From: Verrucomicrobiota bacterium
GTDB taxonomy: Bacteria > Verrucomicrobiota > Verrucomicrobiia > Limisphaerales > AAA164-E04
Reading direction: 5' to 3'
Assembly: GCA_047947115.1 (NCBI GenBank)
Contig: CP170459.1
Coordinates: forward strand, 4,544,001-4,608,000
Length of the DNA stretch: 64,000 nucleotides
In this document: piece after piece, positions 1-64,000 of the stretch
Layout: each line of letters starts with the position of its first letter
Position numbering within the stretch: the first letter of the stretch is position 1
Position numbers and translations under genes: made by a program
The notes under the pieces: model-generated
Databases searched by the model: none
The model's input: only the letters and a program-made list of their open reading frames with translations
What the model was told of the DNA's origin: nothing

Positions 1-703
1 TGGCATCCAGAAATGTCCTGTACTGGGAGGAAGGTTCACTTAACAAAGACAATTTCGGCACAAACCCGCTAATGATTGCTCCCCAATCCACGTTGCCGGA
101 AATCGCAATGGTTACCCCCATGAAGGAAAGTACAATCAAGGCGACCATGACCTTGAGGATCATTTCATAAACTTTGATGCCTTTTCCCTTCCCCCCGTAA
201 CTCAAGGTGATGGGAATCACGATGAACATGAGCAGGATGGTGATCATGAACTTGGTGCCGTCTTCCCCTTTGGAGTCGGCGAAAGCACCGGCAAAAAGAT
301 TGTTGGTGATGGCGCCATAAGCCAGGGAATACTGGGGCAACACCCAGACAATATTCGCCAGCAGCGAAGCAGCCAGCCAACCCCAGGCCAAGACAGGATT
401 GATGTGCCGACGGATGTTGGTGAAAGGAGACGTTTCTGTGGACAAGGTCACGTAGCTGATAGCGCAAAGCATGGTGACCCCGAAAAACATGGCCAGCCAC
501 TGGACCCATAACATTTCGTAGCCGCCGATGACACCCAGAAACAGACCACTGGCCAGTGAACCGCCGCCCAGAGTGATGGCGCTTTGAAGCCATCCGGGAC
601 CGGACAGACGAACAAACACCCTTGCCTTGTCAACGGCACCTTTGCCCTGCACTGAATCCAGCAGATCCTTCTCCAATTCAAATCGATCCTTATTTGCGCT
701 CAT
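1..703 (-). CDS. NRAMP-like divalent metal cation transporter, N-terminal part (3' end runs off window)
   Basis: Not in the ORF track because it has no stop in the window. Manual translation from ATG at 703 gives MSANKDRFELEK...LSGPGWLQSAITLGGGSLASGLFLGVIGGYEMLWVQWLAM..., with several hydrophobic helices. The GPG..GGG start resembles Nramp/MntH-like transporters. Confidence 0.7.
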   Translation of the reverse strand, partial: MSANKDRFELEKDLLDSVQGKGAVDKARVFVRLSGPGWLQSAITLGGGSLASGLFLGVIGGYEMLWVQWLAMFFGVTMLCAISYVTLSTETSPFTNIRRHINPVLAWGWLAASLLANIVWVLPQYSLAYGAITNNLFAGAFADSKGEDGTKFMITILLMFIVIPITLSYGGKGKGIKVYEMILKVMVALIVLSFMGVTIAISGNVDWGAIISGFVPKLSLLSEPSSQYRTFLDA

Positions 704-800
704 GATAGTTCATGCGTATTGACTCCCTGACGACCGCATACAGCGGCCGGCAACACTGGGTTGACTAGGAAATTCGGGGGTCATGATGATGAATTCCGCA

Positions 801-839
801 TGAAATGCAAAAGAAAATGCATCGATACATTGCATTTCA
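801..839. promoter_or_regulatory. Perfect 10-bp inverted repeat TGAAATGCAA-N19-TTGCATTTCA in a divergent intergenic region (candidate operator)
   Basis: Arms at 801-810 and 830-839, between the divergent transporter and cobA/hemD starts. Confidence 0.35.
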
Positions 840-865
840 CTTGGGTAGCTCGATAGATTGGCGCC

Positions 866-2413
866 ATGACGATGAATAAAGGCAGAGTTTACCTGGTGGG
901 AGCCGGACCGGGAGACAAAGGGTTGATCACGGTTAAAGGCGCCCGATTGATATCGGAGGCCGATTGCATCATTTATGATGCATTGGCAAACCCCGAATTG
1001 CTTCAATACGCCAAAGCGGATGCAGAAATCATTTTTGGCGGCAAGAAGCCGAATTCCCATTCCATGTCTCAGGAAATCCTGAATGAGTTGTTGGTCTCCA
1101 AGGCCAAAGAAGGGAAAACCGTGGTGCGGCTCAAAGGTGGTGATCCCTACGTTTTTGGCCGAGGTGGCGAGGAGGGACTTGCTTTGCGCGAGGCGGATAT
1201 TCATTTTGAAATGGTTCCCGGGATCAGTTCCGTATCGGCTGTTCCTGCCTATGCAGGTATTCCTCTGACACATCGCAAACTTTCATCCAGTTTCAGCGTG
1301 TTCACCGGAAGATCAAATCCCGATCAAAAAATGCCCGATTACCCATGGGAAACCATCGCCCGCACCCCTGGGACCAAGGTGTTACTGATGTGTGTGGAGC
1401 GGTTTCAGGACATTGCCCAGGCATTGATGGATCACGGGCTCAGCAAGGAAACACCCGCAGCCATGATCAGCTGGGGCACTTATGGACGCCAGAAATCCGT
1501 ATCAGGAAACCTCGCATCATTGGGGGAACTCGCTCAGAAATCCGGCATCGTGTCTCCATCCATCGCCATCATCGGCGAGGTTGTCAGGCTGCGCGAACAT
1601 TTAAACTGGTTTGAACGCAAACCCTTGTTTGGCCGCCGTATTGTAGTGACACGACCTGTCTCGGCTTCGGATGCACTCTACAATCGATTGAGCGAGCTGG
1701 GGGCGGAAATCATGTCCGTCCCGACCATTCGCAGCAATACCCCCACCCGATCACGTGAACTGGTCGAATGCATCCTGGGAATTGGGGAATATGACTGGAT
1801 CGTATTTACCAGTGCACGCGGTGTGGAAGCGTTCTTCGCGGCGTTCTTTAAGGCGTTTAACGATATCCGGTCCCTTGGCAATCTCAGAATAGCCGCTGTC
1901 GGACCGGCAACTGCCAAAAAACTGCAGGACCTGCACCTGGTAGTCGATGCTGTTCCCGCCAGTTTCAAAGCAGATCAGATCACGAACGCCATTCAGGAAC
2001 ACGAAAGCATCGATAACATCCGCATCCTGCTGGCTCGCGCCGAAGTGGCCAACATGGATTTGCCAAAGGAATTGGAATCCAAGGGAGCCATCGTGGATGA
2101 TGTCGCCTGTTACCGCACCATCGCCGAAACAGAAGATCAATTTGGAATGGGTGAAAAGCTCCAAAACGACGGAGCAGACTGGTTGACATTCGCCAGCGGG
2201 TCAGCTGTCGAATCGTTCCACGATCGATTCGATCTTCCTGACCTGCTGGAAACCTATCCGGACATGAAAGTGGCCAGCATCGGCCCGGAAACCACCAAAG
2301 TGCTGAAGGATCTTGGAGTGCCTCCCACCCTGGAAGCAGGCCAGCATACGGGAGTGGGACTGGCGCATACCATTGCAGAATACGAATTACGATCAACCGC
2401 TGAAGATCATTAG
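866..2413 (+). CDS. cobA: Bifunctional uroporphyrinogen-III C-methyltransferase / uroporphyrinogen-III synthase (CobA-HemD fusion)
   Basis: VYLVGAGPGD, VVRLKGGDPYVFGRGGEE and VPGISS (SUMT), then PLFGRRIVVTRP, WIVFTS and AVGPAT (HemD). Confidence 0.93.
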   Translation: MTMNKGRVYLVGAGPGDKGLITVKGARLISEADCIIYDALANPELLQYAKADAEIIFGGKKPNSHSMSQEILNELLVSKAKEGKTVVRLKGGDPYVFGRGGEEGLALREADIHFEMVPGISSVSAVPAYAGIPLTHRKLSSSFSVFTGRSNPDQKMPDYPWETIARTPGTKVLLMCVERFQDIAQALMDHGLSKETPAAMISWGTYGRQKSVSGNLASLGELAQKSGIVSPSIAIIGEVVRLREHLNWFERKPLFGRRIVVTRPVSASDALYNRLSELGAEIMSVPTIRSNTPTRSRELVECILGIGEYDWIVFTSARGVEAFFAAFFKAFNDIRSLGNLRIAAVGPATAKKLQDLHLVVDAVPASFKADQITNAIQEHESIDNIRILLARAEVANMDLPKELESKGAIVDDVACYRTIAETEDQFGMGEKLQNDGADWLTFASGSAVESFHDRFDLPDLLETYPDMKVASIGPETTKVLKDLGVPPTLEAGQHTGVGLAHTIAEYELRSTAEDH

Positions 2414-3564
2414 CGTGGCACAGGGCGTTGCTGATGCATCCAATGGGCGTAGTATTGGATTTCCTTCTGAAGCATTTCTTTCAATGGATAGGCATTCGGC
2501 AAAGGACGGGGAGCCTCATGGGACAGCAGGTCGTTGCAACGTGAGGCCCAATTTTCAGTGGATGCGCCCAGTGACAATTTCCCCTGAGGAAACATGGTGC
2601 TCAGGATTTCCCCCACCCCACCGTGATCAAGCCCAACACAGCGTTTCCCCATGCAAAGCGGCTCCAGTATGGTTCGGCCAAAAGATTCGGGTTTGTTGGA
2701 GAGGGAAAAAACAAGATCAGACAGAGCATAGATCTCTTTCATGTCAGAACGGTGTCCGGTCCAAACGATGGCGTCTTCAAGCCCCATCGATTGAATCCGC
2801 CCTTTCATTTCATCGACATACCCTTGCTGTTTCGATTCCCAACCACCCACGATCATACCCAGGATATCGGGATGTTGCTTCCGCAATTGCGCGATTAATT
2901 CAACAAAATCAATATGTCCTTTTCGACGTGTGATACGCCCCGGCAAGGTCAGCAGACGTGCATTGCGGGTTTGAGGAAAGGATGTGTACCATTCCTGCAA
3001 CCAATCCGATCCGGGCTTGAATCCTGATGGAAAAGCATTGTTATCCACGCCCCGATAAATGACGGCAACTTTGTCCGGATCAAGTTTCGGATAATGTTGA
3101 AGCACATAAGACCTGGCGGTGTCCGACACGGCAATGACTTGTTCACCTCGTGTCATGATACGGCTGTAGGCATTGACGGAATTAAGGCCATGCACAGTGG
3201 TGACAAAAACGGGACGAGAGGATTTCGGCATGCAGCGCCACGCCCAAAAAGCAATCCAAGCCGGCATCCTGGAACGCGCATGGAGGATGTCCACTTTCTG
3301 CTCACGACAGAGCCGAATCAAGGCAGGAACAAAACGAAGCGTGAGCGGGGTTTTCTTTCCGATGGGCCATTGGATATGACTGGCCCCGCCTGATTCCAGT
3401 TCATCAACCAGACGCCCCCCCTGGGAAATCACCAGTGATTTCCACCCCGTGTCCACCAAAGCGTTGGAAATCTCCAACGTGCCCCTTTCCACACCACCCG
3501 ATTGCAAATCGGGAAGTAATTGAAGCACCGTTCCGGAAGTTGTGGCTGCTTTATCCGTCATCAT
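2410..3564 (-). CDS. Glycosyltransferase family 4
   Basis: LQSGGVERGT, ILHARSRMPAW, GRITRRKG, PESFGRTILE. Start set at ATG 3564, which forms an ATGA overlap with the upstream stop. Confidence 0.88.
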   Translation of the reverse strand: MMTDKAATTSGTVLQLLPDLQSGGVERGTLEISNALVDTGWKSLVISQGGRLVDELESGGASHIQWPIGKKTPLTLRFVPALIRLCREQKVDILHARSRMPAWIAFWAWRCMPKSSRPVFVTTVHGLNSVNAYSRIMTRGEQVIAVSDTARSYVLQHYPKLDPDKVAVIYRGVDNNAFPSGFKPGSDWLQEWYTSFPQTRNARLLTLPGRITRRKGHIDFVELIAQLRKQHPDILGMIVGGWESKQQGYVDEMKGRIQSMGLEDAIVWTGHRSDMKEIYALSDLVFSLSNKPESFGRTILEPLCMGKRCVGLDHGGVGEILSTMFPQGKLSLGASTENWASRCNDLLSHEAPRPLPNAYPLKEMLQKEIQYYAHWMHQQRPVPR

Positions 3565-4523
3565 TCGGGGAATCCTTCGTTCAAAGGCGACGAAGGAAGT
3601 CCGCCGACATTTGGAAACCAATGATCCAGCACCCAGTCGGCAACGCGTTGTGATTCTGCCAAGGGACTTGAGGGTGGAGCCAAAGGTTCTCCCAGCTTCC
3701 AATTGGCAAAGGAAGTGATCATGCCGGACTGGATCAGGGATTTCACACCCTGCCGCAACTTGCCCTCTCCAGCCCAATCCACCTCCAGCATCCCGGTGGC
3801 GGCTCCGGATGTGAGCGATTCATAGAGCATCGAAACACTGTCGCCACTTGCCCAAACCTGTCCACACCGGGCCAATTGTGCGGCCACCCATCCGGAAGGC
3901 GTTTCGGCGGCCGGAATGACACTCAAGTTGTCTGCGGGCCTCAATAAATCGAGAAAAGTGTCCGGGGTGCGACGGGATGTGGTCAAGGTCCACTGTGTGT
4001 TTCGGGTCGATTGGAGGATCCCGTTTATTTGTTCCACTATGGCTGGATCATTCCAGTGGACATGTCTGCAAGGCCCGCCGACGAGGATCAGACCTTGCGA
4101 CGCAGATTGGTTTGCGGATCGTTCGACAGGGTTCAGGACACCGCGAACCTGCATAATCCCTTTCCTATCCCGAACTCCGTCATGTTCGGGAACCACACAC
4201 AGATCAAACCATGCAGCTGGCAGACTGGGTTGCATCATGAGGATCGATCTTCCCCCGAATTTCCGGCGGGCGCGCAACAGCATGGTGTGGGTTAAATGAC
4301 CGGCACCGAGTATCAAATCAGGACGATTTGCAATGACCACTTCCCTGGACCAGGCACGTCGCCACCGGAGACGAGGAAGCCAGCCATTGGGCACTTTCCA
4401 CTCTTTGATAGAGCATGGGACACGCTTTTCCAAAGCCCGAATGAGTCCCAATGTTTGATTTTCATGACCGGGTTTTCCGTCCATGAAGCGCCAAATATGG
4501 ATCTCTGTTCGGGGATCTGGCAT
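3561..4523 (-). CDS. Mitochondrial fission ELM1-family protein (GT-B-like)
   Basis: DGKPGHENQTLGL, VVPEHD, LILVGG, TTSRRTP and DSVSMLYE are motifs typical of the ELM1 family. Confidence 0.82.
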   Translation of the reverse strand: MPDPRTEIHIWRFMDGKPGHENQTLGLIRALEKRVPCSIKEWKVPNGWLPRLRWRRAWSREVVIANRPDLILGAGHLTHTMLLRARRKFGGRSILMMQPSLPAAWFDLCVVPEHDGVRDRKGIMQVRGVLNPVERSANQSASQGLILVGGPCRHVHWNDPAIVEQINGILQSTRNTQWTLTTSRRTPDTFLDLLRPADNLSVIPAAETPSGWVAAQLARCGQVWASGDSVSMLYESLTSGAATGMLEVDWAGEGKLRQGVKSLIQSGMITSFANWKLGEPLAPPSSPLAESQRVADWVLDHWFPNVGGLPSSPLNEGFPE

Positions 4524-4556
4524 GGCTGACAGGGAAATCGGATCACTTGGAAACCA

Positions 4557-5597
4557 TTACCCCTGAGCAAGGGATTCCAGCTGCGCGGCAGCTTTGCCGG
4601 AACTGATAATATCCTGCGCAAGTTCCCAGCCATCGGACATGGATTCACATTTTCCGGCCACAAACAAAGCAGCAGCGGCATTCAACAACACCGCATCCAG
4701 TTTGGGACCGGTCAATTTTCCGGAAAGCACCTGTCTGACCAGCTCGGCATTTTCCTGAGCATCTCCACCTGCCAAATCAGTGATGCTTGCCCTGCCGATC
4801 GGGAATGAGTCCGGGTTCCAGGTGGATTCATGAAAAGCACGATCCTGATAAAACTCAGCCACGTGATTGGCTCCCACTGTGGACAATTCATCGAGAAAAC
4901 CTCCGTTCCCGACTTCCCCATTCACTACCATTCCCCTGGCAACACCAAGGGACTGCAACACTTTGCCCAGTTTTCCGCAGATTTCAGGTTTAGGCACACC
5001 GATGAGTTGTGCAGTGGGCTTCAAAGGGTTCAGGAGAGGGCCGAGGAAATTGAAAATGGTTCGTTGTCCATTGGCAGCGCACAGTTTTCGAGCTGGAACG
5101 ATGTGCTTGAAAGCGGGGTGATAGTGAGGAGCGAACAAAAAAACAAATCCGTGGTCCTTCAGACATTGAGCGGCCCTTTCAGGACTCAGATCAACCGGAA
5201 TCCCCAAAGCCTCCAGAACATCCGCGCTTCCGGATTTCGAAGTGACCGCGCGGTTGCCATGCTTGGCAACGAACACCCCCGCGGCAGAGGCAAGAATCGC
5301 CACAGTCGTGGAAATGTTGAAGGTGTTCTGGTGGTCCCCCCCCGTTCCGCACACATCCAGAATCACTGAATGACGCACATCGGGATCGAGTTCAGGCGTC
5401 ACGGCCATGTTTCTTAATGAAGAAGCGAACTGGGCAATTTCCTCCACTGTTTCCCCTTTTCCAGCCAGGGCGGTTAAAAAGGCCGCCTTGATCTCCACGG
5501 AGATATCCTCCGAAATCATGGCATCCACCGCTGATTGGATCTCTTCTTGCTGAAGATGGGTCCCTTGTTTCAAAGATTCTGTCAATGCCTGCAACAT
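4557..5597 (-). CDS. trpD: Anthranilate phosphoribosyltransferase
   Basis: DVCGTGGD, TFNIST, VAKHGNRAVTSKSGSADVLEALG, RTIFNFLGPLLNP. Confidence 0.96.
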   Translation of the reverse strand: MLQALTESLKQGTHLQQEEIQSAVDAMISEDISVEIKAAFLTALAGKGETVEEIAQFASSLRNMAVTPELDPDVRHSVILDVCGTGGDHQNTFNISTTVAILASAAGVFVAKHGNRAVTSKSGSADVLEALGIPVDLSPERAAQCLKDHGFVFLFAPHYHPAFKHIVPARKLCAANGQRTIFNFLGPLLNPLKPTAQLIGVPKPEICGKLGKVLQSLGVARGMVVNGEVGNGGFLDELSTVGANHVAEFYQDRAFHESTWNPDSFPIGRASITDLAGGDAQENAELVRQVLSGKLTGPKLDAVLLNAAAALFVAGKCESMSDGWELAQDIISSGKAAAQLESLAQG

Positions 5598-5715
5598 AAG
5601 AGGACTATATGCAAAAGCGACCGATACCGAAAGCCGAAAGCTATCGCCCGTTCAGACCATTGTTTTCAGAGTACGGACATTGCGAAACCTCATTCGAACC
5701 TTTAGGATAACGGCC

Positions 5716-8700
5716 ATGAAACACGGGATGTTTATGACAGTCATCAAGCTGATGGTCGGGGTGTTCACCCTGATAGCTTTCCACCCTTTTCCAAGTCAAG
5801 CCGCCTCACCCGATCCACAGGAACTGGCCTACATCGAAAATGCCAGGCAACTGACTCTGGCTGGCAGGAGAAGTGGCGAGGGATATTTTTCCAAGGACGG
5901 CACCCAATTGGTATTCCAGTCAGAAAGAGATACAAGCAACCCTTTCTTTCAAATCTTTAACCTGGACCTGACAACGGGAGATATTCACCGGGTCTCCCCT
6001 GGAACCGGCAAGACGACCTGCTCGTATTATCATCCTGACGGAAAACGCATCCTGTTCGCGTCCACTCACCACGACCCCAAAGCCATTGAAAAGCAAAAGG
6101 AAGAACTGGAGATGCGGGCCAGTGGTCAGGAGCGCCGATATGCCTGGGATTACGACGATACCATGGACATATTCTTGGCAAACAAGGATGGTTCCGATGT
6201 GCAACCATTGACTCGCGAGAGAGGTTACGATGCGGAAGGTTCCTTTTCGCCAGATGGTAAATGGATTGCGTTTTGTTCGTTCCGGCATGCCTTTCCGCTG
6301 AATCAACTGAGCCAGGAAGATCAGAAACGCTACGAAATCGATCCCTCTTACTTTGGAGACATTTACATCATGAAATCGGATGGATCGGATGTCAAACGAC
6401 TGACGAACCACCCCGGCTACGATGGAGGTCCATTTTTTTCACCGGATGGAAAACGCATTGTCTGGCGTCGATTCGACAAGGAAGGCGTCAATGCAGACAT
6501 CATGACCATGAATCTGGATGGTGGCGATGTGCGACAAATCACAAAAGATTTCGGCATGGCCTGGGCTCCTTATTTCTATCCGTCAAATGAATACATCATC
6601 TTCACCACCAATAAGGAAGGTTTTTCGAATTTCGAGCTGTATGTGGTGGACCGGTTGGGTTACCGAGAGCCTGTGCGAGTGTCGTTCACAGACGGATTCG
6701 ATGGTTTGCCGGTTTTTTCTCCTGATGGGAACCATCTGGTCTGGACCTCCAACCGATATGCGCAAAACCCTGGCAGCAAAGATAAAGGACAACTTTTCAT
6801 GGCAAATTGGAACCATGAAGCGGTAAGAGCAGCATTGAGACGTTCTCCGGTCCGACAGGCAGAAACCCAAAAAGCAACCCAGAAATCGGTAAAGCGCGCA
6901 AGCGATTATGGGGATATACCAGTACTTGAAGGAGGACCTGGAAGAGATCCGGGAAGGGCAATTGAAAGGAAAGAATCAACGCTCTCTCCTCAGATCACCG
7001 AAAAAGATCTTCAGCAACACGTGCGTTATCTTGCTTCTGATGAACTGGAAGGTCGACTCACCGGAGAAAAAGGAGCGCGCATGGCTGCGGAGTACATCGC
7101 CAAATCACTCAAAGAGATCGGAATCCAACCCTATGACAACCAGGAAGGCTTCTACCAGTCATTTGAATTCTCGGCAGGTGTCGAGGTCGATGAGAGCGGC
7201 ACCTTCTTCCGGTTTGAAACATCGAATTCTGCTGCGGAATCCAATCAGGCTGCACAAGTTTTGTCTGTGCAGGACCATTTCAGCCCTTTGGCATTCTCGG
7301 AAAACGGTCAGTTTAAGGGAGACATTGTCTTTGCCGGTTACGGATTAAAAGTCCCTGGAGAAGGTGCGGAAGGCTACAATTCCTATGCAGGATTGAACGT
7401 ATCGAACAAAGTGGCCATGGTCCTGCGCTATGTACCTGAAGGTGTTGACAACGAACGAAGAGCCTTATTGAACCGGTATTCGTCCCTTCGCTACAAAGCT
7501 CTGATTGCACGCGAATTGGGAGCAAGTGGTTTATTGGTGGTCACCGGCCCGAACTCACCGAATTCAGGGAAACTCATCCCACTTCAATCCGATCAAAGCC
7601 TCGGAAATTCCGGCATACTCGCAGGCAGTATCACGGAAGCATTGGCCGATCAATTGCTGGCCGGCACCGGCAAAACCCTGAAAGTGCTTCAAGATGGTCT
7701 CGATCAGGAGAACCCGCATGCTGTGGGGACCTTGGAAATTCCCGAGACAATGGTTGAATTCGCAGTAAAACTCAATCGCATACGAAAGGCGGACCGTAAT
7801 GTGATCGGCTTGTTGCATCCACCCCACTCTTCCTCCTCCGCCAAGGAGTATATCGTGCTGGGGGCGCATTATGATCATCTAGGTTATGGGGAGCATGGTG
7901 GTTTTCAGGTCAAGGGTGAAGAAAATCAAATCCACAACGGAGCCGACGATAACGCGTCGGGTGTGGCCGCCGTGCTTGAGCTGGCAGGAGCGGTGAAGCA
8001 ATTCTTCACCCAATCGCCTGAGAAAGTGGAACGCGGAGTGATTTTCGCCTTTTGGTCGGGTGAGGAACTTGGATTGATCGGCTCTTCACATTTTGCCAAC
8101 CATCCTCCACTTCCATTGAACTCGATGAAGGCTTATCTCAATTTCGACATGGTTGGCCGATTGCGAGACAACAAATTGACGCTGCAGGGATTAGGTTCAT
8201 CTGCCGATTGGAAGATGTTGATTGAAAAACGCAACATTTTGGCGGGATTTCAACTATCCCTTCAGGAAGATCCGTATCTACCAACGGACACGACTGCTTT
8301 TTACCCCAAGGAGATCCCAGTGTTGTCCTTTTTCACCGGAAGTCACGACGAATATCATCGTCCGGGAGATGATTTTGTAACGCTGAACTGGAATGGTTTA
8401 CAACGAATCAGTTCCTTTGCAAAAAGCATGGTTCTGGATCTGGTCAACCGCGACAATGCCCCCCTGCAATACAGCAAAGTGGCACCCAGCAAACAGCAAA
8501 GCAACCGGGACACCTTGCGAGTATACCTGGGCACCATTCCCGACTACACCACAGAAGTTGTTGGTGTTAAACTGACTGGAGTTCGATCCGGGGGACCTGC
8601 GGACAAGGCGGGCTTGAAGCCGGATGATGTCATTACTTCACTGGCGGGACAACCCATCAAGAACATTTACGATTACACATATGCTTTGGACGCGATCAAG

Positions 8701-8781
8701 ATTGGCGAATCCACAGAGATAAGCGTCCTTCGTTCCGGCAAGCCGTTGACACTGAAAATTATCCCCACAGCGCGACCTTGA
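5716..8781 (+). CDS. Secreted multidomain protein: TolB-like PD40 beta-propeller + PA + M28 aminopeptidase + PDZ
   Basis: Signal peptide and repeated FSPDG/FSKDG PD40 motifs, then LASDELEGR, GAHYDHLG, GADDNASG, SGEELGLIGS, NFDMVGR and YH, and a C-terminal PDZ (LGTIPD..GGPADKAGL). Confidence 0.9.
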   Translation: MKHGMFMTVIKLMVGVFTLIAFHPFPSQAASPDPQELAYIENARQLTLAGRRSGEGYFSKDGTQLVFQSERDTSNPFFQIFNLDLTTGDIHRVSPGTGKTTCSYYHPDGKRILFASTHHDPKAIEKQKEELEMRASGQERRYAWDYDDTMDIFLANKDGSDVQPLTRERGYDAEGSFSPDGKWIAFCSFRHAFPLNQLSQEDQKRYEIDPSYFGDIYIMKSDGSDVKRLTNHPGYDGGPFFSPDGKRIVWRRFDKEGVNADIMTMNLDGGDVRQITKDFGMAWAPYFYPSNEYIIFTTNKEGFSNFELYVVDRLGYREPVRVSFTDGFDGLPVFSPDGNHLVWTSNRYAQNPGSKDKGQLFMANWNHEAVRAALRRSPVRQAETQKATQKSVKRASDYGDIPVLEGGPGRDPGRAIERKESTLSPQITEKDLQQHVRYLASDELEGRLTGEKGARMAAEYIAKSLKEIGIQPYDNQEGFYQSFEFSAGVEVDESGTFFRFETSNSAAESNQAAQVLSVQDHFSPLAFSENGQFKGDIVFAGYGLKVPGEGAEGYNSYAGLNVSNKVAMVLRYVPEGVDNERRALLNRYSSLRYKALIARELGASGLLVVTGPNSPNSGKLIPLQSDQSLGNSGILAGSITEALADQLLAGTGKTLKVLQDGLDQENPHAVGTLEIPETMVEFAVKLNRIRKADRNVIGLLHPPHSSSSAKEYIVLGAHYDHLGYGEHGGFQVKGEENQIHNGADDNASGVAAVLELAGAVKQFFTQSPEKVERGVIFAFWSGEELGLIGSSHFANHPPLPLNSMKAYLNFDMVGRLRDNKLTLQGLGSSADWKMLIEKRNILAGFQLSLQEDPYLPTDTTAFYPKEIPVLSFFTGSHDEYHRPGDDFVTLNWNGLQRISSFAKSMVLDLVNRDNAPLQYSKVAPSKQQSNRDTLRVYLGTIPDYTTEVVGVKLTGVRSGGPADKAGLKPDDVITSLAGQPIKNIYDYTYALDAIKIGESTEISVLRSGKPLTLKIIPTARP

Positions 8782-8792
8782 CAAAATGGAAG

Positions 8793-8882
8793 GCATGCAT
8801 CCTGCATGCATCCTTCGGGAGGAGGAATAAAGCCCAAAATGAATTGCACTCAACTGCATTCGCAATTCATTTGATTCCCTCC
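8793..8882 (+). promoter_or_regulatory. Structured intergenic region upstream of the rml/EPS operon (tandem repeat/hairpin plus 11-bp inverted repeat)
   Basis: GCATGCATCCT x2 at 8793-8814; AAATGAATTGC (8837-8847) pairs with GCAATTCATTT (8862-8872). Confidence 0.35.
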
Positions 8883-9008
8883 TATGGGTGAAGTAATTTG
8901 AACGGCATCTTCGAGCCTGTAATTCGCCTTCAAACAAATGGGTTGGACTGTGTATAAGTCGATTCTTTTACGAATTGACGGGGGCGAAGCCTGCCCTTGT
9001 ATTTTGAA

Positions 9009-10058
9009 ATGAATGCTCAACGAATAATGGTCACGGGAGGATCCGGGTTTATTGGCTCGAATTTAATCCGTCATCTTCTCAAACAATCCGATGTCGAGAG
9101 GGTGGTGAATCTGGACGCCCTCACCTATGCCGGTAACCCTGAAAACCTTTCCGATCTGAGTGAAAAGGATCGCTACTTTTTCCAGGAAGGCCGCATCCAG
9201 GATCGAGCTCTGGTGAAACGATTGCTCAAGGAACATCGCATTACCCACGTCATGAATCTGGCGGCAGAGTCCCATGTCGACCGATCCATTGAGGGGCCCG
9301 ATGCCTTCATCCAAACAAACATCGTCGGAACCTTTGAATGCCTGGAAGCTTGTCGAGAAATCAAAAAGGAAGACAACACAGAAATTCGATTCATTCATAT
9401 CTCAACGGATGAGGTTTATGGAAGCCTGGGGCACGAAGGCAAGTTCACGGAACAAACACCTTATGCCCCAAACTCGCCCTACGCCGCCAGCAAGGCTTCT
9501 TCGGACATGATCGTGCGCGCATATCACAAAACCTACGGGATGCCTTGCCTGATCACCAACTGTTCGAACAATTACGGACCTTATCAATTCCCTGAAAAAC
9601 TGATCCCACTGGTCACCCTTCGTGCCACCAGAAATGCATCCCTGCCTGTTTATGGAAAGGGAGAAAACGTCCGGGACTGGTTGTATGTTTCGGATCACGC
9701 CGAGGCACTGCACCTCGTTGCAAGAAACGGCAAAACGGGAGAAACCTATAACATCGGCGGCGATCAGGAGGTTCAAAACATCGAATTGGTTCATCGAATT
9801 TGCGAAATCCTTGACCACCTCAAACCACGAACCGACGGAGCACCGCATTCGGATCTCATCGAATTTGTAAAGGACCGTCCGGGCCACGATTTCAGATACG
9901 CCATCGACGCTTCAAAGCTGAAATCGGAACTCGGATGGAAACCAAAGCACGATGTGCAGAGCGGATTGGAATCAACGGTCAAATGGTATCTCAATCACTC
10001 AGGCTGGTGTGATTCCGTTTTGAAGCGAGGATACGAACTCCAAAGGCTGGGTTTGTAG
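9009..10058 (+). CDS. rfbB: dTDP-glucose 4,6-dehydratase
   Basis: [54 protein letters not shown]. Confidence 0.96.
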
Positions 10059-10077
10059 TAGAGCAACATTTTTAATC

Positions 10078-10965
10078 ATGGAACCAAGCAAACAACGAAA
10101 AGGCATCATTTTGGCGGGAGGGGCTGGAACTCGACTGCACCCGGCGACCTTGTCCATCTCCAAGCAACTTCTGCCCATTTACGACAAACCCATGATTTAT
10201 TACCCGCTCAGCACGCTGATGCTTGCCGGGATCAGGGACATACTGGTCATTTCAACTCCGAGGGACCTGCCGCATTTCAAACAACTGCTGGGTGACGGAA
10301 ATCAATGGGGTTTAAGTTTTGAATATGCCGAGCAACCTTCCCCTGATGGAATTGCGCAAGCATTCCTAATTGGTGAGTCATTCCTGAACGGCGCTCCCTG
10401 CTCCCTCGTGCTGGGTGACAACATCTTCTACGGACATCAACTCACAAAGGATTTGCTGGAGGCAAACAGTCAACAGGAAGGAGCCACCGTTTTTGCCTAT
10501 CGCGTCAACGATCCCGAAAGATACGGAGTGGTCGAATTTGGGCCAGACAATAAAGCACACAAACTCATTGAAAAACCGAAATCCTACATATCCTCCTACG
10601 CGGTCACCGGCCTTTATTTTTATGACCAAACAGTAGTGGAAAGAACACGTCAATTGAAGCCATCCGCCCGGGGGGAACTCGAAATCACAGATCTCAACAA
10701 CTCCTATCTGGATTCCGGAATCCTGAACGTGCTGGCATTCGGTCGTGGCGCGGCCTGGTTGGATACGGGCACGCACGATTCCTTGCTGGAAGCCGGGCAA
10801 TTTGTCGCCACCATCGAAAAACGTCAGGGCCTCAAAGTAGGGTGCCCCGAGGAAATTGCATGGCGCAAAGGGTGGATCGATGACCAGGCTTTGTTTGCGC
10901 TGACACGACATTATAAAAACAACGCTTACGGCAAGTACCTCCAGACCTTGATGGAGCACAGATAG
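10078..10965 (+). CDS. rfbA: Glucose-1-phosphate thymidylyltransferase
   Basis: [55 protein letters not shown]. Confidence 0.97.
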
Positions 10966-11024
10966 CAACCGCCGCATCCTCTGCTCCTACGATCCAAGAT
11001 CACCCAACCAGGCTCCCACAGATC

Positions 11025-11600
11025 ATGCCATTTGAATTTGTAAAATCCGCCTTGGACGGAGTCGTTTTGATACAACCCAAACGGTTCGGCGATGCTCGAG
11101 GTTCATTCGAGGAATGCTACCATCGAAGGGACTTTGAGGCACAAGGGATCCATGTTGACTTTGTACAGGACAACACTTCCTTTTCGATCAAGGGTACGAT
11201 CCGGGGATTGCATTTCCAAAAGGCGCCGCATGGTCAGGCTAAACTGCTCAAAGTTTTGAACGGTCGCGTTCTGGATGTCGCGGTGGATATTCGTGAGCAT
11301 TCGGCAACTTTCGGTAAGCATATTGCCATTGAGTTAAGTGCCGAATCCGGCAACATGGTTTATATCCCGGAAGGATTTGCACACGGGTTTTCGGTTTTGT
11401 CAGAAACCGCCATCGTACATTACAAGACGAGCAATTATTATCATCCCCAGGCGGAGGGCGGTATTTTTTATCGAGATCCCGAACTGGCCATTGATTGGAA
11501 AACCGATGCACCACTCGTTTCCCCCAAAGACGAGGCATTGCCGTTGCTCAATACGATCAGGATCCAACCCATACAAAAGGATATTCCCACCCAGGCATGA
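11025..11600 (+). CDS. rfbC: dTDP-4-dehydrorhamnose 3,5-epimerase
   Basis: FGDARGSF, FVQDNTS, RGLHFQ, DVAVDIR, GFAHGF. Confidence 0.96.
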   Translation: MPFEFVKSALDGVVLIQPKRFGDARGSFEECYHRRDFEAQGIHVDFVQDNTSFSIKGTIRGLHFQKAPHGQAKLLKVLNGRVLDVAVDIREHSATFGKHIAIELSAESGNMVYIPEGFAHGFSVLSETAIVHYKTSNYYHPQAEGGIFYRDPELAIDWKTDAPLVSPKDEALPLLNTIRIQPIQKDIPTQA

Positions 11601-12454
11601 AGATTGCAGTAACAGGAGCAGGAGGACAGCTTGGCGGGGCTTTTCACGATTATCTGAGCAGGAAAAACTTCAAATTCAGATCCTTTTCACGGGCCGAGTG
11701 GGACATCTGTTCATCACAACAAACAGAGAAATGGCTGAAAAACGACGCGTTTGACCTGCTCATCAATTGCGCTGCCTACACGGACGTCGAGAAAGCTGAA
11801 TCAGACGCTGCGGCCTGTTTCGCTATCAATGCGGAAGGCCCCGGCACATTGGCGCAAGCATGCGCACAAACCAATACCACCCTCGTGCATTTCAGCACGG
11901 ACTATGTCTTTGATGGCAACCAGGGATCAGCTTACCGGGAAGATGATCCCACAAATCCCATCAATGTATACGGGGAAAGCAAACTTCAGGGAGAAACAAT
12001 CATCAGAAAAATCAAGTGCCCCTATTTTATTTTCAGGGTCAGCTGGCTGTTCGGAGGAAAGGGCGCAGGTTTTTTGTCCAAGGTTCGTCAGTGGATGAGA
12101 CAAACAACCTCTCTCCGAATTACCGACGGTGAAATTTCAAGCCCCACGTATTGTCATCACGTTCCGGATGCGGTTTTTCCGGTGATTCAGGGCGCAAAGA
12201 AGGGCTCCACTTTCCACCTGGCCAACCAGGGCTGTTGTTCTCGTTTTGAGTGGGTCAAACATTATCTTGAATCGCTGCCGGACCAAAGCATCCATATTGA
12301 ACGCGCATCCGGTGATGCATTTCAGACGCAGGCAAAAAGACCCAACAACTCTTCTTTGAACATTGAGAAGGTATCGTCATTCCTTCCAAAGCCCATGCCA
12401 AACTGGATGGAAGCCACCACCGAGTATGCATCCTTGGAGCTCTCTCCAGGCTGA
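11597..12454 (+). CDS. rfbD: dTDP-4-dehydrorhamnose reductase
   Basis: VTGAGGQLG, NCAAYTDVE, STDYVFDG, YGESKLQGE. ATG 11597 overlaps the rfbC stop. Confidence 0.95.
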   Translation: MKIAVTGAGGQLGGAFHDYLSRKNFKFRSFSRAEWDICSSQQTEKWLKNDAFDLLINCAAYTDVEKAESDAAACFAINAEGPGTLAQACAQTNTTLVHFSTDYVFDGNQGSAYREDDPTNPINVYGESKLQGETIIRKIKCPYFIFRVSWLFGGKGAGFLSKVRQWMRQTTSLRITDGEISSPTYCHHVPDAVFPVIQGAKKGSTFHLANQGCCSRFEWVKHYLESLPDQSIHIERASGDAFQTQAKRPNNSSLNIEKVSSFLPKPMPNWMEATTEYASLELSPG

Positions 12455-12486
12455 ACCATAGCTTGCAAAAGGAACACCCTCTCAGC

Positions 12487-13515
12487 ATGAAGTTTCACAT
12501 TCTGGAAACATTAAGAAGTGAGATATGTCATTACGCTTCGCCGGAATTGATGATCACTTCCAGGGGGAATCAAGTTTGCGTTCACCGTTCAAATGATTCC
12601 TTTCGTGTTTCACTCCCCTTGCCCGTAAAGCAAAGGTTTCTGGGGACGGCCCGTTTGACTCGCAGATTGTTCAGACTGGACAAATGCAATGTCGTTCCAA
12701 CCCGGAACGGAATGGTCATCATTTATCAAGGCAAAGTTTATCATTATGATTTCTCCAGTCATGCACTGAAGCAGACATTGACGCTGAAAAACTGCCGCAA
12801 TGTGCTCCACCAATCCATCACCGTCATGGATGAGCAGACGGTCCTGTTCGGGGAATACGGCAACATTGCCACCCGAAATGAAGTCCCCGTCTATAAAAGT
12901 CAGGACGGCGGCAGGACTTGGTCAGTTGTTTTCATGTTTCCGGCAGGAAAAATCAGGCACGTGCATGGATGTTACTATGATTCGTTTGAAGAAAAAATCT
13001 GGACGTTAACGGGTGATTTCAAAGGTGAATGTTATGCATTGTGTTCGGATCTGGATTTCAAACAGGTAGAATGGATCGTCAACGGATCACAGGAATACCG
13101 GGCATGCAACTTGTTTTTCAATGAAGATGCCGTGCATTGGGTTATGGATTCCGAATTAGAACGCAGTCATCACAATCGACTTGATCGCAAGACGCGTGTG
13201 ATCAGCCGCAAGCATCCCTTCCCGGGCCCCGTCTGGTATATCAAAGCACTGGAGGATGGTTACCACCTGGCGGCCACTACACAGGAAACCGGGCCGGGCG
13301 TGATCGATGACAAGGCTCATTTGATGGTTTCCCGGAACCTCCAGGATTGGGAAGACGTCTATCACTTTGAAAAGGATTTGTTTCCCAAAAGATACTTCAA
13401 GGCGGGGGTGATTGGTTTTGCAGACAGTCCACAAAGCAGTGATTCGTTTTATCTTTTTGGAGAGGCTCTGCGGGGTCTTGATGGAAAAACGCTCCGGTGC
13501 TTCATATCGAGCTGA
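12487..13515 (+). CDS. Beta-propeller protein with an Asp-box (BNR/sialidase-like fold), function unknown
   Basis: FGEYG..VYKSQDGGRTW Asp-box; RHVHG..YD...IW.LTGD. Confidence 0.6.
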   Translation: MKFHILETLRSEICHYASPELMITSRGNQVCVHRSNDSFRVSLPLPVKQRFLGTARLTRRLFRLDKCNVVPTRNGMVIIYQGKVYHYDFSSHALKQTLTLKNCRNVLHQSITVMDEQTVLFGEYGNIATRNEVPVYKSQDGGRTWSVVFMFPAGKIRHVHGCYYDSFEEKIWTLTGDFKGECYALCSDLDFKQVEWIVNGSQEYRACNLFFNEDAVHWVMDSELERSHHNRLDRKTRVISRKHPFPGPVWYIKALEDGYHLAATTQETGPGVIDDKAHLMVSRNLQDWEDVYHFEKDLFPKRYFKAGVIGFADSPQSSDSFYLFGEALRGLDGKTLRCFISS

Positions 13516-13516
13516 C

Positions 13517-14125
13517 ATGGTTTCTCAAGTGAATCAAACATTGATCCATTCTTTGTGGAAAGATCTTTCTGAAAAGGAATTCGACCACGCAAGCGATTCA
13601 TTCAAATGCCTGGCCCAACTGGAAGAGAGCTTCGCCTTTTACAATCTCGGAGATCCGCCCGGATATTCCATCGATACCAAAAGGACCCACGCGAATTTTT
13701 TGAACACGGTGACACCCAGTTTCAAAAACCTGACGGAAGACATCCTTTTGGAACTTCGACTGAATATTTCTCAGAAACAGGATGCCCCGAAGACTGGCGT
13801 GTGGACTGAGAAATTATTGCGGTTTTCTGAGCTTAACATGTCACGTTTGAAGACTCGATTGAATGAAAAAATCAAGGACCACCTGCGCATTCGGGTTTTC
13901 GGTTTGCAATGGGTATGCCTCTTTCTGGATGAACATTTTCGAACGGGCGATTACCGCTTTCTGAACACCGCCTTGAAGATGCAGGATCTGGGATGGCTTT
14001 ATAGTGATAAAATGTTACCAAACGAAATAAGAAGACATCCCACCCATCACCCTGTCCCCCTGCTGCAGTTCCGCATCTTGCTCAACACGGCATTCGCTTT
14101 GTCCAGAATCAATCAACGTGGCTAA
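13517..14125 (+). CDS. Hypothetical protein of the polysaccharide locus
   Basis: In-operon ORF with ATG 1 nt after the previous stop, overlapping the next gene; contains DYRFLNTALKMQD. Confidence 0.6.
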   Translation: MVSQVNQTLIHSLWKDLSEKEFDHASDSFKCLAQLEESFAFYNLGDPPGYSIDTKRTHANFLNTVTPSFKNLTEDILLELRLNISQKQDAPKTGVWTEKLLRFSELNMSRLKTRLNEKIKDHLRIRVFGLQWVCLFLDEHFRTGDYRFLNTALKMQDLGWLYSDKMLPNEIRRHPTHHPVPLLQFRILLNTAFALSRINQRG

Positions 14126-14918
14126 ACCTTTCAACATCGTCCTGCTTGCCCCCAGTCGTTACAGTCTGATCACGATATGTGTCACCGAACTGCTCAGACG
14201 ATCCGGGGCCAATATCGGCGGAATTTTTGTGCGTCGCCTGTTCAACTCCAATCGATTTGTCTCGGAATTCAGAAGAGACGGCACTCGGTTGTTGCGAAAA
14301 ATCTGGAAGAAACTGATCCTGAGAAAAACGGCCTACACCCGGCAACATCATGAAACCATCAAGGGTTTCATGGAAAAGGAACAGATTGACTATTCGCATC
14401 TGGGTGAATTCAAGCAACGTTTTGACATCCCGGTTCACTACTGCAAAACTTTGAATGATACGGAAGTGGTGCAAGGGCTCAAAGACACTCAACCGGACAT
14501 CGTTGTTTTCACTGGAGGAGGATTGATCCGGGAGGCAACCCTCAACGCATCAGGACACGGGATATTGAATTGTCACATGGGCATCCTGCCGAGATTTCGA
14601 GGCATGGATGTGGTCGAATGGCCCATCCTGGAGAACCGCTTGAATGAAATCGGAGTCACAGTGCATTTCATGGACAAGGGGATCGACACAGGCGACATCC
14701 TTTCCATTCACAAGATCCCCCCCACCGCGAATGAGAGTGTTGCCCAATTGAGAGAGCGGTTTGAACCGATCATGTGCCGTCAACTTGTCCGGACTTGTTT
14801 GGATTTTCTGAATGGCAATCTGGAAAGAAAACCGCAAGCACCGGAAGAAGGGAAACAATATTTCATGATGCACCCCCGATTGCTGGAGGTGGCGAAACGT
14901 TCCCTCTTATCAAGATGA
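14118..14918 (+). CDS. Formyltransferase family protein (probable sugar/polysaccharide N-formyltransferase)
   Basis: LNCHMGILPRFRG, GVTVHFMDKGIDTGDI (Formyl_trans_N motifs). Confidence 0.85.
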   Translation: MAKPFNIVLLAPSRYSLITICVTELLRRSGANIGGIFVRRLFNSNRFVSEFRRDGTRLLRKIWKKLILRKTAYTRQHHETIKGFMEKEQIDYSHLGEFKQRFDIPVHYCKTLNDTEVVQGLKDTQPDIVVFTGGGLIREATLNASGHGILNCHMGILPRFRGMDVVEWPILENRLNEIGVTVHFMDKGIDTGDILSIHKIPPTANESVAQLRERFEPIMCRQLVRTCLDFLNGNLERKPQAPEEGKQYFMMHPRLLEVAKRSLLSR

Positions 14919-14934
14919 CGAGATCGGCGTCTGA

Positions 14935-15972
14935 ATGGCCTCCACTGATTACCTCAAAACTCGTTTGAACACCGGCAAAGAACACAAACCCATGGCAAGA
15001 CATGTCATCATCATTGTTGCTTACAAAGGAGATGAATGGCTTCCGGACTGCATTCAAAGCCTGGTGGAATCTACAAACCAAAAGCTGGATGTCTTGTTGG
15101 TAGACAATGCCTTCAATGAAACCCTCTATCAGGGCAAGCTCGGTCACCACACTCTTCAAGTCGTCAAGACTCCGAAGCCCATGGGGTTTGCCGAAGCCAA
15201 CAATTTTGCGCTACGATACGTTCCTGAAGAGACAAAAACTGTCTGTTTTCTAAATCAGGACACCATCAGCACTTCGGGATGGTTGGATCGTTGCCTTGAA
15301 GTATTGGATCAGAACGACACCATTGGGGCTGTATCCCCCATGTTGCGATCCTATGACGGAAAAGGCTGGGACATGACATTCGTCGATATTCTGAAACAGC
15401 AGCCAGATTTCAGCGATGAATGGCTGAACGTGGATAAGGATTGTCCAGCTTCTCAACAGACAGTCCTGGAACTTCCCGCCACAGCCATGATCGTCAAGTG
15501 GCCTTTGTTGTTGAAATCGGGTCCGTTTGACCCCTTGTTTGGCAGCTATTATGAGGACTTTGATCTGTGCCTGCGCCTGCGTCAATGCGGTGCATCACTG
15601 GCCATCTGTCCCGACGCGTTTGTACAACATTTCTCCGGGTCGGTCTCCCAATCAAAGGATGCCCAACTCCGCAGGGCACGCTGGGTATTGCGCAACAGGG
15701 TGATTTACCGGCTTCGCCAGGGCGGCTCATCCCGTCTGGAACCGTTTATGAAACACTTTGTTCTGGCATTTCCAAGACACTTTCTCCGTGCCTGCATCGG
15801 CAGGAAAGGTTCCAACCCGGTGAGTGCTGTCTCAAAGGCTTTTTTGGATTTAATTCAAATCCTGCCGCGACTCATTTCGGATCAAACGGACAAACAGAAA
15901 TGGCAGGCCTTTCTGGATGAATTCCAGTGGAATCAAACCAAAACAAAACAGGCACCTTCTAAACCATCGTGA
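14935..15972 (+). CDS. Glycosyltransferase family 2 (rhamnosyltransferase-like)
   Basis: LLVDNA, GFAEANN, FLNQD, YYEDFDLCLR. Confidence 0.87.
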   Translation: MASTDYLKTRLNTGKEHKPMARHVIIIVAYKGDEWLPDCIQSLVESTNQKLDVLLVDNAFNETLYQGKLGHHTLQVVKTPKPMGFAEANNFALRYVPEETKTVCFLNQDTISTSGWLDRCLEVLDQNDTIGAVSPMLRSYDGKGWDMTFVDILKQQPDFSDEWLNVDKDCPASQQTVLELPATAMIVKWPLLLKSGPFDPLFGSYYEDFDLCLRLRQCGASLAICPDAFVQHFSGSVSQSKDAQLRRARWVLRNRVIYRLRQGGSSRLEPFMKHFVLAFPRHFLRACIGRKGSNPVSAVSKAFLDLIQILPRLISDQTDKQKWQAFLDEFQWNQTKTKQAPSKPS

Positions 15973-17147
15973 ACATCCTGCACATCAACACTCATTCGAC
16001 CCGTAAAGGTGGAGCGGAAGTTTACCTGTTGGATGTTATCCAACGTTTGACCGCACGCGGGCATGCCTGTCACCTGGCGTATGCGCAAGATCGCCCTGAA
16101 GAACTCTTCTCATCCATTCGTCTGCCTTCCATTGGCAGAACCGGAGACTTTTCACCTGCCGACGACGCGCATCGTTTAAGCGAATTCATCAAAACAAGAG
16201 ATCCGGATTTGATTCATCTGCATGGGCTGTGGAATCTGGAAGTCATCAAACTGTGCCTCTCCATGAAACCCTGCCTGATGACGACACATGACTACAGGTG
16301 GTTGTGTCCGGATTCGAAGTTCTACTGGAAACGTTCCCAAACGGAATGTCCCAGAATCGCGGGATGGAGCTGTGCGGCCATGACATTGACCAAGAAATGC
16401 CTTACCCCGAGACCACTCCAAGCGCTGCGTCATTTGCGTCGAATCAATGGATTCAAAAAGCTACTTCCCCAACTTAAGGCGGTGATCTCCCCAAGCCGGG
16501 CTGCCGCTGCCAGAGTCAAGGCAGAAGGATATCCTGAATCAAACCTGCATGTGCTCCCCTACTACTGCGGCATGCCGAGCGCCAAATCTCCAAGACCTGT
16601 CCCAAAGTCAAAACGGATTTGTTTCATCGGCAGAATTGCCCCTTACAAGGGACTAGAATACTTTCTCAAAGCGCTTGCAGCGTTACCACAGGACGTAGAA
16701 GGTTGGATCATGGGAGATGTCACCGGAGCCAAAGGAAACCAGATCACTCAGGATGCGCAATCCTTGGGATGCGAACAAAAAATCAAATTGATTCCATGGG
16801 GTGACCAGAAAGGCGTCGAAGACGTGTTGAAACAGGTTTCAATATTGGTGTTCCCGTCCATCTGGCCGGAAACACTCGGAATCATCGGTCTGGAAGCCAT
16901 GGCCCAGGGCGTGCCTGTCATCGGCTGTGATATTGGAGGAGTCAGGGATTGGTTGAAACATGAAGAGACCGGTTTCCTGTGTTCTCCCAAATCAGATCGC
17001 CAAATAGCTGAATATGCAACCCGACTTTTTTCGAATGAGTCATTGATGATGAGCATGGGGCAACAATCCATCCATCACATCAGTCAACATTTCCAACCTG
17101 AAACACACCTGGGCAAATTGGTGGAAATATACACTAGCATCCCATAA
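15969..17147 (+). CDS. Glycosyltransferase family 4; last codons replaced by IS insertion
   Basis: KGGAEVY, HDYRWLCP, GRIAPYKG, PSIWPETLGIIGLEAMAQG. The stop codon lies inside the IS terminal repeat. Confidence 0.88.
   Translation: MNILHINTHSTRKGGAEVYLLDVIQRLTARGHACHLAYAQDRPEELFSSIRLPSIGRTGDFSPADDAHRLSEFIKTRDPDLIHLHGLWNLEVIKLCLSMKPCLMTTHDYRWLCPDSKFYWKRSQTECPRIAGWSCAAMTLTKKCLTPRPLQALRHLRRINGFKKLLPQLKAVISPSRAAAARVKAEGYPESNLHVLPYYCGMPSAKSPRPVPKSKRICFIGRIAPYKGLEYFLKALAALPQDVEGWIMGDVTGAKGNQITQDAQSLGCEQKIKLIPWGDQKGVEDVLKQVSILVFPSIWPETLGIIGLEAMAQGVPVIGCDIGGVRDWLKHEETGFLCSPKSDRQIAEYATRLFSNESLMMSMGQQSIHHISQHFQPETHLGKLVEIYTSIP
17123..17131 (+). repeat. Target-site duplication GGAAATATA (left copy)
   Basis: Identical 9-mer at 18580-18588; each copy abuts an IS terminal inverted repeat. 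Confidence 0.85.
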
Positions 17148-18579
17148 GGGAAGATAAAATGGCAAAAAGCACCATATTCCTAAGGTATTTGCCCCTTGCT
17201 ACAATTTTGACATTCTGATTTTTTGACCGGGTTTACTCTTTCCTGGGGATTTTTCTTCCTCTTTGGCTGGTGTGCTGTCCCATAGGATTTCATTCAATCC
17301 CTCAAAATCCTGGGAAATACGCCTGCTCTGGGCGCGCAAGGTTTCTAAAACTTCCGCCTGCTGTCCCACAGAGCATTTTCAAAAATCCGAACAGATCTAT
17401 GCGCGTCCATAACGACGCCCTCACCACTGCAAAGATCCGAGTGAAACTGTGTGTCCAAGCGCTCATCCAGCTCAGAAATCTCAGCAACACGTAAACCAGC
17501 AGCGCCGTCCATACTTGCCACTTGACTGCGTTTGCGGAGTGCCCCAGAAAGTCGGCTAGCTTGAGCGTCTGTTTGATTTGTTTGAAAAACACTTCAATCT
17601 GCCAACGGGCTTTGTAGAGATCACAGACGGTTTGCGCGCTCCACTCTCGGTTGTTGGTTACAAATATCATTTCACGCCATTTGCCATCAACCTCCACCCA
17701 TGCGGTGATTCTTCTGACAACCATTTCATTGTTGAGAACCACCAGTTCGTCTTTGATGATATCCCCGCTGGTTTCCTTTGTGTCGATCACTTCGCACACG
17801 GTTCTTTTCTTCCACCTACCCACCCACTGGACACCGCGTTTATCCAGATCCATCAGATGGTCGAAATCGTTATAAGCCCTGTCAAATATGATGATTTCGC
17901 CATCTTTCAACCCGGCACACAGCTCACGTGCGCGAAGGTTGTCGTTGTGTTTGGCTGTGTCCACAATGGCAAAACGTGGAAGCAAGCTTTCCATATCCAA
18001 ACGCATATGGGTTTTGGCGGCTGCTTTGCGACGCCGATGCTTGGCCCAATCCATACAGTTGGCGACCAGCTCAATGGTGGTGGAATCAATGATATGAATG
18101 TTTCGTTTGAACCGGAAAAGTCCCATGGGAAGTTTACCGCGAGAGAACTGAGGAAAACTGTTTTCCAAATGTTCGAGCACCCGCCAAAAAAGTTTTTCCG
18201 CCATATCAGCCGTGCGGCATTTATTGGCGTGAGAAAGCCCGTTTCGGCTTGGCGGCTTGGCGCCCCTGATTTGTGAAAGCTCACCGGAGTGGATCTGTAG
18301 ACTATCGCAAACGTCATTGAGTCCGATGCTGCGTGAGATTTGAGCAAAGATCATGGAGACGACGTGGCTCCAGGAAGAAAAACTGCGTGCTTTTCCTTCA
18401 GCTCCTGTTTCTCGGGAAATTTTTTTGACCAAATGGCCCGGAATAAGGTTGCAGATTGGCTTGAGAACGGTGAATTTGCTACGGGTTGGTTTTCTTTTTT
18501 TTGATTTCATCCCTGCTGAGTGGCAGGTTTCAAAACAGATTACCAGCCCTTTTTGCTTTCAACCTATGGGATGGCTGTG
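17132..18579 (-). mobile_element. IS4-family insertion sequence, 1448 bp
   Basis: Terminal IRs are CACTAGCATCCCATAAG (17132-) and CACAGCCATCCCATAGG (reverse complement, ending 18579), matching at 13/17. 9-bp TSD and a single transposase. Confidence 0.9.
17302..18510 (-). CDS. IS4-family DDE transposase (DUF4372-like N-terminus)
   Basis: IIDSTTI, IIFDRAY, LYKARWQIEVFFKQIKQ (YREK-like signature). Confidence 0.93.
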   Translation of the reverse strand: MKSKKRKPTRSKFTVLKPICNLIPGHLVKKISRETGAEGKARSFSSWSHVVSMIFAQISRSIGLNDVCDSLQIHSGELSQIRGAKPPSRNGLSHANKCRTADMAEKLFWRVLEHLENSFPQFSRGKLPMGLFRFKRNIHIIDSTTIELVANCMDWAKHRRRKAAAKTHMRLDMESLLPRFAIVDTAKHNDNLRARELCAGLKDGEIIIFDRAYNDFDHLMDLDKRGVQWVGRWKKRTVCEVIDTKETSGDIIKDELVVLNNEMVVRRITAWVEVDGKWREMIFVTNNREWSAQTVCDLYKARWQIEVFFKQIKQTLKLADFLGHSANAVKWQVWTALLVYVLLRFLSWMSAWTHSFTRIFAVVRASLWTRIDLFGFLKMLCGTAGGSFRNLARPEQAYFPGF

Positions 18580-18588
18580 GGAAATATA
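18580..18588 (+). repeat. Target-site duplication GGAAATATA (right copy)
   Basis: Matches 17123-17131. Confidence 0.85.
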
Positions 18589-18612
18589 CGAAAGCTGCCT
18601 CCCGACAAAATC

Positions 18613-19578
18613 ATGAAATATCTTATTACAGGTGGAGCGGGTTTTATAGGATCGCACCTTGCGGAATCGCTACTGAAACAAAATCACGAAGTCACCGTTC
18701 TGGATGACTTTTCAACCGGTTCGCATGACAACATCGCCAACCTGGAAGGTCACCCGCATTTTCAGTTGGTCGTGGGTGATGTGCGGGACCGAAACGGAAC
18801 GAAAGAACTGGTTAAAAACGCGGACAAGGTATTTCACCTCGCCTCTGCGGTGGGGGTGAAACTCATCATCGATCACCCTATAAAAACCATCGAGAACATC
18901 CTGGAAGGAGCATCCTCGATTTTTTCGGCCTGTGCGCGTTACCGTAAACCGGTGCTGACGTCTTCCACTTCCGAAGCCTATGGAAAATCAACCCAACTAC
19001 CATTTTCAGAGGATCAGGATCTGTTGATCGGCGCGCCCAACAAAAAGCGGTGGGCCTATGCCTGCTCCAAGGTCATGGACGAATTCCTCGCATTTGCCTA
19101 TTGGCACGAACAGCGACTCCCGATCATCAACGTCCGACTCTTCAATACCGTGGGACCAAGACAAACGGGCCAGTATGGAATGGTCATCCCAACCCTTGTG
19201 CGACAGGCGCTGAAACAAAATGACCTGACCGTGTTTGGTGATGGTAGTCAAAAACGCTGTTTCTGCCATGTCAAAGACGTTTGCGCCACACTCATCCAAC
19301 TCATTGAAAAACCTTCCGCATTCGGTCAGTTGTTCAACATAGGAAGCGATGAGGAAACAACCATCCTGGGCCTTGCAAAGAAAATCATTGCACTTGCCAA
19401 GAGTCCTTCCACAGTGCGGTTCGTTCCTTATGAGGAAGTTTATGGGGAGGGATTTGATGACATGCAACGACGGGTTCCGGATCTGACAAAGATCAAGGAA
19501 GAGATTGGATTTAAGCCTTCATACAATCTGGACCAAATACTGACAGACGTCATCGGGCACGAAAAGAAGAACGTGTAA
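18613..19578 (+). CDS. NAD-dependent nucleotide-sugar epimerase/dehydratase
   Basis: MKYLITGGAGFIGSHL, STSEAYGK, YACSK, RLFNTVGPRQ. ATG 18613 chosen because the upstream extension lies inside the IS. Confidence 0.92.
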   Translation: MKYLITGGAGFIGSHLAESLLKQNHEVTVLDDFSTGSHDNIANLEGHPHFQLVVGDVRDRNGTKELVKNADKVFHLASAVGVKLIIDHPIKTIENILEGASSIFSACARYRKPVLTSSTSEAYGKSTQLPFSEDQDLLIGAPNKKRWAYACSKVMDEFLAFAYWHEQRLPIINVRLFNTVGPRQTGQYGMVIPTLVRQALKQNDLTVFGDGSQKRCFCHVKDVCATLIQLIEKPSAFGQLFNIGSDEETTILGLAKKIIALAKSPSTVRFVPYEEVYGEGFDDMQRRVPDLTKIKEEIGFKPSYNLDQILTDVIGHEKKNV

Positions 19579-19634
19579 CTTGAATCGACGGAGTATCATC
19601 AATACAACCGCCGTCTCAAACAGTCCTTCGCCAA

Positions 19635-20804
19635 ATGCAAGCACCCATTCCCAGAAAAACCAAAGTCGCGTTTTTCAATTTCTTCCATGGTGGCGGAATT
19701 GGACAATACACCCATGAACTGCTGAAACGCCTGCATGAGCGACCAGAACTGAGCGTCCAACTGTATTGTCCTCCCAACTTTCAGTGGCTCAAAGAAGCAA
19801 ATTATCCGGTGCGCCCGGTCCTTTTCCAATTGTCATCGCCGTATCCTTTGATACGGCGACTCAGGTTCTTGTTGGCACAATACCTGAGTCCGACCCGATT
19901 TTTACGAGCAGCCAGTCGCGAAGGCACGAGCATTCTTCATTTCTGCAATATCAATCACTTGAGTTATCCCTTTTGGGCTGGAAAATTTGAGAATGCAGGA
20001 TTTCGCACCGTATGCACGGCCCATGATGTAAAGCGAGGCAAAGCCATCTTGTGTCGCTCGTTCGAAACGGGACAATTGAAGTCATTTTATAGGGACTGCC
20101 AACTCATTTTTATTCACAGCAAATCCCAAGCGAAAACCCTGAAACAATTCGCCAACGTTCCGGAAAGGGTGATTCGCAACGTACCTCTGGGCCCCTTCCG
20201 GTTCGGTCTGGAAGACAGTGGATCACTTCCATCAGCCTACGACGGCACAAAAAGCACCGGGCTGTTTTTTGGAAACATACGAGATGAAAAGAATCTGGAC
20301 GGATTGTTGGAAGCGCTTGCCCTCGCTCATCCGGACACACGCCTGGTGGTCGCGGGCAGACCGGCGGGAGCAGGTCACCGCCCCATTGAATATTACCAAC
20401 AACTTGCTGAAAAACTGAACATCAGTCACCGCATCGAATGGCACATACGCTTTGTGCCGGACGGTGAGGTGGCTGGCTTTTTCCGATCATGCGACTGGGT
20501 GGCCTTGCCCTATCTGCCTGAGTTCAGTTCGCAAAGTGCGGTTTTCAATTCCGCCACCCATTATCACAAACCCATCCTGGCGACTCCTGCGCCCTCATTT
20601 GACGAGTTGATGCACGAGTATCATATTGGAGCTTTGACAAAGGGTTTTTCTCCATCGCATATCGCTGAGGGCATGAATCGAATCGGCGAACAATGTAAAA
20701 ATTCAGATCAATTCGGATTTGGAGCCTACTTGAAAGAACATACATGGGAAAGAAACGCTGAACTCACGACAAAGGCATACCTCGATCTACCGGGAATTCG
20801 TTAG
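19635..20804 (+). CDS. Glycosyltransferase family 4
   Basis: GGIGQY, FFGNIRDEKNL, ALPY..SSQSAV. Confidence 0.82.
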   Translation: MQAPIPRKTKVAFFNFFHGGGIGQYTHELLKRLHERPELSVQLYCPPNFQWLKEANYPVRPVLFQLSSPYPLIRRLRFLLAQYLSPTRFLRAASREGTSILHFCNINHLSYPFWAGKFENAGFRTVCTAHDVKRGKAILCRSFETGQLKSFYRDCQLIFIHSKSQAKTLKQFANVPERVIRNVPLGPFRFGLEDSGSLPSAYDGTKSTGLFFGNIRDEKNLDGLLEALALAHPDTRLVVAGRPAGAGHRPIEYYQQLAEKLNISHRIEWHIRFVPDGEVAGFFRSCDWVALPYLPEFSSQSAVFNSATHYHKPILATPAPSFDELMHEYHIGALTKGFSPSHIAEGMNRIGEQCKNSDQFGFGAYLKEHTWERNAELTTKAYLDLPGIR

Positions 20805-20808
20805 CACC

Positions 20809-21963
20809 ATGAAAGTTGCCGTCATCACCCCCATCCCTACGCCTTATCGAGACGCATTCTGGAATCATTTTTGCCAGCAGCCCGATCTCTCTCTTCACGT
20901 CATCTATTGCGCAAAAGGCAAGGCTGATCGCCCATGGAAAAGTGATTGGACCAAGCATTATACTTATTGCTTCCCGAAAGGTTTCAATCTCCTTTCATGG
21001 AAATCCAAGGATTCATCACTGTTTTTCAACCCGGGTACATTGACGCATCTGAATCAATCAAAACCCGACGTGATTTTGGTGAATGGCTACAATCATCTCA
21101 CCATGTGGATGACCATGATATGGGCTTTCATCAGGAAAACCCCCTTTCTGCTCATGTCGGAGACCAGAGGGCTACGTCCGGGCAGGAAAAAGGATCCCTT
21201 ACTCAAGGCTCTCCTTCTAAAATGGCTCGCAAAGCACTCATCAGGAGCTTTACCGACGGGCCAACAGGCTGAAAGCTATTTGTTGGATCACGGATGGAAC
21301 AAAGCATCACTGTTTCGCTTTCCAAATGTACCGGACATTGATTTTTTGATTTCGAAGGTGCATGAATTGAAACACCAAACCATGGAATTGCGGAGTAAGT
21401 GGAACATCAAAGAAGAGAAATTGGTTTTATGCGTAGGCCGTCTGATCAGGAAAAAACATGTGAACACAATCATTCAGGCTTTTTCGGAAATGGAGGTGCC
21501 CTTTCCTGTCAAGCTGATCGTTGCGGGAGATGGAGATCAACAACAATCATTAAAGGATCAATGCCAACGACTTGGAATAACGGATCGGGTCAGGTTTGTT
21601 GGTTTCCTGGAACCGGAAGAGATCCTGGAATGGCTGGCACTATCCGATCTGTTTGCCCTGGCTTCCAATGAAACATGGGGAGTGGCTCCTATTGAAGCCG
21701 CCGCCGCAGGAGCGCCCTTGCTGCTTTCCTGCGAGATAGGATCAGCCAACGAGCTGGCAGACATCTATCCCCAAACAAAGGTCATTGCAAGCAGGGATGC
21801 TAAAACCTGGAGTCAAGCCATCAAGGATTGCTTAATCAATCATGTTAAAAAGCATCCTAAAACTGCCGATAATAGCAGGATGTATCATTGGCATTTTGAT
21901 TCGTTGTCTCAAGGACTTTACAGGCACCTGAAACCGTTGATCGAGGTGTCATCATCGTGTTGA
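20809..21963 (+). CDS. Glycosyltransferase family 4
   Basis: PTPYR, VGRLIRKKH, ETWGVAPIEAAAAG. Confidence 0.85.
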   Translation: MKVAVITPIPTPYRDAFWNHFCQQPDLSLHVIYCAKGKADRPWKSDWTKHYTYCFPKGFNLLSWKSKDSSLFFNPGTLTHLNQSKPDVILVNGYNHLTMWMTMIWAFIRKTPFLLMSETRGLRPGRKKDPLLKALLLKWLAKHSSGALPTGQQAESYLLDHGWNKASLFRFPNVPDIDFLISKVHELKHQTMELRSKWNIKEEKLVLCVGRLIRKKHVNTIIQAFSEMEVPFPVKLIVAGDGDQQQSLKDQCQRLGITDRVRFVGFLEPEEILEWLALSDLFALASNETWGVAPIEAAAAGAPLLLSCEIGSANELADIYPQTKVIASRDAKTWSQAIKDCLINHVKKHPKTADNSRMYHWHFDSLSQGLYRHLKPLIEVSSSC

Positions 21964-21980
21964 CTCGAGTATTTTAAGAT

Positions 21981-23252
21981 TTGAAACAGACAAATAAAAT
22001 TTGGTATCTGCTGGCTAGCTTCATCGTCATTGCGCCACTTTCCACGAGTTCCGATGCTTCAACGGCGATGAAAATGGCGCGAGCGGGCATTTCGCTTCTG
22101 GGATTCATTTTTTGTTATCAGACCAATCTGATTCAGCGGCTGAATCCCATAGCTAAATCCCTGTGGTCGTTCGCACTCCTTTTTGCGATATCGGCGCTTT
22201 GGAGTGATAAAATCGCCTGGGGATTGTTTAACAAAGGCCTGTTTTTACTAACGGCTACTCTGGGATTTGGTTCGGTCTATTCAGTCACATCAACGGAAGA
22301 TTTGCTGAAAAGACTGCGTCTTCTGGGTTTTGTTGCGGCATTTTCATCTCTCGGGCTTTTATATATGGTGGCAACGGCCCCTGCTGAAGAATTGGGAGGA
22401 AAACGACTCACAATTGGCGGCATGAACGCGAACATCATCGGAGCTTCTGCGGCTCCTCTTTTTTTGTTGTGCCTGTTCTTACTTTTGCGGCATCAAAAAA
22501 TGTTACACAGAGGCATCCATTTCTCAACTGCGATTGTCCTGCTGAGCATTATCATGGCCACAGGCAGCAGAGGGTCGTTCATGATGGTTGCTCTGGGATC
22601 CATTTTTATCATGCGTCCTGTCCTGAAGAAAAACATGTTCATGGCAACCTTCATCATTCTGATTCCAGTTGTTGTGTATTATCTATTCACCAAGACTTTA
22701 TCGGGCTCTCAAGCCCCTACAACGAGCGGGTTTGAACGCATCACTTCGACAGAGGATGGAACTCGATCAGCAGACACTCGAGCCCCTATTTGGGATTGGG
22801 CCATGAAACGATTCAAAAAATCCCCTGTTATTGGAGTGGGCTGGATACACTTTGGAAACAATTCAGCAAATGTACATAGTGTTTATATTCTCATTCTGGC
22901 AGAGTGTGGTTTGATAGGAGCCTTGCTCTTCTTCCTTGTCCTGATCAAACTTCCCAGCACTTTTTTAAGTCATTTGCAGATAACCGAAGATCACAGTGAT
23001 TCCTATGACCTGACCTTTTTTGCTGGGGGAGTGTTGGCGGCTCATCTGCTTCATGGAATGGTTGAGTCTTCAACGTTGTTTGGTTCTACGGTCAACTGCC
23101 TCTTTTTCGGTCTTGGGATAGGCATTCTTGATCGAGTTCTGGAACTTGATTCCTCACAGCCGGTTCTCGAAGAAAAACAAGAAAACCTGCACCCCTGGGC
23201 CTTCCAAAGGCAATTCCGCAATCGTCCTTCCAACACAAACGCTTCCACATGA
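21981..23252 (+). CDS. O-antigen ligase / Wzy polymerase family membrane protein
   Basis: About 10 hydrophobic segments; ATGSRGS; R..IW...PVIGVG...HSVYILILAECGLIG (Wzy_C pattern). Confidence 0.8.
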   Translation: MKQTNKIWYLLASFIVIAPLSTSSDASTAMKMARAGISLLGFIFCYQTNLIQRLNPIAKSLWSFALLFAISALWSDKIAWGLFNKGLFLLTATLGFGSVYSVTSTEDLLKRLRLLGFVAAFSSLGLLYMVATAPAEELGGKRLTIGGMNANIIGASAAPLFLLCLFLLLRHQKMLHRGIHFSTAIVLLSIIMATGSRGSFMMVALGSIFIMRPVLKKNMFMATFIILIPVVVYYLFTKTLSGSQAPTTSGFERITSTEDGTRSADTRAPIWDWAMKRFKKSPVIGVGWIHFGNNSANVHSVYILILAECGLIGALLFFLVLIKLPSTFLSHLQITEDHSDSYDLTFFAGGVLAAHLLHGMVESSTLFGSTVNCLFFGLGIGILDRVLELDSSQPVLEEKQENLHPWAFQRQFRNRPSNTNAST

Positions 23253-24454
23253 GAGTGCTTCACATCATCCACAGCGTTGACTTAAAGTCGGGGGGGCCTA
23301 GTCACGCATTGTTTTCATTGGTCAAATCCCAGGTGAAACTTGGTCTGGAAACTCATATATTCTGCACCGATCGTCAGGCCAGCGCGCACTGGGAACCAAG
23401 AGATTCTTTTTTAAATCAGGTTCAGTCCCTTTTGCCGGATGAAATCGGATCCTTGACCATGCTTCCAGCCATTGGCAAAAAGCGTCCATGGCTCCGTTAT
23501 GGATTCTCTTTTCAATGCAACAGTTCCTTACGTTCCTTTATGGAAGCACCTGCGACCCGACCTGATTTTGTGCATATTCATGGGCTTTTCAGCCAGATCA
23601 CTTCGGTTGCTGCTAAGTTGAGTCTTGAAAACAACATCCCACATGCCATTCGACTGACCGGGGCCCTGGATGATGTTCCATTATCTTTGGGGAACAGTTT
23701 CCTGAAGAAGTGTCATGTCCGCCTTAGCACCGTACCTGCGCTAAAACAAGCCTCGTTCGTACACACAACTTCCGAATCGGAAGCGGAGACGGCTTCAAAA
23801 TATGTGTCAAGAAGTCAGGTCAGGATCATTCCACTGGGGATCGAAATCCCAACCATCGATATCAACGAAGCAACGAGTGCCTTTCAAGAATCCTTTCCAC
23901 AGTTAAAGAACAAACCCTTTCTGTTGTGCTTGTCCCGCATTCATCCCAAAAAAAATCTGGAACTCACCATCAAAGCTTTCCACTGTTTTGCGGAGACCCA
24001 TCCGGACACTCACTTGGTCATTGCGGGTGAACACAACAGCTATCAGGAAAAACTTGCCCGATTAGCCAAGGATCTTGGTGTTGAGGAAAAGGTGCATTTT
24101 GTGGGTTTTCTAAAACAATCACTCAAATCGGGCGCCCTTTTTTCCGCATCGTCTTTCCTGCAGACTTCGATTCATGAAAATTTCGGGATTTCCATTTTGG
24201 AATCCATGGCCCATGGGCTGAAAGCCGTGGCCACACCGGGTGTGGCATCTGCCAAGTATTTAAAACCTGCGGATGCGGGATTGATCTCTGAGGAAAGACC
24301 TGAAGCTCTGGCTGAGGCCATACAGCAGGTGATGGCCCGAGGCGATTCCTCACGCAATGAATCGGTGCAATCATGGGTTCAGAAGAATATGTCCTGGGAT
24401 TCCATCGCAAAAATTCTTGAAGGCGTCTACAGCGAATATAGCAATGCCAGTTAG
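23249..24454 (+). CDS. Glycosyltransferase family 4
   Basis: SGGPS, VHIHG, LSRIHPKKN, HENFGISILESMAHG. Confidence 0.87.
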   Translation: MRVLHIIHSVDLKSGGPSHALFSLVKSQVKLGLETHIFCTDRQASAHWEPRDSFLNQVQSLLPDEIGSLTMLPAIGKKRPWLRYGFSFQCNSSLRSFMEAPATRPDFVHIHGLFSQITSVAAKLSLENNIPHAIRLTGALDDVPLSLGNSFLKKCHVRLSTVPALKQASFVHTTSESEAETASKYVSRSQVRIIPLGIEIPTIDINEATSAFQESFPQLKNKPFLLCLSRIHPKKNLELTIKAFHCFAETHPDTHLVIAGEHNSYQEKLARLAKDLGVEEKVHFVGFLKQSLKSGALFSASSFLQTSIHENFGISILESMAHGLKAVATPGVASAKYLKPADAGLISEERPEALAEAIQQVMARGDSSRNESVQSWVQKNMSWDSIAKILEGVYSEYSNAS

Positions 24455-24495
24455 ACAAGAGCCCTTCACAAGCTCCATCCCCACTAATTCTTAGC

Positions 24496-25338
24496 ATGGA
24501 TATCACGGTCATCATCGCCGCCAAAAACGAGGAAGAAAACCTTCCAGAATGTCTGGATAGTGTGCGCTGGGCAAAACAGGTGTTGGTAGTTGATTCCGGA
24601 AGTACGGACGGAACCGAACGCATCACAAGGGAATACGGTGCCGAATACCATTTATTCCAATATGATGGCAAGTGGCCCAAAAAACGGAATTGGGCACTCA
24701 CGTCTGGTCTCGTGACTCAACCCTGGGTGTTGATATTGGATGCGGATGAACGTGTTTCGGACGCCCTAAAATCAGCCATGGAACTCGCCATCACCCGTAA
24801 GGACATCGACGGCTATTATCTGAAATGGAAATTCATGTTTCTCGGGCAGTGGATGAAACATTCCTGGAGTCATGGATGGATGCTGCGCCTATTCCGTCAT
24901 GGCAAGGGGGAGTATGAAAATCTGAACATGACCAACGAAGGCGGCTGGGATGCCGAAGTTCACGAGAATGTGGTGGTGGTGGGACCTTGTGCCAGGTTGG
25001 AACCGCTGCTCGATCATGATTCAAACAGTAGTCTTACCTACTGGATCAAGAAGCAAAACGAGTTTTCCACCTGGAATGCCGAACGAAGACGTCAACAATT
25101 GCGCCAGCCTGTCCCATCACTCGGTCATTTATTCTCAGGAGATCCCGTGAAGATTCGCAAATGGATGAAAAGCGTTTTCATCAGACTACCCGGCAAACCC
25201 TTATTGATGTTTCTTTGGCTCTACGTGATCAAAATGGGATTTATGGACGGACAGGCTGGATTTTATTTCTGTTGCCTGCGAGCCAGCCACGAACTGAACA
25301 TATGTGCCAAGTTGTTTGAAATGAAAAACGAGCATTGA
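24496..25338 (+). CDS. Glycosyltransferase family 2 (WaaE/KdtX-like)
   Basis: AKNEEENL, VVDSGSTDGT, LILDADER, EVHE. Confidence 0.88.
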   Translation: MDITVIIAAKNEEENLPECLDSVRWAKQVLVVDSGSTDGTERITREYGAEYHLFQYDGKWPKKRNWALTSGLVTQPWVLILDADERVSDALKSAMELAITRKDIDGYYLKWKFMFLGQWMKHSWSHGWMLRLFRHGKGEYENLNMTNEGGWDAEVHENVVVVGPCARLEPLLDHDSNSSLTYWIKKQNEFSTWNAERRRQQLRQPVPSLGHLFSGDPVKIRKWMKSVFIRLPGKPLLMFLWLYVIKMGFMDGQAGFYFCCLRASHELNICAKLFEMKNEH

Positions 25339-25360
25339 TGGAACCTGTAAGAGAGAACCA

Positions 25361-27010
25361 ATGAATCGTTATTTCCATACTCTAAAAAGATTGAAGTGGG
25401 AACAGGTTCTTTACCGGCTCAAATACAGGTTCCAACGCTGGACCCAACCTAAATCGCACGTGTCCGGCAAGATCAAACCACCTCCCCCCGGAACCTTTCA
25501 GGCGCTTCAAGCATACCAGGACTCGCTCGAGTGCGCTTTTGATGCTTCCAAACTGAAGCAAGGATGGTTCGAATTCATTCAAATTACAGAATCAACAAGT
25601 TTTCCACCTCGATGGGATTTCCCGTCGAAATACAAGCTATGGAGATATCAACTTCATTATTTCGACTGGATATGGGCTCTGGATTTTGAGGCGGCAAGGT
25701 GTTGTGTTCAGGATTGGATCCAACACTACCATTACAAATCGACCCGGGATGGATGGGAAGCCTACCCGACATCGTTGCGGCTCATCAATTGGAGCATGTT
25801 CTTTTTCGTGAAACACGCAGACCAGGTGCATCAGATGCCGTCATTTCAATCCGAACTATTGACCAGCATTCAAGTCCAGACAAACTGGCTCGAAACACGT
25901 TTGGAATATCATTTGATGGCAAACCATCTGTTTGAGAATGCGGCTGCATTGACACTGCTTGGCTGCCTGCTCGATGGCGACGATCCAGAACGATGGCAAA
26001 CCGGAGGACTCAAACTGCTGTTGCGTGAAATCAGGGAACAGGTACTTCCCGATGGCGGACATTACGAACGCTCTCCCATGTACCACCTGAGAATCCTGCA
26101 CATCCTGAAGTATATCGAATTAGCTCACGAAGGGATACCTGTTCCAATGATCGTCACTCAATCTGTCTCATCGACCAATGATGCATTCGGACTGATGTGC
26201 CATCCCGACCATAACATCGCCTTGTTCAACGATGCCGCTTTCGGCGTCTATCCCCTGCCCTTGGTCGACGAATCATTGAATGAACAATGTAACGGTGGTT
26301 GGCAATTGAAGCACTCCGGTTATTACGGATACAAGAATTGCCAGGGGGATTATGTCATTGTCGATGCAGGCGAGCTGGGGCCGGGTTATAATCCCGGCCA
26401 TGCCCATGCGGATATTTTTTCCTACGAACTCAGCTACGGTCATGAGCGACTCATCGTGGATTCAGGAAATTTTGATTATGAACCTGGCAGCATGCGCTCT
26501 TACTGCCGGTCTACGAAGGCGCATAACACCGTAGAAATTGACGATCAGGATCAGTGCCACCTATGGGGAACGTTTCGCGTTGCCGAAAGCGCATCGCCGC
26601 AGGATGTGAAGTTTCAAAAGTCGGACAACGGATTTGAACTCAGTGCCTGGCATGACGGCTACCAACGTTTCAAAGCCCGTGCCATTCACCAACGGAATAT
26701 TCAATTTACGGAATCGAACGGTTTGGTCGTAAAGGACCGCATCAGCGGGCGACTGCCAGTCAAAGCGGTATCACGCATTCACTTTCATCCAGACTGCAAA
26801 ATCAAATGGCTGACGGACAACTCCATTGAGATTTCAAAAGGAGCGGTCGCCTGCCAGATTCATTGGAAAACCAAAGCGAGGGCGTCGTTGGTAGATAGTT
26901 ATTATTGTCCGCGATTTAATGAATCGTTCCGCAATCAATGCCTCGCGTTGGAAAATTCCGGAAAGGCGATCAACATTGACTACACCATCGGGCCAAGGAT
27001 GAAGCGGTGA
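25361..27010 (+). CDS. Heparinase II/III family protein
   Basis: ANHLFENA, QVLPDGGHYERSPMYH, GHAHADIFSYEL, RSTKAHNTV. Confidence 0.85.
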   Translation: MNRYFHTLKRLKWEQVLYRLKYRFQRWTQPKSHVSGKIKPPPPGTFQALQAYQDSLECAFDASKLKQGWFEFIQITESTSFPPRWDFPSKYKLWRYQLHYFDWIWALDFEAARCCVQDWIQHYHYKSTRDGWEAYPTSLRLINWSMFFFVKHADQVHQMPSFQSELLTSIQVQTNWLETRLEYHLMANHLFENAAALTLLGCLLDGDDPERWQTGGLKLLLREIREQVLPDGGHYERSPMYHLRILHILKYIELAHEGIPVPMIVTQSVSSTNDAFGLMCHPDHNIALFNDAAFGVYPLPLVDESLNEQCNGGWQLKHSGYYGYKNCQGDYVIVDAGELGPGYNPGHAHADIFSYELSYGHERLIVDSGNFDYEPGSMRSYCRSTKAHNTVEIDDQDQCHLWGTFRVAESASPQDVKFQKSDNGFELSAWHDGYQRFKARAIHQRNIQFTESNGLVVKDRISGRLPVKAVSRIHFHPDCKIKWLTDNSIEISKGAVACQIHWKTKARASLVDSYYCPRFNESFRNQCLALENSGKAINIDYTIGPRMKR

Positions 27011-28218
27011 ATATTCTTTTCCTATCTCACTACTATCCCCCTGAAGGAAACGCACCCGCGACTCGCACTTTCGAGCATACCCGTCGTTGGGCGGCTCAAG
27101 GGCATCAGGTCACCGTATTGACCTGCGCCCCCAATGTCCCACATGGAGACATCTATGAAGGTTATCGGAATGCCCTGTACCAGTGGGAAACCATTTCAAA
27201 GGTGAAAGTTTTGCGGGTCTGGACCTATCTGGCGGCCAACAAGGGAACCGGCAGGCGGTCATTCAACTACCTTTCCTATTGTATTTCAGCATTCTTGGCC
27301 GGCCTTTTATTACCGAAACCCGACGTGATCATTGCAACCACACCTCAGTTTTTCTGCGCCTGTGCCGGGGCGATGCTTTCCAAGGCAAGGAACATTCCCT
27401 TCTTGCTAGAGGTCAGGGACATCTGGCCGGATTCCATCATTGCGGTCAATGCGATCCGAAACAAAAGCATTTTAAAACTGATGTTTTGGATGGAACAACG
27501 GCTCTACCGATCGGCAGCCCACCTTGTAACGGTGGGCAGGGGTTACTTTGATGTGCTCAGAAGCAAAGGTGTGGCGGCGGACAGAATGAGCGTCATTCCG
27601 AACGGAGCAAACTTGGAACAGTTCCAGGTTTCTGAAACAAAAATTCACTCAATGCCCTACAAATGTTCGTTCATTGGCACGATCGGGATGGCAGCCAAGC
27701 TGGACGTCGTCATTGAGGCCGCCCAACGTCTCGATGAAATGGGGGAAAGGGATATCCAATTTGAACTGGTGGGCGATGGTGCAGACCTTGAGCGACTCAG
27801 GCAAAAGGCGAAAGAAGCGGGCGTGACCAGAATCTCGTTCACCGGTTTGGTCACCAAGCAGGAAGTATTGAGCCATTTGAACCGCACGAATGTTTGCCTC
27901 GTTCATCTGAAGCGGTCGGATTTGTTCAAAACCGTGCTCCCTTCAAAAATGTTCGAAGCCATGGCTTCCGGAACACCCATTCTCCTGGGTGTGCAAGGTG
28001 TCTCCGCGGACTTGATACAATCCGTGGGATGCGGGCTGACATTTCACCCAGAAGATCCGGTTGATCTCTGCGACAAGTTGATCCAGCTGAAAAACGACCC
28101 CCAGTCCACCCAAAACATGGGAAAAGCTGGGCGGGCTCATGTCGAACGTTTCTATGACAGGGATCAACTTGCTCAAGACTATCTGGAACTGATATCTGAT
28201 CTGATGATTCGAAATTGA
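27007..28218 (+). CDS. Glycosyltransferase family 4 (WbuB-like)
   Basis: YYPPEGNAPATR, EVRDIWPDSI, VLPSKMFEAMASG. Confidence 0.88.
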   Translation: MNILFLSHYYPPEGNAPATRTFEHTRRWAAQGHQVTVLTCAPNVPHGDIYEGYRNALYQWETISKVKVLRVWTYLAANKGTGRRSFNYLSYCISAFLAGLLLPKPDVIIATTPQFFCACAGAMLSKARNIPFLLEVRDIWPDSIIAVNAIRNKSILKLMFWMEQRLYRSAAHLVTVGRGYFDVLRSKGVAADRMSVIPNGANLEQFQVSETKIHSMPYKCSFIGTIGMAAKLDVVIEAAQRLDEMGERDIQFELVGDGADLERLRQKAKEAGVTRISFTGLVTKQEVLSHLNRTNVCLVHLKRSDLFKTVLPSKMFEAMASGTPILLGVQGVSADLIQSVGCGLTFHPEDPVDLCDKLIQLKNDPQSTQNMGKAGRAHVERFYDRDQLAQDYLELISDLMIRN

Positions 28219-28271
28219 TAGTGATCCATTCTCATTTCCACACAGATCCGTCCCCGAACCAATAAAGCTTA

Positions 28272-29729
28272 ATGAGATTTAGCTCCTTCATCCTGTTCGT
28301 CGAAGCTATGGTGTTGTGCCTGTTTCTGACACCTTTGGTCAGAGCCATCGGTATTCGATTCGGGGTCATTGACCAACCGGACCAGTATCGCAAACTCCAC
28401 AAGAAACCTGTGGCACGGTGTGGAGGCATCAGCGTATTCCTCAGTTTTCTCATTCCCATTTGCCTGTTTATCTTTTTCGTTCAAAAAGACAGCATCCTCA
28501 ATCCAGATGACTACTATCGTGTATGGATCATCGTCATCGGGGGGGCCACTTCTGTATTGATGGGATTGGCGGACGACATCTGGGATTTACGCGCACGATG
28601 GAAACTTGTTTTTCAGTTCCTGATCGCCACCATGGCGTACTCGGGGGATTTGAGGATTGATAGTTTGTCAAATCCATTTGGAGGCACAATCTTCCTCGGG
28701 CCCTTCGGTTTTCCTGTCACGGTTTTCTGGTTCATGCTCTGTATGAATGCGATCAACCTCTTCGACGGTCTGGATGGCCTTGCTGCAGGGATTTCATTGT
28801 TCGTGAGTCTGACTCTGCTGGCTGTCAGCATGATTTTGAGGAATGATATTGGAATATTCGTCAGTTTATGCCTCTCAGGGGCTGTTTTGGGATTCCTTGT
28901 TTTCAATTTCAATCCGGCTTCAATTTTCCTGGGCGACTCGGGAAGCATGTTTCTGGGTTTTTCCATTGCAGCACTTAGTGTGATTTCAAGCGCCAAAACA
29001 GAAACAGTCACAGCCTTGTTCGTCCCGGCCATAACTCTGTTACTTCCTTTCTTTGACCTGGCAAGCGCTGCCCTGCGACGCTGGTCCAAATACCTCCCCA
29101 TCACAATGCCGGATGGAAAGCACCTTCACCACCGAATCATGTCATATGGATTCAGTGCGCGCAGAACGGTGGTCATTCTATACGGTGCCTGTATCCTACT
29201 CTGTGCTGGAGCCATTTTGTTACTGATATCATCACGCAGTACCACAAACTCCCTTATCCTGATAGGCATCGCTCTGATGTTTATCTTTGGGAATCAGGTT
29301 TTCAAAGTATTCGATGTCACTGAGGTCAAAGAAAGGATTTCACACGATCACAAACTGCACAGTTGGAGCAAACAAATGGCCATCAAGACAGCAACCGCCA
29401 CCACAAGCGCAAGGATGCAAAAAGATTTTGACGCCGCTTGGGACCACATTTCCACACTTTTTCCGGAATTTGAACTAAACCAAGTTTCCATTATTGACCA
29501 GAAGGCCCCCCCCATAGTCATTAAAGCTTGGAAGTCGGAGGAAATATCTCACAAGATTCATCAAAACGGAAAATCGAACCCTTCATGGTCGGTCAAATTT
29601 CCAGTGAAAACCAAGGATCCGAATCTTAAGTATGTCATGAAAGTCGCCGGTAGTGGCTCCATCCTGAGGATGAAAGCAGCCTTGTCGTTGTTGGAAACTC
29701 TCAAATCGAGCTTGGATGACCTGAAATAG
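28272..29729 (+). CDS. wecA: Undecaprenyl-phosphate N-acetylhexosamine-1-phosphate transferase (WecA/MraY family)
   Basis: RKLH..PVARCGG, GLADD, NAINLFDGLDGLA, FNFNPASIFLGDSGS, HLHHR. Confidence 0.88.
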   Translation: MRFSSFILFVEAMVLCLFLTPLVRAIGIRFGVIDQPDQYRKLHKKPVARCGGISVFLSFLIPICLFIFFVQKDSILNPDDYYRVWIIVIGGATSVLMGLADDIWDLRARWKLVFQFLIATMAYSGDLRIDSLSNPFGGTIFLGPFGFPVTVFWFMLCMNAINLFDGLDGLAAGISLFVSLTLLAVSMILRNDIGIFVSLCLSGAVLGFLVFNFNPASIFLGDSGSMFLGFSIAALSVISSAKTETVTALFVPAITLLLPFFDLASAALRRWSKYLPITMPDGKHLHHRIMSYGFSARRTVVILYGACILLCAGAILLLISSRSTTNSLILIGIALMFIFGNQVFKVFDVTEVKERISHDHKLHSWSKQMAIKTATATTSARMQKDFDAAWDHISTLFPEFELNQVSIIDQKAPPIVIKAWKSEEISHKIHQNGKSNPSWSVKFPVKTKDPNLKYVMKVAGSGSILRMKAALSLLETLKSSLDDLK

Positions 29730-29762
29730 AACTATCTGTAACGCCTGTTATAACAGCTACTT

Positions 29763-31352
29763 TTGACAGCCCTACCCGCATTCAAATCAAACCGTTTGCC
29801 TCCCCAGGGAAACCATGAAGCATTTCCGACTGTTCTCACAAATCTGAATCGACTGTGGGTATTAGCGCTTCTACTGATTTCCTGCATCATCAGAAATCCT
29901 TTAGTCTGGAGTCAGGAGCAAAATACAGAAGGTAATATCACCCGATTGTCTGCAGGCACGAGCACTGGGGCAGCCGACGGTGATGCTCTCCATAGAGATA
30001 TGTTGCCACTGGTCATGACTGCGTCCACCGGCAGCGGTTTGGATGTAGGCCAACAGCCTTACCAAGTCGGAGTTATTTCGGTACGCCCATCGTATATACA
30101 AATTCTTTCTAAACAACTCTCTCCTTTATATCTCCGCCCATCCGATATGATCGGAGCCACGTTTAATCCTACAAAAGCCTTCCGGTATGGTCCGGCTGCC
30201 TTGTCACAACCATTGACGGTTGATCCGGATGACATGGAAATCAGCACTTTGACATTGTTTACGTTCAGAGGATTTAATTTCAACAAACCTAGTATCGAGA
30301 TTGGACTTGATTACGACACCAACAGTAACAATACATTGGGCCAAAACTCCGCCTCAAGCATTGCCCAGCTGTCAACAATCCGAATCCCTTTTACTTACGG
30401 GACAGTTCCTGGAGATTCAGCTTTCCTCATGCGACTGGATTACAAGCCAACCTACCGATTGCTGTTGTCTGGACCTGGTGGCAATGAAATAAACCATGAC
30501 TTGATCTTTCAAGCTGGAAAAGATTTGGGGCGTTTTGCGTTTTCTTTAAACAACCAAGGCACACTTTCATCCATTCCAATTCGTGAGCTTGCCGGTCGCA
30601 ACCGTGTTTTTGCCAACCGGACAAATTTGAGATCAGCTTATGATATGACAGGAAAATCGTTCATTGTATCCGAACTTGGCCATTCATTTTCGACTCGCAC
30701 TGTAGAAGGTGCTGGTAACATTTCAAACTTATCAAAATCACCAACCATTGTAGTCGATGATTTTGAAATATTGTATAATTATCAATTACAACCTAAAATT
30801 CTCCTCATTCCGGAATTTGAGATATCGCGGACGCAAATAGCTAATTCGATTGTTTGGACAAAAGCTGTTGCCCTCAGATCGGGGTATTTTCCAACGCGAA
30901 AACTGGCTTTCACCCCTTTGGCGGGTATCCAATTCCGTGACGCAAAGGGATCTAGCACTGAAATATCAACTTATTATGGCATTGAAATGGATTATTTGGT
31001 GCGTCCGAGAACGGTACTTGAGTTGGACCTTAGATCCGAAGTTCGGCCAAGCTTTGTGGATGAAGGGATATTCCTACGGGAGAACTCGATTGAATTTGGA
31101 ATACAAGAAGCATTGCTTCTAAGGTGGCTTCTCGAACTCAGATTCAATTATACACTCAGGACCCAGGATAGCTCGATCGCGACATCCGTGATAGACCAAA
31201 CAGATATCGGGATGGAATTTACAGTAGGCTATATGTTAACAAGGTTGTCATATATTGATCTTTCCGTGAATCGCTATCAGTTGAAAGACAACATTACAGG
31301 TTTTCTCAGTACCCGCCTAAATGTGCAATTTTCATATAATCGTGCATTTTAA
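29763..31352 (+). CDS. Outer-membrane beta-barrel protein associated with polysaccharide export
   Basis: Signal-peptide-like N-terminus, amphipathic strands and a C-terminal beta-signal (NVQFSYNRAF); located directly before wza-wzc. Start codon uncertain. Confidence 0.68.
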   Translation: MTALPAFKSNRLPPQGNHEAFPTVLTNLNRLWVLALLLISCIIRNPLVWSQEQNTEGNITRLSAGTSTGAADGDALHRDMLPLVMTASTGSGLDVGQQPYQVGVISVRPSYIQILSKQLSPLYLRPSDMIGATFNPTKAFRYGPAALSQPLTVDPDDMEISTLTLFTFRGFNFNKPSIEIGLDYDTNSNNTLGQNSASSIAQLSTIRIPFTYGTVPGDSAFLMRLDYKPTYRLLLSGPGGNEINHDLIFQAGKDLGRFAFSLNNQGTLSSIPIRELAGRNRVFANRTNLRSAYDMTGKSFIVSELGHSFSTRTVEGAGNISNLSKSPTIVVDDFEILYNYQLQPKILLIPEFEISRTQIANSIVWTKAVALRSGYFPTRKLAFTPLAGIQFRDAKGSSTEISTYYGIEMDYLVRPRTVLELDLRSEVRPSFVDEGIFLRENSIEFGIQEALLLRWLLELRFNYTLRTQDSSIATSVIDQTDIGMEFTVGYMLTRLSYIDLSVNRYQLKDNITGFLSTRLNVQFSYNRAF

Positions 31353-31591
31353 TGCGCATGCACCCAGGCGCAACATTGCTTTTGCAATGCATCTCTATCA
31401 AGAATATTCTGTTTTTGAGTTGTTTGAAAACGATTCTCACAAGCAAGAATTCAAAAGAAGTCGTATCTTAATAATTCATTTCCAGCCTATTACCAAGTTT
31501 CCAGGGCCAACACATAATTACAGAATTCGTAATGGCAAGCTAATTGCTCTAGGATCAGTTAAAGGTAGCAACAGATTTAACCGATCAAAGT

Positions 31592-32341
31592 ATGAGTCAT
31601 TGGAAACAAACTATTAACAATAAAGCGTCAATGGAAACAACATGCACATTTGGAAAAGTGGCTGTGGCTCTTTGCGCCGCATTATTTTTAACGTCTGGAG
31701 CCCATGCCGGTGAAGCACAACTCCCAACTCGAAAATTTGACTACACCCCAGTATCCCTGCTCTCCGAAGGGCAAGCCAATGAGTCCAACACCATTGAATC
31801 AAACGATAACGACGCAACTAAGCGCGAGCCCTATTACCTGCGCACCGGGGATCAATTACTCTTGGAACTGACTAATCCTGGCTATGCTTTTAAGAATGAG
31901 GTCGTTGTAGACAATCAAGGAACGGTCAATCTCAATTTGCTGGGTTGGGTGAATTTAGAACAAAATACGGTTGAACAGGCCGAAAAGAAGCTGAGAGAGG
32001 CCTATGCAGAAAAATATTTCAAGAACCCCCGCATTTCTCTTAGACTGGTAAAAAAAGTACCATTACGATTCAAAATACTCGGTCAAGTAGCGCAACCAGG
32101 GTTCTACGAAGTACCTCCAGGACTTGAGGTCGACTTGTTGGACGCAATTGCAATTGCCGGGGGATACACGCGGCTGGCAAACAAGGTAACCTATAAACAC
32201 CTGACACAAGAAGATAAAAACTCACCAGCAACCGAAAAAATCGAAACATATAGAATTCGAGAACTAAAACGGTCGTCAGATACAAAAATCCCTGTTTTGA
32301 GTGGAGACGATACCATCGTGGTCGGCGAATCCATCTTTTAA
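31592..32341 (+). CDS. wza: Polysaccharide export protein (short Wza/OPX: Poly_export + SLBB)
   Basis: YYLRTGDQL, VDNQGTVNLNLLG, LGQVAQPG.Y, LLDAIAIAGG, GDDTIVVGESIF. Confidence 0.85.
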   Translation: MSHWKQTINNKASMETTCTFGKVAVALCAALFLTSGAHAGEAQLPTRKFDYTPVSLLSEGQANESNTIESNDNDATKREPYYLRTGDQLLLELTNPGYAFKNEVVVDNQGTVNLNLLGWVNLEQNTVEQAEKKLREAYAEKYFKNPRISLRLVKKVPLRFKILGQVAQPGFYEVPPGLEVDLLDAIAIAGGYTRLANKVTYKHLTQEDKNSPATEKIETYRIRELKRSSDTKIPVLSGDDTIVVGESIF

Positions 32342-32462
32342 ACAAAATTTACAATTGACTTCATTGGCAGGTAAATTTTTTGTGCGTAGCCGAGCATAGA
32401 TGAAAAAAAATAACCAGCCCTCAAGACACCGACTCCGTTTGGATTTAATATAACTGAATCAT

Positions 32463-34787
32463 TTGAAAGAAAACCAGTCCATAAAGCCTCAGGAATTGCT
32501 CAAGCTCGCCACCATTCATTGGCAGGTGATTGTGGCTACCGTGGCTGTTTGCACAGGAATTGCCTTCAATAAAACGCGAAGTTTTGAGCCTAGTTACGAA
32601 AGCCAATCAGCAGTTGAAATCAGCAATCAGTTGATCATTGACATGAACAATGTGTCGGATGTGGACGCTCGAGATACGGACATCCTCTATACATACGTTC
32701 AAAAAGCGGAATCCACTGCTGTGTTGAAGGCTGCGATCGCCGAATCAGAATGGCTTCAAGACTACTTCAACGTGGAAGACCCCTCAGATGACAAGGCGTT
32801 GACTGAGGCGGCCAAACAAATGAGCCCAGCCAAAGCAAAACTCAGGGGAGATTCCCTCATCATTGACCTGATTGCATCCGGAAGAAATAAGGATCTTGTG
32901 TATAATACAGCCAAATATGTGGCCCTAGGATTTGTAAAATCAGACAAGAATGAAAAAACAAAGGACAATCGTGATGCGCTGATAACTCTTGAAACCAAAA
33001 ATATGCCTGAAGCTGAAAGAGAGGCGCTGACTACAGCAAGAACCCTTTTTGAGTTTGAGCAAGAGTTTAATGTTTCGAATTTCGAGACGCGCAGTGCAGA
33101 TTTAGGCACCTCCCTTTACGAAAATAAAAAGGAAATTCGATCATTCGAACGAGCAATCGGTAAACTTGATAATGATCTGAAGAAAATGGAAGATTTGGGC
33201 TATGTAATCCATGGCGATATTGATGCAAATCTTGCGGCAATTTCCAAGAACTTTGTCGCATTCAGACTCATACAATCCGTCTATTCGGATGAGAACTATA
33301 TTGCTGACTACGACAAGCTGGAATCTTTGGAACGAGTCGCCAAACAACGATCGGTGGCACTATTGGATGACCATCCGGACATGAAAGACGCCATCAAGGA
33401 AGTTACTCTTCAAAAAGAGGCAGTCATAGAAACCATTGCCGAAATTCCCAACACCATCCTTTTGGAGAAAAGCAAACAGCAGGATCTGCTTGCAGATCTA
33501 GAATTTGATTACGCAGAGTTCCTAGAAGACCAGAACCTTATCGCTGAAAAGACTAGCGAATACACACGACTCAAAGCCGAGCGCGAAAGGGCTGAAAAAT
33601 TACGGGATTACGTAAACGAACGCATCGACGAGTTATCTTTCGCTGTCAATAGCGTCCCCAGCAGCATCAAGCTATTTGAGGATGCCACCCAGCCAGATCC
33701 GATTAATAAGAACAAAACCCAAACCATCTTGATGGGGTTGATTGTGGGACTGGCCCTCTCATACGGATATCTATACCTGTTGAACATGATGGATCAATCC
33801 ATCAAATCGGTTGAACAAGCCGAACAAGTGCTGCAATTACCAGTACTGGCCGCCGTCCCTGCAGCCGAACCCGATGGGCTAGAGATCAAGAATCGACTCA
33901 TCATGAAGGGTTCCTCGAATTCATCGTGCTCGGAGGCATTTCGCTCCCTACGCGTCAACATCGAGAGCATGAATCGTTCAAAATCCAACAAGGTGGTGGT
34001 GTTCACCAGCTCCATGCCCTCAGAAGGAAAAACCTTCACCTCCATCAATTATGCAGCTTCCCTGGCACAACAGGGTCATAAAACTCTGCTCATAGACATG
34101 GATTTGAGAAAACCCGCCGTCGCAAAGGATTTTGGCATTGAAAAGTCGAACTATGTTGGGTTGACAGAAATCATTACTTCTGACGAAAAGCTAGAACAAT
34201 TTCCTGAATTACCCATGTACCAGGCTGCAGAAGGGCTTTCCATTCTGCACGGAGGCCCCCTCATTGACAACCCAGCCGAGCGATTGTCCAGTTATGCCGT
34301 AGAGCGTATCGTAGAAAAAGCAAGGGAACACTTCGATCGGGTTGTCATTGACTCGGCTCCTTTGGGACCTGTTGGAGATACATTAACGGTTGCACGCCTC
34401 GCTGACATGGTCTGCCTGGTAGTGCGTTCAGCCAAAACACCTTCAAAGATGATTCTAAGAATCATCGACACATTACATCGCCATGGTCATACTCCCGCAG
34501 GAATTGTCCTGAACTTCATGAAGATCAAGTCAGGTTACGGCTCTTATTACTATTATTACAGCAGTGATAAGCAACCTGAAATCATTACCGAGAAACCTCC
34601 CTATAAACGTAAGTCCGGTGATGTTGCCAAATCAAGTATCGCGCCAGCCAAGTTGGAGGAAAGTGGTGGGTTAGAGGAATCTGATCCTAAAAAAAAACAG
34701 ATTCCATCTGAACTCGAATCATTATTGAAGCCGAAACAGGAATATACTCGGCGTGATAAATCTGTTGAGTGTCGCCCTTCCGTCTGA
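32463..34787 (+). CDS. wzc: Polysaccharide co-polymerase / BY-kinase (Wzc)
   Basis: Coiled-coil periplasmic domain and TM helix, then EAFRSLR, TSSMPSEGKT, LIDMDLR, VIDSAP and Tyr cluster GYGSYYYYY. Confidence 0.92.
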   Translation: MKENQSIKPQELLKLATIHWQVIVATVAVCTGIAFNKTRSFEPSYESQSAVEISNQLIIDMNNVSDVDARDTDILYTYVQKAESTAVLKAAIAESEWLQDYFNVEDPSDDKALTEAAKQMSPAKAKLRGDSLIIDLIASGRNKDLVYNTAKYVALGFVKSDKNEKTKDNRDALITLETKNMPEAEREALTTARTLFEFEQEFNVSNFETRSADLGTSLYENKKEIRSFERAIGKLDNDLKKMEDLGYVIHGDIDANLAAISKNFVAFRLIQSVYSDENYIADYDKLESLERVAKQRSVALLDDHPDMKDAIKEVTLQKEAVIETIAEIPNTILLEKSKQQDLLADLEFDYAEFLEDQNLIAEKTSEYTRLKAERERAEKLRDYVNERIDELSFAVNSVPSSIKLFEDATQPDPINKNKTQTILMGLIVGLALSYGYLYLLNMMDQSIKSVEQAEQVLQLPVLAAVPAAEPDGLEIKNRLIMKGSSNSSCSEAFRSLRVNIESMNRSKSNKVVVFTSSMPSEGKTFTSINYAASLAQQGHKTLLIDMDLRKPAVAKDFGIEKSNYVGLTEIITSDEKLEQFPELPMYQAAEGLSILHGGPLIDNPAERLSSYAVERIVEKAREHFDRVVIDSAPLGPVGDTLTVARLADMVCLVVRSAKTPSKMILRIIDTLHRHGHTPAGIVLNFMKIKSGYGSYYYYYSSDKQPEIITEKPPYKRKSGDVAKSSIAPAKLEESGGLEESDPKKKQIPSELESLLKPKQEYTRRDKSVECRPSV

Positions 34788-34815
34788 TTCCAGATCCTGA
34801 GAACTCGAATCAGAC
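34782..34815 (+). terminator. Hairpin overlapping the wzc stop (possible terminator or processing site)
   Basis: GTCTGATTC (34782-34790) pairs with GAATCAGAC (34807-34815); no clear U-tract. Confidence 0.3.
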
Positions 34816-34875
34816 AGACATTGGAATTCTTGCTGATCCAAGGGAGCTGTTAACAGTTAATTACAATTCCAAATA

Positions 34876-35772
34876 GTGCTTCCCCAATGGAATTGCCTTC
34901 AATTCGAGATGATTTGCAACATGTCCAGTCCTGCAGTTGAACCGATTCGTAAACAACTCGACGAATCTGGACAACTGGCTTATAAGATGAATCGAGTAGA
35001 CAATCGATTTGTTATCCAATACTCAGACAAGCTCCAATATAGTGTTGCTCCTCAATTACCGGAAAATCACCCTGACCAGGTCCATGTCAGTTGCACTCCT
35101 GATATCCCGGAATCGATCAAGTCACATTTCTATACCAACCAGATCCTTCCGATGATCAAGGCTTGGAAAGGCGCCGTAGTTTTGCACTCAAGCTCCATTC
35201 AATTGCAGTCGTGCTGTGTCGGTTTCTTTGGCCGTTCGGGCGCTGGTAAATCAACACTTGCCAACTTGCTCTCTCTCAAGCCGGAGTTTTCTTTTTGGAG
35301 TGATGATTGGTTTGAGATCCTGACAGACAAGGGAAGATGCACTTCATCTTTCACGCCTGGTCAAACGCGACTAAACCCTGATCATACGAGAGCATTGAAA
35401 AGGTTACGTTTGCTGGCCCCCGATCTCGAGCCGATAAATGAAGAAGAAAAGTTAATTTTCTCCCCCCCTTCCCCTTCCCTGAAGAAACAGTCCGAAGTAA
35501 GGAGCCTTTATCAATTGATCCCATCAGCCCCGGATGTCGGAATTCATTGCGTGCGTTTATCACCTGCAAAGGCTTTTCAGGCTATCAGTCTCAATATTTT
35601 CAGGCTGGATACCCGTAACAAGGAACACATGAAAAGGGAGTATACTCAAATCGTCCACATCGTTGAAAGTCTACCGGTTTATCGCTTTTACTACCCGCAT
35701 GACCTAGATCAGATGGAAGCATCACTCCATTTTATCGAGCGTCACATAATAGATTCTGCTCCTCATCCCTGA
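34876..35772 (+). CDS. HPr kinase-related serine kinase (lasso-peptide kinase-like)
   Basis: VLHSSSI, Walker A GRSGAGKSTLA and SDD, as in HprK-like kinases. Start uncertain. Confidence 0.8.
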   Translation: MLPQWNCLQFEMICNMSSPAVEPIRKQLDESGQLAYKMNRVDNRFVIQYSDKLQYSVAPQLPENHPDQVHVSCTPDIPESIKSHFYTNQILPMIKAWKGAVVLHSSSIQLQSCCVGFFGRSGAGKSTLANLLSLKPEFSFWSDDWFEILTDKGRCTSSFTPGQTRLNPDHTRALKRLRLLAPDLEPINEEEKLIFSPPSPSLKKQSEVRSLYQLIPSAPDVGIHCVRLSPAKAFQAISLNIFRLDTRNKEHMKREYTQIVHIVESLPVYRFYYPHDLDQMEASLHFIERHIIDSAPHP

Positions 35773-35775
35773 CTT

Positions 35776-37584
35776 ATGGGATTTCATCGTTACTGGATCA
35801 ACGCGTTCAAAGGAAGATTCAAGAACCTTTTGTTGGCTTTGCGTTTCTTCTGGGAATGCTCCCCCAAGACAGCGGGTTTGTCTCTTGCTTTGGTGATTCT
35901 GGCTGGATTGTTTCCCCTTCTGATGGTCAATGTCACTCGACATGTCATCAATCAATTCGATTCCATTGAAAACATCCGGAGTTGGTTAACAGGTTCGGGG
36001 TTGCTCCTGCTGCTGACCATCATCGGTCGGGAGGCCATCCATTTGCTGGGTAATTTGATCAGAACATTCCATGAGGGACGCGTATCCGATTACGTGAATT
36101 CTCGTGCACAACAAATTGCCTCTTCGGCCGACATGGCACATTATGAGTCGTCAACATTCTATGACCACCTATACCGGGCTGGATTTGAATCGGATCAACA
36201 TGTCATCGATGTCACCGAACATATGGCGGCGATCGTTTCGGGAACGATCACGCTGTTGGGGTTGTTGTTCCTGGTCGGCCGATATTCAAGCTGGCTGCCA
36301 ATTGTTTTTTTCGCTGCTTCATTGCCTGTCTTCCTGACATTAATAACCCAATCACACAAAAGATATCAATGGAACCAATCCATGACCAAGATCCAGCGAA
36401 AAAGCCGCTACTTGAACTGGCTTCTGGTGGGTCAAGAGTCTGCGGGAGAATTGAGGATTTACGGTCTCCAGAATTTATTAGTCAAAAAATACAAGGAATT
36501 GCGTGAAAAAGTATTGCTGACACGTACCAAACTGGAACAAAAGCAAGCTTTATGGGTTTCAGGCGCCAATGTCCTATCGTTGTGCATGCTGGGAGGAGGA
36601 ATCGCTTTGCTTACACAAGCATTCCAATCAGGCGCCATTGACAACGGTTCCGTCGCCCTCATCGGACACTCCATTCTACTGTGCCGACAATCCACACAGA
36701 CGCTCCTCAGTGAAACAGCCAGCCTTTACAGAGCGTCCCTGTTTCTGGCTGATCTGGATTATGTCATTAATTTGAAACCACAGATCAATGCACCGGAAAA
36801 ACCTAAAAACTTCACATCACTTGTGCACCATGAAATCCGGTTTTCCAATGTCAGTTTCACCTATCCAGAAATGGAAGCACCGGCGATCAAGCATTTAACC
36901 GTAACGATTCCGCCCAAAAAGCTCACCGTCATCCTGGGTAAGAACGGATCTGGAAAATCAACACTCGGTAAAATGCTGTGTCGTTTTTTTGATCCTGATG
37001 ACGGCGAGATAACGCTGGGTGAAATTCCATTGAAGGCATTTGATCCAAAGCAACTCAGAAATCATTTGGGCTGTTTGTTTCAAGACCCTGTTCGATATTA
37101 CTTTTCAGCCGAGGAGAACGTCATCTTTGGGAACACAGATATCAGAAACGATCCCAAGGCATTTGCGAAGGCGATCAACTCATCCATGGCTGCCTCAGTC
37201 ATTTCCGATCTACAGAACGGTAAAGACACTCCACTGGGCAGATGGTTCCAGGAAGGAACCGAACTCAGCGGAGGTCAATGGCAGCGGCTTGCCCTTGCCA
37301 GAACACATTACGCAAATCGTCCTATTTGGATTTTGGATGAACCAACCAGCGCTATGGATCCATGGACAGAAAGGAAGTGGCTTGAAAACACGCGGCAAGA
37401 TGCGGTCGATAAAACAATTATTCTGATTACTCACCGGATCAGTTCAGCAGCGATTGCAGACCATTTAATCGTCATGGATTCCGGCCAAGTCGTTGAGTCG
37501 GGAAGCCCGTCAGAATTGCTGGAACAAAGAGGGATTTTTGCAAAGCTATACAATGAATCAGCGACTCAGTTTCCCAGGACATGA
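35776..37584 (+). CDS. ABC exporter, fused permease/ATP-binding (no C39 domain)
   Basis: TM helices, GKNGSGKST, ELSGGQWQRLALAR, ILDEPTSAMD, ITHR. Confidence 0.93.
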   Translation: MGFHRYWINAFKGRFKNLLLALRFFWECSPKTAGLSLALVILAGLFPLLMVNVTRHVINQFDSIENIRSWLTGSGLLLLLTIIGREAIHLLGNLIRTFHEGRVSDYVNSRAQQIASSADMAHYESSTFYDHLYRAGFESDQHVIDVTEHMAAIVSGTITLLGLLFLVGRYSSWLPIVFFAASLPVFLTLITQSHKRYQWNQSMTKIQRKSRYLNWLLVGQESAGELRIYGLQNLLVKKYKELREKVLLTRTKLEQKQALWVSGANVLSLCMLGGGIALLTQAFQSGAIDNGSVALIGHSILLCRQSTQTLLSETASLYRASLFLADLDYVINLKPQINAPEKPKNFTSLVHHEIRFSNVSFTYPEMEAPAIKHLTVTIPPKKLTVILGKNGSGKSTLGKMLCRFFDPDDGEITLGEIPLKAFDPKQLRNHLGCLFQDPVRYYFSAEENVIFGNTDIRNDPKAFAKAINSSMAASVISDLQNGKDTPLGRWFQEGTELSGGQWQRLALARTHYANRPIWILDEPTSAMDPWTERKWLENTRQDAVDKTIILITHRISSAAIADHLIVMDSGQVVESGSPSELLEQRGIFAKLYNESATQFPRT

Positions 37585-37612
37585 CACGGAGGAGCAGAGC
37601 GGTTGGAGTCAT

Positions 37613-38764
37613 TCAAGCGGCGCCGAAATATTTACGAACGCCTTTCACGATACGCTCTCCATGCCTGAGCAATGTATGCTTTGATTGGAAGGAAGCAGCC
37701 ATGTAACTATTCGGAGGAAAGATCCAACGCCATAGATATGAGAATTTTGCTTTGGCGGTAGGAATTTCCAACCACCGATTCACAAGGTCATGCGCTTTTG
37801 AATATCGCTGTTCCAAATACCCTGCGCTGGTTTCCCTTCCTGAAGCCACTTGTTTTTGAAGATCAAACATGACCTTTTCGGGGGCACCGAATTTCAGCAC
37901 GCGATTCACGTCTTCAAGACAGACTTTCAATATGGTGGCCACCTCTTTATCGATCGCAAGTTCCACTAATTTTTGCCAATCAGTTACGGAAAAGGACTGC
38001 CCCAAATAAAACAAGTCCAACAACCATGCAAAACGGCGATCCTGAGGAAAATGCCCCGCACGATGGACGCATAAATAGATGAAATGATCTACTTTGTCTG
38101 GTATCCAAACGGCTTCATTTTCGATTGAAATTTGAACAGCCTTTTCCAGAAGTTCCTGATAGGAGAAAACACATAGCAAGGGCCGGTTGTTCAAACGCAA
38201 ATGCAATTCGATCAAAGGTGACTCAGGATAGTTTTCTGAAGCACTGTAGCACTTTTCAAACGAAAGGTAGCCCCAGTTCAAGCAGGGAGCAGATTGATAG
38301 CCCAGTTGGGTCAAGCATTCATTGGCCGAATCCCAATCCTCCGGATCAATCAACAAATCGATATCATGACTGGTCCTCCAATGAACACGTGGATAGACCG
38401 TATTACCGAGAGCCGGGCCTTTGAGTAGAATGGGCTTCATACCCGCCTGTTGCATGCTCCCCACCACCCTTGCAAGGGTTTGTTGCCGATAGGCACACGC
38501 TCCTGCTATTTTCAGGGATTCCAATCTTAAGTGAGTGAACCACGGTTCATTAACAAATGATCCCTTTGAACCAGCTTTTAGCTTTTCGTAAACGATGGGC
38601 TGAATGTTAAGCTTTTTACACAAGTCCAAAAATCTATCGCCATCACAATTTGACAGTGGAACCTCGATATCACCATGTAGGTAGAATAACGCATGTTGCA
38701 GAACAGGATCTTCCAATCCTTGTTCCGGTTCCCATAATTCTTTAATATTCCTTTTTGGGTGCAT
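37613..38764 (-). CDS. Nucleotidyltransferase family protein (NTP_transf_5-like)
   Basis: ILLKGPAL..YP...R.SHDIDLLI, IELH, YLCVH, WLLDL. Confidence 0.85.
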   Translation of the reverse strand: MHPKRNIKELWEPEQGLEDPVLQHALFYLHGDIEVPLSNCDGDRFLDLCKKLNIQPIVYEKLKAGSKGSFVNEPWFTHLRLESLKIAGACAYRQQTLARVVGSMQQAGMKPILLKGPALGNTVYPRVHWRTSHDIDLLIDPEDWDSANECLTQLGYQSAPCLNWGYLSFEKCYSASENYPESPLIELHLRLNNRPLLCVFSYQELLEKAVQISIENEAVWIPDKVDHFIYLCVHRAGHFPQDRRFAWLLDLFYLGQSFSVTDWQKLVELAIDKEVATILKVCLEDVNRVLKFGAPEKVMFDLQKQVASGRETSAGYLEQRYSKAHDLVNRWLEIPTAKAKFSYLWRWIFPPNSYMAASFQSKHTLLRHGERIVKGVRKYFGAA

Positions 38765-38800
38765 GAAAATTCACAGACATCCGGGTTTAGGAGTCCAGAT

Positions 38801-38857
38801 ATGACTACCAAGCTCCCTCCTGGGACATCATTCATACCCAAACCATTGAAATTATGA
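38801..38857 (+). CDS. Putative 18-aa micro-ORF MTTKLPPGTSFIPKPLKL
   Basis: AGGAG at 38789-38793, 7 nt before ATG 38801. Its TGA overlaps the RRE start (ATGA). Confidence 0.3.
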   Translation: MTTKLPPGTSFIPKPLKL

Positions 38858-39165
38858 AACAATATCCAGAAGAATTACATTTATCAGATCAGAAATTCCA
38901 GTCCTCCTCCAACATTATGTTTCGTGAACTGGAAGATGAATCCGTCCTTCTGAACCTCAATGACGAGTCATACTATTCATTAAACAGCACTGGAACGATG
39001 ATCTGGAATCTGCTTCAGTCCTGCTCAACACTGAAGGACGCTTTTTACGAATTCCAAAAACAATTTGAAATAGAGCCAGCCAAGGCGGCTGCGGATTTCG
39101 ATCAACTGATGAAGCAATTATTGGAAAAACAATTTGGGACTCTTGAAACAACAACACGACCATAA
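38854..39165 (+). CDS. PqqD-family RiPP recognition element (lasso B1-like)
   Basis: RELEDESVLLNL..ESYYSLNSTGTMIWNLL...DF..LM.QL is the classic PqqD/RRE pattern; 103 aa. Confidence 0.9.
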   Translation: MKQYPEELHLSDQKFQSSSNIMFRELEDESVLLNLNDESYYSLNSTGTMIWNLLQSCSTLKDAFYEFQKQFEIEPAKAAADFDQLMKQLLEKQFGTLETTTRP

Positions 39166-39622
39166 TATCTGCCTGTCAATTCCGGCAAAGTTACGGGTCT
39201 TCCTATGGACAATGGCACAATGGTGTTTGATCCGGCGAATGATTAAAAAGGAGGGATTCCTCAACGCTTGCGAACGTTGGAAAATAAAACCAACGGCCCT
39301 GTCTCACATGCATGCCTGCACTGTCCCATCAGATCAGCTTGATCACATACCCAGTGATATTCATCGAATGGTTCTGAGGGCGGGCAAATGCTTTCCGGAC
39401 AAACGCAACAATTGTCTACCGAGGGCGTTGGCTGCAGCCTATTGGATGCAACATTTCAATATACCTTACCGAATCCGAATAGGTATCCGGTCCGAGAGTA
39501 AAGCAATTTTGACATCGGCACATGCCTGGATCGAAGTTAATGGCAGGGCCATTGGCGAATTGGAAGAATCAATTGAGCAATTGAAGCCTCTGGATCCTTA
39601 TCCAAACCATACAAGCGTATGA
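39134..39622 (+). CDS. Lasso peptide B2-type leader peptidase (transglutaminase-like)
   Basis: NCLPRALA (Cys), RIGIR, AHAWIE (His). Confidence 0.88.
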   Translation: MGLLKQQHDHNICLSIPAKLRVFLWTMAQWCLIRRMIKKEGFLNACERWKIKPTALSHMHACTVPSDQLDHIPSDIHRMVLRAGKCFPDKRNNCLPRALAAAYWMQHFNIPYRIRIGIRSESKAILTSAHAWIEVNGRAIGELEESIEQLKPLDPYPNHTSV

Positions 39623-41454
39623 GTCAACTCTCAGGAGTCATCACAGTTGATCCTCAAAACATCATCCATCAACATTTTCTACACATACTGGAGGAAAAGG
39701 CATATCAGGCCCAAGGATCATGCGGCACTCTCATATCCAGTCAGCCGATCTATGCACAAAAGGGAATCTATTTCACCGGAACTGCTCAATTTTTAAAACT
39801 CAACAACCAGCCTTTGACACCCGATGAACTGCTTACGGCATGGCATCAAACTGGCATCAGCACTTTACAGAGCCTGAGTGGTGAGTTCTGCTTTTTAATA
39901 TGTGATACACGACAAACCCTTGATGTCTGGGCTGTTCGTGATCATTTTGGTTCGGTCCCTTTACATTACTGTAAGGAACGGACTTTTTTTGCCTTTTCCC
40001 AAAGAGCCAGGCCGCTGTGGGATCTTCCCATTGACACGGTACGCACACTCAATGAATCCAGAATTTTAGATTATATTGTCGACGATCTGGAGCACTCCAC
40101 TCACACGGCAACTTTTAGGCAAAACATTCATAAAGTCCCTTTGTCAGGATGTGTCCACTGGCAAAGCAATCGGATTACAACACATCAATATTGGAAGCCC
40201 GATCTCACTGTCACGAAGCCGGATATCACGGAAAAGTCCGCCCTGGAGAACTATCAATCATTATTGATACGCTCTATTTCAAACAAATCAGGAGAGAGTA
40301 ATGCGACGGCACTATTGGCCAGCGGCGGGCTGGATTCCAACTCAATTCATACCGCCTGGAAAAAGACAACACGTTACACGGAAGGAAACAACCACCTCAT
40401 TTCTCTCCTCCCGGATAAAGATAACCGGGATGATCTTGAATGTGAGATGCTTATGCATGAAGTCTCCAAAGAGTGCCCCCTGCCCCACAATTACATTACT
40501 CCTGGAATCGTCCTGCGAACCATGGGACCTGTTGAGTCATTCGTGCATCAACTGGAAGACCCTTTTACGGTGCACACCCTTTCAGGACCTGCTCCTTGTT
40601 ATAAGTTCGCATCCGACATCGGTGTGACCCATGTCATGGACGGCATCGATGGAGATCTGGTTGGTGGCATTCCATCGAGGTATTGGAACTATTTATGGGC
40701 AGGAGGCGAGAAGAAAAATGCCATTTTCGAATGCATCCTCAACCATAAACACCATGAGGAACCATTCTCTAAAAGCATCAAAGCTTTGATCAGAATGCTG
40801 CTTGCAAACCAAATTCCGGGGGTGCTGAGACGCCTGGATTCGATTTCCTCCAAGAAAGCCTGGGATCGTGAACAGGCAACGCGCTGGAAACGTGATTTAA
40901 GAATACGTGATGCAGCATTCACCGAATCATTCATCACACAACGAATTGCATTACTTCGATCCAACCATCCCACGCCGTCATGCCCCAGCCTGGGAGAATA
41001 CCTGCATCAAGGAATGTTGTCTCCGATGCTGGGAGTCGGCATAGATCGATACGAAGAAGCAGCACATATGTTCGGTCTGAAGGCAGCTCATCCCATTTTG
41101 GATAAAGATCTGGCTGAATTCCTCCTTGGGCTTCCGTGGCGATTCAGGGTAAAAAATGGTAATGAAAAAAGTCTTTTCAGGCTTTTTCTCGATCAAAATC
41201 ATCAAAAGAACATTGCGAATCAAGCAAAACTACCCCACGTGGGACCCTGGTTCACTTTGGCCTACCTGCGTGATTACCTGATCAGGAATCCAAAACCAAA
41301 AACCGAATGCCTGGACGCCGTAAACCGCTATGTAGATGCCACATGGCTCCAGACTGAATGGCATAATGCCCTTCACAGCAACTCCTTGATAGAAGTTAAT
41401 GAGGATCTGTGGCGAATGCTGATGCTGGGAGAATGGCTGGTTCAAAACGCTTGA
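39619..41454 (+). CDS. Asparagine-synthetase-related protein (lasso cyclase-like ATP-dependent amide ligase)
   Basis: RDHFGSVPLHY, ASGGLDS, DGIDGD, HPILDKDLAEFLLGLP, KSLFR. The N-terminal catalytic Cys is absent (MSQLSG). Confidence 0.85.
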   Translation: MSQLSGVITVDPQNIIHQHFLHILEEKAYQAQGSCGTLISSQPIYAQKGIYFTGTAQFLKLNNQPLTPDELLTAWHQTGISTLQSLSGEFCFLICDTRQTLDVWAVRDHFGSVPLHYCKERTFFAFSQRARPLWDLPIDTVRTLNESRILDYIVDDLEHSTHTATFRQNIHKVPLSGCVHWQSNRITTHQYWKPDLTVTKPDITEKSALENYQSLLIRSISNKSGESNATALLASGGLDSNSIHTAWKKTTRYTEGNNHLISLLPDKDNRDDLECEMLMHEVSKECPLPHNYITPGIVLRTMGPVESFVHQLEDPFTVHTLSGPAPCYKFASDIGVTHVMDGIDGDLVGGIPSRYWNYLWAGGEKKNAIFECILNHKHHEEPFSKSIKALIRMLLANQIPGVLRRLDSISSKKAWDREQATRWKRDLRIRDAAFTESFITQRIALLRSNHPTPSCPSLGEYLHQGMLSPMLGVGIDRYEEAAHMFGLKAAHPILDKDLAEFLLGLPWRFRVKNGNEKSLFRLFLDQNHQKNIANQAKLPHVGPWFTLAYLRDYLIRNPKPKTECLDAVNRYVDATWLQTEWHNALHSNSLIEVNEDLWRMLMLGEWLVQNA

Positions 41455-41549
41455 TTCAGGATTATTTTGCCAAAACAAAGCCCCTCGATTATTAATTATC
41501 CCGATCCAGTGACATCGGATCAAAGAGAAACACAATCAATTGACTTGAC

Positions 41550-42392
41550 ATGACAGATTCGGCACATCCCACAAAGGCAGTAACAGTCATCGCCCCCGGC
41601 CGACAGGGGTTGATGTCGAGTATGCGGGACCTCATTGAATATCGGGATTTGTTCGTATTCTGGATTTGGAGAAGCATTAAAATTCGATATGCACAAAGTG
41701 CTCTGGGTATTGGCTGGGCGATAGTCCAACCTCTGTTCAGCACCATCGTGTTCACCATCATTTTCGGGAACCTGGCAAAAATAAACTCGGACGGTTTGCC
41801 CTATGCCGCCTTTAGTTTCGCAGCTCTTTTGCCGTGGACATTCTTTGCCAACAGTGTGACAGAAAGCACCGGAAGCCTGATCCAAAACGCCAACATGATC
41901 AGCAAGATTTACTTTCCCAGGATCATTCTGCCCTTGGGAGCCATGGTGGCCAAGCTACTCGATTTCGCGATAGCCATGGTTGTCATGATTGCCATGATCT
42001 GCTGGTACCGTATCGTACCTGGAATACAAATATTGGCTCTGCCTTTTCTCATTCTGCTGATGTTTACCACTTCGGCCGGGGTGGGCATATTACTGACAGC
42101 GATGGCCATCCAGTTCAGGGATATCAAATACGGAATCAATTTTGCGCTTCAACTCCTGATGTATGCAGCCCCTGTGGTGTATCCCTTGAGCAAGGTTCCG
42201 GACAAATACCATCTCGTCTATGCTTTGAACCCAATGGTGGGAGTGATTGAGGGCTTTCGTTCCTGTCTGCTGAATTCACGTCCCCTTCCCTGGGAATTGA
42301 TCTTGATTGGAGGCGTTACCTCGACACTGTTATTGTTATTTTCCATCCACTACTTTCACACCAAAGAACGACTTTTTGCAGACGTCGCGTAG
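41550..42392 (+). CDS. wzm: ABC-2 type polysaccharide transport permease
   Basis: YRDL, RYAQSALGIGWAIVQP, SKIYFPR, FRDI, LNPM..VIEGFR. Confidence 0.92.
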   Translation: MTDSAHPTKAVTVIAPGRQGLMSSMRDLIEYRDLFVFWIWRSIKIRYAQSALGIGWAIVQPLFSTIVFTIIFGNLAKINSDGLPYAAFSFAALLPWTFFANSVTESTGSLIQNANMISKIYFPRIILPLGAMVAKLLDFAIAMVVMIAMICWYRIVPGIQILALPFLILLMFTTSAGVGILLTAMAIQFRDIKYGINFALQLLMYAAPVVYPLSKVPDKYHLVYALNPMVGVIEGFRSCLLNSRPLPWELILIGGVTSTLLLLFSIHYFHTKERLFADVA

Positions 42393-42435
42393 CCGAGGTT
42401 CAGCTTCCAAACGTTCCATTCCCTTTCATAGCAAC

Positions 42436-43713
42436 ATGACGAAACCACTCATTTCCGTCGAAAATCTATCAAAAGCCTACCGTATTGGTGCCAAAGAAGA
42501 TATTCCAGACACCCTGGCATCCGCGGCCAAAACATGGCTGAAATCCCCTTTCAAAAACTTTAAAAACCTCTCTCGACTCAACACCTTTGAAGGCACCGAC
42601 ACGAGAAACATTCATTGGGCGTTGAAAGATGTCTCCTTCAAGGTGCAAGAAGGAGAAGTTATTGGAATCATAGGACATAATGGAGCGGGAAAAAGCACTC
42701 TGCTGAAAATCCTTTCAAGAATTACACAACCGACAAAAGGACGAGCCGTCATCCAGGGAAGAATATCAAGTCTGCTGGAAGTGGGCACCGGTTTTCATCC
42801 GGAACTGAGTGGTCGTGAAAACATTTACATGAACGGCACCATCCTCGGAATGAAGAAAGTCGAGATCGACCGAAATTTCGATGATATTGTCGATTTCTCA
42901 GGCATAGGGAAGTTTCTGGACACACCCATCAAGCGCTATTCCAGCGGAATGAAAGTGCGACTAGCCTTCTCCATCGCAGCCTATCTTGAACCTGAAATAC
43001 TGGTCATTGACGAAGTGCTGGCAGTGGGTGATCAGGAATTTCAAAACAAATGCCTGGGCAAAATGCAGGACGTCGCAAAATCGGGGCGAACGGTGCTGTT
43101 CGTCAGTCATAACATGGCCGCCGTTGAATCGCTCTGCACCAGGGGAATCCTGCTCAAAAACGGAAGCATCGCTTTATCCGGACGAGTAGCGGACGTCACC
43201 ACTGAATACCTCAAACCCAAAGGAAGCGGCAATCTGGATCAAACCGCTCGCTTTAAGTCAGAAGACACCCTCATACGTGACATTCAACTATTGAATTCCA
43301 ACAACGAACCAACAGACGCCATTGCAACCGGATCCGACATTTGTTTCAGCATCAAACTTCAATCTGACCATCCCCTCAGCAACCTAACTCTCAGAATAGT
43401 ATTAACGACGGACAATGGAATTCGAGTCTGCAATTGCAATTCGAGAATTGAAACAAATCGACTTTTTGACGTTAAACAGTCCGCCGCCGTGGAAGCTCGC
43501 CTTACCCGGCAAAGACTCGCACCTGGAAAATATTTGGTTGCCGTCGGGGTTTTTCACCACGGAGAAGAACTGCAGAACGTGGACCCAGCATTTACATTTG
43601 AAATATTGGCTTCAGATATTTTTGGAACAGGACTTTTGCCCAGCAGTCGAAAAGCTGTCTATCTTCCCGAATGCGAATGGATCTTTCCGGGTCTGCCAAT
43701 CTCATCGAATTAA
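42436..43713 (+). CDS. wzt: Polysaccharide ABC transporter ATP-binding protein with C-terminal Wzt_C domain
   Basis: WALKDVSF, GHNGAGKSTLLK, GFHPELSGRENI, YSSGMKVRLAF, DEVLAVGD. Confidence 0.94.
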   Translation: MTKPLISVENLSKAYRIGAKEDIPDTLASAAKTWLKSPFKNFKNLSRLNTFEGTDTRNIHWALKDVSFKVQEGEVIGIIGHNGAGKSTLLKILSRITQPTKGRAVIQGRISSLLEVGTGFHPELSGRENIYMNGTILGMKKVEIDRNFDDIVDFSGIGKFLDTPIKRYSSGMKVRLAFSIAAYLEPEILVIDEVLAVGDQEFQNKCLGKMQDVAKSGRTVLFVSHNMAAVESLCTRGILLKNGSIALSGRVADVTTEYLKPKGSGNLDQTARFKSEDTLIRDIQLLNSNNEPTDAIATGSDICFSIKLQSDHPLSNLTLRIVLTTDNGIRVCNCNSRIETNRLFDVKQSAAVEARLTRQRLAPGKYLVAVGVFHHGEELQNVDPAFTFEILASDIFGTGLLPSSRKAVYLPECEWIFPGLPISSN

Positions 43714-43749
43714 CAACCCTCCACCACTGACAATTTCACCGAAAACACA

Positions 43750-44472
43750 ATGAGCTTTATAGGTAAACTCCTCAAACATGGAAAAAACGGCACGCTTTTC
43801 AAGACCCTTCGAAAACGCCTTTTCAATGCTGCAAATCATAAAAATGATGCTCCTATTGGAGATACCTACTACGGATCACGCGCCGAAGACTATCTGGCAA
43901 AACGTCATCAACAGGAATACTGGCATCTCGAGCAAAAACAAATAGTAAAAATGTTGTCTCGACTTCCAAAAGGAAGTTCTGTGTTGGATGTGCCGTTCGG
44001 AACTGGGCGTTTTGTCAAGGATTACTTGCAAAATGAGTTCAATGTGACCGGACTGGATGCATCTGAAGACATGCTCAAAGTGGCGAAAAAGGAATTAGGT
44101 GAACTATTCAATAAAATAAACGTATCGGTTGGAGATGCCACTCAACTCCCCTATCCCGATCAATCATTTGATTACGTCGTGTGCATACGGTTTCTAACCC
44201 ACATTGTCAATTACGAACAAGCGCGGGCCGTGCTCAGGGAGTTCCGCCGCATCACACGAAATCAATTGATTCTTCAGTTACGCATGCGCCTGGACAAATG
44301 TCCACCAACGGAATTCCCGAAACCTGACCAGCAAATCGGAGACCGTCTGAATCAAAATCAACTCAAGGACCTGCTGGGCGAGTTTGGATTTGAAGTGAAG
44401 CATATCGAAGTGCTCGAAGAGCGGGATACCTACTGTCGAGCCATTTTTCTTTGCGCTCTGTCATCAAAATAA
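43750..44472 (+). CDS. Class I SAM-dependent methyltransferase
   Basis: VLDVPFGTGR, GLDAS, GDATQLPYPDQSFD. Confidence 0.88.
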   Translation: MSFIGKLLKHGKNGTLFKTLRKRLFNAANHKNDAPIGDTYYGSRAEDYLAKRHQQEYWHLEQKQIVKMLSRLPKGSSVLDVPFGTGRFVKDYLQNEFNVTGLDASEDMLKVAKKELGELFNKINVSVGDATQLPYPDQSFDYVVCIRFLTHIVNYEQARAVLREFRRITRNQLILQLRMRLDKCPPTEFPKPDQQIGDRLNQNQLKDLLGEFGFEVKHIEVLEERDTYCRAIFLCALSSK

Positions 44473-44490
44473 GATCCATTCAACATTCCA

Positions 44491-45447
44491 TTGAACTTGA
44501 ACGACCATCCAAAGATTGCGCCTTCAAAAGACCACCCTGACGTCATCCTCGTTGAGTGGGCGAAACGAAGCGGAAGCACGGATCCACTATGTTGCAGAGT
44601 GGATTTACTGGGGCCTCCTGCAGCTGGCAAATCCACGCTATGCAAGGCAATATTTGATACTCTGCATGAGGACAGCATGAACGGCTGGATTGATTTGAGC
44701 GAAGCAAAACAGAGAGCCATCCGACACGCATTCTCCAAAGCCATACCAAAGCCCACTGCAAGGACCCGAGTTTTCGAACTGATACGGGCGATTAAAAACT
44801 TTCTGACTGCCCAGGACGGTAACCTGGAGGCGATTCCTTACTTTTCAAGCAATTTCGATTACCTTCGGGAACGAATGATGGAATCTTTTGCCACATCCCA
44901 TCATTGTTTTTTAGAGGCTTTAGCCGAACAGTGGCATGACCCCGACACCCCATTACCCCCTAAATTCGAACGATTTCATCTCGTCCGGCAATGGATCAAG
45001 GAGTTATTGTTCATAACGAGTTTCGTCGGTGACACAAAGGTGATTGCTGACAACGCGAGGCTGACAAAAGGCATGGCCGAATTGCTTTCAAACCCTCGCT
45101 TTCAGAACGCGCAAAAAATTGTGTCCGAATACTGCCAGTCTCCCATGGCCCCCACAGGGATCATTCACCTTGCAGCCTCCGTCGAAACGGTGAATCAACG
45201 TTTTAAACAACGTCATAAGGAATCGGGCAGACTGAATCCTGGTCATGACTCGCGATCCCAAACTGAAATAGCAACCTATACGGCACGAAAGAACTCTGTG
45301 AATGAACATGCCATTGGCTTTTTTGAAAGCCAGGGAATTGCCGTGCTCAATCTCACGGCAGAGTCGGAGCTGCGAATGAATGTGAGTCAAGTCATATCCT
45401 TTTTGAAGGGGCTGCCCCAAAAAAAATCCATCAATGGACAGGCCTGA
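44491..45447 (+). CDS. P-loop NTPase / nucleotide-kinase-like protein
   Basis: LLGPPAAGKSTL Walker A; IIHLAAS..V..R..R lid-like segment. Confidence 0.6.
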   Translation: MNLNDHPKIAPSKDHPDVILVEWAKRSGSTDPLCCRVDLLGPPAAGKSTLCKAIFDTLHEDSMNGWIDLSEAKQRAIRHAFSKAIPKPTARTRVFELIRAIKNFLTAQDGNLEAIPYFSSNFDYLRERMMESFATSHHCFLEALAEQWHDPDTPLPPKFERFHLVRQWIKELLFITSFVGDTKVIADNARLTKGMAELLSNPRFQNAQKIVSEYCQSPMAPTGIIHLAASVETVNQRFKQRHKESGRLNPGHDSRSQTEIATYTARKNSVNEHAIGFFESQGIAVLNLTAESELRMNVSQVISFLKGLPQKKSINGQA

Positions 45448-46513
45448 TCATTCCACGACAATGAAACACATATTTCGAAGCCTACGAAGACGGTCCCATC
45501 AATTTGCTTTGCGTCACGCTCGTCAGAATCGTTTTTTTTCATCGGTTTTTTATGCCTTTTTCTCCCGGCGGTTTGACCGGGAACATGTTGGAGTCCTTCA
45601 AGGCCAGCAGCAGTTTTCCATTTCGAACGGCCCTGAGGGTTCCTGTTCAACGACCCTCAGGCGCAACACGCACCGATTGGAAAAGGGATTGATCATGCGT
45701 CCGAGAAAGGATGTTTTTGCTCTTGCCTACATTGAGGAGACAATCAAAGCCTACCAGCAATCGGTTTCCCATACCAACGGGCAGGCAAATGAAGAAATAT
45801 GCTGGGCTCATGATGTGCTGAAGGATTATTTCGACGTATGTGGGGCGCACCCATTGATCGATCGTTTACGCAAAACATTCAACAGCATTCCCCCCTTGCC
45901 GCTTAGATGCGCACCTGATAGGGCCAAGGCCTTTCACCCTTATCACCGCAACCTCAAGGCACCAGCTTCTGTCCATTATGATGAATTGCTCAAGCTCGCA
46001 GAACGACGTCGTTCAACCCGTTGGTTCAAGCAAAGCCCGGTCCCCAGAGAGCTCATTGAAAAGGCTGTCATCGTCGCCGGTTTATCCCCCAGCGCTTGCA
46101 ACCGACAACCTTTTGAATTCCGCTTTTTCGACGCCCCTGGCTTGCGCGAAAAGGTGGCTGAACTTCCAGGTGGCACAAAGGGCTTTGCGAATCAATGCCC
46201 CGTCATAGGTGTGGTTCTTGGTAATCTGGCGCATTACTACGACGAAAAGGATCGTCACGTCATCTACATAGACGGCAGCCTCGCCACCATGAGCCTGATC
46301 CTGGCTTTGGAGACACTTGGACTCGGTTCGTGCTGCATCAATTGGCCCGATATCGAAGAAGATGAAATTAGAGCCCAAAGTGTGTTGAACCTTACTACTT
46401 ATGAAAGACCCATCATGTTTCTTGCCATCGGTTATCCTGATCCAGAAGGAATGGTTCCCTATTCAGCCAAAAAATCAAAGGAACAATTATGTCGATGGAA
46501 TTACCTGGGATGA
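45434..46513 (+). CDS. Nitroreductase family protein
   Basis: RRRSTRWF, SPSACNRQP, LALETLGLGSC; N-terminal LRRNTHRLEKGL. Alternative start at 45461. Confidence 0.85.
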   Translation: MDRPDHSTTMKHIFRSLRRRSHQFALRHARQNRFFSSVFYAFFSRRFDREHVGVLQGQQQFSISNGPEGSCSTTLRRNTHRLEKGLIMRPRKDVFALAYIEETIKAYQQSVSHTNGQANEEICWAHDVLKDYFDVCGAHPLIDRLRKTFNSIPPLPLRCAPDRAKAFHPYHRNLKAPASVHYDELLKLAERRRSTRWFKQSPVPRELIEKAVIVAGLSPSACNRQPFEFRFFDAPGLREKVAELPGGTKGFANQCPVIGVVLGNLAHYYDEKDRHVIYIDGSLATMSLILALETLGLGSCCINWPDIEEDEIRAQSVLNLTTYERPIMFLAIGYPDPEGMVPYSAKKSKEQLCRWNYLG

Positions 46514-47676
46514 TGATCGAACTGTCAGGAACCAGTGTTAGGAACAAAGGTGCCGAATTAATGACGGCCGCCATTTGCCGGCGCTTCCTTCTACATCATC
46601 CAAGTATTCAGTTCGCAGTGCCGCAACGGTTCGGGACCGCAAAAGATCGATTCAAATATGGTATGTGGTATAAAATCAGCACGAAGAGGTATGCGCTGAA
46701 CCGAAAAATAACTCGTTCTGAAAAAGTTGCCATCCAGGCCGTTGAGATGATGCTGTCGAGGCGTCTGTGCACAGAATGTGGCATCGTTACGGACCAAGGC
46801 ATCAACGCTGTTCTGGATGCATCAGGGTTTGCTTTTGGTGACCAATTGCCCCTCAATCGAACACTAGATTTTGTTGAAGCTCTGAAACCTCTTAAAAGAA
46901 AGAAAGTGCCGATCGTGCTCCTTCCGCAAGCATTTGGCCCATTCTCACAGCCCTCGCACCAGGATGCCATGAAACAATTGATCGATATGACGGACCTGAT
47001 CTTTGCAAGGGATGATGTGTCCTACGGACACCTAAACCGTCTGTCCCAACATGACGAACGCATCCAGTGTTGCCCGGATTTGACCCTTGCGGCTGAGGCT
47101 CCCATAGCCCCTGTGGAAACCCAACGCCCCATCACGCTGATCCCCAATTCCAGGATGCTTGATAAATTATCCCCGGAAAATTCAAAACTTTATCAAGATT
47201 GTCTGGCTAAAATCATTCTACATGCCAAAAACAAAAACCTCCCCCTGCAATTACTCTTGCATGATCTCCATGAGGATCTTCAGTTTATTGCTCCCCTGCA
47301 ATACCTTACTGGTTCCGATATTAAGGTCGTCACAGACGATGATCCCATTCAACTAAAGGCAATACTAGCATCCAGCAGTCTTGTGATCAGCTCCAGGTTT
47401 CACGCACTGGCAGGGGCATTATCTTCCGGAGTACCATCCATTTCCATTGGTTGGAGCCATAAATACGATCAAATAATGAGTGATTTTCAACAATCCGAAT
47501 GGTCACTAAGCACCACCCAAGCATACGAGGATATAGAATCCGTCATGGATGCCATGCTGGAACCTGTAACAAACGCGAATATCTCCCAATGCTTAAAAAC
47601 TCAGATGATCGACATACGAGAGCAAGTGGGCTTGATGTGGCAAAAGGTTGATCAAGCGATTGGTTTACCTGGTTGA
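46510..47676 (+). CDS. Polysaccharide pyruvyl transferase (WcaK/AmsJ-like)
   Basis: NKGAELM, LPQAFGPF, ARDDVS, SRFHAL, WSHKY. Confidence 0.85.
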   Translation: MMIELSGTSVRNKGAELMTAAICRRFLLHHPSIQFAVPQRFGTAKDRFKYGMWYKISTKRYALNRKITRSEKVAIQAVEMMLSRRLCTECGIVTDQGINAVLDASGFAFGDQLPLNRTLDFVEALKPLKRKKVPIVLLPQAFGPFSQPSHQDAMKQLIDMTDLIFARDDVSYGHLNRLSQHDERIQCCPDLTLAAEAPIAPVETQRPITLIPNSRMLDKLSPENSKLYQDCLAKIILHAKNKNLPLQLLLHDLHEDLQFIAPLQYLTGSDIKVVTDDDPIQLKAILASSSLVISSRFHALAGALSSGVPSISIGWSHKYDQIMSDFQQSEWSLSTTQAYEDIESVMDAMLEPVTNANISQCLKTQMIDIREQVGLMWQKVDQAIGLPG

Positions 47677-47691
47677 ATCAAATCGAGAAGC

Positions 47692-48861
47692 ATGTCAAAT
47701 CCGATCATCTCACTTGTACAGTTCAGCGGAAAACGTGATGGGGCCGCTCTTAGCGCACTCGCCATTGGAGAAGGATTTCGTCGGCATGGATGCAAGTTGC
47801 AGATGATTTTTGGCACTGACGGTGAGGTTTTCGATTTGAGTCTGCAACGCGGGTATGAAACACATCTCTGGGAGCATAAGAATTGGCTAAGGGATCAACG
47901 TCTCGTTGGATTTGTCAAAAACTACTATCAGGAATCACGACGCGCCAAAGAACTACTAAACCTATTTCTAAAAAGCAAAACAGATCTGGTTTACATCAAC
48001 ACCGTAGCAAGCTTGGGCGCAGCCAGGGCGGCTTCTCTAGGGCATTTACCATGTATATGGCATTTTCGTGAACAATTTCAGGAACACGGGGGCGAATTGA
48101 AGGCTCCGGTCTTGATCAAACCGCTTTTGCCCCTCCTTTGGTCACGTTTCACAAAGGCATTTATTTTCAACACTCAAGCGGCAAAGAAATCGATGTATGG
48201 AAATCGGATCGGAGGCAAGGTCATTCCCGTTGGCATCAGTGACACATTTGGACAAGAACTGCCAGATCGCGATGTATGTCGCAACCAATTTAACTTACCA
48301 TTCAACGCAACCGTCATTGGCATACCCGGAGGTCTCAGAAAAGTGAAAGGTCATGATTGGTTCTTCAATTCGACATCCGATTGGTTGAAGGCAAATCCGC
48401 ATCGGCACGTGGCATTGGCGGGAACCGGTTCCGATGCAATGACACAATTTTTAACGCAAATGGTGTCCGATCTCGGTTTAACCGAGCGTGTTCACTTTTT
48501 GGGTTCCGTCAAAAACATGCCACTATTCTATCGTGCCTGTGATCTCATCTGCATCCCGTCCAAAGGTGAATCCTTTGGACGATGCGCGGTCGAAGCAATG
48601 GCGTGCCGCGTACCAGTGGTAGCCAGCGGCGTAGGAGGACTGAAAGATTTGATTCAACACGGTCAAAACGGAATGTTGGTTCCATACAATGATGGGCGAG
48701 GTTTGGTGAGCATTTTGAATGAAATGTTGAGAAACACCGATCATGTGTCTCAAATGGTGGATCATGCACATCTAGACTTTTCCTGCAAATACACAGAATC
48801 AGTTTACCAGGAGGCAATCTGTAGTCATGCGCTTCATGTGTGGCAACAATCCAGACCATGA
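47692..48861 (+). CDS. Glycosyltransferase family 4
   Basis: WHFRE, KVKGH, ESFGRCAVEAMAC. Confidence 0.87.
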   Translation: MSNPIISLVQFSGKRDGAALSALAIGEGFRRHGCKLQMIFGTDGEVFDLSLQRGYETHLWEHKNWLRDQRLVGFVKNYYQESRRAKELLNLFLKSKTDLVYINTVASLGAARAASLGHLPCIWHFREQFQEHGGELKAPVLIKPLLPLLWSRFTKAFIFNTQAAKKSMYGNRIGGKVIPVGISDTFGQELPDRDVCRNQFNLPFNATVIGIPGGLRKVKGHDWFFNSTSDWLKANPHRHVALAGTGSDAMTQFLTQMVSDLGLTERVHFLGSVKNMPLFYRACDLICIPSKGESFGRCAVEAMACRVPVVASGVGGLKDLIQHGQNGMLVPYNDGRGLVSILNEMLRNTDHVSQMVDHAHLDFSCKYTESVYQEAICSHALHVWQQSRP

Positions 48862-49754
48862 ATCACGATCAACCCTTTCCCTCCATCTTCATCATAGGCG
48901 CTCAACGGTGTGCGACCAGTACACTTTATGGACACCTGTCACAGCATCCGGAGATTTTCATGTCCAAACTGAAGGAACCACGATATTTCTCCCACATTCT
49001 TAAAGCACCGGACTTTAAAGGACCAGGGGACGATGAGCGTGTCAATAAGGCGACCATTACAGATCGTGAGCGATATCTCCAATTATTCAAAGATGCGCAA
49101 CCGCATCAAATGTGCGGCGAAGCCACCACCACCTATCTGGGAGATCCTCAGGCGCTCATGCAAATTGCCAGAAGAGTAAAGCATCCAAAGATCATCATCA
49201 TTCTCAGAAACCCATTGGAACGGGCTTACTCCAGTTACTGTTACAAACGCAATGAGGGACTTGAACCTGCCGATTCCTTTGAGAAGGCGATCAAAGATGA
49301 AAGCCGGCGCATCAAGGAAAACTGGGCTCCCATTTGGCATTATACAGCGCGTAGTAAATATCTGGAATCAACAAAACAGGCTCTCTCCACTTTTGGAGAA
49401 CAAAATGTCAAGATCATCCGATATGACTCTTTTGTCTCCGGGCCGGAAAGGGAATTGAGTCAATTGGTGGATTTTCTTTCCTTGAAATATCCTTTTCCGA
49501 CATCCCTCTCCATTCACTACAATGATTCCGCCTCGCTCATTCCGCAAAGCCGCTTTACCCAATCCTTCAAACGCTTCAGGTCAGGCGTTTTAAGGCTCAT
49601 GAATGGAGCATCCAACGCTTCAACCAAAAAAACATGTTCAACAGACGACATCGCCAAGGAGACGGTGACTCGATTACAAGTTGAATTTAGGGAAGACATT
49701 TTGGCATTGGAAAAGTTGTTGGATTGGGATTTATCAAATTGGATCTCACGATAA
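48858..49754 (+). CDS. Sulfotransferase
   Basis: 5'-PSB IGAQRCATSTL, KEPRYF, GEAT..Y, 3'-PB RNPLERAYS. Confidence 0.88.
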   Translation: MNHDQPFPSIFIIGAQRCATSTLYGHLSQHPEIFMSKLKEPRYFSHILKAPDFKGPGDDERVNKATITDRERYLQLFKDAQPHQMCGEATTTYLGDPQALMQIARRVKHPKIIIILRNPLERAYSSYCYKRNEGLEPADSFEKAIKDESRRIKENWAPIWHYTARSKYLESTKQALSTFGEQNVKIIRYDSFVSGPERELSQLVDFLSLKYPFPTSLSIHYNDSASLIPQSRFTQSFKRFRSGVLRLMNGASNASTKKTCSTDDIAKETVTRLQVEFREDILALEKLLDWDLSNWISR

Positions 49755-49760
49755 TCATCC

Positions 49761-50705
49761 ATGGAATCGCTGGACAACCATACATACCACCTCGTTTATC
49801 ATGACATCGGATACGAGCACAATAAGTTCACCCGGTGGATCAATTCGATGGTAACCCCGGAAGTCTTTGCTGAACACATTGAGCAACTTTGTGAATTGGG
49901 AACCATTTGTTCGTTGAACGAAGCATTTGTCGAAAACAAGAGCAATAGACCAAGATTTGTCATCTGGTTTGACGACGCCTACGCAGGGACTTACAAATAT
50001 GCGTCATCCATTTGCCGGGAAAAAGGGATTGTGGCATCCCTTGCGGTGAACTCTCAATTTGCACTACGCGCCAGTTGCTTTTGGAGATGCGAATTAAGCT
50101 GGTTATTGGAAACTCATACGTCATTGGAAGTGTCGGACAGATTGCTGTTATCCCAGCATCTAAGCCCAGGCAATATCTGGAACGAAACACTCAACCAATA
50201 TGGTCCGGAAATGCATTGTCGCATTTCATACATATTCAAGTCCAAATCTTCCCTTGCCGAACGCAACACCTGCCATGAAACCTTTATGGAGGAGGGACGG
50301 ATCCGTGAACTTGCTAACAATGGATGGACCATTTGCAATCACACAGCCAACCACTCCGCGCTTGTCTCGCCCGAAGGGTTGAACGCTTTTATGGATGACT
50401 TCCATCAGAATAAAGCATTTGTCCAGGAGGTAGGAGGGGAAGGCGACACCTGGGTTCTACCCTTTGACTATGGAATAGTCAGAAAATCGGCCGACGTGCA
50501 TCTGAAACCATTACTCGCTTCCTGTAAACATTTGATAAGGGCGTTTTATTTCTCTGAAAACAACAATGCTATTCCACGAATCACAATCACTGGACATCAA
50601 AACGCCCTGACTCAGATCCACCGGGCAATCAAGCCCAAAAACAATTCAGTATTTAAGCGCATAAAAATGTTGCTCAGTCATTTCAAGAATATAAAGTGTA
50701 AATAA
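49761..50705 (+). CDS. Polysaccharide deacetylase (CE4-like)
   Basis: YHD, WFDDAY, NHTANH. Confidence 0.75.
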   Translation: MESLDNHTYHLVYHDIGYEHNKFTRWINSMVTPEVFAEHIEQLCELGTICSLNEAFVENKSNRPRFVIWFDDAYAGTYKYASSICREKGIVASLAVNSQFALRASCFWRCELSWLLETHTSLEVSDRLLLSQHLSPGNIWNETLNQYGPEMHCRISYIFKSKSSLAERNTCHETFMEEGRIRELANNGWTICNHTANHSALVSPEGLNAFMDDFHQNKAFVQEVGGEGDTWVLPFDYGIVRKSADVHLKPLLASCKHLIRAFYFSENNNAIPRITITGHQNALTQIHRAIKPKNNSVFKRIKMLLSHFKNIKCK

Positions 50706-50719
50706 TCAATGCTTTACAC

Positions 50720-51056
50720 TGATTGCCACATTTTTCTGTGCCAGGCGAAAATCTTCCCCCAGGAGATCCGCCATTGAGCTGTGATCAAGCCAATGCCGAT
50801 GCAAACGCCACTCGCTGCCTGGATCAATCAATCGATAAGTCACCAAGGTTTGCAAAACCAAATGCCACGGAATGCCATTCCTGCTTTTCCCCAAACGTTG
50901 TTCCCAAAACTCATCCAATGTTCCAGAGGAGGGTGCATTAGGGTAGCCTTCACCACAAGCTATTTTGAACCACAACACCCCGTCGTTATTGATCAAAACC
51001 TCTCTCTCCCCCCAAAAACAGTTGGTTTTACTCCCGAATAGCGAAAGTCGGGCTAG
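50720..51056 (-). pseudogene. IS1634-family transposase remnant with probable terminal repeat
   Basis: Fragment LDEFWEQRL..SR....W..VLQTLVTYRLIDPGSEWRLHRHW...S.MADLLGEDF resembles the IS1634 transposase N-terminal region. GCGAAAGTCGGGCTAG at 51041-51056 resembles an IS end. Confidence 0.7.
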
Positions 51057-51312
51057 TGACGAAGTGACACTGAGTTTTTTGCTGAAATTACTTTTGGCAA
51101 ACATTAGACAAAAATACCCCAGTCCCTTTATTCAAGCCCGGCATGATCAACAGCTTTCCCTCGTAGATGCGATTAACATGGACGTGACGGATAGATGCAC
51201 CTTTCCCACAAAATCCATTCCCCTCAAGAGTTTTTGCCCTGGAATATTATAAAAACACAGCCCCAATCTTGGTGTTGGTGGAATGGGCATCAGCGGTGAA
51301 TCTTAAACACAT

Positions 51313-53436
51313 TCAAATACTGCGCTTTACTTCCATCACCGTATACCCACCTACCTGTCTCTTGGATTTACCGAATCGATCCTTGTTCACCTTTATGGAC
51401 AGTTTCACAAATTCCGCCTGAGAGCGAAGCTCACTCGCTCCCTCCACCAAAGCTGCCCTTTCGTAGATCCCATCCGGTCTCATTTTCCTGGCTTTGACGT
51501 TATCCGACTGGGATATCTGCAGCACTTCATTGACCAAACGATCACGTAAATTCCCGTCTTCCACCGGAAACACTGTTTCGATTCGCTTGAAAAAGTTACG
51601 GGGCATCCAGTCGGCGCTGCCTACAAACACCTCAGGTCGACACGCGTTTTCGAAATAAAAGATACGACTGTGTTCAAGGTATCGGTCCAAGATACTGGTC
51701 ACGCGAATGTTTTCGCTCAAGCCCTTCACCCCAGGCCGCAAACAACAAATCCCTCTGATAATCAAATCAATCTGGACCCCTGCTTTGGATGCTTCATAGA
51801 GGGCATCAATGGCTTGGCTATCCACCAGAGCATTCATTTTTGCGATAATCCTTGCAGGCAGTCCGCTTTTTGCGTGTTCTGTTTCACGCTGGATCTTTGC
51901 AATCATGCTGGCATGAAGATTGAACGGCGCCACCAACAACTTTTCGGTGCCCTGAAACTGACAGATCCCGGTCAAAAGATTAAACACTCCGCCTACATCC
52001 CGCCCCAAATCTTCTCGAGCGGTCAATAGTCCAATGTCTGTATACAACTTGGCTGTGCCTGGATTGTAATTCCCGGTCGCCAGGTGGACGTAACGACGAA
52101 TACCGTCATCATCCTTCCTTACCACCATGCACATTTTGCAGTGAATTTTGTATCCGACCAATCCATACAGCACATGCACCCCGGCCTGCTCAAGCTTGCG
52201 TGCTGCCTTGATGTTGTTGTCTTCATCAAAGCGCGCCTTTAATTCCATCACGACCGTCACTTGTTTGTCATGACGAACGGCATTCATCAATGCCTTGAAA
52301 ATGCGCGGATCGGATCCGGCACGATACATGGTCTGTTTGATGGCCAGAACTTTTGGGTCCTGAGCAGCCTGTTCGATAAAGTGAACGACACTGTTGAAGT
52401 TTTCGTACGGGTGATGCAACAGCACATCCTTTTCACGTATGACATCAAATATTCCTTTTTCCTCGAGGAAGGGATAAGCAACGGGAGCGACAAATGGTTT
52501 ATCCCTCAATTCAGGAGAATGATCGCCCTCATAAACCTGCATCAACTGGGTCGGATTCAGCGGCCCGTCCACGATGTAAAGATCCTCTTCCGATAGCTCC
52601 AACTCTTCCATCAACTGATGTCGCACGTGTGGCGGACAACCTTTTGAAATTTCAAGACGGACGGCATCCCCTTTGCGCCGGTTATCCAACTCCTCCTCCA
52701 TCGCTTTCAACATGTCGGATATGGATTCCTCGTCCAGATACAACTCGCTATTGCGTGTGACACGGAACATCCAATGTCCCAAAATACGATTACCCGGAAA
52801 CAAGCGATCCAAATGACGATAAATAATCTCCCCAAGGAACAGAAAGTCACGTTGCTTTCGAGTCACTTTGAACGGTACCAAACGAGGCAGATTTCGCGGA
52901 ACCTGAACAACGGCAAGTCGCTTTTCCTTGCGGTTCTTCAGGCTGACTTCGAGTTCAACAATAATGTTGAGTGATTTGTTGAGCAAAAGAGGAAATGGAT
53001 GGGAGGGATCAATACTCAATGGAGTCAGCACCGGATGTACCTCGGTTTCATAATACTGATCGCATCGCTTAAGCTGCCGTTCCGTCAGTTGGTCACACCG
53101 CAAGAGCTGGATGCCTGCGGCGCTTAACTGTGGCAGCAGTTGTTCACGCCAAAAGGCATATTGATCGTCCACAAGCCGACGCACCCGGCGGGACACCGCC
53201 TGAAAGGTCTCGGTGGCGGTGCGTCCGTCCCCTCCCCTTGTTACAATATCGCTCTCGATCTGCTGCTTGAGCCCAGCGACCCGGACCTCAAAAAATTCGT
53301 CGAGATTACTGCTGACTATGCAGAAAAACTTGAGACGCTCCAGCAATGGATTGGAGGCGTCCAAGGCTTCTTCCAGCACGCGATGATTAAACTCCAACCA
53401 ACCCAGTTCCCTATTAATGTAATGCGACGGTTCCAT
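51313..53436 (-). CDS. ppk1: Polyphosphate kinase 1
   Basis: YINRELGWLEFN, SNLDEFFEVRVAGL, LLHHPY, ELKARFDE, KIHCK, RYLEHSR, GSADWMPRN. Confidence 0.97.
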   Translation of the reverse strand: MEPSHYINRELGWLEFNHRVLEEALDASNPLLERLKFFCIVSSNLDEFFEVRVAGLKQQIESDIVTRGGDGRTATETFQAVSRRVRRLVDDQYAFWREQLLPQLSAAGIQLLRCDQLTERQLKRCDQYYETEVHPVLTPLSIDPSHPFPLLLNKSLNIIVELEVSLKNRKEKRLAVVQVPRNLPRLVPFKVTRKQRDFLFLGEIIYRHLDRLFPGNRILGHWMFRVTRNSELYLDEESISDMLKAMEEELDNRRKGDAVRLEISKGCPPHVRHQLMEELELSEEDLYIVDGPLNPTQLMQVYEGDHSPELRDKPFVAPVAYPFLEEKGIFDVIREKDVLLHHPYENFNSVVHFIEQAAQDPKVLAIKQTMYRAGSDPRIFKALMNAVRHDKQVTVVMELKARFDEDNNIKAARKLEQAGVHVLYGLVGYKIHCKMCMVVRKDDDGIRRYVHLATGNYNPGTAKLYTDIGLLTAREDLGRDVGGVFNLLTGICQFQGTEKLLVAPFNLHASMIAKIQRETEHAKSGLPARIIAKMNALVDSQAIDALYEASKAGVQIDLIIRGICCLRPGVKGLSENIRVTSILDRYLEHSRIFYFENACRPEVFVGSADWMPRNFFKRIETVFPVEDGNLRDRLVNEVLQISQSDNVKARKMRPDGIYERAALVEGASELRSQAEFVKLSIKVNKDRFGKSKRQVGGYTVMEVKRSI

Positions 53437-53497
53437 TTTTCGGCCGAATCATCCCACGAACGGTCAAAAGTGCGAAGTAAAATCAGTCCAAGACTCG

Positions 53498-54127
53498 TCA
53501 ACGTGAAGGTCCGGAGTCATTCCGGGCTTCGATAAATCTCTCCACGTATTTGCCCAACAAATCGGTTTCGATATTGATGAGATCGCCTTCTCTGCGCGTG
53601 TGCAGATTGGTCACCTGGTAGGTGTGGGGAATGATCCAGATTTGAAACCGGTTTACCAGAACCTTGGCCACCGTCAAACTGATTCCATCGAGCGCGACAG
53701 ATCCCTTATAAACCAGCAGGTGCATCAATTCAGCAGGTGGCTCGATCTCCAGCACCCAATCCGCTCCTTGCTTCTCCCATTTGACAATCTTTCCCATGCC
53801 GTCGACATGCCCTGTGACAAAGTGCCCGTCCAGGCTTCCGTTAAACGCCAGGGGACGTTCCAGGTTGACCTTGGAGCCCGGTTTCACTGTATGGAGATTT
53901 GTGACATTCCAGGTTTCCCTCAAAAGATCCAGCCGCACATATCCATTGCCATCACCACTTGGCGGGGTCAGTTTAACGACCGTCAGGCAACATCCGTTCA
54001 CCGCAATGCTATCCCCGATTTTCGCGCCCTGTAATGTCTTATCGGCAGCGAGTTCCAATCGAATGCCTTCGTCGGTTTCACTGACTTCCTTGACCTCTCC
54101 TGTTTCCGCAACGATACCCGTAAACAT
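53498..54127 (-). CDS. ribE: Riboflavin synthase alpha chain
   Basis: MFTGIV, GDSIAVNGCCLT, VNLER, GHFVTGHVDG, KGSVALDGISLT. Confidence 0.96.
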   Translation of the reverse strand: MFTGIVAETGEVKEVSETDEGIRLELAADKTLQGAKIGDSIAVNGCCLTVVKLTPPSGDGNGYVRLDLLRETWNVTNLHTVKPGSKVNLERPLAFNGSLDGHFVTGHVDGMGKIVKWEKQGADWVLEIEPPAELMHLLVYKGSVALDGISLTVAKVLVNRFQIWIIPHTYQVTNLHTRREGDLINIETDLLGKYVERFIEARNDSGPSR

Positions 54128-54365
54128 CCTTTAAAAATCGAGGATCTTTACTCCAACGACAAGCATGGAATGTGATTATTACATTTGTGGTTGACTGAGA
54201 ATCGAAAGGAAAACTGAAATGGATCAAGGAATTTCAATTGATGTCTCAACTAATTACTTTCCAGGTTGTATCCACATCGAGCATGGATCACGGCTGCCTA
54301 TAAAATCTTAGGGAAGCACCTTTTTAGATTGGATTGCACTTTGACAAGATTACCTTGTTCTGCAA

Positions 54366-55670
54366 GTGTCTCTCTCAAGTGTGAAATTTTTGGAATCATC
54401 TCCTTTGCATCACTTTGGGATCTGGATTGGATCCGTAATGTTTGTATGGATGAGTAACCAGATCATCTATCCTTTCGAGCCTTTGGATATCAACGTGGTA
54501 ATGGAAGTGTTCAAACAAGCTTCCATTCCATTCTGTGCCTGCATCATCCTCAAAATCGCAGGAAATACTATCCACGCAAATGGTAAGAGACTCTGGTCAT
54601 ATTTCCTTTTTTTTTCCATATCCCTGACATCCTTGCTGGGAACAACTCAGACATTGACTGGTTCCCATGCTGAATCCACAAACTGGCTTTTTTATGGATT
54701 ATCTTTCTATTCGGCTTCACTTGCATTTCATTTTGCTCAAGCTGCACCTGGGCACCAAGTAAAATGGCCGATGACCATCTTTGCGGCTAACCCACTACTG
54801 ATTTTCACGGGCCCGATTGCCACACAATTTGGTCCTATCAGGCATAAATGCTGGAATAGGCGGGTTCGTTATTTTTTCCCTTTCGTGGTCATAGGACTTT
54901 TTTTTCACCAGACGATCGCGACACCTCTGGTTGAGACATTTCATCTGATAAAGAATACCGATCTAGTCTCTTCCCTGACATTTGCATTGATCTTTGAACT
55001 GTTTGTTTATGCCAACTTTTGTGGTTTATCGCTGCTGATTTACGGGCTTTTTGGTGTTGCGGGATACAAAATCCCTCTTAATTTTCGTCAACCCTTTTCA
55101 GCCTCTAACCTCATCGACTTTTGGAGAGGCTGGCACACGTCACTATCCAGTGTTCTTAAAATCTTGTTTTATGTCCCCGCACGCAAGGCATGGAACACCG
55201 AGTCAGCCATCATAATCGTGTATTTTGCTTCGGCGATGTGGCATGGCGTAACCTGGAATTTTGTTATTTGGGGGCTCATGCACGGATGCTTTTTTGTAAT
55301 CGGTCTCCACTTACTGAGGAGAAAAATCAGGTTTCTTTCCGTTCCACTCATGGTTACAGGCATCATTTTGGGAAGACTAGTCTTTGCAGATGCAAATTTT
55401 GATCGACTCTCAGAAAAACTGTCCTTTCGTTACCGCGGACTCGAGGTGTTTGGGGTAATTGCTGACCTTACCACCCGATGTCAGTTATCACTCCTAATAA
55501 TATTAGGTATCGTCGGGTCTGAGTTTTTCTTTCAACGCCACCCTTGTTTCCGAAAGCGGAATTACAAATTCCTCCGTCTGCCAATGGTTCAAATCATTCT
55601 CATGATACTGCTTGCGCTGACACTTTCCAGATCGGCAAACCCTGATTTTGCAGTTTACGGGCAACGTTAG
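54366..55670 (+). CDS. MBOAT-family O-acyltransferase (AlgI/DltB-like)
   Basis: Polytopic membrane protein; NFRQPF, DFWRGWHTSLS, AMWHG (catalytic His). Start uncertain. Confidence 0.85.
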   Translation: MSLSSVKFLESSPLHHFGIWIGSVMFVWMSNQIIYPFEPLDINVVMEVFKQASIPFCACIILKIAGNTIHANGKRLWSYFLFFSISLTSLLGTTQTLTGSHAESTNWLFYGLSFYSASLAFHFAQAAPGHQVKWPMTIFAANPLLIFTGPIATQFGPIRHKCWNRRVRYFFPFVVIGLFFHQTIATPLVETFHLIKNTDLVSSLTFALIFELFVYANFCGLSLLIYGLFGVAGYKIPLNFRQPFSASNLIDFWRGWHTSLSSVLKILFYVPARKAWNTESAIIIVYFASAMWHGVTWNFVIWGLMHGCFFVIGLHLLRRKIRFLSVPLMVTGIILGRLVFADANFDRLSEKLSFRYRGLEVFGVIADLTTRCQLSLLIILGIVGSEFFFQRHPCFRKRNYKFLRLPMVQIILMILLALTLSRSANPDFAVYGQR

Positions 55671-55684
55671 AAAAACAAAAGCCG

Positions 55685-56644
55685 ATGAATCAAATTGAAG
55701 CAGGTAGAAAACCCATGATACAAAGGTATCGAATAGGTTTGTTGAATCCTAAGGCCACATTTTGGCTGCCCTTGGCAATTTTCACCACTTACCTTGCAAC
55801 CATCCTCTGGCAACATTTCTCACAGGATGATCATGGTTTGCGAGCGATTGCACAAGCACATCTCAAAAACATCCAAACGAAAAACAGAACCGTCAAGGGT
55901 TTGATATTCGGAGGTTCCAATGCGGTTTACGGTCTTTCCGCTGAACTCCTGAGTCAGGAAACTTCAATCCCTTTTTACAATGTCTCGCTTATAGGCGGAG
56001 GTATATCCAAATCACTCTATGAAGATTATATTGAGGAGATATCAAGCAAGGGTTTGTTACCTGAGCAAATCGAATGTGTCGTTTACTCGACCATTCTTCC
56101 GTTGAGACCCAATGCAATTGAACGATACCTGACAACCAAGGGGTATTCAACTGTTTGGGGAAGAAAGCGATTTAATTTCAGGCTATCCGTCGCACTTGGC
56201 GAGCAGTTGTATCGTCGTTTATTCATAAACCAACGGCCGAGACCCGACTTCTCTCTTCCATCCGAATATGGAGACATGTTTTTCGATCTTATTCCCTGTG
56301 ATCTCACTGATATACAGGGTAGCCCAACCGTGGAGAGCCCAGATTTGGTTGTCGATTTTTATGATGAAATAGGTCTTTTTCTAAAAAATCACTATATGAA
56401 TGCTTCCATCTATTTCATTATCCCAAGCGAATACTACCGGGATTCGTCCCTTCCCAAAACCTGGAAGACGGAACTGGATTCACTGTGGAAACAAAAAGGG
56501 CATCAAGGGATTCATTTAATCTTTCAAGACGCCTTTCCCGACACGACTTTCCTATGCGACAGCAAACACCACGCAAATGCAAAGGGCAGACAATGGCGCA
56601 CATTAAACCTCATCGACAAAATGAATATCTCCTCGAAGGACTAA
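55685..56644 (+). CDS. SGNH/DltD-like membrane-anchored acyltransferase partner
   Basis: N-terminal TM, IFGGSNA (block I Ser), C-terminal DSKHH (DxxH); adjacent to the MBOAT gene. Confidence 0.7.
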   Translation: MNQIEAGRKPMIQRYRIGLLNPKATFWLPLAIFTTYLATILWQHFSQDDHGLRAIAQAHLKNIQTKNRTVKGLIFGGSNAVYGLSAELLSQETSIPFYNVSLIGGGISKSLYEDYIEEISSKGLLPEQIECVVYSTILPLRPNAIERYLTTKGYSTVWGRKRFNFRLSVALGEQLYRRLFINQRPRPDFSLPSEYGDMFFDLIPCDLTDIQGSPTVESPDLVVDFYDEIGLFLKNHYMNASIYFIIPSEYYRDSSLPKTWKTELDSLWKQKGHQGIHLIFQDAFPDTTFLCDSKHHANAKGRQWRTLNLIDKMNISSKD

Positions 56645-56652
56645 GGAATTTG

Positions 56653-59127
56653 CTATTTCACCAGATGCTCAACACCATGACTCAGAGAATTAAAAGTGCC
56701 GCTTCCTGTATGGATCCACTGACCGACACGGATCATGAGGCGTGTTTGGCTGGGAATATGATCGGGTAGATTCCAGTATTCCAGAGTGGGTTCCAAACGT
56801 GTGATGGTCTCATACCGTTCAAGGTCGTTGTCGAAATAGTAGAGGTAAACGCCCTCCAAGTTGGTAATTCTTGGGTTTTTCCAAGTCAACTGCCTGGTAT
56901 CGCCGGCCATCTTCAGGACAAGCCCAGACACGGGAGAAGTAACAAATATTCTCAGGGTCGGGTCTCCCATGATAGCCAGGGCACGAGTCGCAGAGACGGG
57001 GCGTTGATTGGCGGATCGCAAATATCCATACCCCAGACATTCTCCCCTGCCCAAATCTCCTAACCACCAGGGCCCCACCAGCATGCTGAATGAGGCCAGG
57101 CCGGCCTCGGGTGTTGTGAGACACGCGCGCAGAAATGCGTCAGGCAGGTTCCAGTCTCCATGCCAGGACGAATGAAACATCAGGAAGGCAGCGTGTGGGG
57201 CCTTCTCCGGACGGTTAAAATCCCGGGTTCTCCTTACACCGCTCGCAAAGGAGGCGCTGCCACTGTATCCCCCCATAAATGCCCAACTGGGGCGGCTATC
57301 TTCAATGAACCCATCTCCTATCCGGACGGGGCCCGGCACATGACCATACCACTTGGCCGCATTCATGATTGCCGGTTTGTGAACCGACATGCTTTGATTC
57401 CGGGGCAGGTAGGATCGAATCACAGCTTCTGAGTCAAAGGAAAGATCCCCCTTTCGGAATGCCAGGTTCTTTCGCAAGTATTGGCGGAGCAACTCCGTTT
57501 CGACCTCGGATTTTCTTCGGGGCTTGTTTTCCAGAATGGCTCCACTGATGTTGGGCAGATTGGCAAAATCAATTCTGCCCACGGCAACTTCCAATTGCGT
57601 CGGCATCCGATCCTCATCAAATTTCCCGTCGCCCGGTACGTTGTGATTGCTATAATGAGAGCCTCCAGAGTGATTCACGACCTGGTCCCGCCAGACCCCG
57701 TCCAGATCACCATAGTAAGCGTCACAGGACCATGCACCACGATGATCATCCCCGGGTCGAGCGTGTCCATCCAGCGCGACAAAACCGGAGTACGGTACGG
57801 CAACATGCCCCAAAATCACCAACACTTTCAGCCCATCCACCGGCGCGGCAAGGTGGGTGTGAATGATTTCCTTAACCTTGGCAATGCGTTTGATGTTTGT
57901 TTTCCAGCGTGTGTCACTGTGCCTGGGAGCTTTGTCAATCGCCACCGTCCACCCGTCCAATTCCAACTGCTGCTGAAAGCCATTCAAATCATCCTTCAAA
58001 TCGCGATACTGAGTATCATCCACCAACAGCAATACTTTACCTCGATGATGTGTCGGTCCGGAATAGACTGCAACATGAACCTGATTGGTGGTGCCTGGAT
58101 AGTTGTAGGGATGAACCTGATACTCATACACCTGTCCCGGCGAAAGGACTTCCGAGGTGTCCAGGTAATGGAATTCATCGACTCCTTCAGCCACTGTAGT
58201 CCAAGTCTCTTGTTCCTGCTCCCGTCGTTTTACAGCATATCGAACCCCTCCCCGCGGAGCCCATTCCAGACGAACAGCGACCGGGTCTTTTTCAACCCGG
58301 GCACTTAAGGCGAAGTATTTGAAGTCATTCTCCGGATCACCGAGAGGGTAATTGAACAACTCAAAGCCATCGATCACCCCCTTGACAGGCTGATACCCCC
58401 ACGGTGTGTTGCCCACCGCCAAACCGGTTTCCGCCAATGCCTCGGCCGGTGGAACAATCGATATCCCCTTGCCTGGTCCATACATTTTGCCATCAAGATA
58501 AATCCAGGTTTCCTTCTCTGAATAACTGATGGTGATCTCATACCATTGGTGCCTGCTGAACTGAAGAGGCGCACTGATGAATGTGTCGCCTTGGTCCATG
58601 GATTGAGCACCCAACTGGATGCGCTCGCCTTTGGGGTCCATACTGAGCCCCCAATATCCCTTCATGTCTCCCGTGGGCGCCATCCATTTTCCAAGACTGA
58701 AAAATGAACCATAACCACCCGGTCCTTCACCAGAAGCCCAGTCTGGACGAAACCAAAAGCGAACAGCCCCATGATGCGGCGAAAAGGTAGATGAACCAGC
58801 CGATCCCAGATCCAGAATTATACCATCTTGATTTTCCCTGGACCGGAGCCCCTTATTCTCAAGACCGTCCACAAATGCAGGTTGAAGACCCACAATCGAT
58901 CCGGGGACAGCCTCGGAAGACTGTGGCGATTGAGGAAGAAACCGGCTTTTGAAGGGACCATCATTGAAGTTCAATCCCAAAGTGCGAACTGAACTAACTG
59001 CTGCCATCGTCTTTTCGATCGCGCAACACCAAAGGACCCCAAGAAAAATCACAGCCACAAACCGGGCCGAACGACTTGCCGTCAAAGGATATTGAAACTT
59101 TTTCGCAAAACCATGCATCGTATTCAA
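56653..59127 (-). CDS. Secreted protein: LamG-like jellyroll + FN3-like + gingipain/C25-like domain
   Basis: Signal peptide; GAVRFWFRPDW..W..ITISY..IYLDG..GVID.F (LamG); ILGHVAVPYSG, GRIDF and GDPTLR (C25-like). Confidence 0.6.
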   Translation of the reverse strand: MNTMHGFAKKFQYPLTASRSARFVAVIFLGVLWCCAIEKTMAAVSSVRTLGLNFNDGPFKSRFLPQSPQSSEAVPGSIVGLQPAFVDGLENKGLRSRENQDGIILDLGSAGSSTFSPHHGAVRFWFRPDWASGEGPGGYGSFFSLGKWMAPTGDMKGYWGLSMDPKGERIQLGAQSMDQGDTFISAPLQFSRHQWYEITISYSEKETWIYLDGKMYGPGKGISIVPPAEALAETGLAVGNTPWGYQPVKGVIDGFELFNYPLGDPENDFKYFALSARVEKDPVAVRLEWAPRGGVRYAVKRREQEQETWTTVAEGVDEFHYLDTSEVLSPGQVYEYQVHPYNYPGTTNQVHVAVYSGPTHHRGKVLLLVDDTQYRDLKDDLNGFQQQLELDGWTVAIDKAPRHSDTRWKTNIKRIAKVKEIIHTHLAAPVDGLKVLVILGHVAVPYSGFVALDGHARPGDDHRGAWSCDAYYGDLDGVWRDQVVNHSGGSHYSNHNVPGDGKFDEDRMPTQLEVAVGRIDFANLPNISGAILENKPRRKSEVETELLRQYLRKNLAFRKGDLSFDSEAVIRSYLPRNQSMSVHKPAIMNAAKWYGHVPGPVRIGDGFIEDSRPSWAFMGGYSGSASFASGVRRTRDFNRPEKAPHAAFLMFHSSWHGDWNLPDAFLRACLTTPEAGLASFSMLVGPWWLGDLGRGECLGYGYLRSANQRPVSATRALAIMGDPTLRIFVTSPVSGLVLKMAGDTRQLTWKNPRITNLEGVYLYYFDNDLERYETITRLEPTLEYWNLPDHIPSQTRLMIRVGQWIHTGSGTFNSLSHGVEHLVK

Positions 59128-59307
59128 AAATCAAACCACCAAAAGGTCGTGTCCTACCGAAGAACACAACCACATCTCAATGACCGTTTTCCACATGATT
59201 CCAATCGGCACGGATCACGGTCCTCTTAAAGACCATCGTAGCAACTGGAAAAAAATCAATGAAACAATGTTGAATCTAGACCAAATCAGTGCAAACTCTT
59301 TCCCATC

Positions 59308-61527
59308 ATGAAGAACACTGAAATGCGCATCGCACTGATCCTTTCCTTGTTGATTTATTCGCCCTTGCAGGCGCTTGACTTCAGCAAACGACAAAGCGCC
59401 AACATCACAAAAGCGGCCAGTGTGATATTGAGCAACAATCACTATCGCCAGCAACTGATTGACAACAGCATTTCCGAAATCTTTTTTGACAACTATCTGG
59501 ATTCACTGGACCTGAATCACCAGATTTTCCTCCAATCGGACATAGAAGAATTTCGGGAAAAATATGCCGGTTTTCTGGATGACTACACCGTCGGCACATT
59601 AAAAAACGAATCCGTTTACAATGCCACTCCTGCATTTGACATTTTCGAACGATTCAAAACCCGCCTCAAGGAACGCAGGGCGGACATTGAAGAACTGCTG
59701 AAAGAGGATTACCAATTCGATGTGGACGACGAGATCATGGTCAAGCGATCCGAAGAACCCTGGCCAAACTCGGAAGCGGAAGCTCGGGAACTCTGGCGTC
59801 TCCGCATCAAATACGACATGCTTCAGGGTCGCCTATCCAAAGACGACACGGATAAAATCAAAGAACGGCTCTCAAAACGATACGATCGACTGGTCAAAGA
59901 CTTTGAAACGCTGGAAACAGACGAGATATTGGAGCTTTATTTGACGGCTCTGGCCAATGCCTATGATCCGCATTCCAACTACATGAGCCCCACATCGGCC
60001 GATGATTTTTACATTAAAAACGTCAACAACGAACTGACCGGTATTGGCGCCCTGCTCCGAAGCAACGAAGGGTATTGCCAAATTGTCAGCCTGGTTCCTG
60101 GAGGGCCTGCCGACAAAAGCAAACAGATCAAGCCCGGAGACAAGATCATCGCAGTCGCCCAGGGGAATGACGAATCCGTGGACGTAGTGGAGATGAAGTT
60201 GAACAAGGTCGTGCAGATGATTCGGGGAGAGCTCAAAACCAAAGTTCGACTCACGGTGATTCCGGCAAAATCCACCGATGGATCCGAAACCAAGGAAGTC
60301 GTGCTGATCCGTGAAAAAATCGAATTGAAGGAGCAGTTCTCGAAAGCCCGCATCATTGAACTCCCAGAGGGAGAAGGTGGTAAAACCCGCCGGTTCGGGG
60401 TACTGACCGTTCCCCAGTATTACGACAAAGTTGCGCAGGACACCGCTTTACTTCTGCAACGCCTTAAAAAGGAAAATGTTGAAGGGATAGCCCTGGACCT
60501 CAGACGTAACGGTGGCGGCATACTTCCAGAAGCAGTGGAATTGACCGGTTTGTTTTTCCCGGAAGGCCCTGTTGTCCAAGTTCAGAATTTTGTCAAACAA
60601 AAGCAGGTATTGAACGATGAAAACCCTTCAACCGAATATGATGGCCCTTTGGTGGTGCTGGTCAGTCATTTAAGCGCCTCGGCAGCGGAAATCACTGCAG
60701 CTGCCCTGCAGGACTATGGCAGAGCGGTTGTCGTCGGTGACAAATCCACCCACGGAAAAGGCACCGTCCAGACCTTGATTGAAATGAATCGTTTCCCAGG
60801 CATGCCTGATGAGGCGGGCCTCATGAAATACACCATATCCAAATTTTACAGAATAGCCGGCGGCACCACGCAAAAGCAGGGAGTGACACCGGACATTATC
60901 CTGCCATCCATCTATGATTACATGGAACTTGGAGAGGCCAACCTTCCTCGCAGCCTCGATCCCGATTCCATCCAGCCCGCTGATTACAAAACCATGCACC
61001 GTGTCAACGAACCTATTTTGGATGTTCTTCGAAATAAATCGAAACAACGCATCGAACAGGACAGAGATTTCCAGTATATTCAGGACGATATCGAACGATA
61101 TCTGGAAATCAAACAACGCAAGACAATCAGTCTCAACGAAGAAAAACGCATCCCCGAAAAAGCGGAAGACAAAGAACGTAACGAAAAACGGGACGAAGAA
61201 CGCAAGGCACGGCGCTATCCAGGGCTCAAGATCTATCGTATCACCATGGATCAGGTTCGTGATGAATCTCCAGCCGAGCTCATGTTTGATGGAGATAACC
61301 CCGAACATTACGTCGTCGAAGAAGACACCGATGCGGATGAGGAGACCGAAGGGGAACTCCCGGCTATCCAGGAAGACTCATACGTCGGAGACGAACAGGA
61401 TGAGATCGATAAAAGACTCGATGCCTATACCCGGGAAGGGGTGCGCATCCTCAGAGATTACATCGACGCACTCAAAGCTGACGACAAGGAACCGGGCAAC
61501 CGGTTGACGGCCAGCAGCAATCGTTGA
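59308..61527 (+). CDS. prc: Carboxy-terminal processing (tail-specific) protease
   Basis: YDPHSNY, GIGALL (PDZ), DLRRNGGG, SASAAEI, GKGTVQ, KFYRIAGGTTQ. Confidence 0.93.
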   Translation: MKNTEMRIALILSLLIYSPLQALDFSKRQSANITKAASVILSNNHYRQQLIDNSISEIFFDNYLDSLDLNHQIFLQSDIEEFREKYAGFLDDYTVGTLKNESVYNATPAFDIFERFKTRLKERRADIEELLKEDYQFDVDDEIMVKRSEEPWPNSEAEARELWRLRIKYDMLQGRLSKDDTDKIKERLSKRYDRLVKDFETLETDEILELYLTALANAYDPHSNYMSPTSADDFYIKNVNNELTGIGALLRSNEGYCQIVSLVPGGPADKSKQIKPGDKIIAVAQGNDESVDVVEMKLNKVVQMIRGELKTKVRLTVIPAKSTDGSETKEVVLIREKIELKEQFSKARIIELPEGEGGKTRRFGVLTVPQYYDKVAQDTALLLQRLKKENVEGIALDLRRNGGGILPEAVELTGLFFPEGPVVQVQNFVKQKQVLNDENPSTEYDGPLVVLVSHLSASAAEITAAALQDYGRAVVVGDKSTHGKGTVQTLIEMNRFPGMPDEAGLMKYTISKFYRIAGGTTQKQGVTPDIILPSIYDYMELGEANLPRSLDPDSIQPADYKTMHRVNEPILDVLRNKSKQRIEQDRDFQYIQDDIERYLEIKQRKTISLNEEKRIPEKAEDKERNEKRDEERKARRYPGLKIYRITMDQVRDESPAELMFDGDNPEHYVVEEDTDADEETEGELPAIQEDSYVGDEQDEIDKRLDAYTREGVRILRDYIDALKADDKEPGNRLTASSNR

Positions 61528-61576
61528 GCTAAATGATTGCCAAATCCATCCTTTCATCGCAAAATGCCAAGCAAAT

Positions 61577-62125
61577 ATGAGTAAGGTAATCAAGGGACCA
61601 GTTTACGTCGTCAAAGACAATATCGATACGGATCAAATCATTCCGGCACAATATCTGAACCTCATTCCAACGATAGAGGATGAGTATGAAAAGCTCGGCA
61701 GCTACGCCATGTGCGGCCTGCCTGATTCACTTTATCCAGAACGCTATGTGGAGGAAGGGAAAGTTGACAGCCAGTATCCCATCGTCGTGGCCGGACGTAA
61801 TTTCGGATGTGGAAGTTCCCGCGAACATGCTCCCATTGCCATGGGCTCTGCCGACTGCCAGTTGGTGTTGGCCGAAAGTTTCGCACGCATTTTTTTCCGC
61901 AACTGTGTCGCCACCGGGGAACTCTACCCCTGCGAATGCACCGACAGGCTGTGTGACGTTTTGAAAAACGGAGACGTCGTCACCGTCGATCTGGATGCTT
62001 GCACCGTTACTGTGGATGAAACGGGAAAAACTTATTCGTTCAAACCATTGGGAGACGTCCGATCCGTGGTTGATGCCGGCGGCTTGTTCAATTACGCCAG
62101 GCAGAACAACATGATCAGTGCATAA
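61577..62125 (+). CDS. leuD: 3-isopropylmalate dehydratase small subunit
   Basis: DNIDTDQIIP, NFGCGSSREHAP, SFARIFFRN. Confidence 0.92.
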   Translation: MSKVIKGPVYVVKDNIDTDQIIPAQYLNLIPTIEDEYEKLGSYAMCGLPDSLYPERYVEEGKVDSQYPIVVAGRNFGCGSSREHAPIAMGSADCQLVLAESFARIFFRNCVATGELYPCECTDRLCDVLKNGDVVTVDLDACTVTVDETGKTYSFKPLGDVRSVVDAGGLFNYARQNNMISA

Positions 62126-63410
62126 TGGCAGGCAACTTTCCCTGGGCATCAAAGGCCATCTCTTCAGGATCCCCCAGGATGCGAACCTGATCGTGAGATC
62201 GAGCTTCACGAAGCAGGCTTTCGGATGCTTCCATCCAATTTAGATTCAATGTGTCCCGTATCCTCAAGATACGGGATTCTTTTTTGTCCGCTACCAATAC
62301 AGAACTCAATGCCCACTGAATCACTTCCCTGTCGGATTCAAAATGAATGGGCACCTTGGCTCCATTCATGGTCATGGCAGTAACGGCATTCACAAAGGAA
62401 GTCCGGGGATCCATCGCCCTCACCAGACGTGATGTGGTGTAGTCCGCCATACCGATACCGATCGCGTTGCCGTGCGATTCCGGTGTCAAATCACGCACCA
62501 TGATCCGCTTGATGCGTGGAAAATCGGTCTGCTGGGAAAAATCCGTGGAATACCCGTGCACTCCACGACCAATGATATTTGGATCCATCCCCGATCCGCT
62601 GACGTTCTTTCCGATCGAATCCACAATCAACAGATCCAAATCATCAAAAGGCAACCGTGGCATCAAGTCCCTGGCCGTTTGAAAGAGTTTTTCTTCTTCC
62701 TTCACCAGAGATTCGGAAGGAAGAAACCGAATGGAATCGGTTTGGTGCAACGCGTTTTCAACAACCGCCAATCCACCCAATATGGGCATCTTCAGCAACA
62801 GGCTCTCTGCATAGGTTCGCAGCACATTCTCGTAGCCGTGTTGGATAGAGGCCCTATGAAACGCGGAAGCCCCGTCTCGTTTACCCAATCCCACCACCAG
62901 CATTTTAAGGATCCCACTACCCAGATTTCCCTTGAAATCGGTATGGGGCTTGATGCGGTTGAGAATTAAAACTCCATCCAATTCGGAAGCAACCCGACTC
63001 CAGTAGATCGGTGTCCCCCACTCGGTTTGGCCAGCCTGAATCGTCTCCATGGATGCTTCCACCGGCACGCCTTGCTGTTCACGCCCGACACCGTAGCCGG
63101 CCAGCAACGCGGTCTGCCCCTCGGAAGAAGCCCCCCCATGACTCCCCATGGCGGGAAGAATGACGACACGGGCATCCATGGATTGCAAGACCTCCACCGC
63201 GGTCGACACCATGCAATCCAAACCGGTGATCCCCCTGCTCCCCACGGCCAAGCCAACCCGCATCCCGGGTTTCACCCGAAACCGAAGTGGTTCCAATGCC
63301 TTTTGAACAGCCGTGACATATTCAAAATCGGTGTCGCGACCGGGAAAGACCTGCTCCAATGGAAACATTTTCGGAAGTGGAAAATCAGGTTTGTATTCGG
63401 ACTGCATCAT
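62115..63410 (-). CDS. Lactate racemase (LarA)-domain / DUF362-like protein
   Basis: VGSRGI, PAMGSHGG, NRIKPHTDF, GKNVSGSGMDPNIIGR. Confidence 0.75.
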   Translation of the reverse strand: MMQSEYKPDFPLPKMFPLEQVFPGRDTDFEYVTAVQKALEPLRFRVKPGMRVGLAVGSRGITGLDCMVSTAVEVLQSMDARVVILPAMGSHGGASSEGQTALLAGYGVGREQQGVPVEASMETIQAGQTEWGTPIYWSRVASELDGVLILNRIKPHTDFKGNLGSGILKMLVVGLGKRDGASAFHRASIQHGYENVLRTYAESLLLKMPILGGLAVVENALHQTDSIRFLPSESLVKEEEKLFQTARDLMPRLPFDDLDLLIVDSIGKNVSGSGMDPNIIGRGVHGYSTDFSQQTDFPRIKRIMVRDLTPESHGNAIGIGMADYTTSRLVRAMDPRTSFVNAVTAMTMNGAKVPIHFESDREVIQWALSSVLVADKKESRILRIRDTLNLNWMEASESLLREARSHDQVRILGDPEEMAFDAQGKLPAIMH

Positions 63411-63451
63411 GAAATCGTGAAACTGCTGCCCTGGAAAGTCGATGTCAAAAT

Positions 63452-64000
63452 TCAGGCATTCAAATGCCCCAAGGCCAACAATCCGTAAAAAGTGTATTCG
63501 GTGTCCAACTCATCCTCATGCCAATGTCCATGGAATGCTCCTTCATTGGTCCAAAGAGTATCGATAAAATCAAGACATCTCTCCCGTTGTTCCTCGTTCA
63601 CACCACGTTCCACGCCTGCCAAAGCGTGCAAAGCAGTGGCGGTGGAAAGCAGATCCGGAATGGGTGCCGTCGGTGTGGCCATAAACCCTCCCATGGGATG
63701 AATGCGATTGATCAACCAATCGGCTGCTCCTGACGGAACAGGACCACCCCATTGCCTCAACGTTGTCATTACGGCCGCGGTGGCATTGGTTGCCCCCACT
63801 TTTTGCTGCCGGTCATTGCCCCACGCGCCATCGGATGTCTTCAGGCCTTCGAGTGATGATTGCAGATCGGATTGGACATGATTCAAGTCCACACCAAGAT
63901 CCTGCATGGCTCCCACCCCCAGGAATGCTCCATAAGCGGTTCCGTAAGGTGCATTCGGTTCGGGGTGGAAACCTCCATCCTGACTCCTGAAGCGATTCAA
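63452..64000 (-). CDS. Prenyltransferase/squalene-oxidase repeat protein (C-terminal part; 5' end off window)
   Basis: Repeated DGGF/DGAW/GGF motifs, PDLLSTATAL, DTEYTFYGLLALG. Confidence 0.8.
   Translation of the reverse strand: MNRFRSQDGGFHPEPNAPYGTAYGAFLGVGAMQDLGVDLNHVQSDLQSSLEGLKTSDGAWGNDRQQKVGATNATAAVMTTLRQWGGPVPSGAADWLINRIHPMGGFMATPTAPIPDLLSTATALHALAGVERGVNEEQRERCLDFIDTLWTNEGAFHGHWHEDELDTEYTFYGLLALGHLNA

Follow-up and report, generated by a model that had tools for sequence, protein, structure and literature searches.

A lasso-peptide-type maturation cassette in a polysaccharide export locus of a Verrucomicrobiota bacterium, with candidate precursors encoded in trans

Organization of the locus

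The window, which is the whole 64,000-nucleotide stretch of DNA analysed here, contains six adjacent ORFs (K, D, N, B1, B2 and C) between wzc and wzm/wzt. This arrangement, described in an earlier note on the same DNA, is confirmed by the ORFs and their family matches, although the six genes do not form a single co-oriented run because N is encoded on the minus strand. The features of the locus are as follows.

31592..32341, plus strand: wza-like polysaccharide export protein, context (PF02563, PF10531)
32463..34787, plus strand: wzc chain-length regulator/tyrosine autokinase (TIGR01007, 137.5 bits, cut-off 108)
34788..34875, no strand: empty precursor slot, the 88-nt gap between wzc and K, with no precursor ORF and no DNA remnant
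34876..35772, plus strand: K, HprK-like peptide kinase (motif residues; weak HprK-related matches)
35776..37584, plus strand: D, MsbA-like ABC exporter (PF00005)
37613..38764, minus strand: N, nucleotidyltransferase-like protein of the PsmN/BsfN type (PF14907, 134 bits, E 8.7e-39)
38854..39165, plus strand: B1, stand-alone RRE of the PqqD family (PF05402, 51 bits, above cut-off)
39134..39622, plus strand: B2, lasso leader cysteine protease (PF13471, 53 bits; NF033537, 48.3 bits, cut-off 33)
39619..41454, plus strand: C, lasso cyclase of the asparagine synthetase fold (PF00733; NF033535 is the best NCBIfam match)
41550..43713, plus strand: wzm/wzt ABC-2 glycan exporter, context (PF01061, PF14524)

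The wzc gene is the fixed upstream neighbour of the cassette and shares 47% identity with wzc of the same-genus genome G033, and orthologues of the wza-like gene occupy the same position in G033, G153, G156, G166, G168 and G169. The wzm/wzt flank is not conserved, as an MsbA-like ABC gene follows C in G033 and G153. The glycan locus encodes its own initiating transferase (PF00953) and a Wzy-like polymerase/ligase in addition to Wzm/Wzt. Single contigs from runs X2, X5 and X7, three studies that do not include the possible source, span the wzc-K gap without insertion; contigs from RNA runs also span wzc, K and D, which does not show transcription. No signal peptidase match is found among the 50 window proteins scanned.

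Maturation, tailoring and export genes

Each of the six genes has its full length and intact key motifs, and the matches to PF14907, PF05402, PF13471/NF033537 and PF00733 bear out the lasso toolkit of the kinase/nucleotidyltransferase type that was recognized previously. The HprK-related matches of K are weak (TIGR04355/04352, E about 2e-3), and its motif residues H104, G119, G122, G124, K125, S126, D143 and D144 are invariant in all 10 aligned rows. The spacing of this H-G-G-G-K-S-D-D motif is nearly equal to that of BsfK in the published description (PMC10368454), and by analogy K is predicted to phosphorylate Ser3 of the core. D scores under the cut-offs of TIGR02203 and NF045513, is 48% identical to D of G033 and yields no peptidase domain in family searches. 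In N, residues D134 and D136 are invariant (9/9 rows) and the inverted orientation is retained in relatives; its sequence has no match in the PDB.

B1 is the only stand-alone protein of the two PF05402 matches in the genome, the other lying within a 719-aa frame, and its nearest PDB sequences are the lasso B1 proteins TbiB1 and TfuB1; it scores under both lasso-RRE cut-offs (NF033536, NF033530). B2 is a single match in the genome, with C94 and H130 invariant in 8/8 rows. C lacks the N-terminal catalytic (glutaminase) Cys, has an invariant S235-G236-G237-x-D239-S240 motif (SGGxDS) and reaches 128 bits against NF033535, below the cut-off of 525. A quick tree with SH-aLRT supports places C in a clade with named lasso cyclases (98), apart from the Cys-start AsnB proteins (97), and its structural model (pLDDT 88) has a predicted fold that matches Asn synthetase and beta-lactam synthetase. 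Its scores against AsnB-type families are 56.9 bits for TIGR03108 (cut-off 816.9) and 95.4 bits for TIGR01536 (cut-off 267.1), and a separate Cys-start AsnB is encoded in the same genome at C1:1834533.

Two precursors distant from the cassette

No lasso-type short ORF is present in cis among the 309 ORFs of at least 20 aa between positions 28000 and 46000. The earlier conclusion that a canonical precursor is missing is therefore correct at the locus and incorrect for the genome (G000), in which the proposed genome-wide search recovers two canonical precursors in trans, both about 3.5 Mb from the cassette and outside the window; a peptide encoded in trans was one of the options raised in the earlier note.

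G000:C1:988651-988818, plus strand: distal precursor, 55 aa
G000:C1:1062794-1062952, plus strand: distal precursor, 52 aa

Both precursors contain Tyr-17, Pro-14, Leu-12, Thr-2, Gly1, Ser3 and Glu8, and they match the canonical lasso pattern of a YxxPxL leader, Thr-2, a small first core residue and Asp/Glu at 7-9. Their cores carry charges of +6 and +8 with polycationic Ser/Lys tails, end in Pro and Thr, neither of them in Ser, and have no aromatic residue. A loose genome-wide motif gives 154 matches, and the full pattern in intergenic DNA is found for only 2 of them. With both distal precursor types left out of its construction, a profile searched against 171,386 six-frame segments matches exactly these two distal ORFs (E 6e-13 and 7e-13), with a next best E of 4.8 and a best reversed-sequence control of 0.25; the cis precursor of G033 used as a query recovers the same two ORFs (E 3.3e-6 and 1.8e-4). 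The precursors are not recognized by NCBIfam or Pfam.

As judged from substitution patterns, the distal precursors are under purifying selection: pN/pS is 0.13 for precursor 2, compared with 0.11 for the neighbouring GalU-like gene, and 0.37-0.39 for precursor 1, and the precursor ORF DNA is 80-86% identical, whereas the flanks are 61-68% identical. Promoter scans near the distal genes remain at chance (1 found versus 1.6 expected, and 2 versus 1.9). A TTGAC element was seen upstream of 7/7 precursor genes inspected by eye and is a lead only. CotH kinase genes lie next to some precursors, and this adjacency is a weak link because G000 contains 30 CotH matches.

A precursor of the same family as the distal ones is also borne on a phage-like contig. 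No true precursor was found in the viral collections, none of the 25 viral loci having one, and a single match was rejected because it lies inside a 241-aa phage ORF.

Genes retained at wzc and genes that move

Homologous precursors are found within the wzc-K gap in three genomes of the same genus (two in G033 and one each in G153 and G156); the clustering of precursor and enzymes, which is usual and not chemically defining for lasso peptides, is thus present in these genomes and absent from G000. In the aligned precursors, Tyr at -17, the Pro and Leu of the leader, Thr at -2, G1, G2 and S3 are invariant (27/27) and Glu8 is present in 26 of 27, and among the matches listed for the sister genus, G1-G2-S3 and Glu8 occur in 12/12.

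B1-B2-C and the precursors are scattered in the sister genus, while K-D-N still lie behind wzc there. C accompanies B1-B2 outside any glycan locus in G166, G167, G168 and G169; a sister-genus system wholly outside glycan loci is ruled out, as K-D-N are located at wzc there. The suggested conservation of the linkage to the polysaccharide locus holds, in that K follows wzc in all seven family genomes with K found and upstream DNA present, seven cases that share ancestry and are not independent. The wzc-K junction is kept in two genera with a kinase identity of only 22-25%. G151 (88% complete) keeps precursor 2; C, K and N are not found in it.

Neighbourhoods were also surveyed more widely, as had been proposed. 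A glycosyltransferase, wzc or wza match lies within 20 kb of 9 of 20 PF14907 loci across the phylum, a selected set, compared with 15/304 windows of G000. In contrast, glycan-gene matches are absent at all 11 B2 loci examined in other families of the order, of which four lie near contig ends, and several of these loci carry K and N, which indicates that linkage to EPS genes is not required for such clusters.

Comparison with known systems

The leader/core pattern, the RRE, the Cys/His protease and the cyclase without an N-terminal Cys agree with class II lasso systems with a split B protein. The Bsf cluster of Bradymonas sediminis (bsfA, B1, B2, C, D, K, N), in which Ser3 is phosphorylated, has seven gene types in common with the present system, as well as the Tyr-17/Pro-14/Leu-12 leader, Gly1, a ring residue at position 8, a conserved Ser3, no C-terminal Ser and a BsfK-type kinase motif, the comparison being with the published description (PMC10368454). 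The two differ in that Thr-2 is invariant here, whereas Bsf has Ile-2 (Ile/Val), and Glu8 (26/27) corresponds to Asp8 of Bsf. The Lys/Ser-rich cationic tail, the location of the precursors megabases away and the placement of the machinery within a polysaccharide locus are further differences; bsf has FG-GAP and ribosomal genes at its flanks and is not in such a locus (PMC10368454).

Pseudomycoidin (psmCAKB1B2ND) and paeninodin of Bacilli resemble the system in the split B1/B2, the HprK-like kinase, the ABC exporter and the PsmN-type transferase with two acidic residues (PMC6993621, PMC9266682). Pseudomycoidin is a phospho-hexose product, and PsmN is needed for the hexoses on phospho-Ser (PMC6993621). 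However, these peptides are phosphorylated at a C-terminal Ser, whereas Pro or Thr is the last residue of the present cores; Trp leaders are preferred by paeninodin RREs, in contrast to the Tyr leader here, and the precursor here is not clustered with its enzymes (PMC6993621, PMC9266682). The linear polyphosphorylated peptides (LPPs) of Bacillota share an RRE together with an HprK-like kinase, as well as an NTP transferase plus an MsbA-like exporter, often in capsule loci, but use a SipW-like peptidase without a cyclase, whereas B2 and C are present here (PMC13381572). Pseudomycoidin- and paeninodin-type clusters are often located with capsular polysaccharide loci as well, and because this is already published for Bacilli (PMC13381572), the capsule co-location is less surprising than first rated. 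A search limited to listings of openly accessible papers returned no report of a lasso precursor megabases from its enzymes. What is new is the trans-encoded precursors, their polycationic Ser/Lys tails, and the retention of the tailoring and export genes at wzc when the core is dispersed.

Proposed pathway and alternative explanations

We consider it quite probable, from the sequences, that the cassette is a working lasso maturation and export set with two trans substrates about 3.5 Mb away, the likely product being a polycationic lasso-type peptide that is phosphorylated at Ser3 and possibly decorated with sugar. By analogy with BsfK and PsmN, B1 would bind the YxxPxL leader, K would phosphorylate Ser3 on the precursor and N would put a hexose or nucleotide onto the phosphate; B2 would cut two residues after Thr-2, C would join Gly1 to Glu8 to close the ring, and D would export the finished product. 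Ser3, not a C-terminal Ser, is the predicted acceptor, as it is invariant here and corresponds to that described for BsfA (PMC10368454). The product may be branched-cyclic instead of threaded, because both G000 cores lack aromatic residues. More tentatively, the exported basic peptide may act at the anionic cell-surface glycan made by the locus around the cassette. This would account for the retention of K, D and N behind wzc while the others move; a role in glycan biology is what we infer.

The location could also be regulatory or historical, the product being a free secreted lasso peptide (a signal, a competitor toxin or a phage-related factor) that is co-expressed with EPS and does not act on it. 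Polycationic peptides commonly act on membranes, which would suit such a product, as would the K- and N-bearing clusters without glycan genes in other families, the flanks of bsf and the phage-like contig with its precursor. This explanation deserves serious weight while falling somewhat short of even standing, as the wzc-K junction persists over two genera despite the divergence of the kinases, and pseudomycoidin and paeninodin showed no antibacterial activity (PMC6993621). An extension of the main explanation, which does not exclude it, would make the peptide a covalent glycan carrier or primer: the first sugar added by N to phospho-Ser3 would be extended by the glycosyltransferases of the locus, and the glycopeptide exported by D would anchor or seed the surface polysaccharide. 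The persistence of K, D and N right behind wzc in the sister genus, the glycan genes near PF14907 loci and the dependence of hexosylation on PsmN (PMC6993621) are consistent with such a carrier. We nevertheless regard it as unlikely, since the locus needs no peptide carrier, having its own initiating transferase, polymerase/ligase and exporter, glycan matches are absent at 11/20 PF14907 loci and 11/11 other B2 loci, and the sister-genus split may be one single event.

The empty slot, together with G151, where a precursor but no machinery was found, would suit a relic that lost its cis precursor by deletion and whose distal ORFs have ceased to be processed; with six intact genes, constrained distal ORFs (pN/pS 0.13-0.39) and dispersed precursors as the rule in the sister genus, decay of this kind is improbable. 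Least probable is the amide ligase that the earlier note had offered, in which C, as a ligase or amidotransferase, would decorate the polysaccharide with B1/B2 as passengers. The fold common to Asn synthetase and amidotransferases, the weak TIGR03108 match and the position of C in an EPS locus are compatible with it, but C has no N-terminal Cys and falls outside the Cys-start AsnB clade, the genome has its own AsnB, C moves with B1-B2 and not with the EPS locus in the sister genus, and cognate-type precursors exist.

Returning to the lasso maturation set with trans substrates, a broader version for this Verrucomicrobiota family is speculative: a multi-precursor, genome-wide pathway with its glycan-facing half (K, N, D) in the capsule locus, whose polycationic phospho-glyco-lasso products would prime, cross-link or anchor anionic polysaccharide, and into whose host enzymes a large phage would feed its own precursor.

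Significance

Canonical substrates of lasso clusters that appear to lack a precursor can lie megabases away, where mining of cluster windows misses them. The family amounts to a natural dissection, in which the core enzymes and precursors move while the kinase, transferase and exporter do not leave wzc, and this retention points towards a link to the glycan through the modified phospho-serine. The strongly basic peptides are a chemically unusual type that could be made by heterologous expression. Lasso peptides of the kinase/nucleotidyltransferase type are noted as frequent in capsule loci (PMC13381572), and the present peptides give a handle on why such peptides adjoin capsule genes.

The Cassette and Its Glycan Locus

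The six ORFs that the earlier note described between wzc and wzm/wzt are present, and their names are backed by Pfam and NCBIfam.

Cassette ORFs in the window, each assigned by Pfam/NCBIfam
34876-35772: K, HprK-like kinase
35776-37584: D, ABC exporter
37613-38764, minus strand: N, PF14907 nucleotidyltransferase-like protein
38854-39165: B1, RRE
39134-39622: B2, Cys/His protease
39619-41454: C, cyclase

The surrounding glycan region of ~40 kb contains rml genes, GT2 and GT4 glycosyltransferases, Wzy-like and heparinase-like proteins, an initiating transferase, wza, wzc, wzm/wzt, a pyruvyl transferase, a sulfotransferase and a deacetylase. An IS4-family transposase (17302-18510, minus strand) is inserted in this locus, and a P-loop kinase-like ORF (44491-45447) and a nitroreductase-family ORF (45434-46513) lie downstream of wzt. 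The stretch is found in metagenomes from estuary, seawater and marsh, and its relatives carry the label Verrucomicrobiota.

No lasso-type short ORF occurs among the 309 ORFs of window positions 28000-46000, in agreement with the earlier note, and the 88-nt wzc-K gap is spanned without insertion by single contigs of three other studies, which indicates that the absence of a cis precursor is real.

Distal Precursors

The lack of a canonical precursor noted earlier applies to the locus only, not to the genome. Scanning the 6.08-Mb source genome (G000) in six frames for the motif gives 154 loose matches, and the full lasso pattern is present in two intergenic ORFs, precursor 1 (C1:988651-988818, plus strand, 55 aa) and precursor 2 (C1:1062794-1062952, plus strand, 52 aa). 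Their distance to the cassette is ~3.5 Mb as measured on the contig, or ~2.5 Mb if the contig is circular. Exactly these two ORFs are retrieved with a cis precursor of G033, a genome of the same genus. A 17-row profile from which both distal types and an outlier were excluded also picks out these two alone when run against 171,386 segments (E 6e-13 and 7e-13; next match 4.8; reversed-sequence control, E 0.25); NCBIfam and Pfam recognise neither. The only B2 match and the only stand-alone RRE match in G000 are both inside the cassette.

Directly upstream of precursor 1 is an AT-rich block with two-component genes and an IS5-like transposase (L004:467-8144), which is missing there in the near relative L052. 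A GHMP sugar kinase and a GalU-like nucleotidyltransferase (L005:7626-9535) lie upstream of precursor 2, in the same order in G151 (L075). Precursor 1 and one precursor of the sister genus have CotH kinase-domain genes as neighbours (L004:10093-12465; L078:10136-13636; L085:6227-9745; L118:5196-8630); with 30 CotH matches in G000, this adjacency may be chance.

The orthologous locus of G033, with cassette proteins 35-56% identical, carries two precursors between wzc and K, and G153 and G156 (L049 is apparently the same record as the latter) carry one each in this slot. Distal-site orthologues are present in the near relatives L051-L053 and G151; their precursor DNA is better conserved than the flanks, with pN/pS of 0.37-0.39 for precursor 1 and 0.13 for precursor 2. 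Of 21 other family genomes searched, 8 have precursors. In the sister genus (G166-G169) there are two to four per genome, at scattered sites. In the alignment of 27 family precursors (23 found by search, some near-identical to the four seeds), Tyr-17, Pro-14, Leu-12, Thr-2, Gly1, Gly2, Ser3 and Gly4 occur in every sequence; 26 also have Glu8, and the net core charge of these 26 is +6 to +13. The sister-genus precursors (L078-L086) keep G1-G2-S3 and Glu8, with Met/Ser/Trp-rich tails, some containing two Cys. A long type of 81-88 aa (P0002, P0006, P0010, P0011, P0014, P0016; L036:4956-5207) carries an extended tail with a conserved hydrophobic segment.

Two metagenome contigs also encode a 49-aa member of this precursor family (L054:2446-2595; L055:3127-3276), whose ORF overlaps the final part of a CCA-adding-like gene and lies among small AT-rich ORFs of 29-37% G+C. 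The best phage match of the CCA-adding-like gene is 44%, in a 735-kb phage, and a PHROG 11543 gene on the contigs has relatives on 24 viral contigs. The contigs, only 5-6 kb long, are probably of phage origin. No lasso enzymes are present on them, and a phage-borne precursor that uses host enzymes is possible.

Enzymes and Predicted Chemistry

B2 retains Cys94 and His130. C retains the SGGxDS motif, lacks an N-terminal Cys, and is modelled (pLDDT 88) with an Asn synthetase/beta-lactam synthetase fold. In a quick tree of 49 rows, C falls in a clade with the three NCBI-named lasso cyclases that the tree included (SH-aLRT 98), apart from ten Cys-start AsnB proteins, one of them from G000 (SH-aLRT 97). 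Its score against NF033535 is far under the cut-off, and two other cyclases with cis precursors are placed elsewhere in the tree. The suggestion that C is an amide ligase decorating the polysaccharide is disfavoured and appears very improbable.

The motif residues of K (His104, Gly119, Gly122, Gly124, Lys125, Ser126, Asp143 and Asp144) correspond to the motif of BsfK, which phosphorylates core Ser3 (PMC10368454). The DxD of N is invariant, and PsmN requires such an acidic pair to place hexoses on phospho-Ser (PMC6993621). Beyond the gene content, motifs, precursor identity, selection and synteny observed here, known lasso biochemistry suggests that B1 would bind the leader, K would phosphorylate Ser3, B2 would cleave the precursor, C would join Gly1 to Glu8, N would decorate the phosphate and D would export the product. 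Neither G000 core contains an aromatic residue, and both have Lys/Arg/Ser tails, which makes threading uncertain; pseudomycoidin is reported to be unthreaded when unmodified (PMC6993621).

A PRMT-like SAM methyltransferase lies between K and D in the sister genus (L116:5368-6513, L118:14602-15753, L120:16661-17500, L121:5082-6230), with a PF22528 match in one of two proteins scanned. Arg or Lys residues in the basic cores are possible methylation targets.

Known Systems and Linkage to Glycan Genes

In sequence-level tests the system behaves as a lasso cluster, and its cassette appears to work like the Bsf and pseudomycoidin clusters. It is neither a Bsf member nor a paeninodin, since the G000 precursors lack the Ile-2/Asp8 of the former and the C-terminal Ser of the latter. 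Co-location with capsular polysaccharide loci is already published for paeninodins and LPPs, whose function PMC13381572 gives as unknown. A literature search returned no case of a lasso precursor encoded megabases away from the enzymes that process it, a point on which the papers' supplements may bear.

Within the family, the proposed linkage to the polysaccharide locus is conserved. K follows wzc in all seven informative genomes, which share ancestry; in G166, G168 and G169 the orthologous glycan locus has K, the methyltransferase, D and an inverted N immediately after wzc, and the G167 contig stops at K. Sister-genus B1-B2-C has no glycan genes around it in G166-G169; its neighbours are a DHH-family pyrophosphatase-like gene and either a sugar ABC transporter or unknown genes. 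Across the phylum, 76 of 301 genomes contain PF14907 and 13 contain K-like genes. Of 20 PF14907 loci, 9 have a match to a glycosyltransferase, wzc or wza within 20 kb, versus 15 of 304 G000 windows; the 20 are a biased sample, picked from 95 listed places because of a high score, a long contig or a neighbouring K, and the queries came from the window. However, 11 B2 loci in other families of the order, several with K and N, all lack such a match, which, together with the unconserved wzm/wzt flank, argues against a strict glycan link. G166 also has a second, unrelated lasso-like cluster (L088, C1, about 10.03 Mb) with C, a sulfotransferase, B2, B1, K, 2OG-Fe oxygenases and ABC genes; sulfotransferase clusters akin to it occur at L031 and L033.

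A peptide serving as covalent carrier of the glycan would suit the wzc-K order, less so the 11 loci, and seems unlikely. As the weakest step of the lasso reading, the exported peptide may act at an anionic surface glycan, by charge or covalent linkage.
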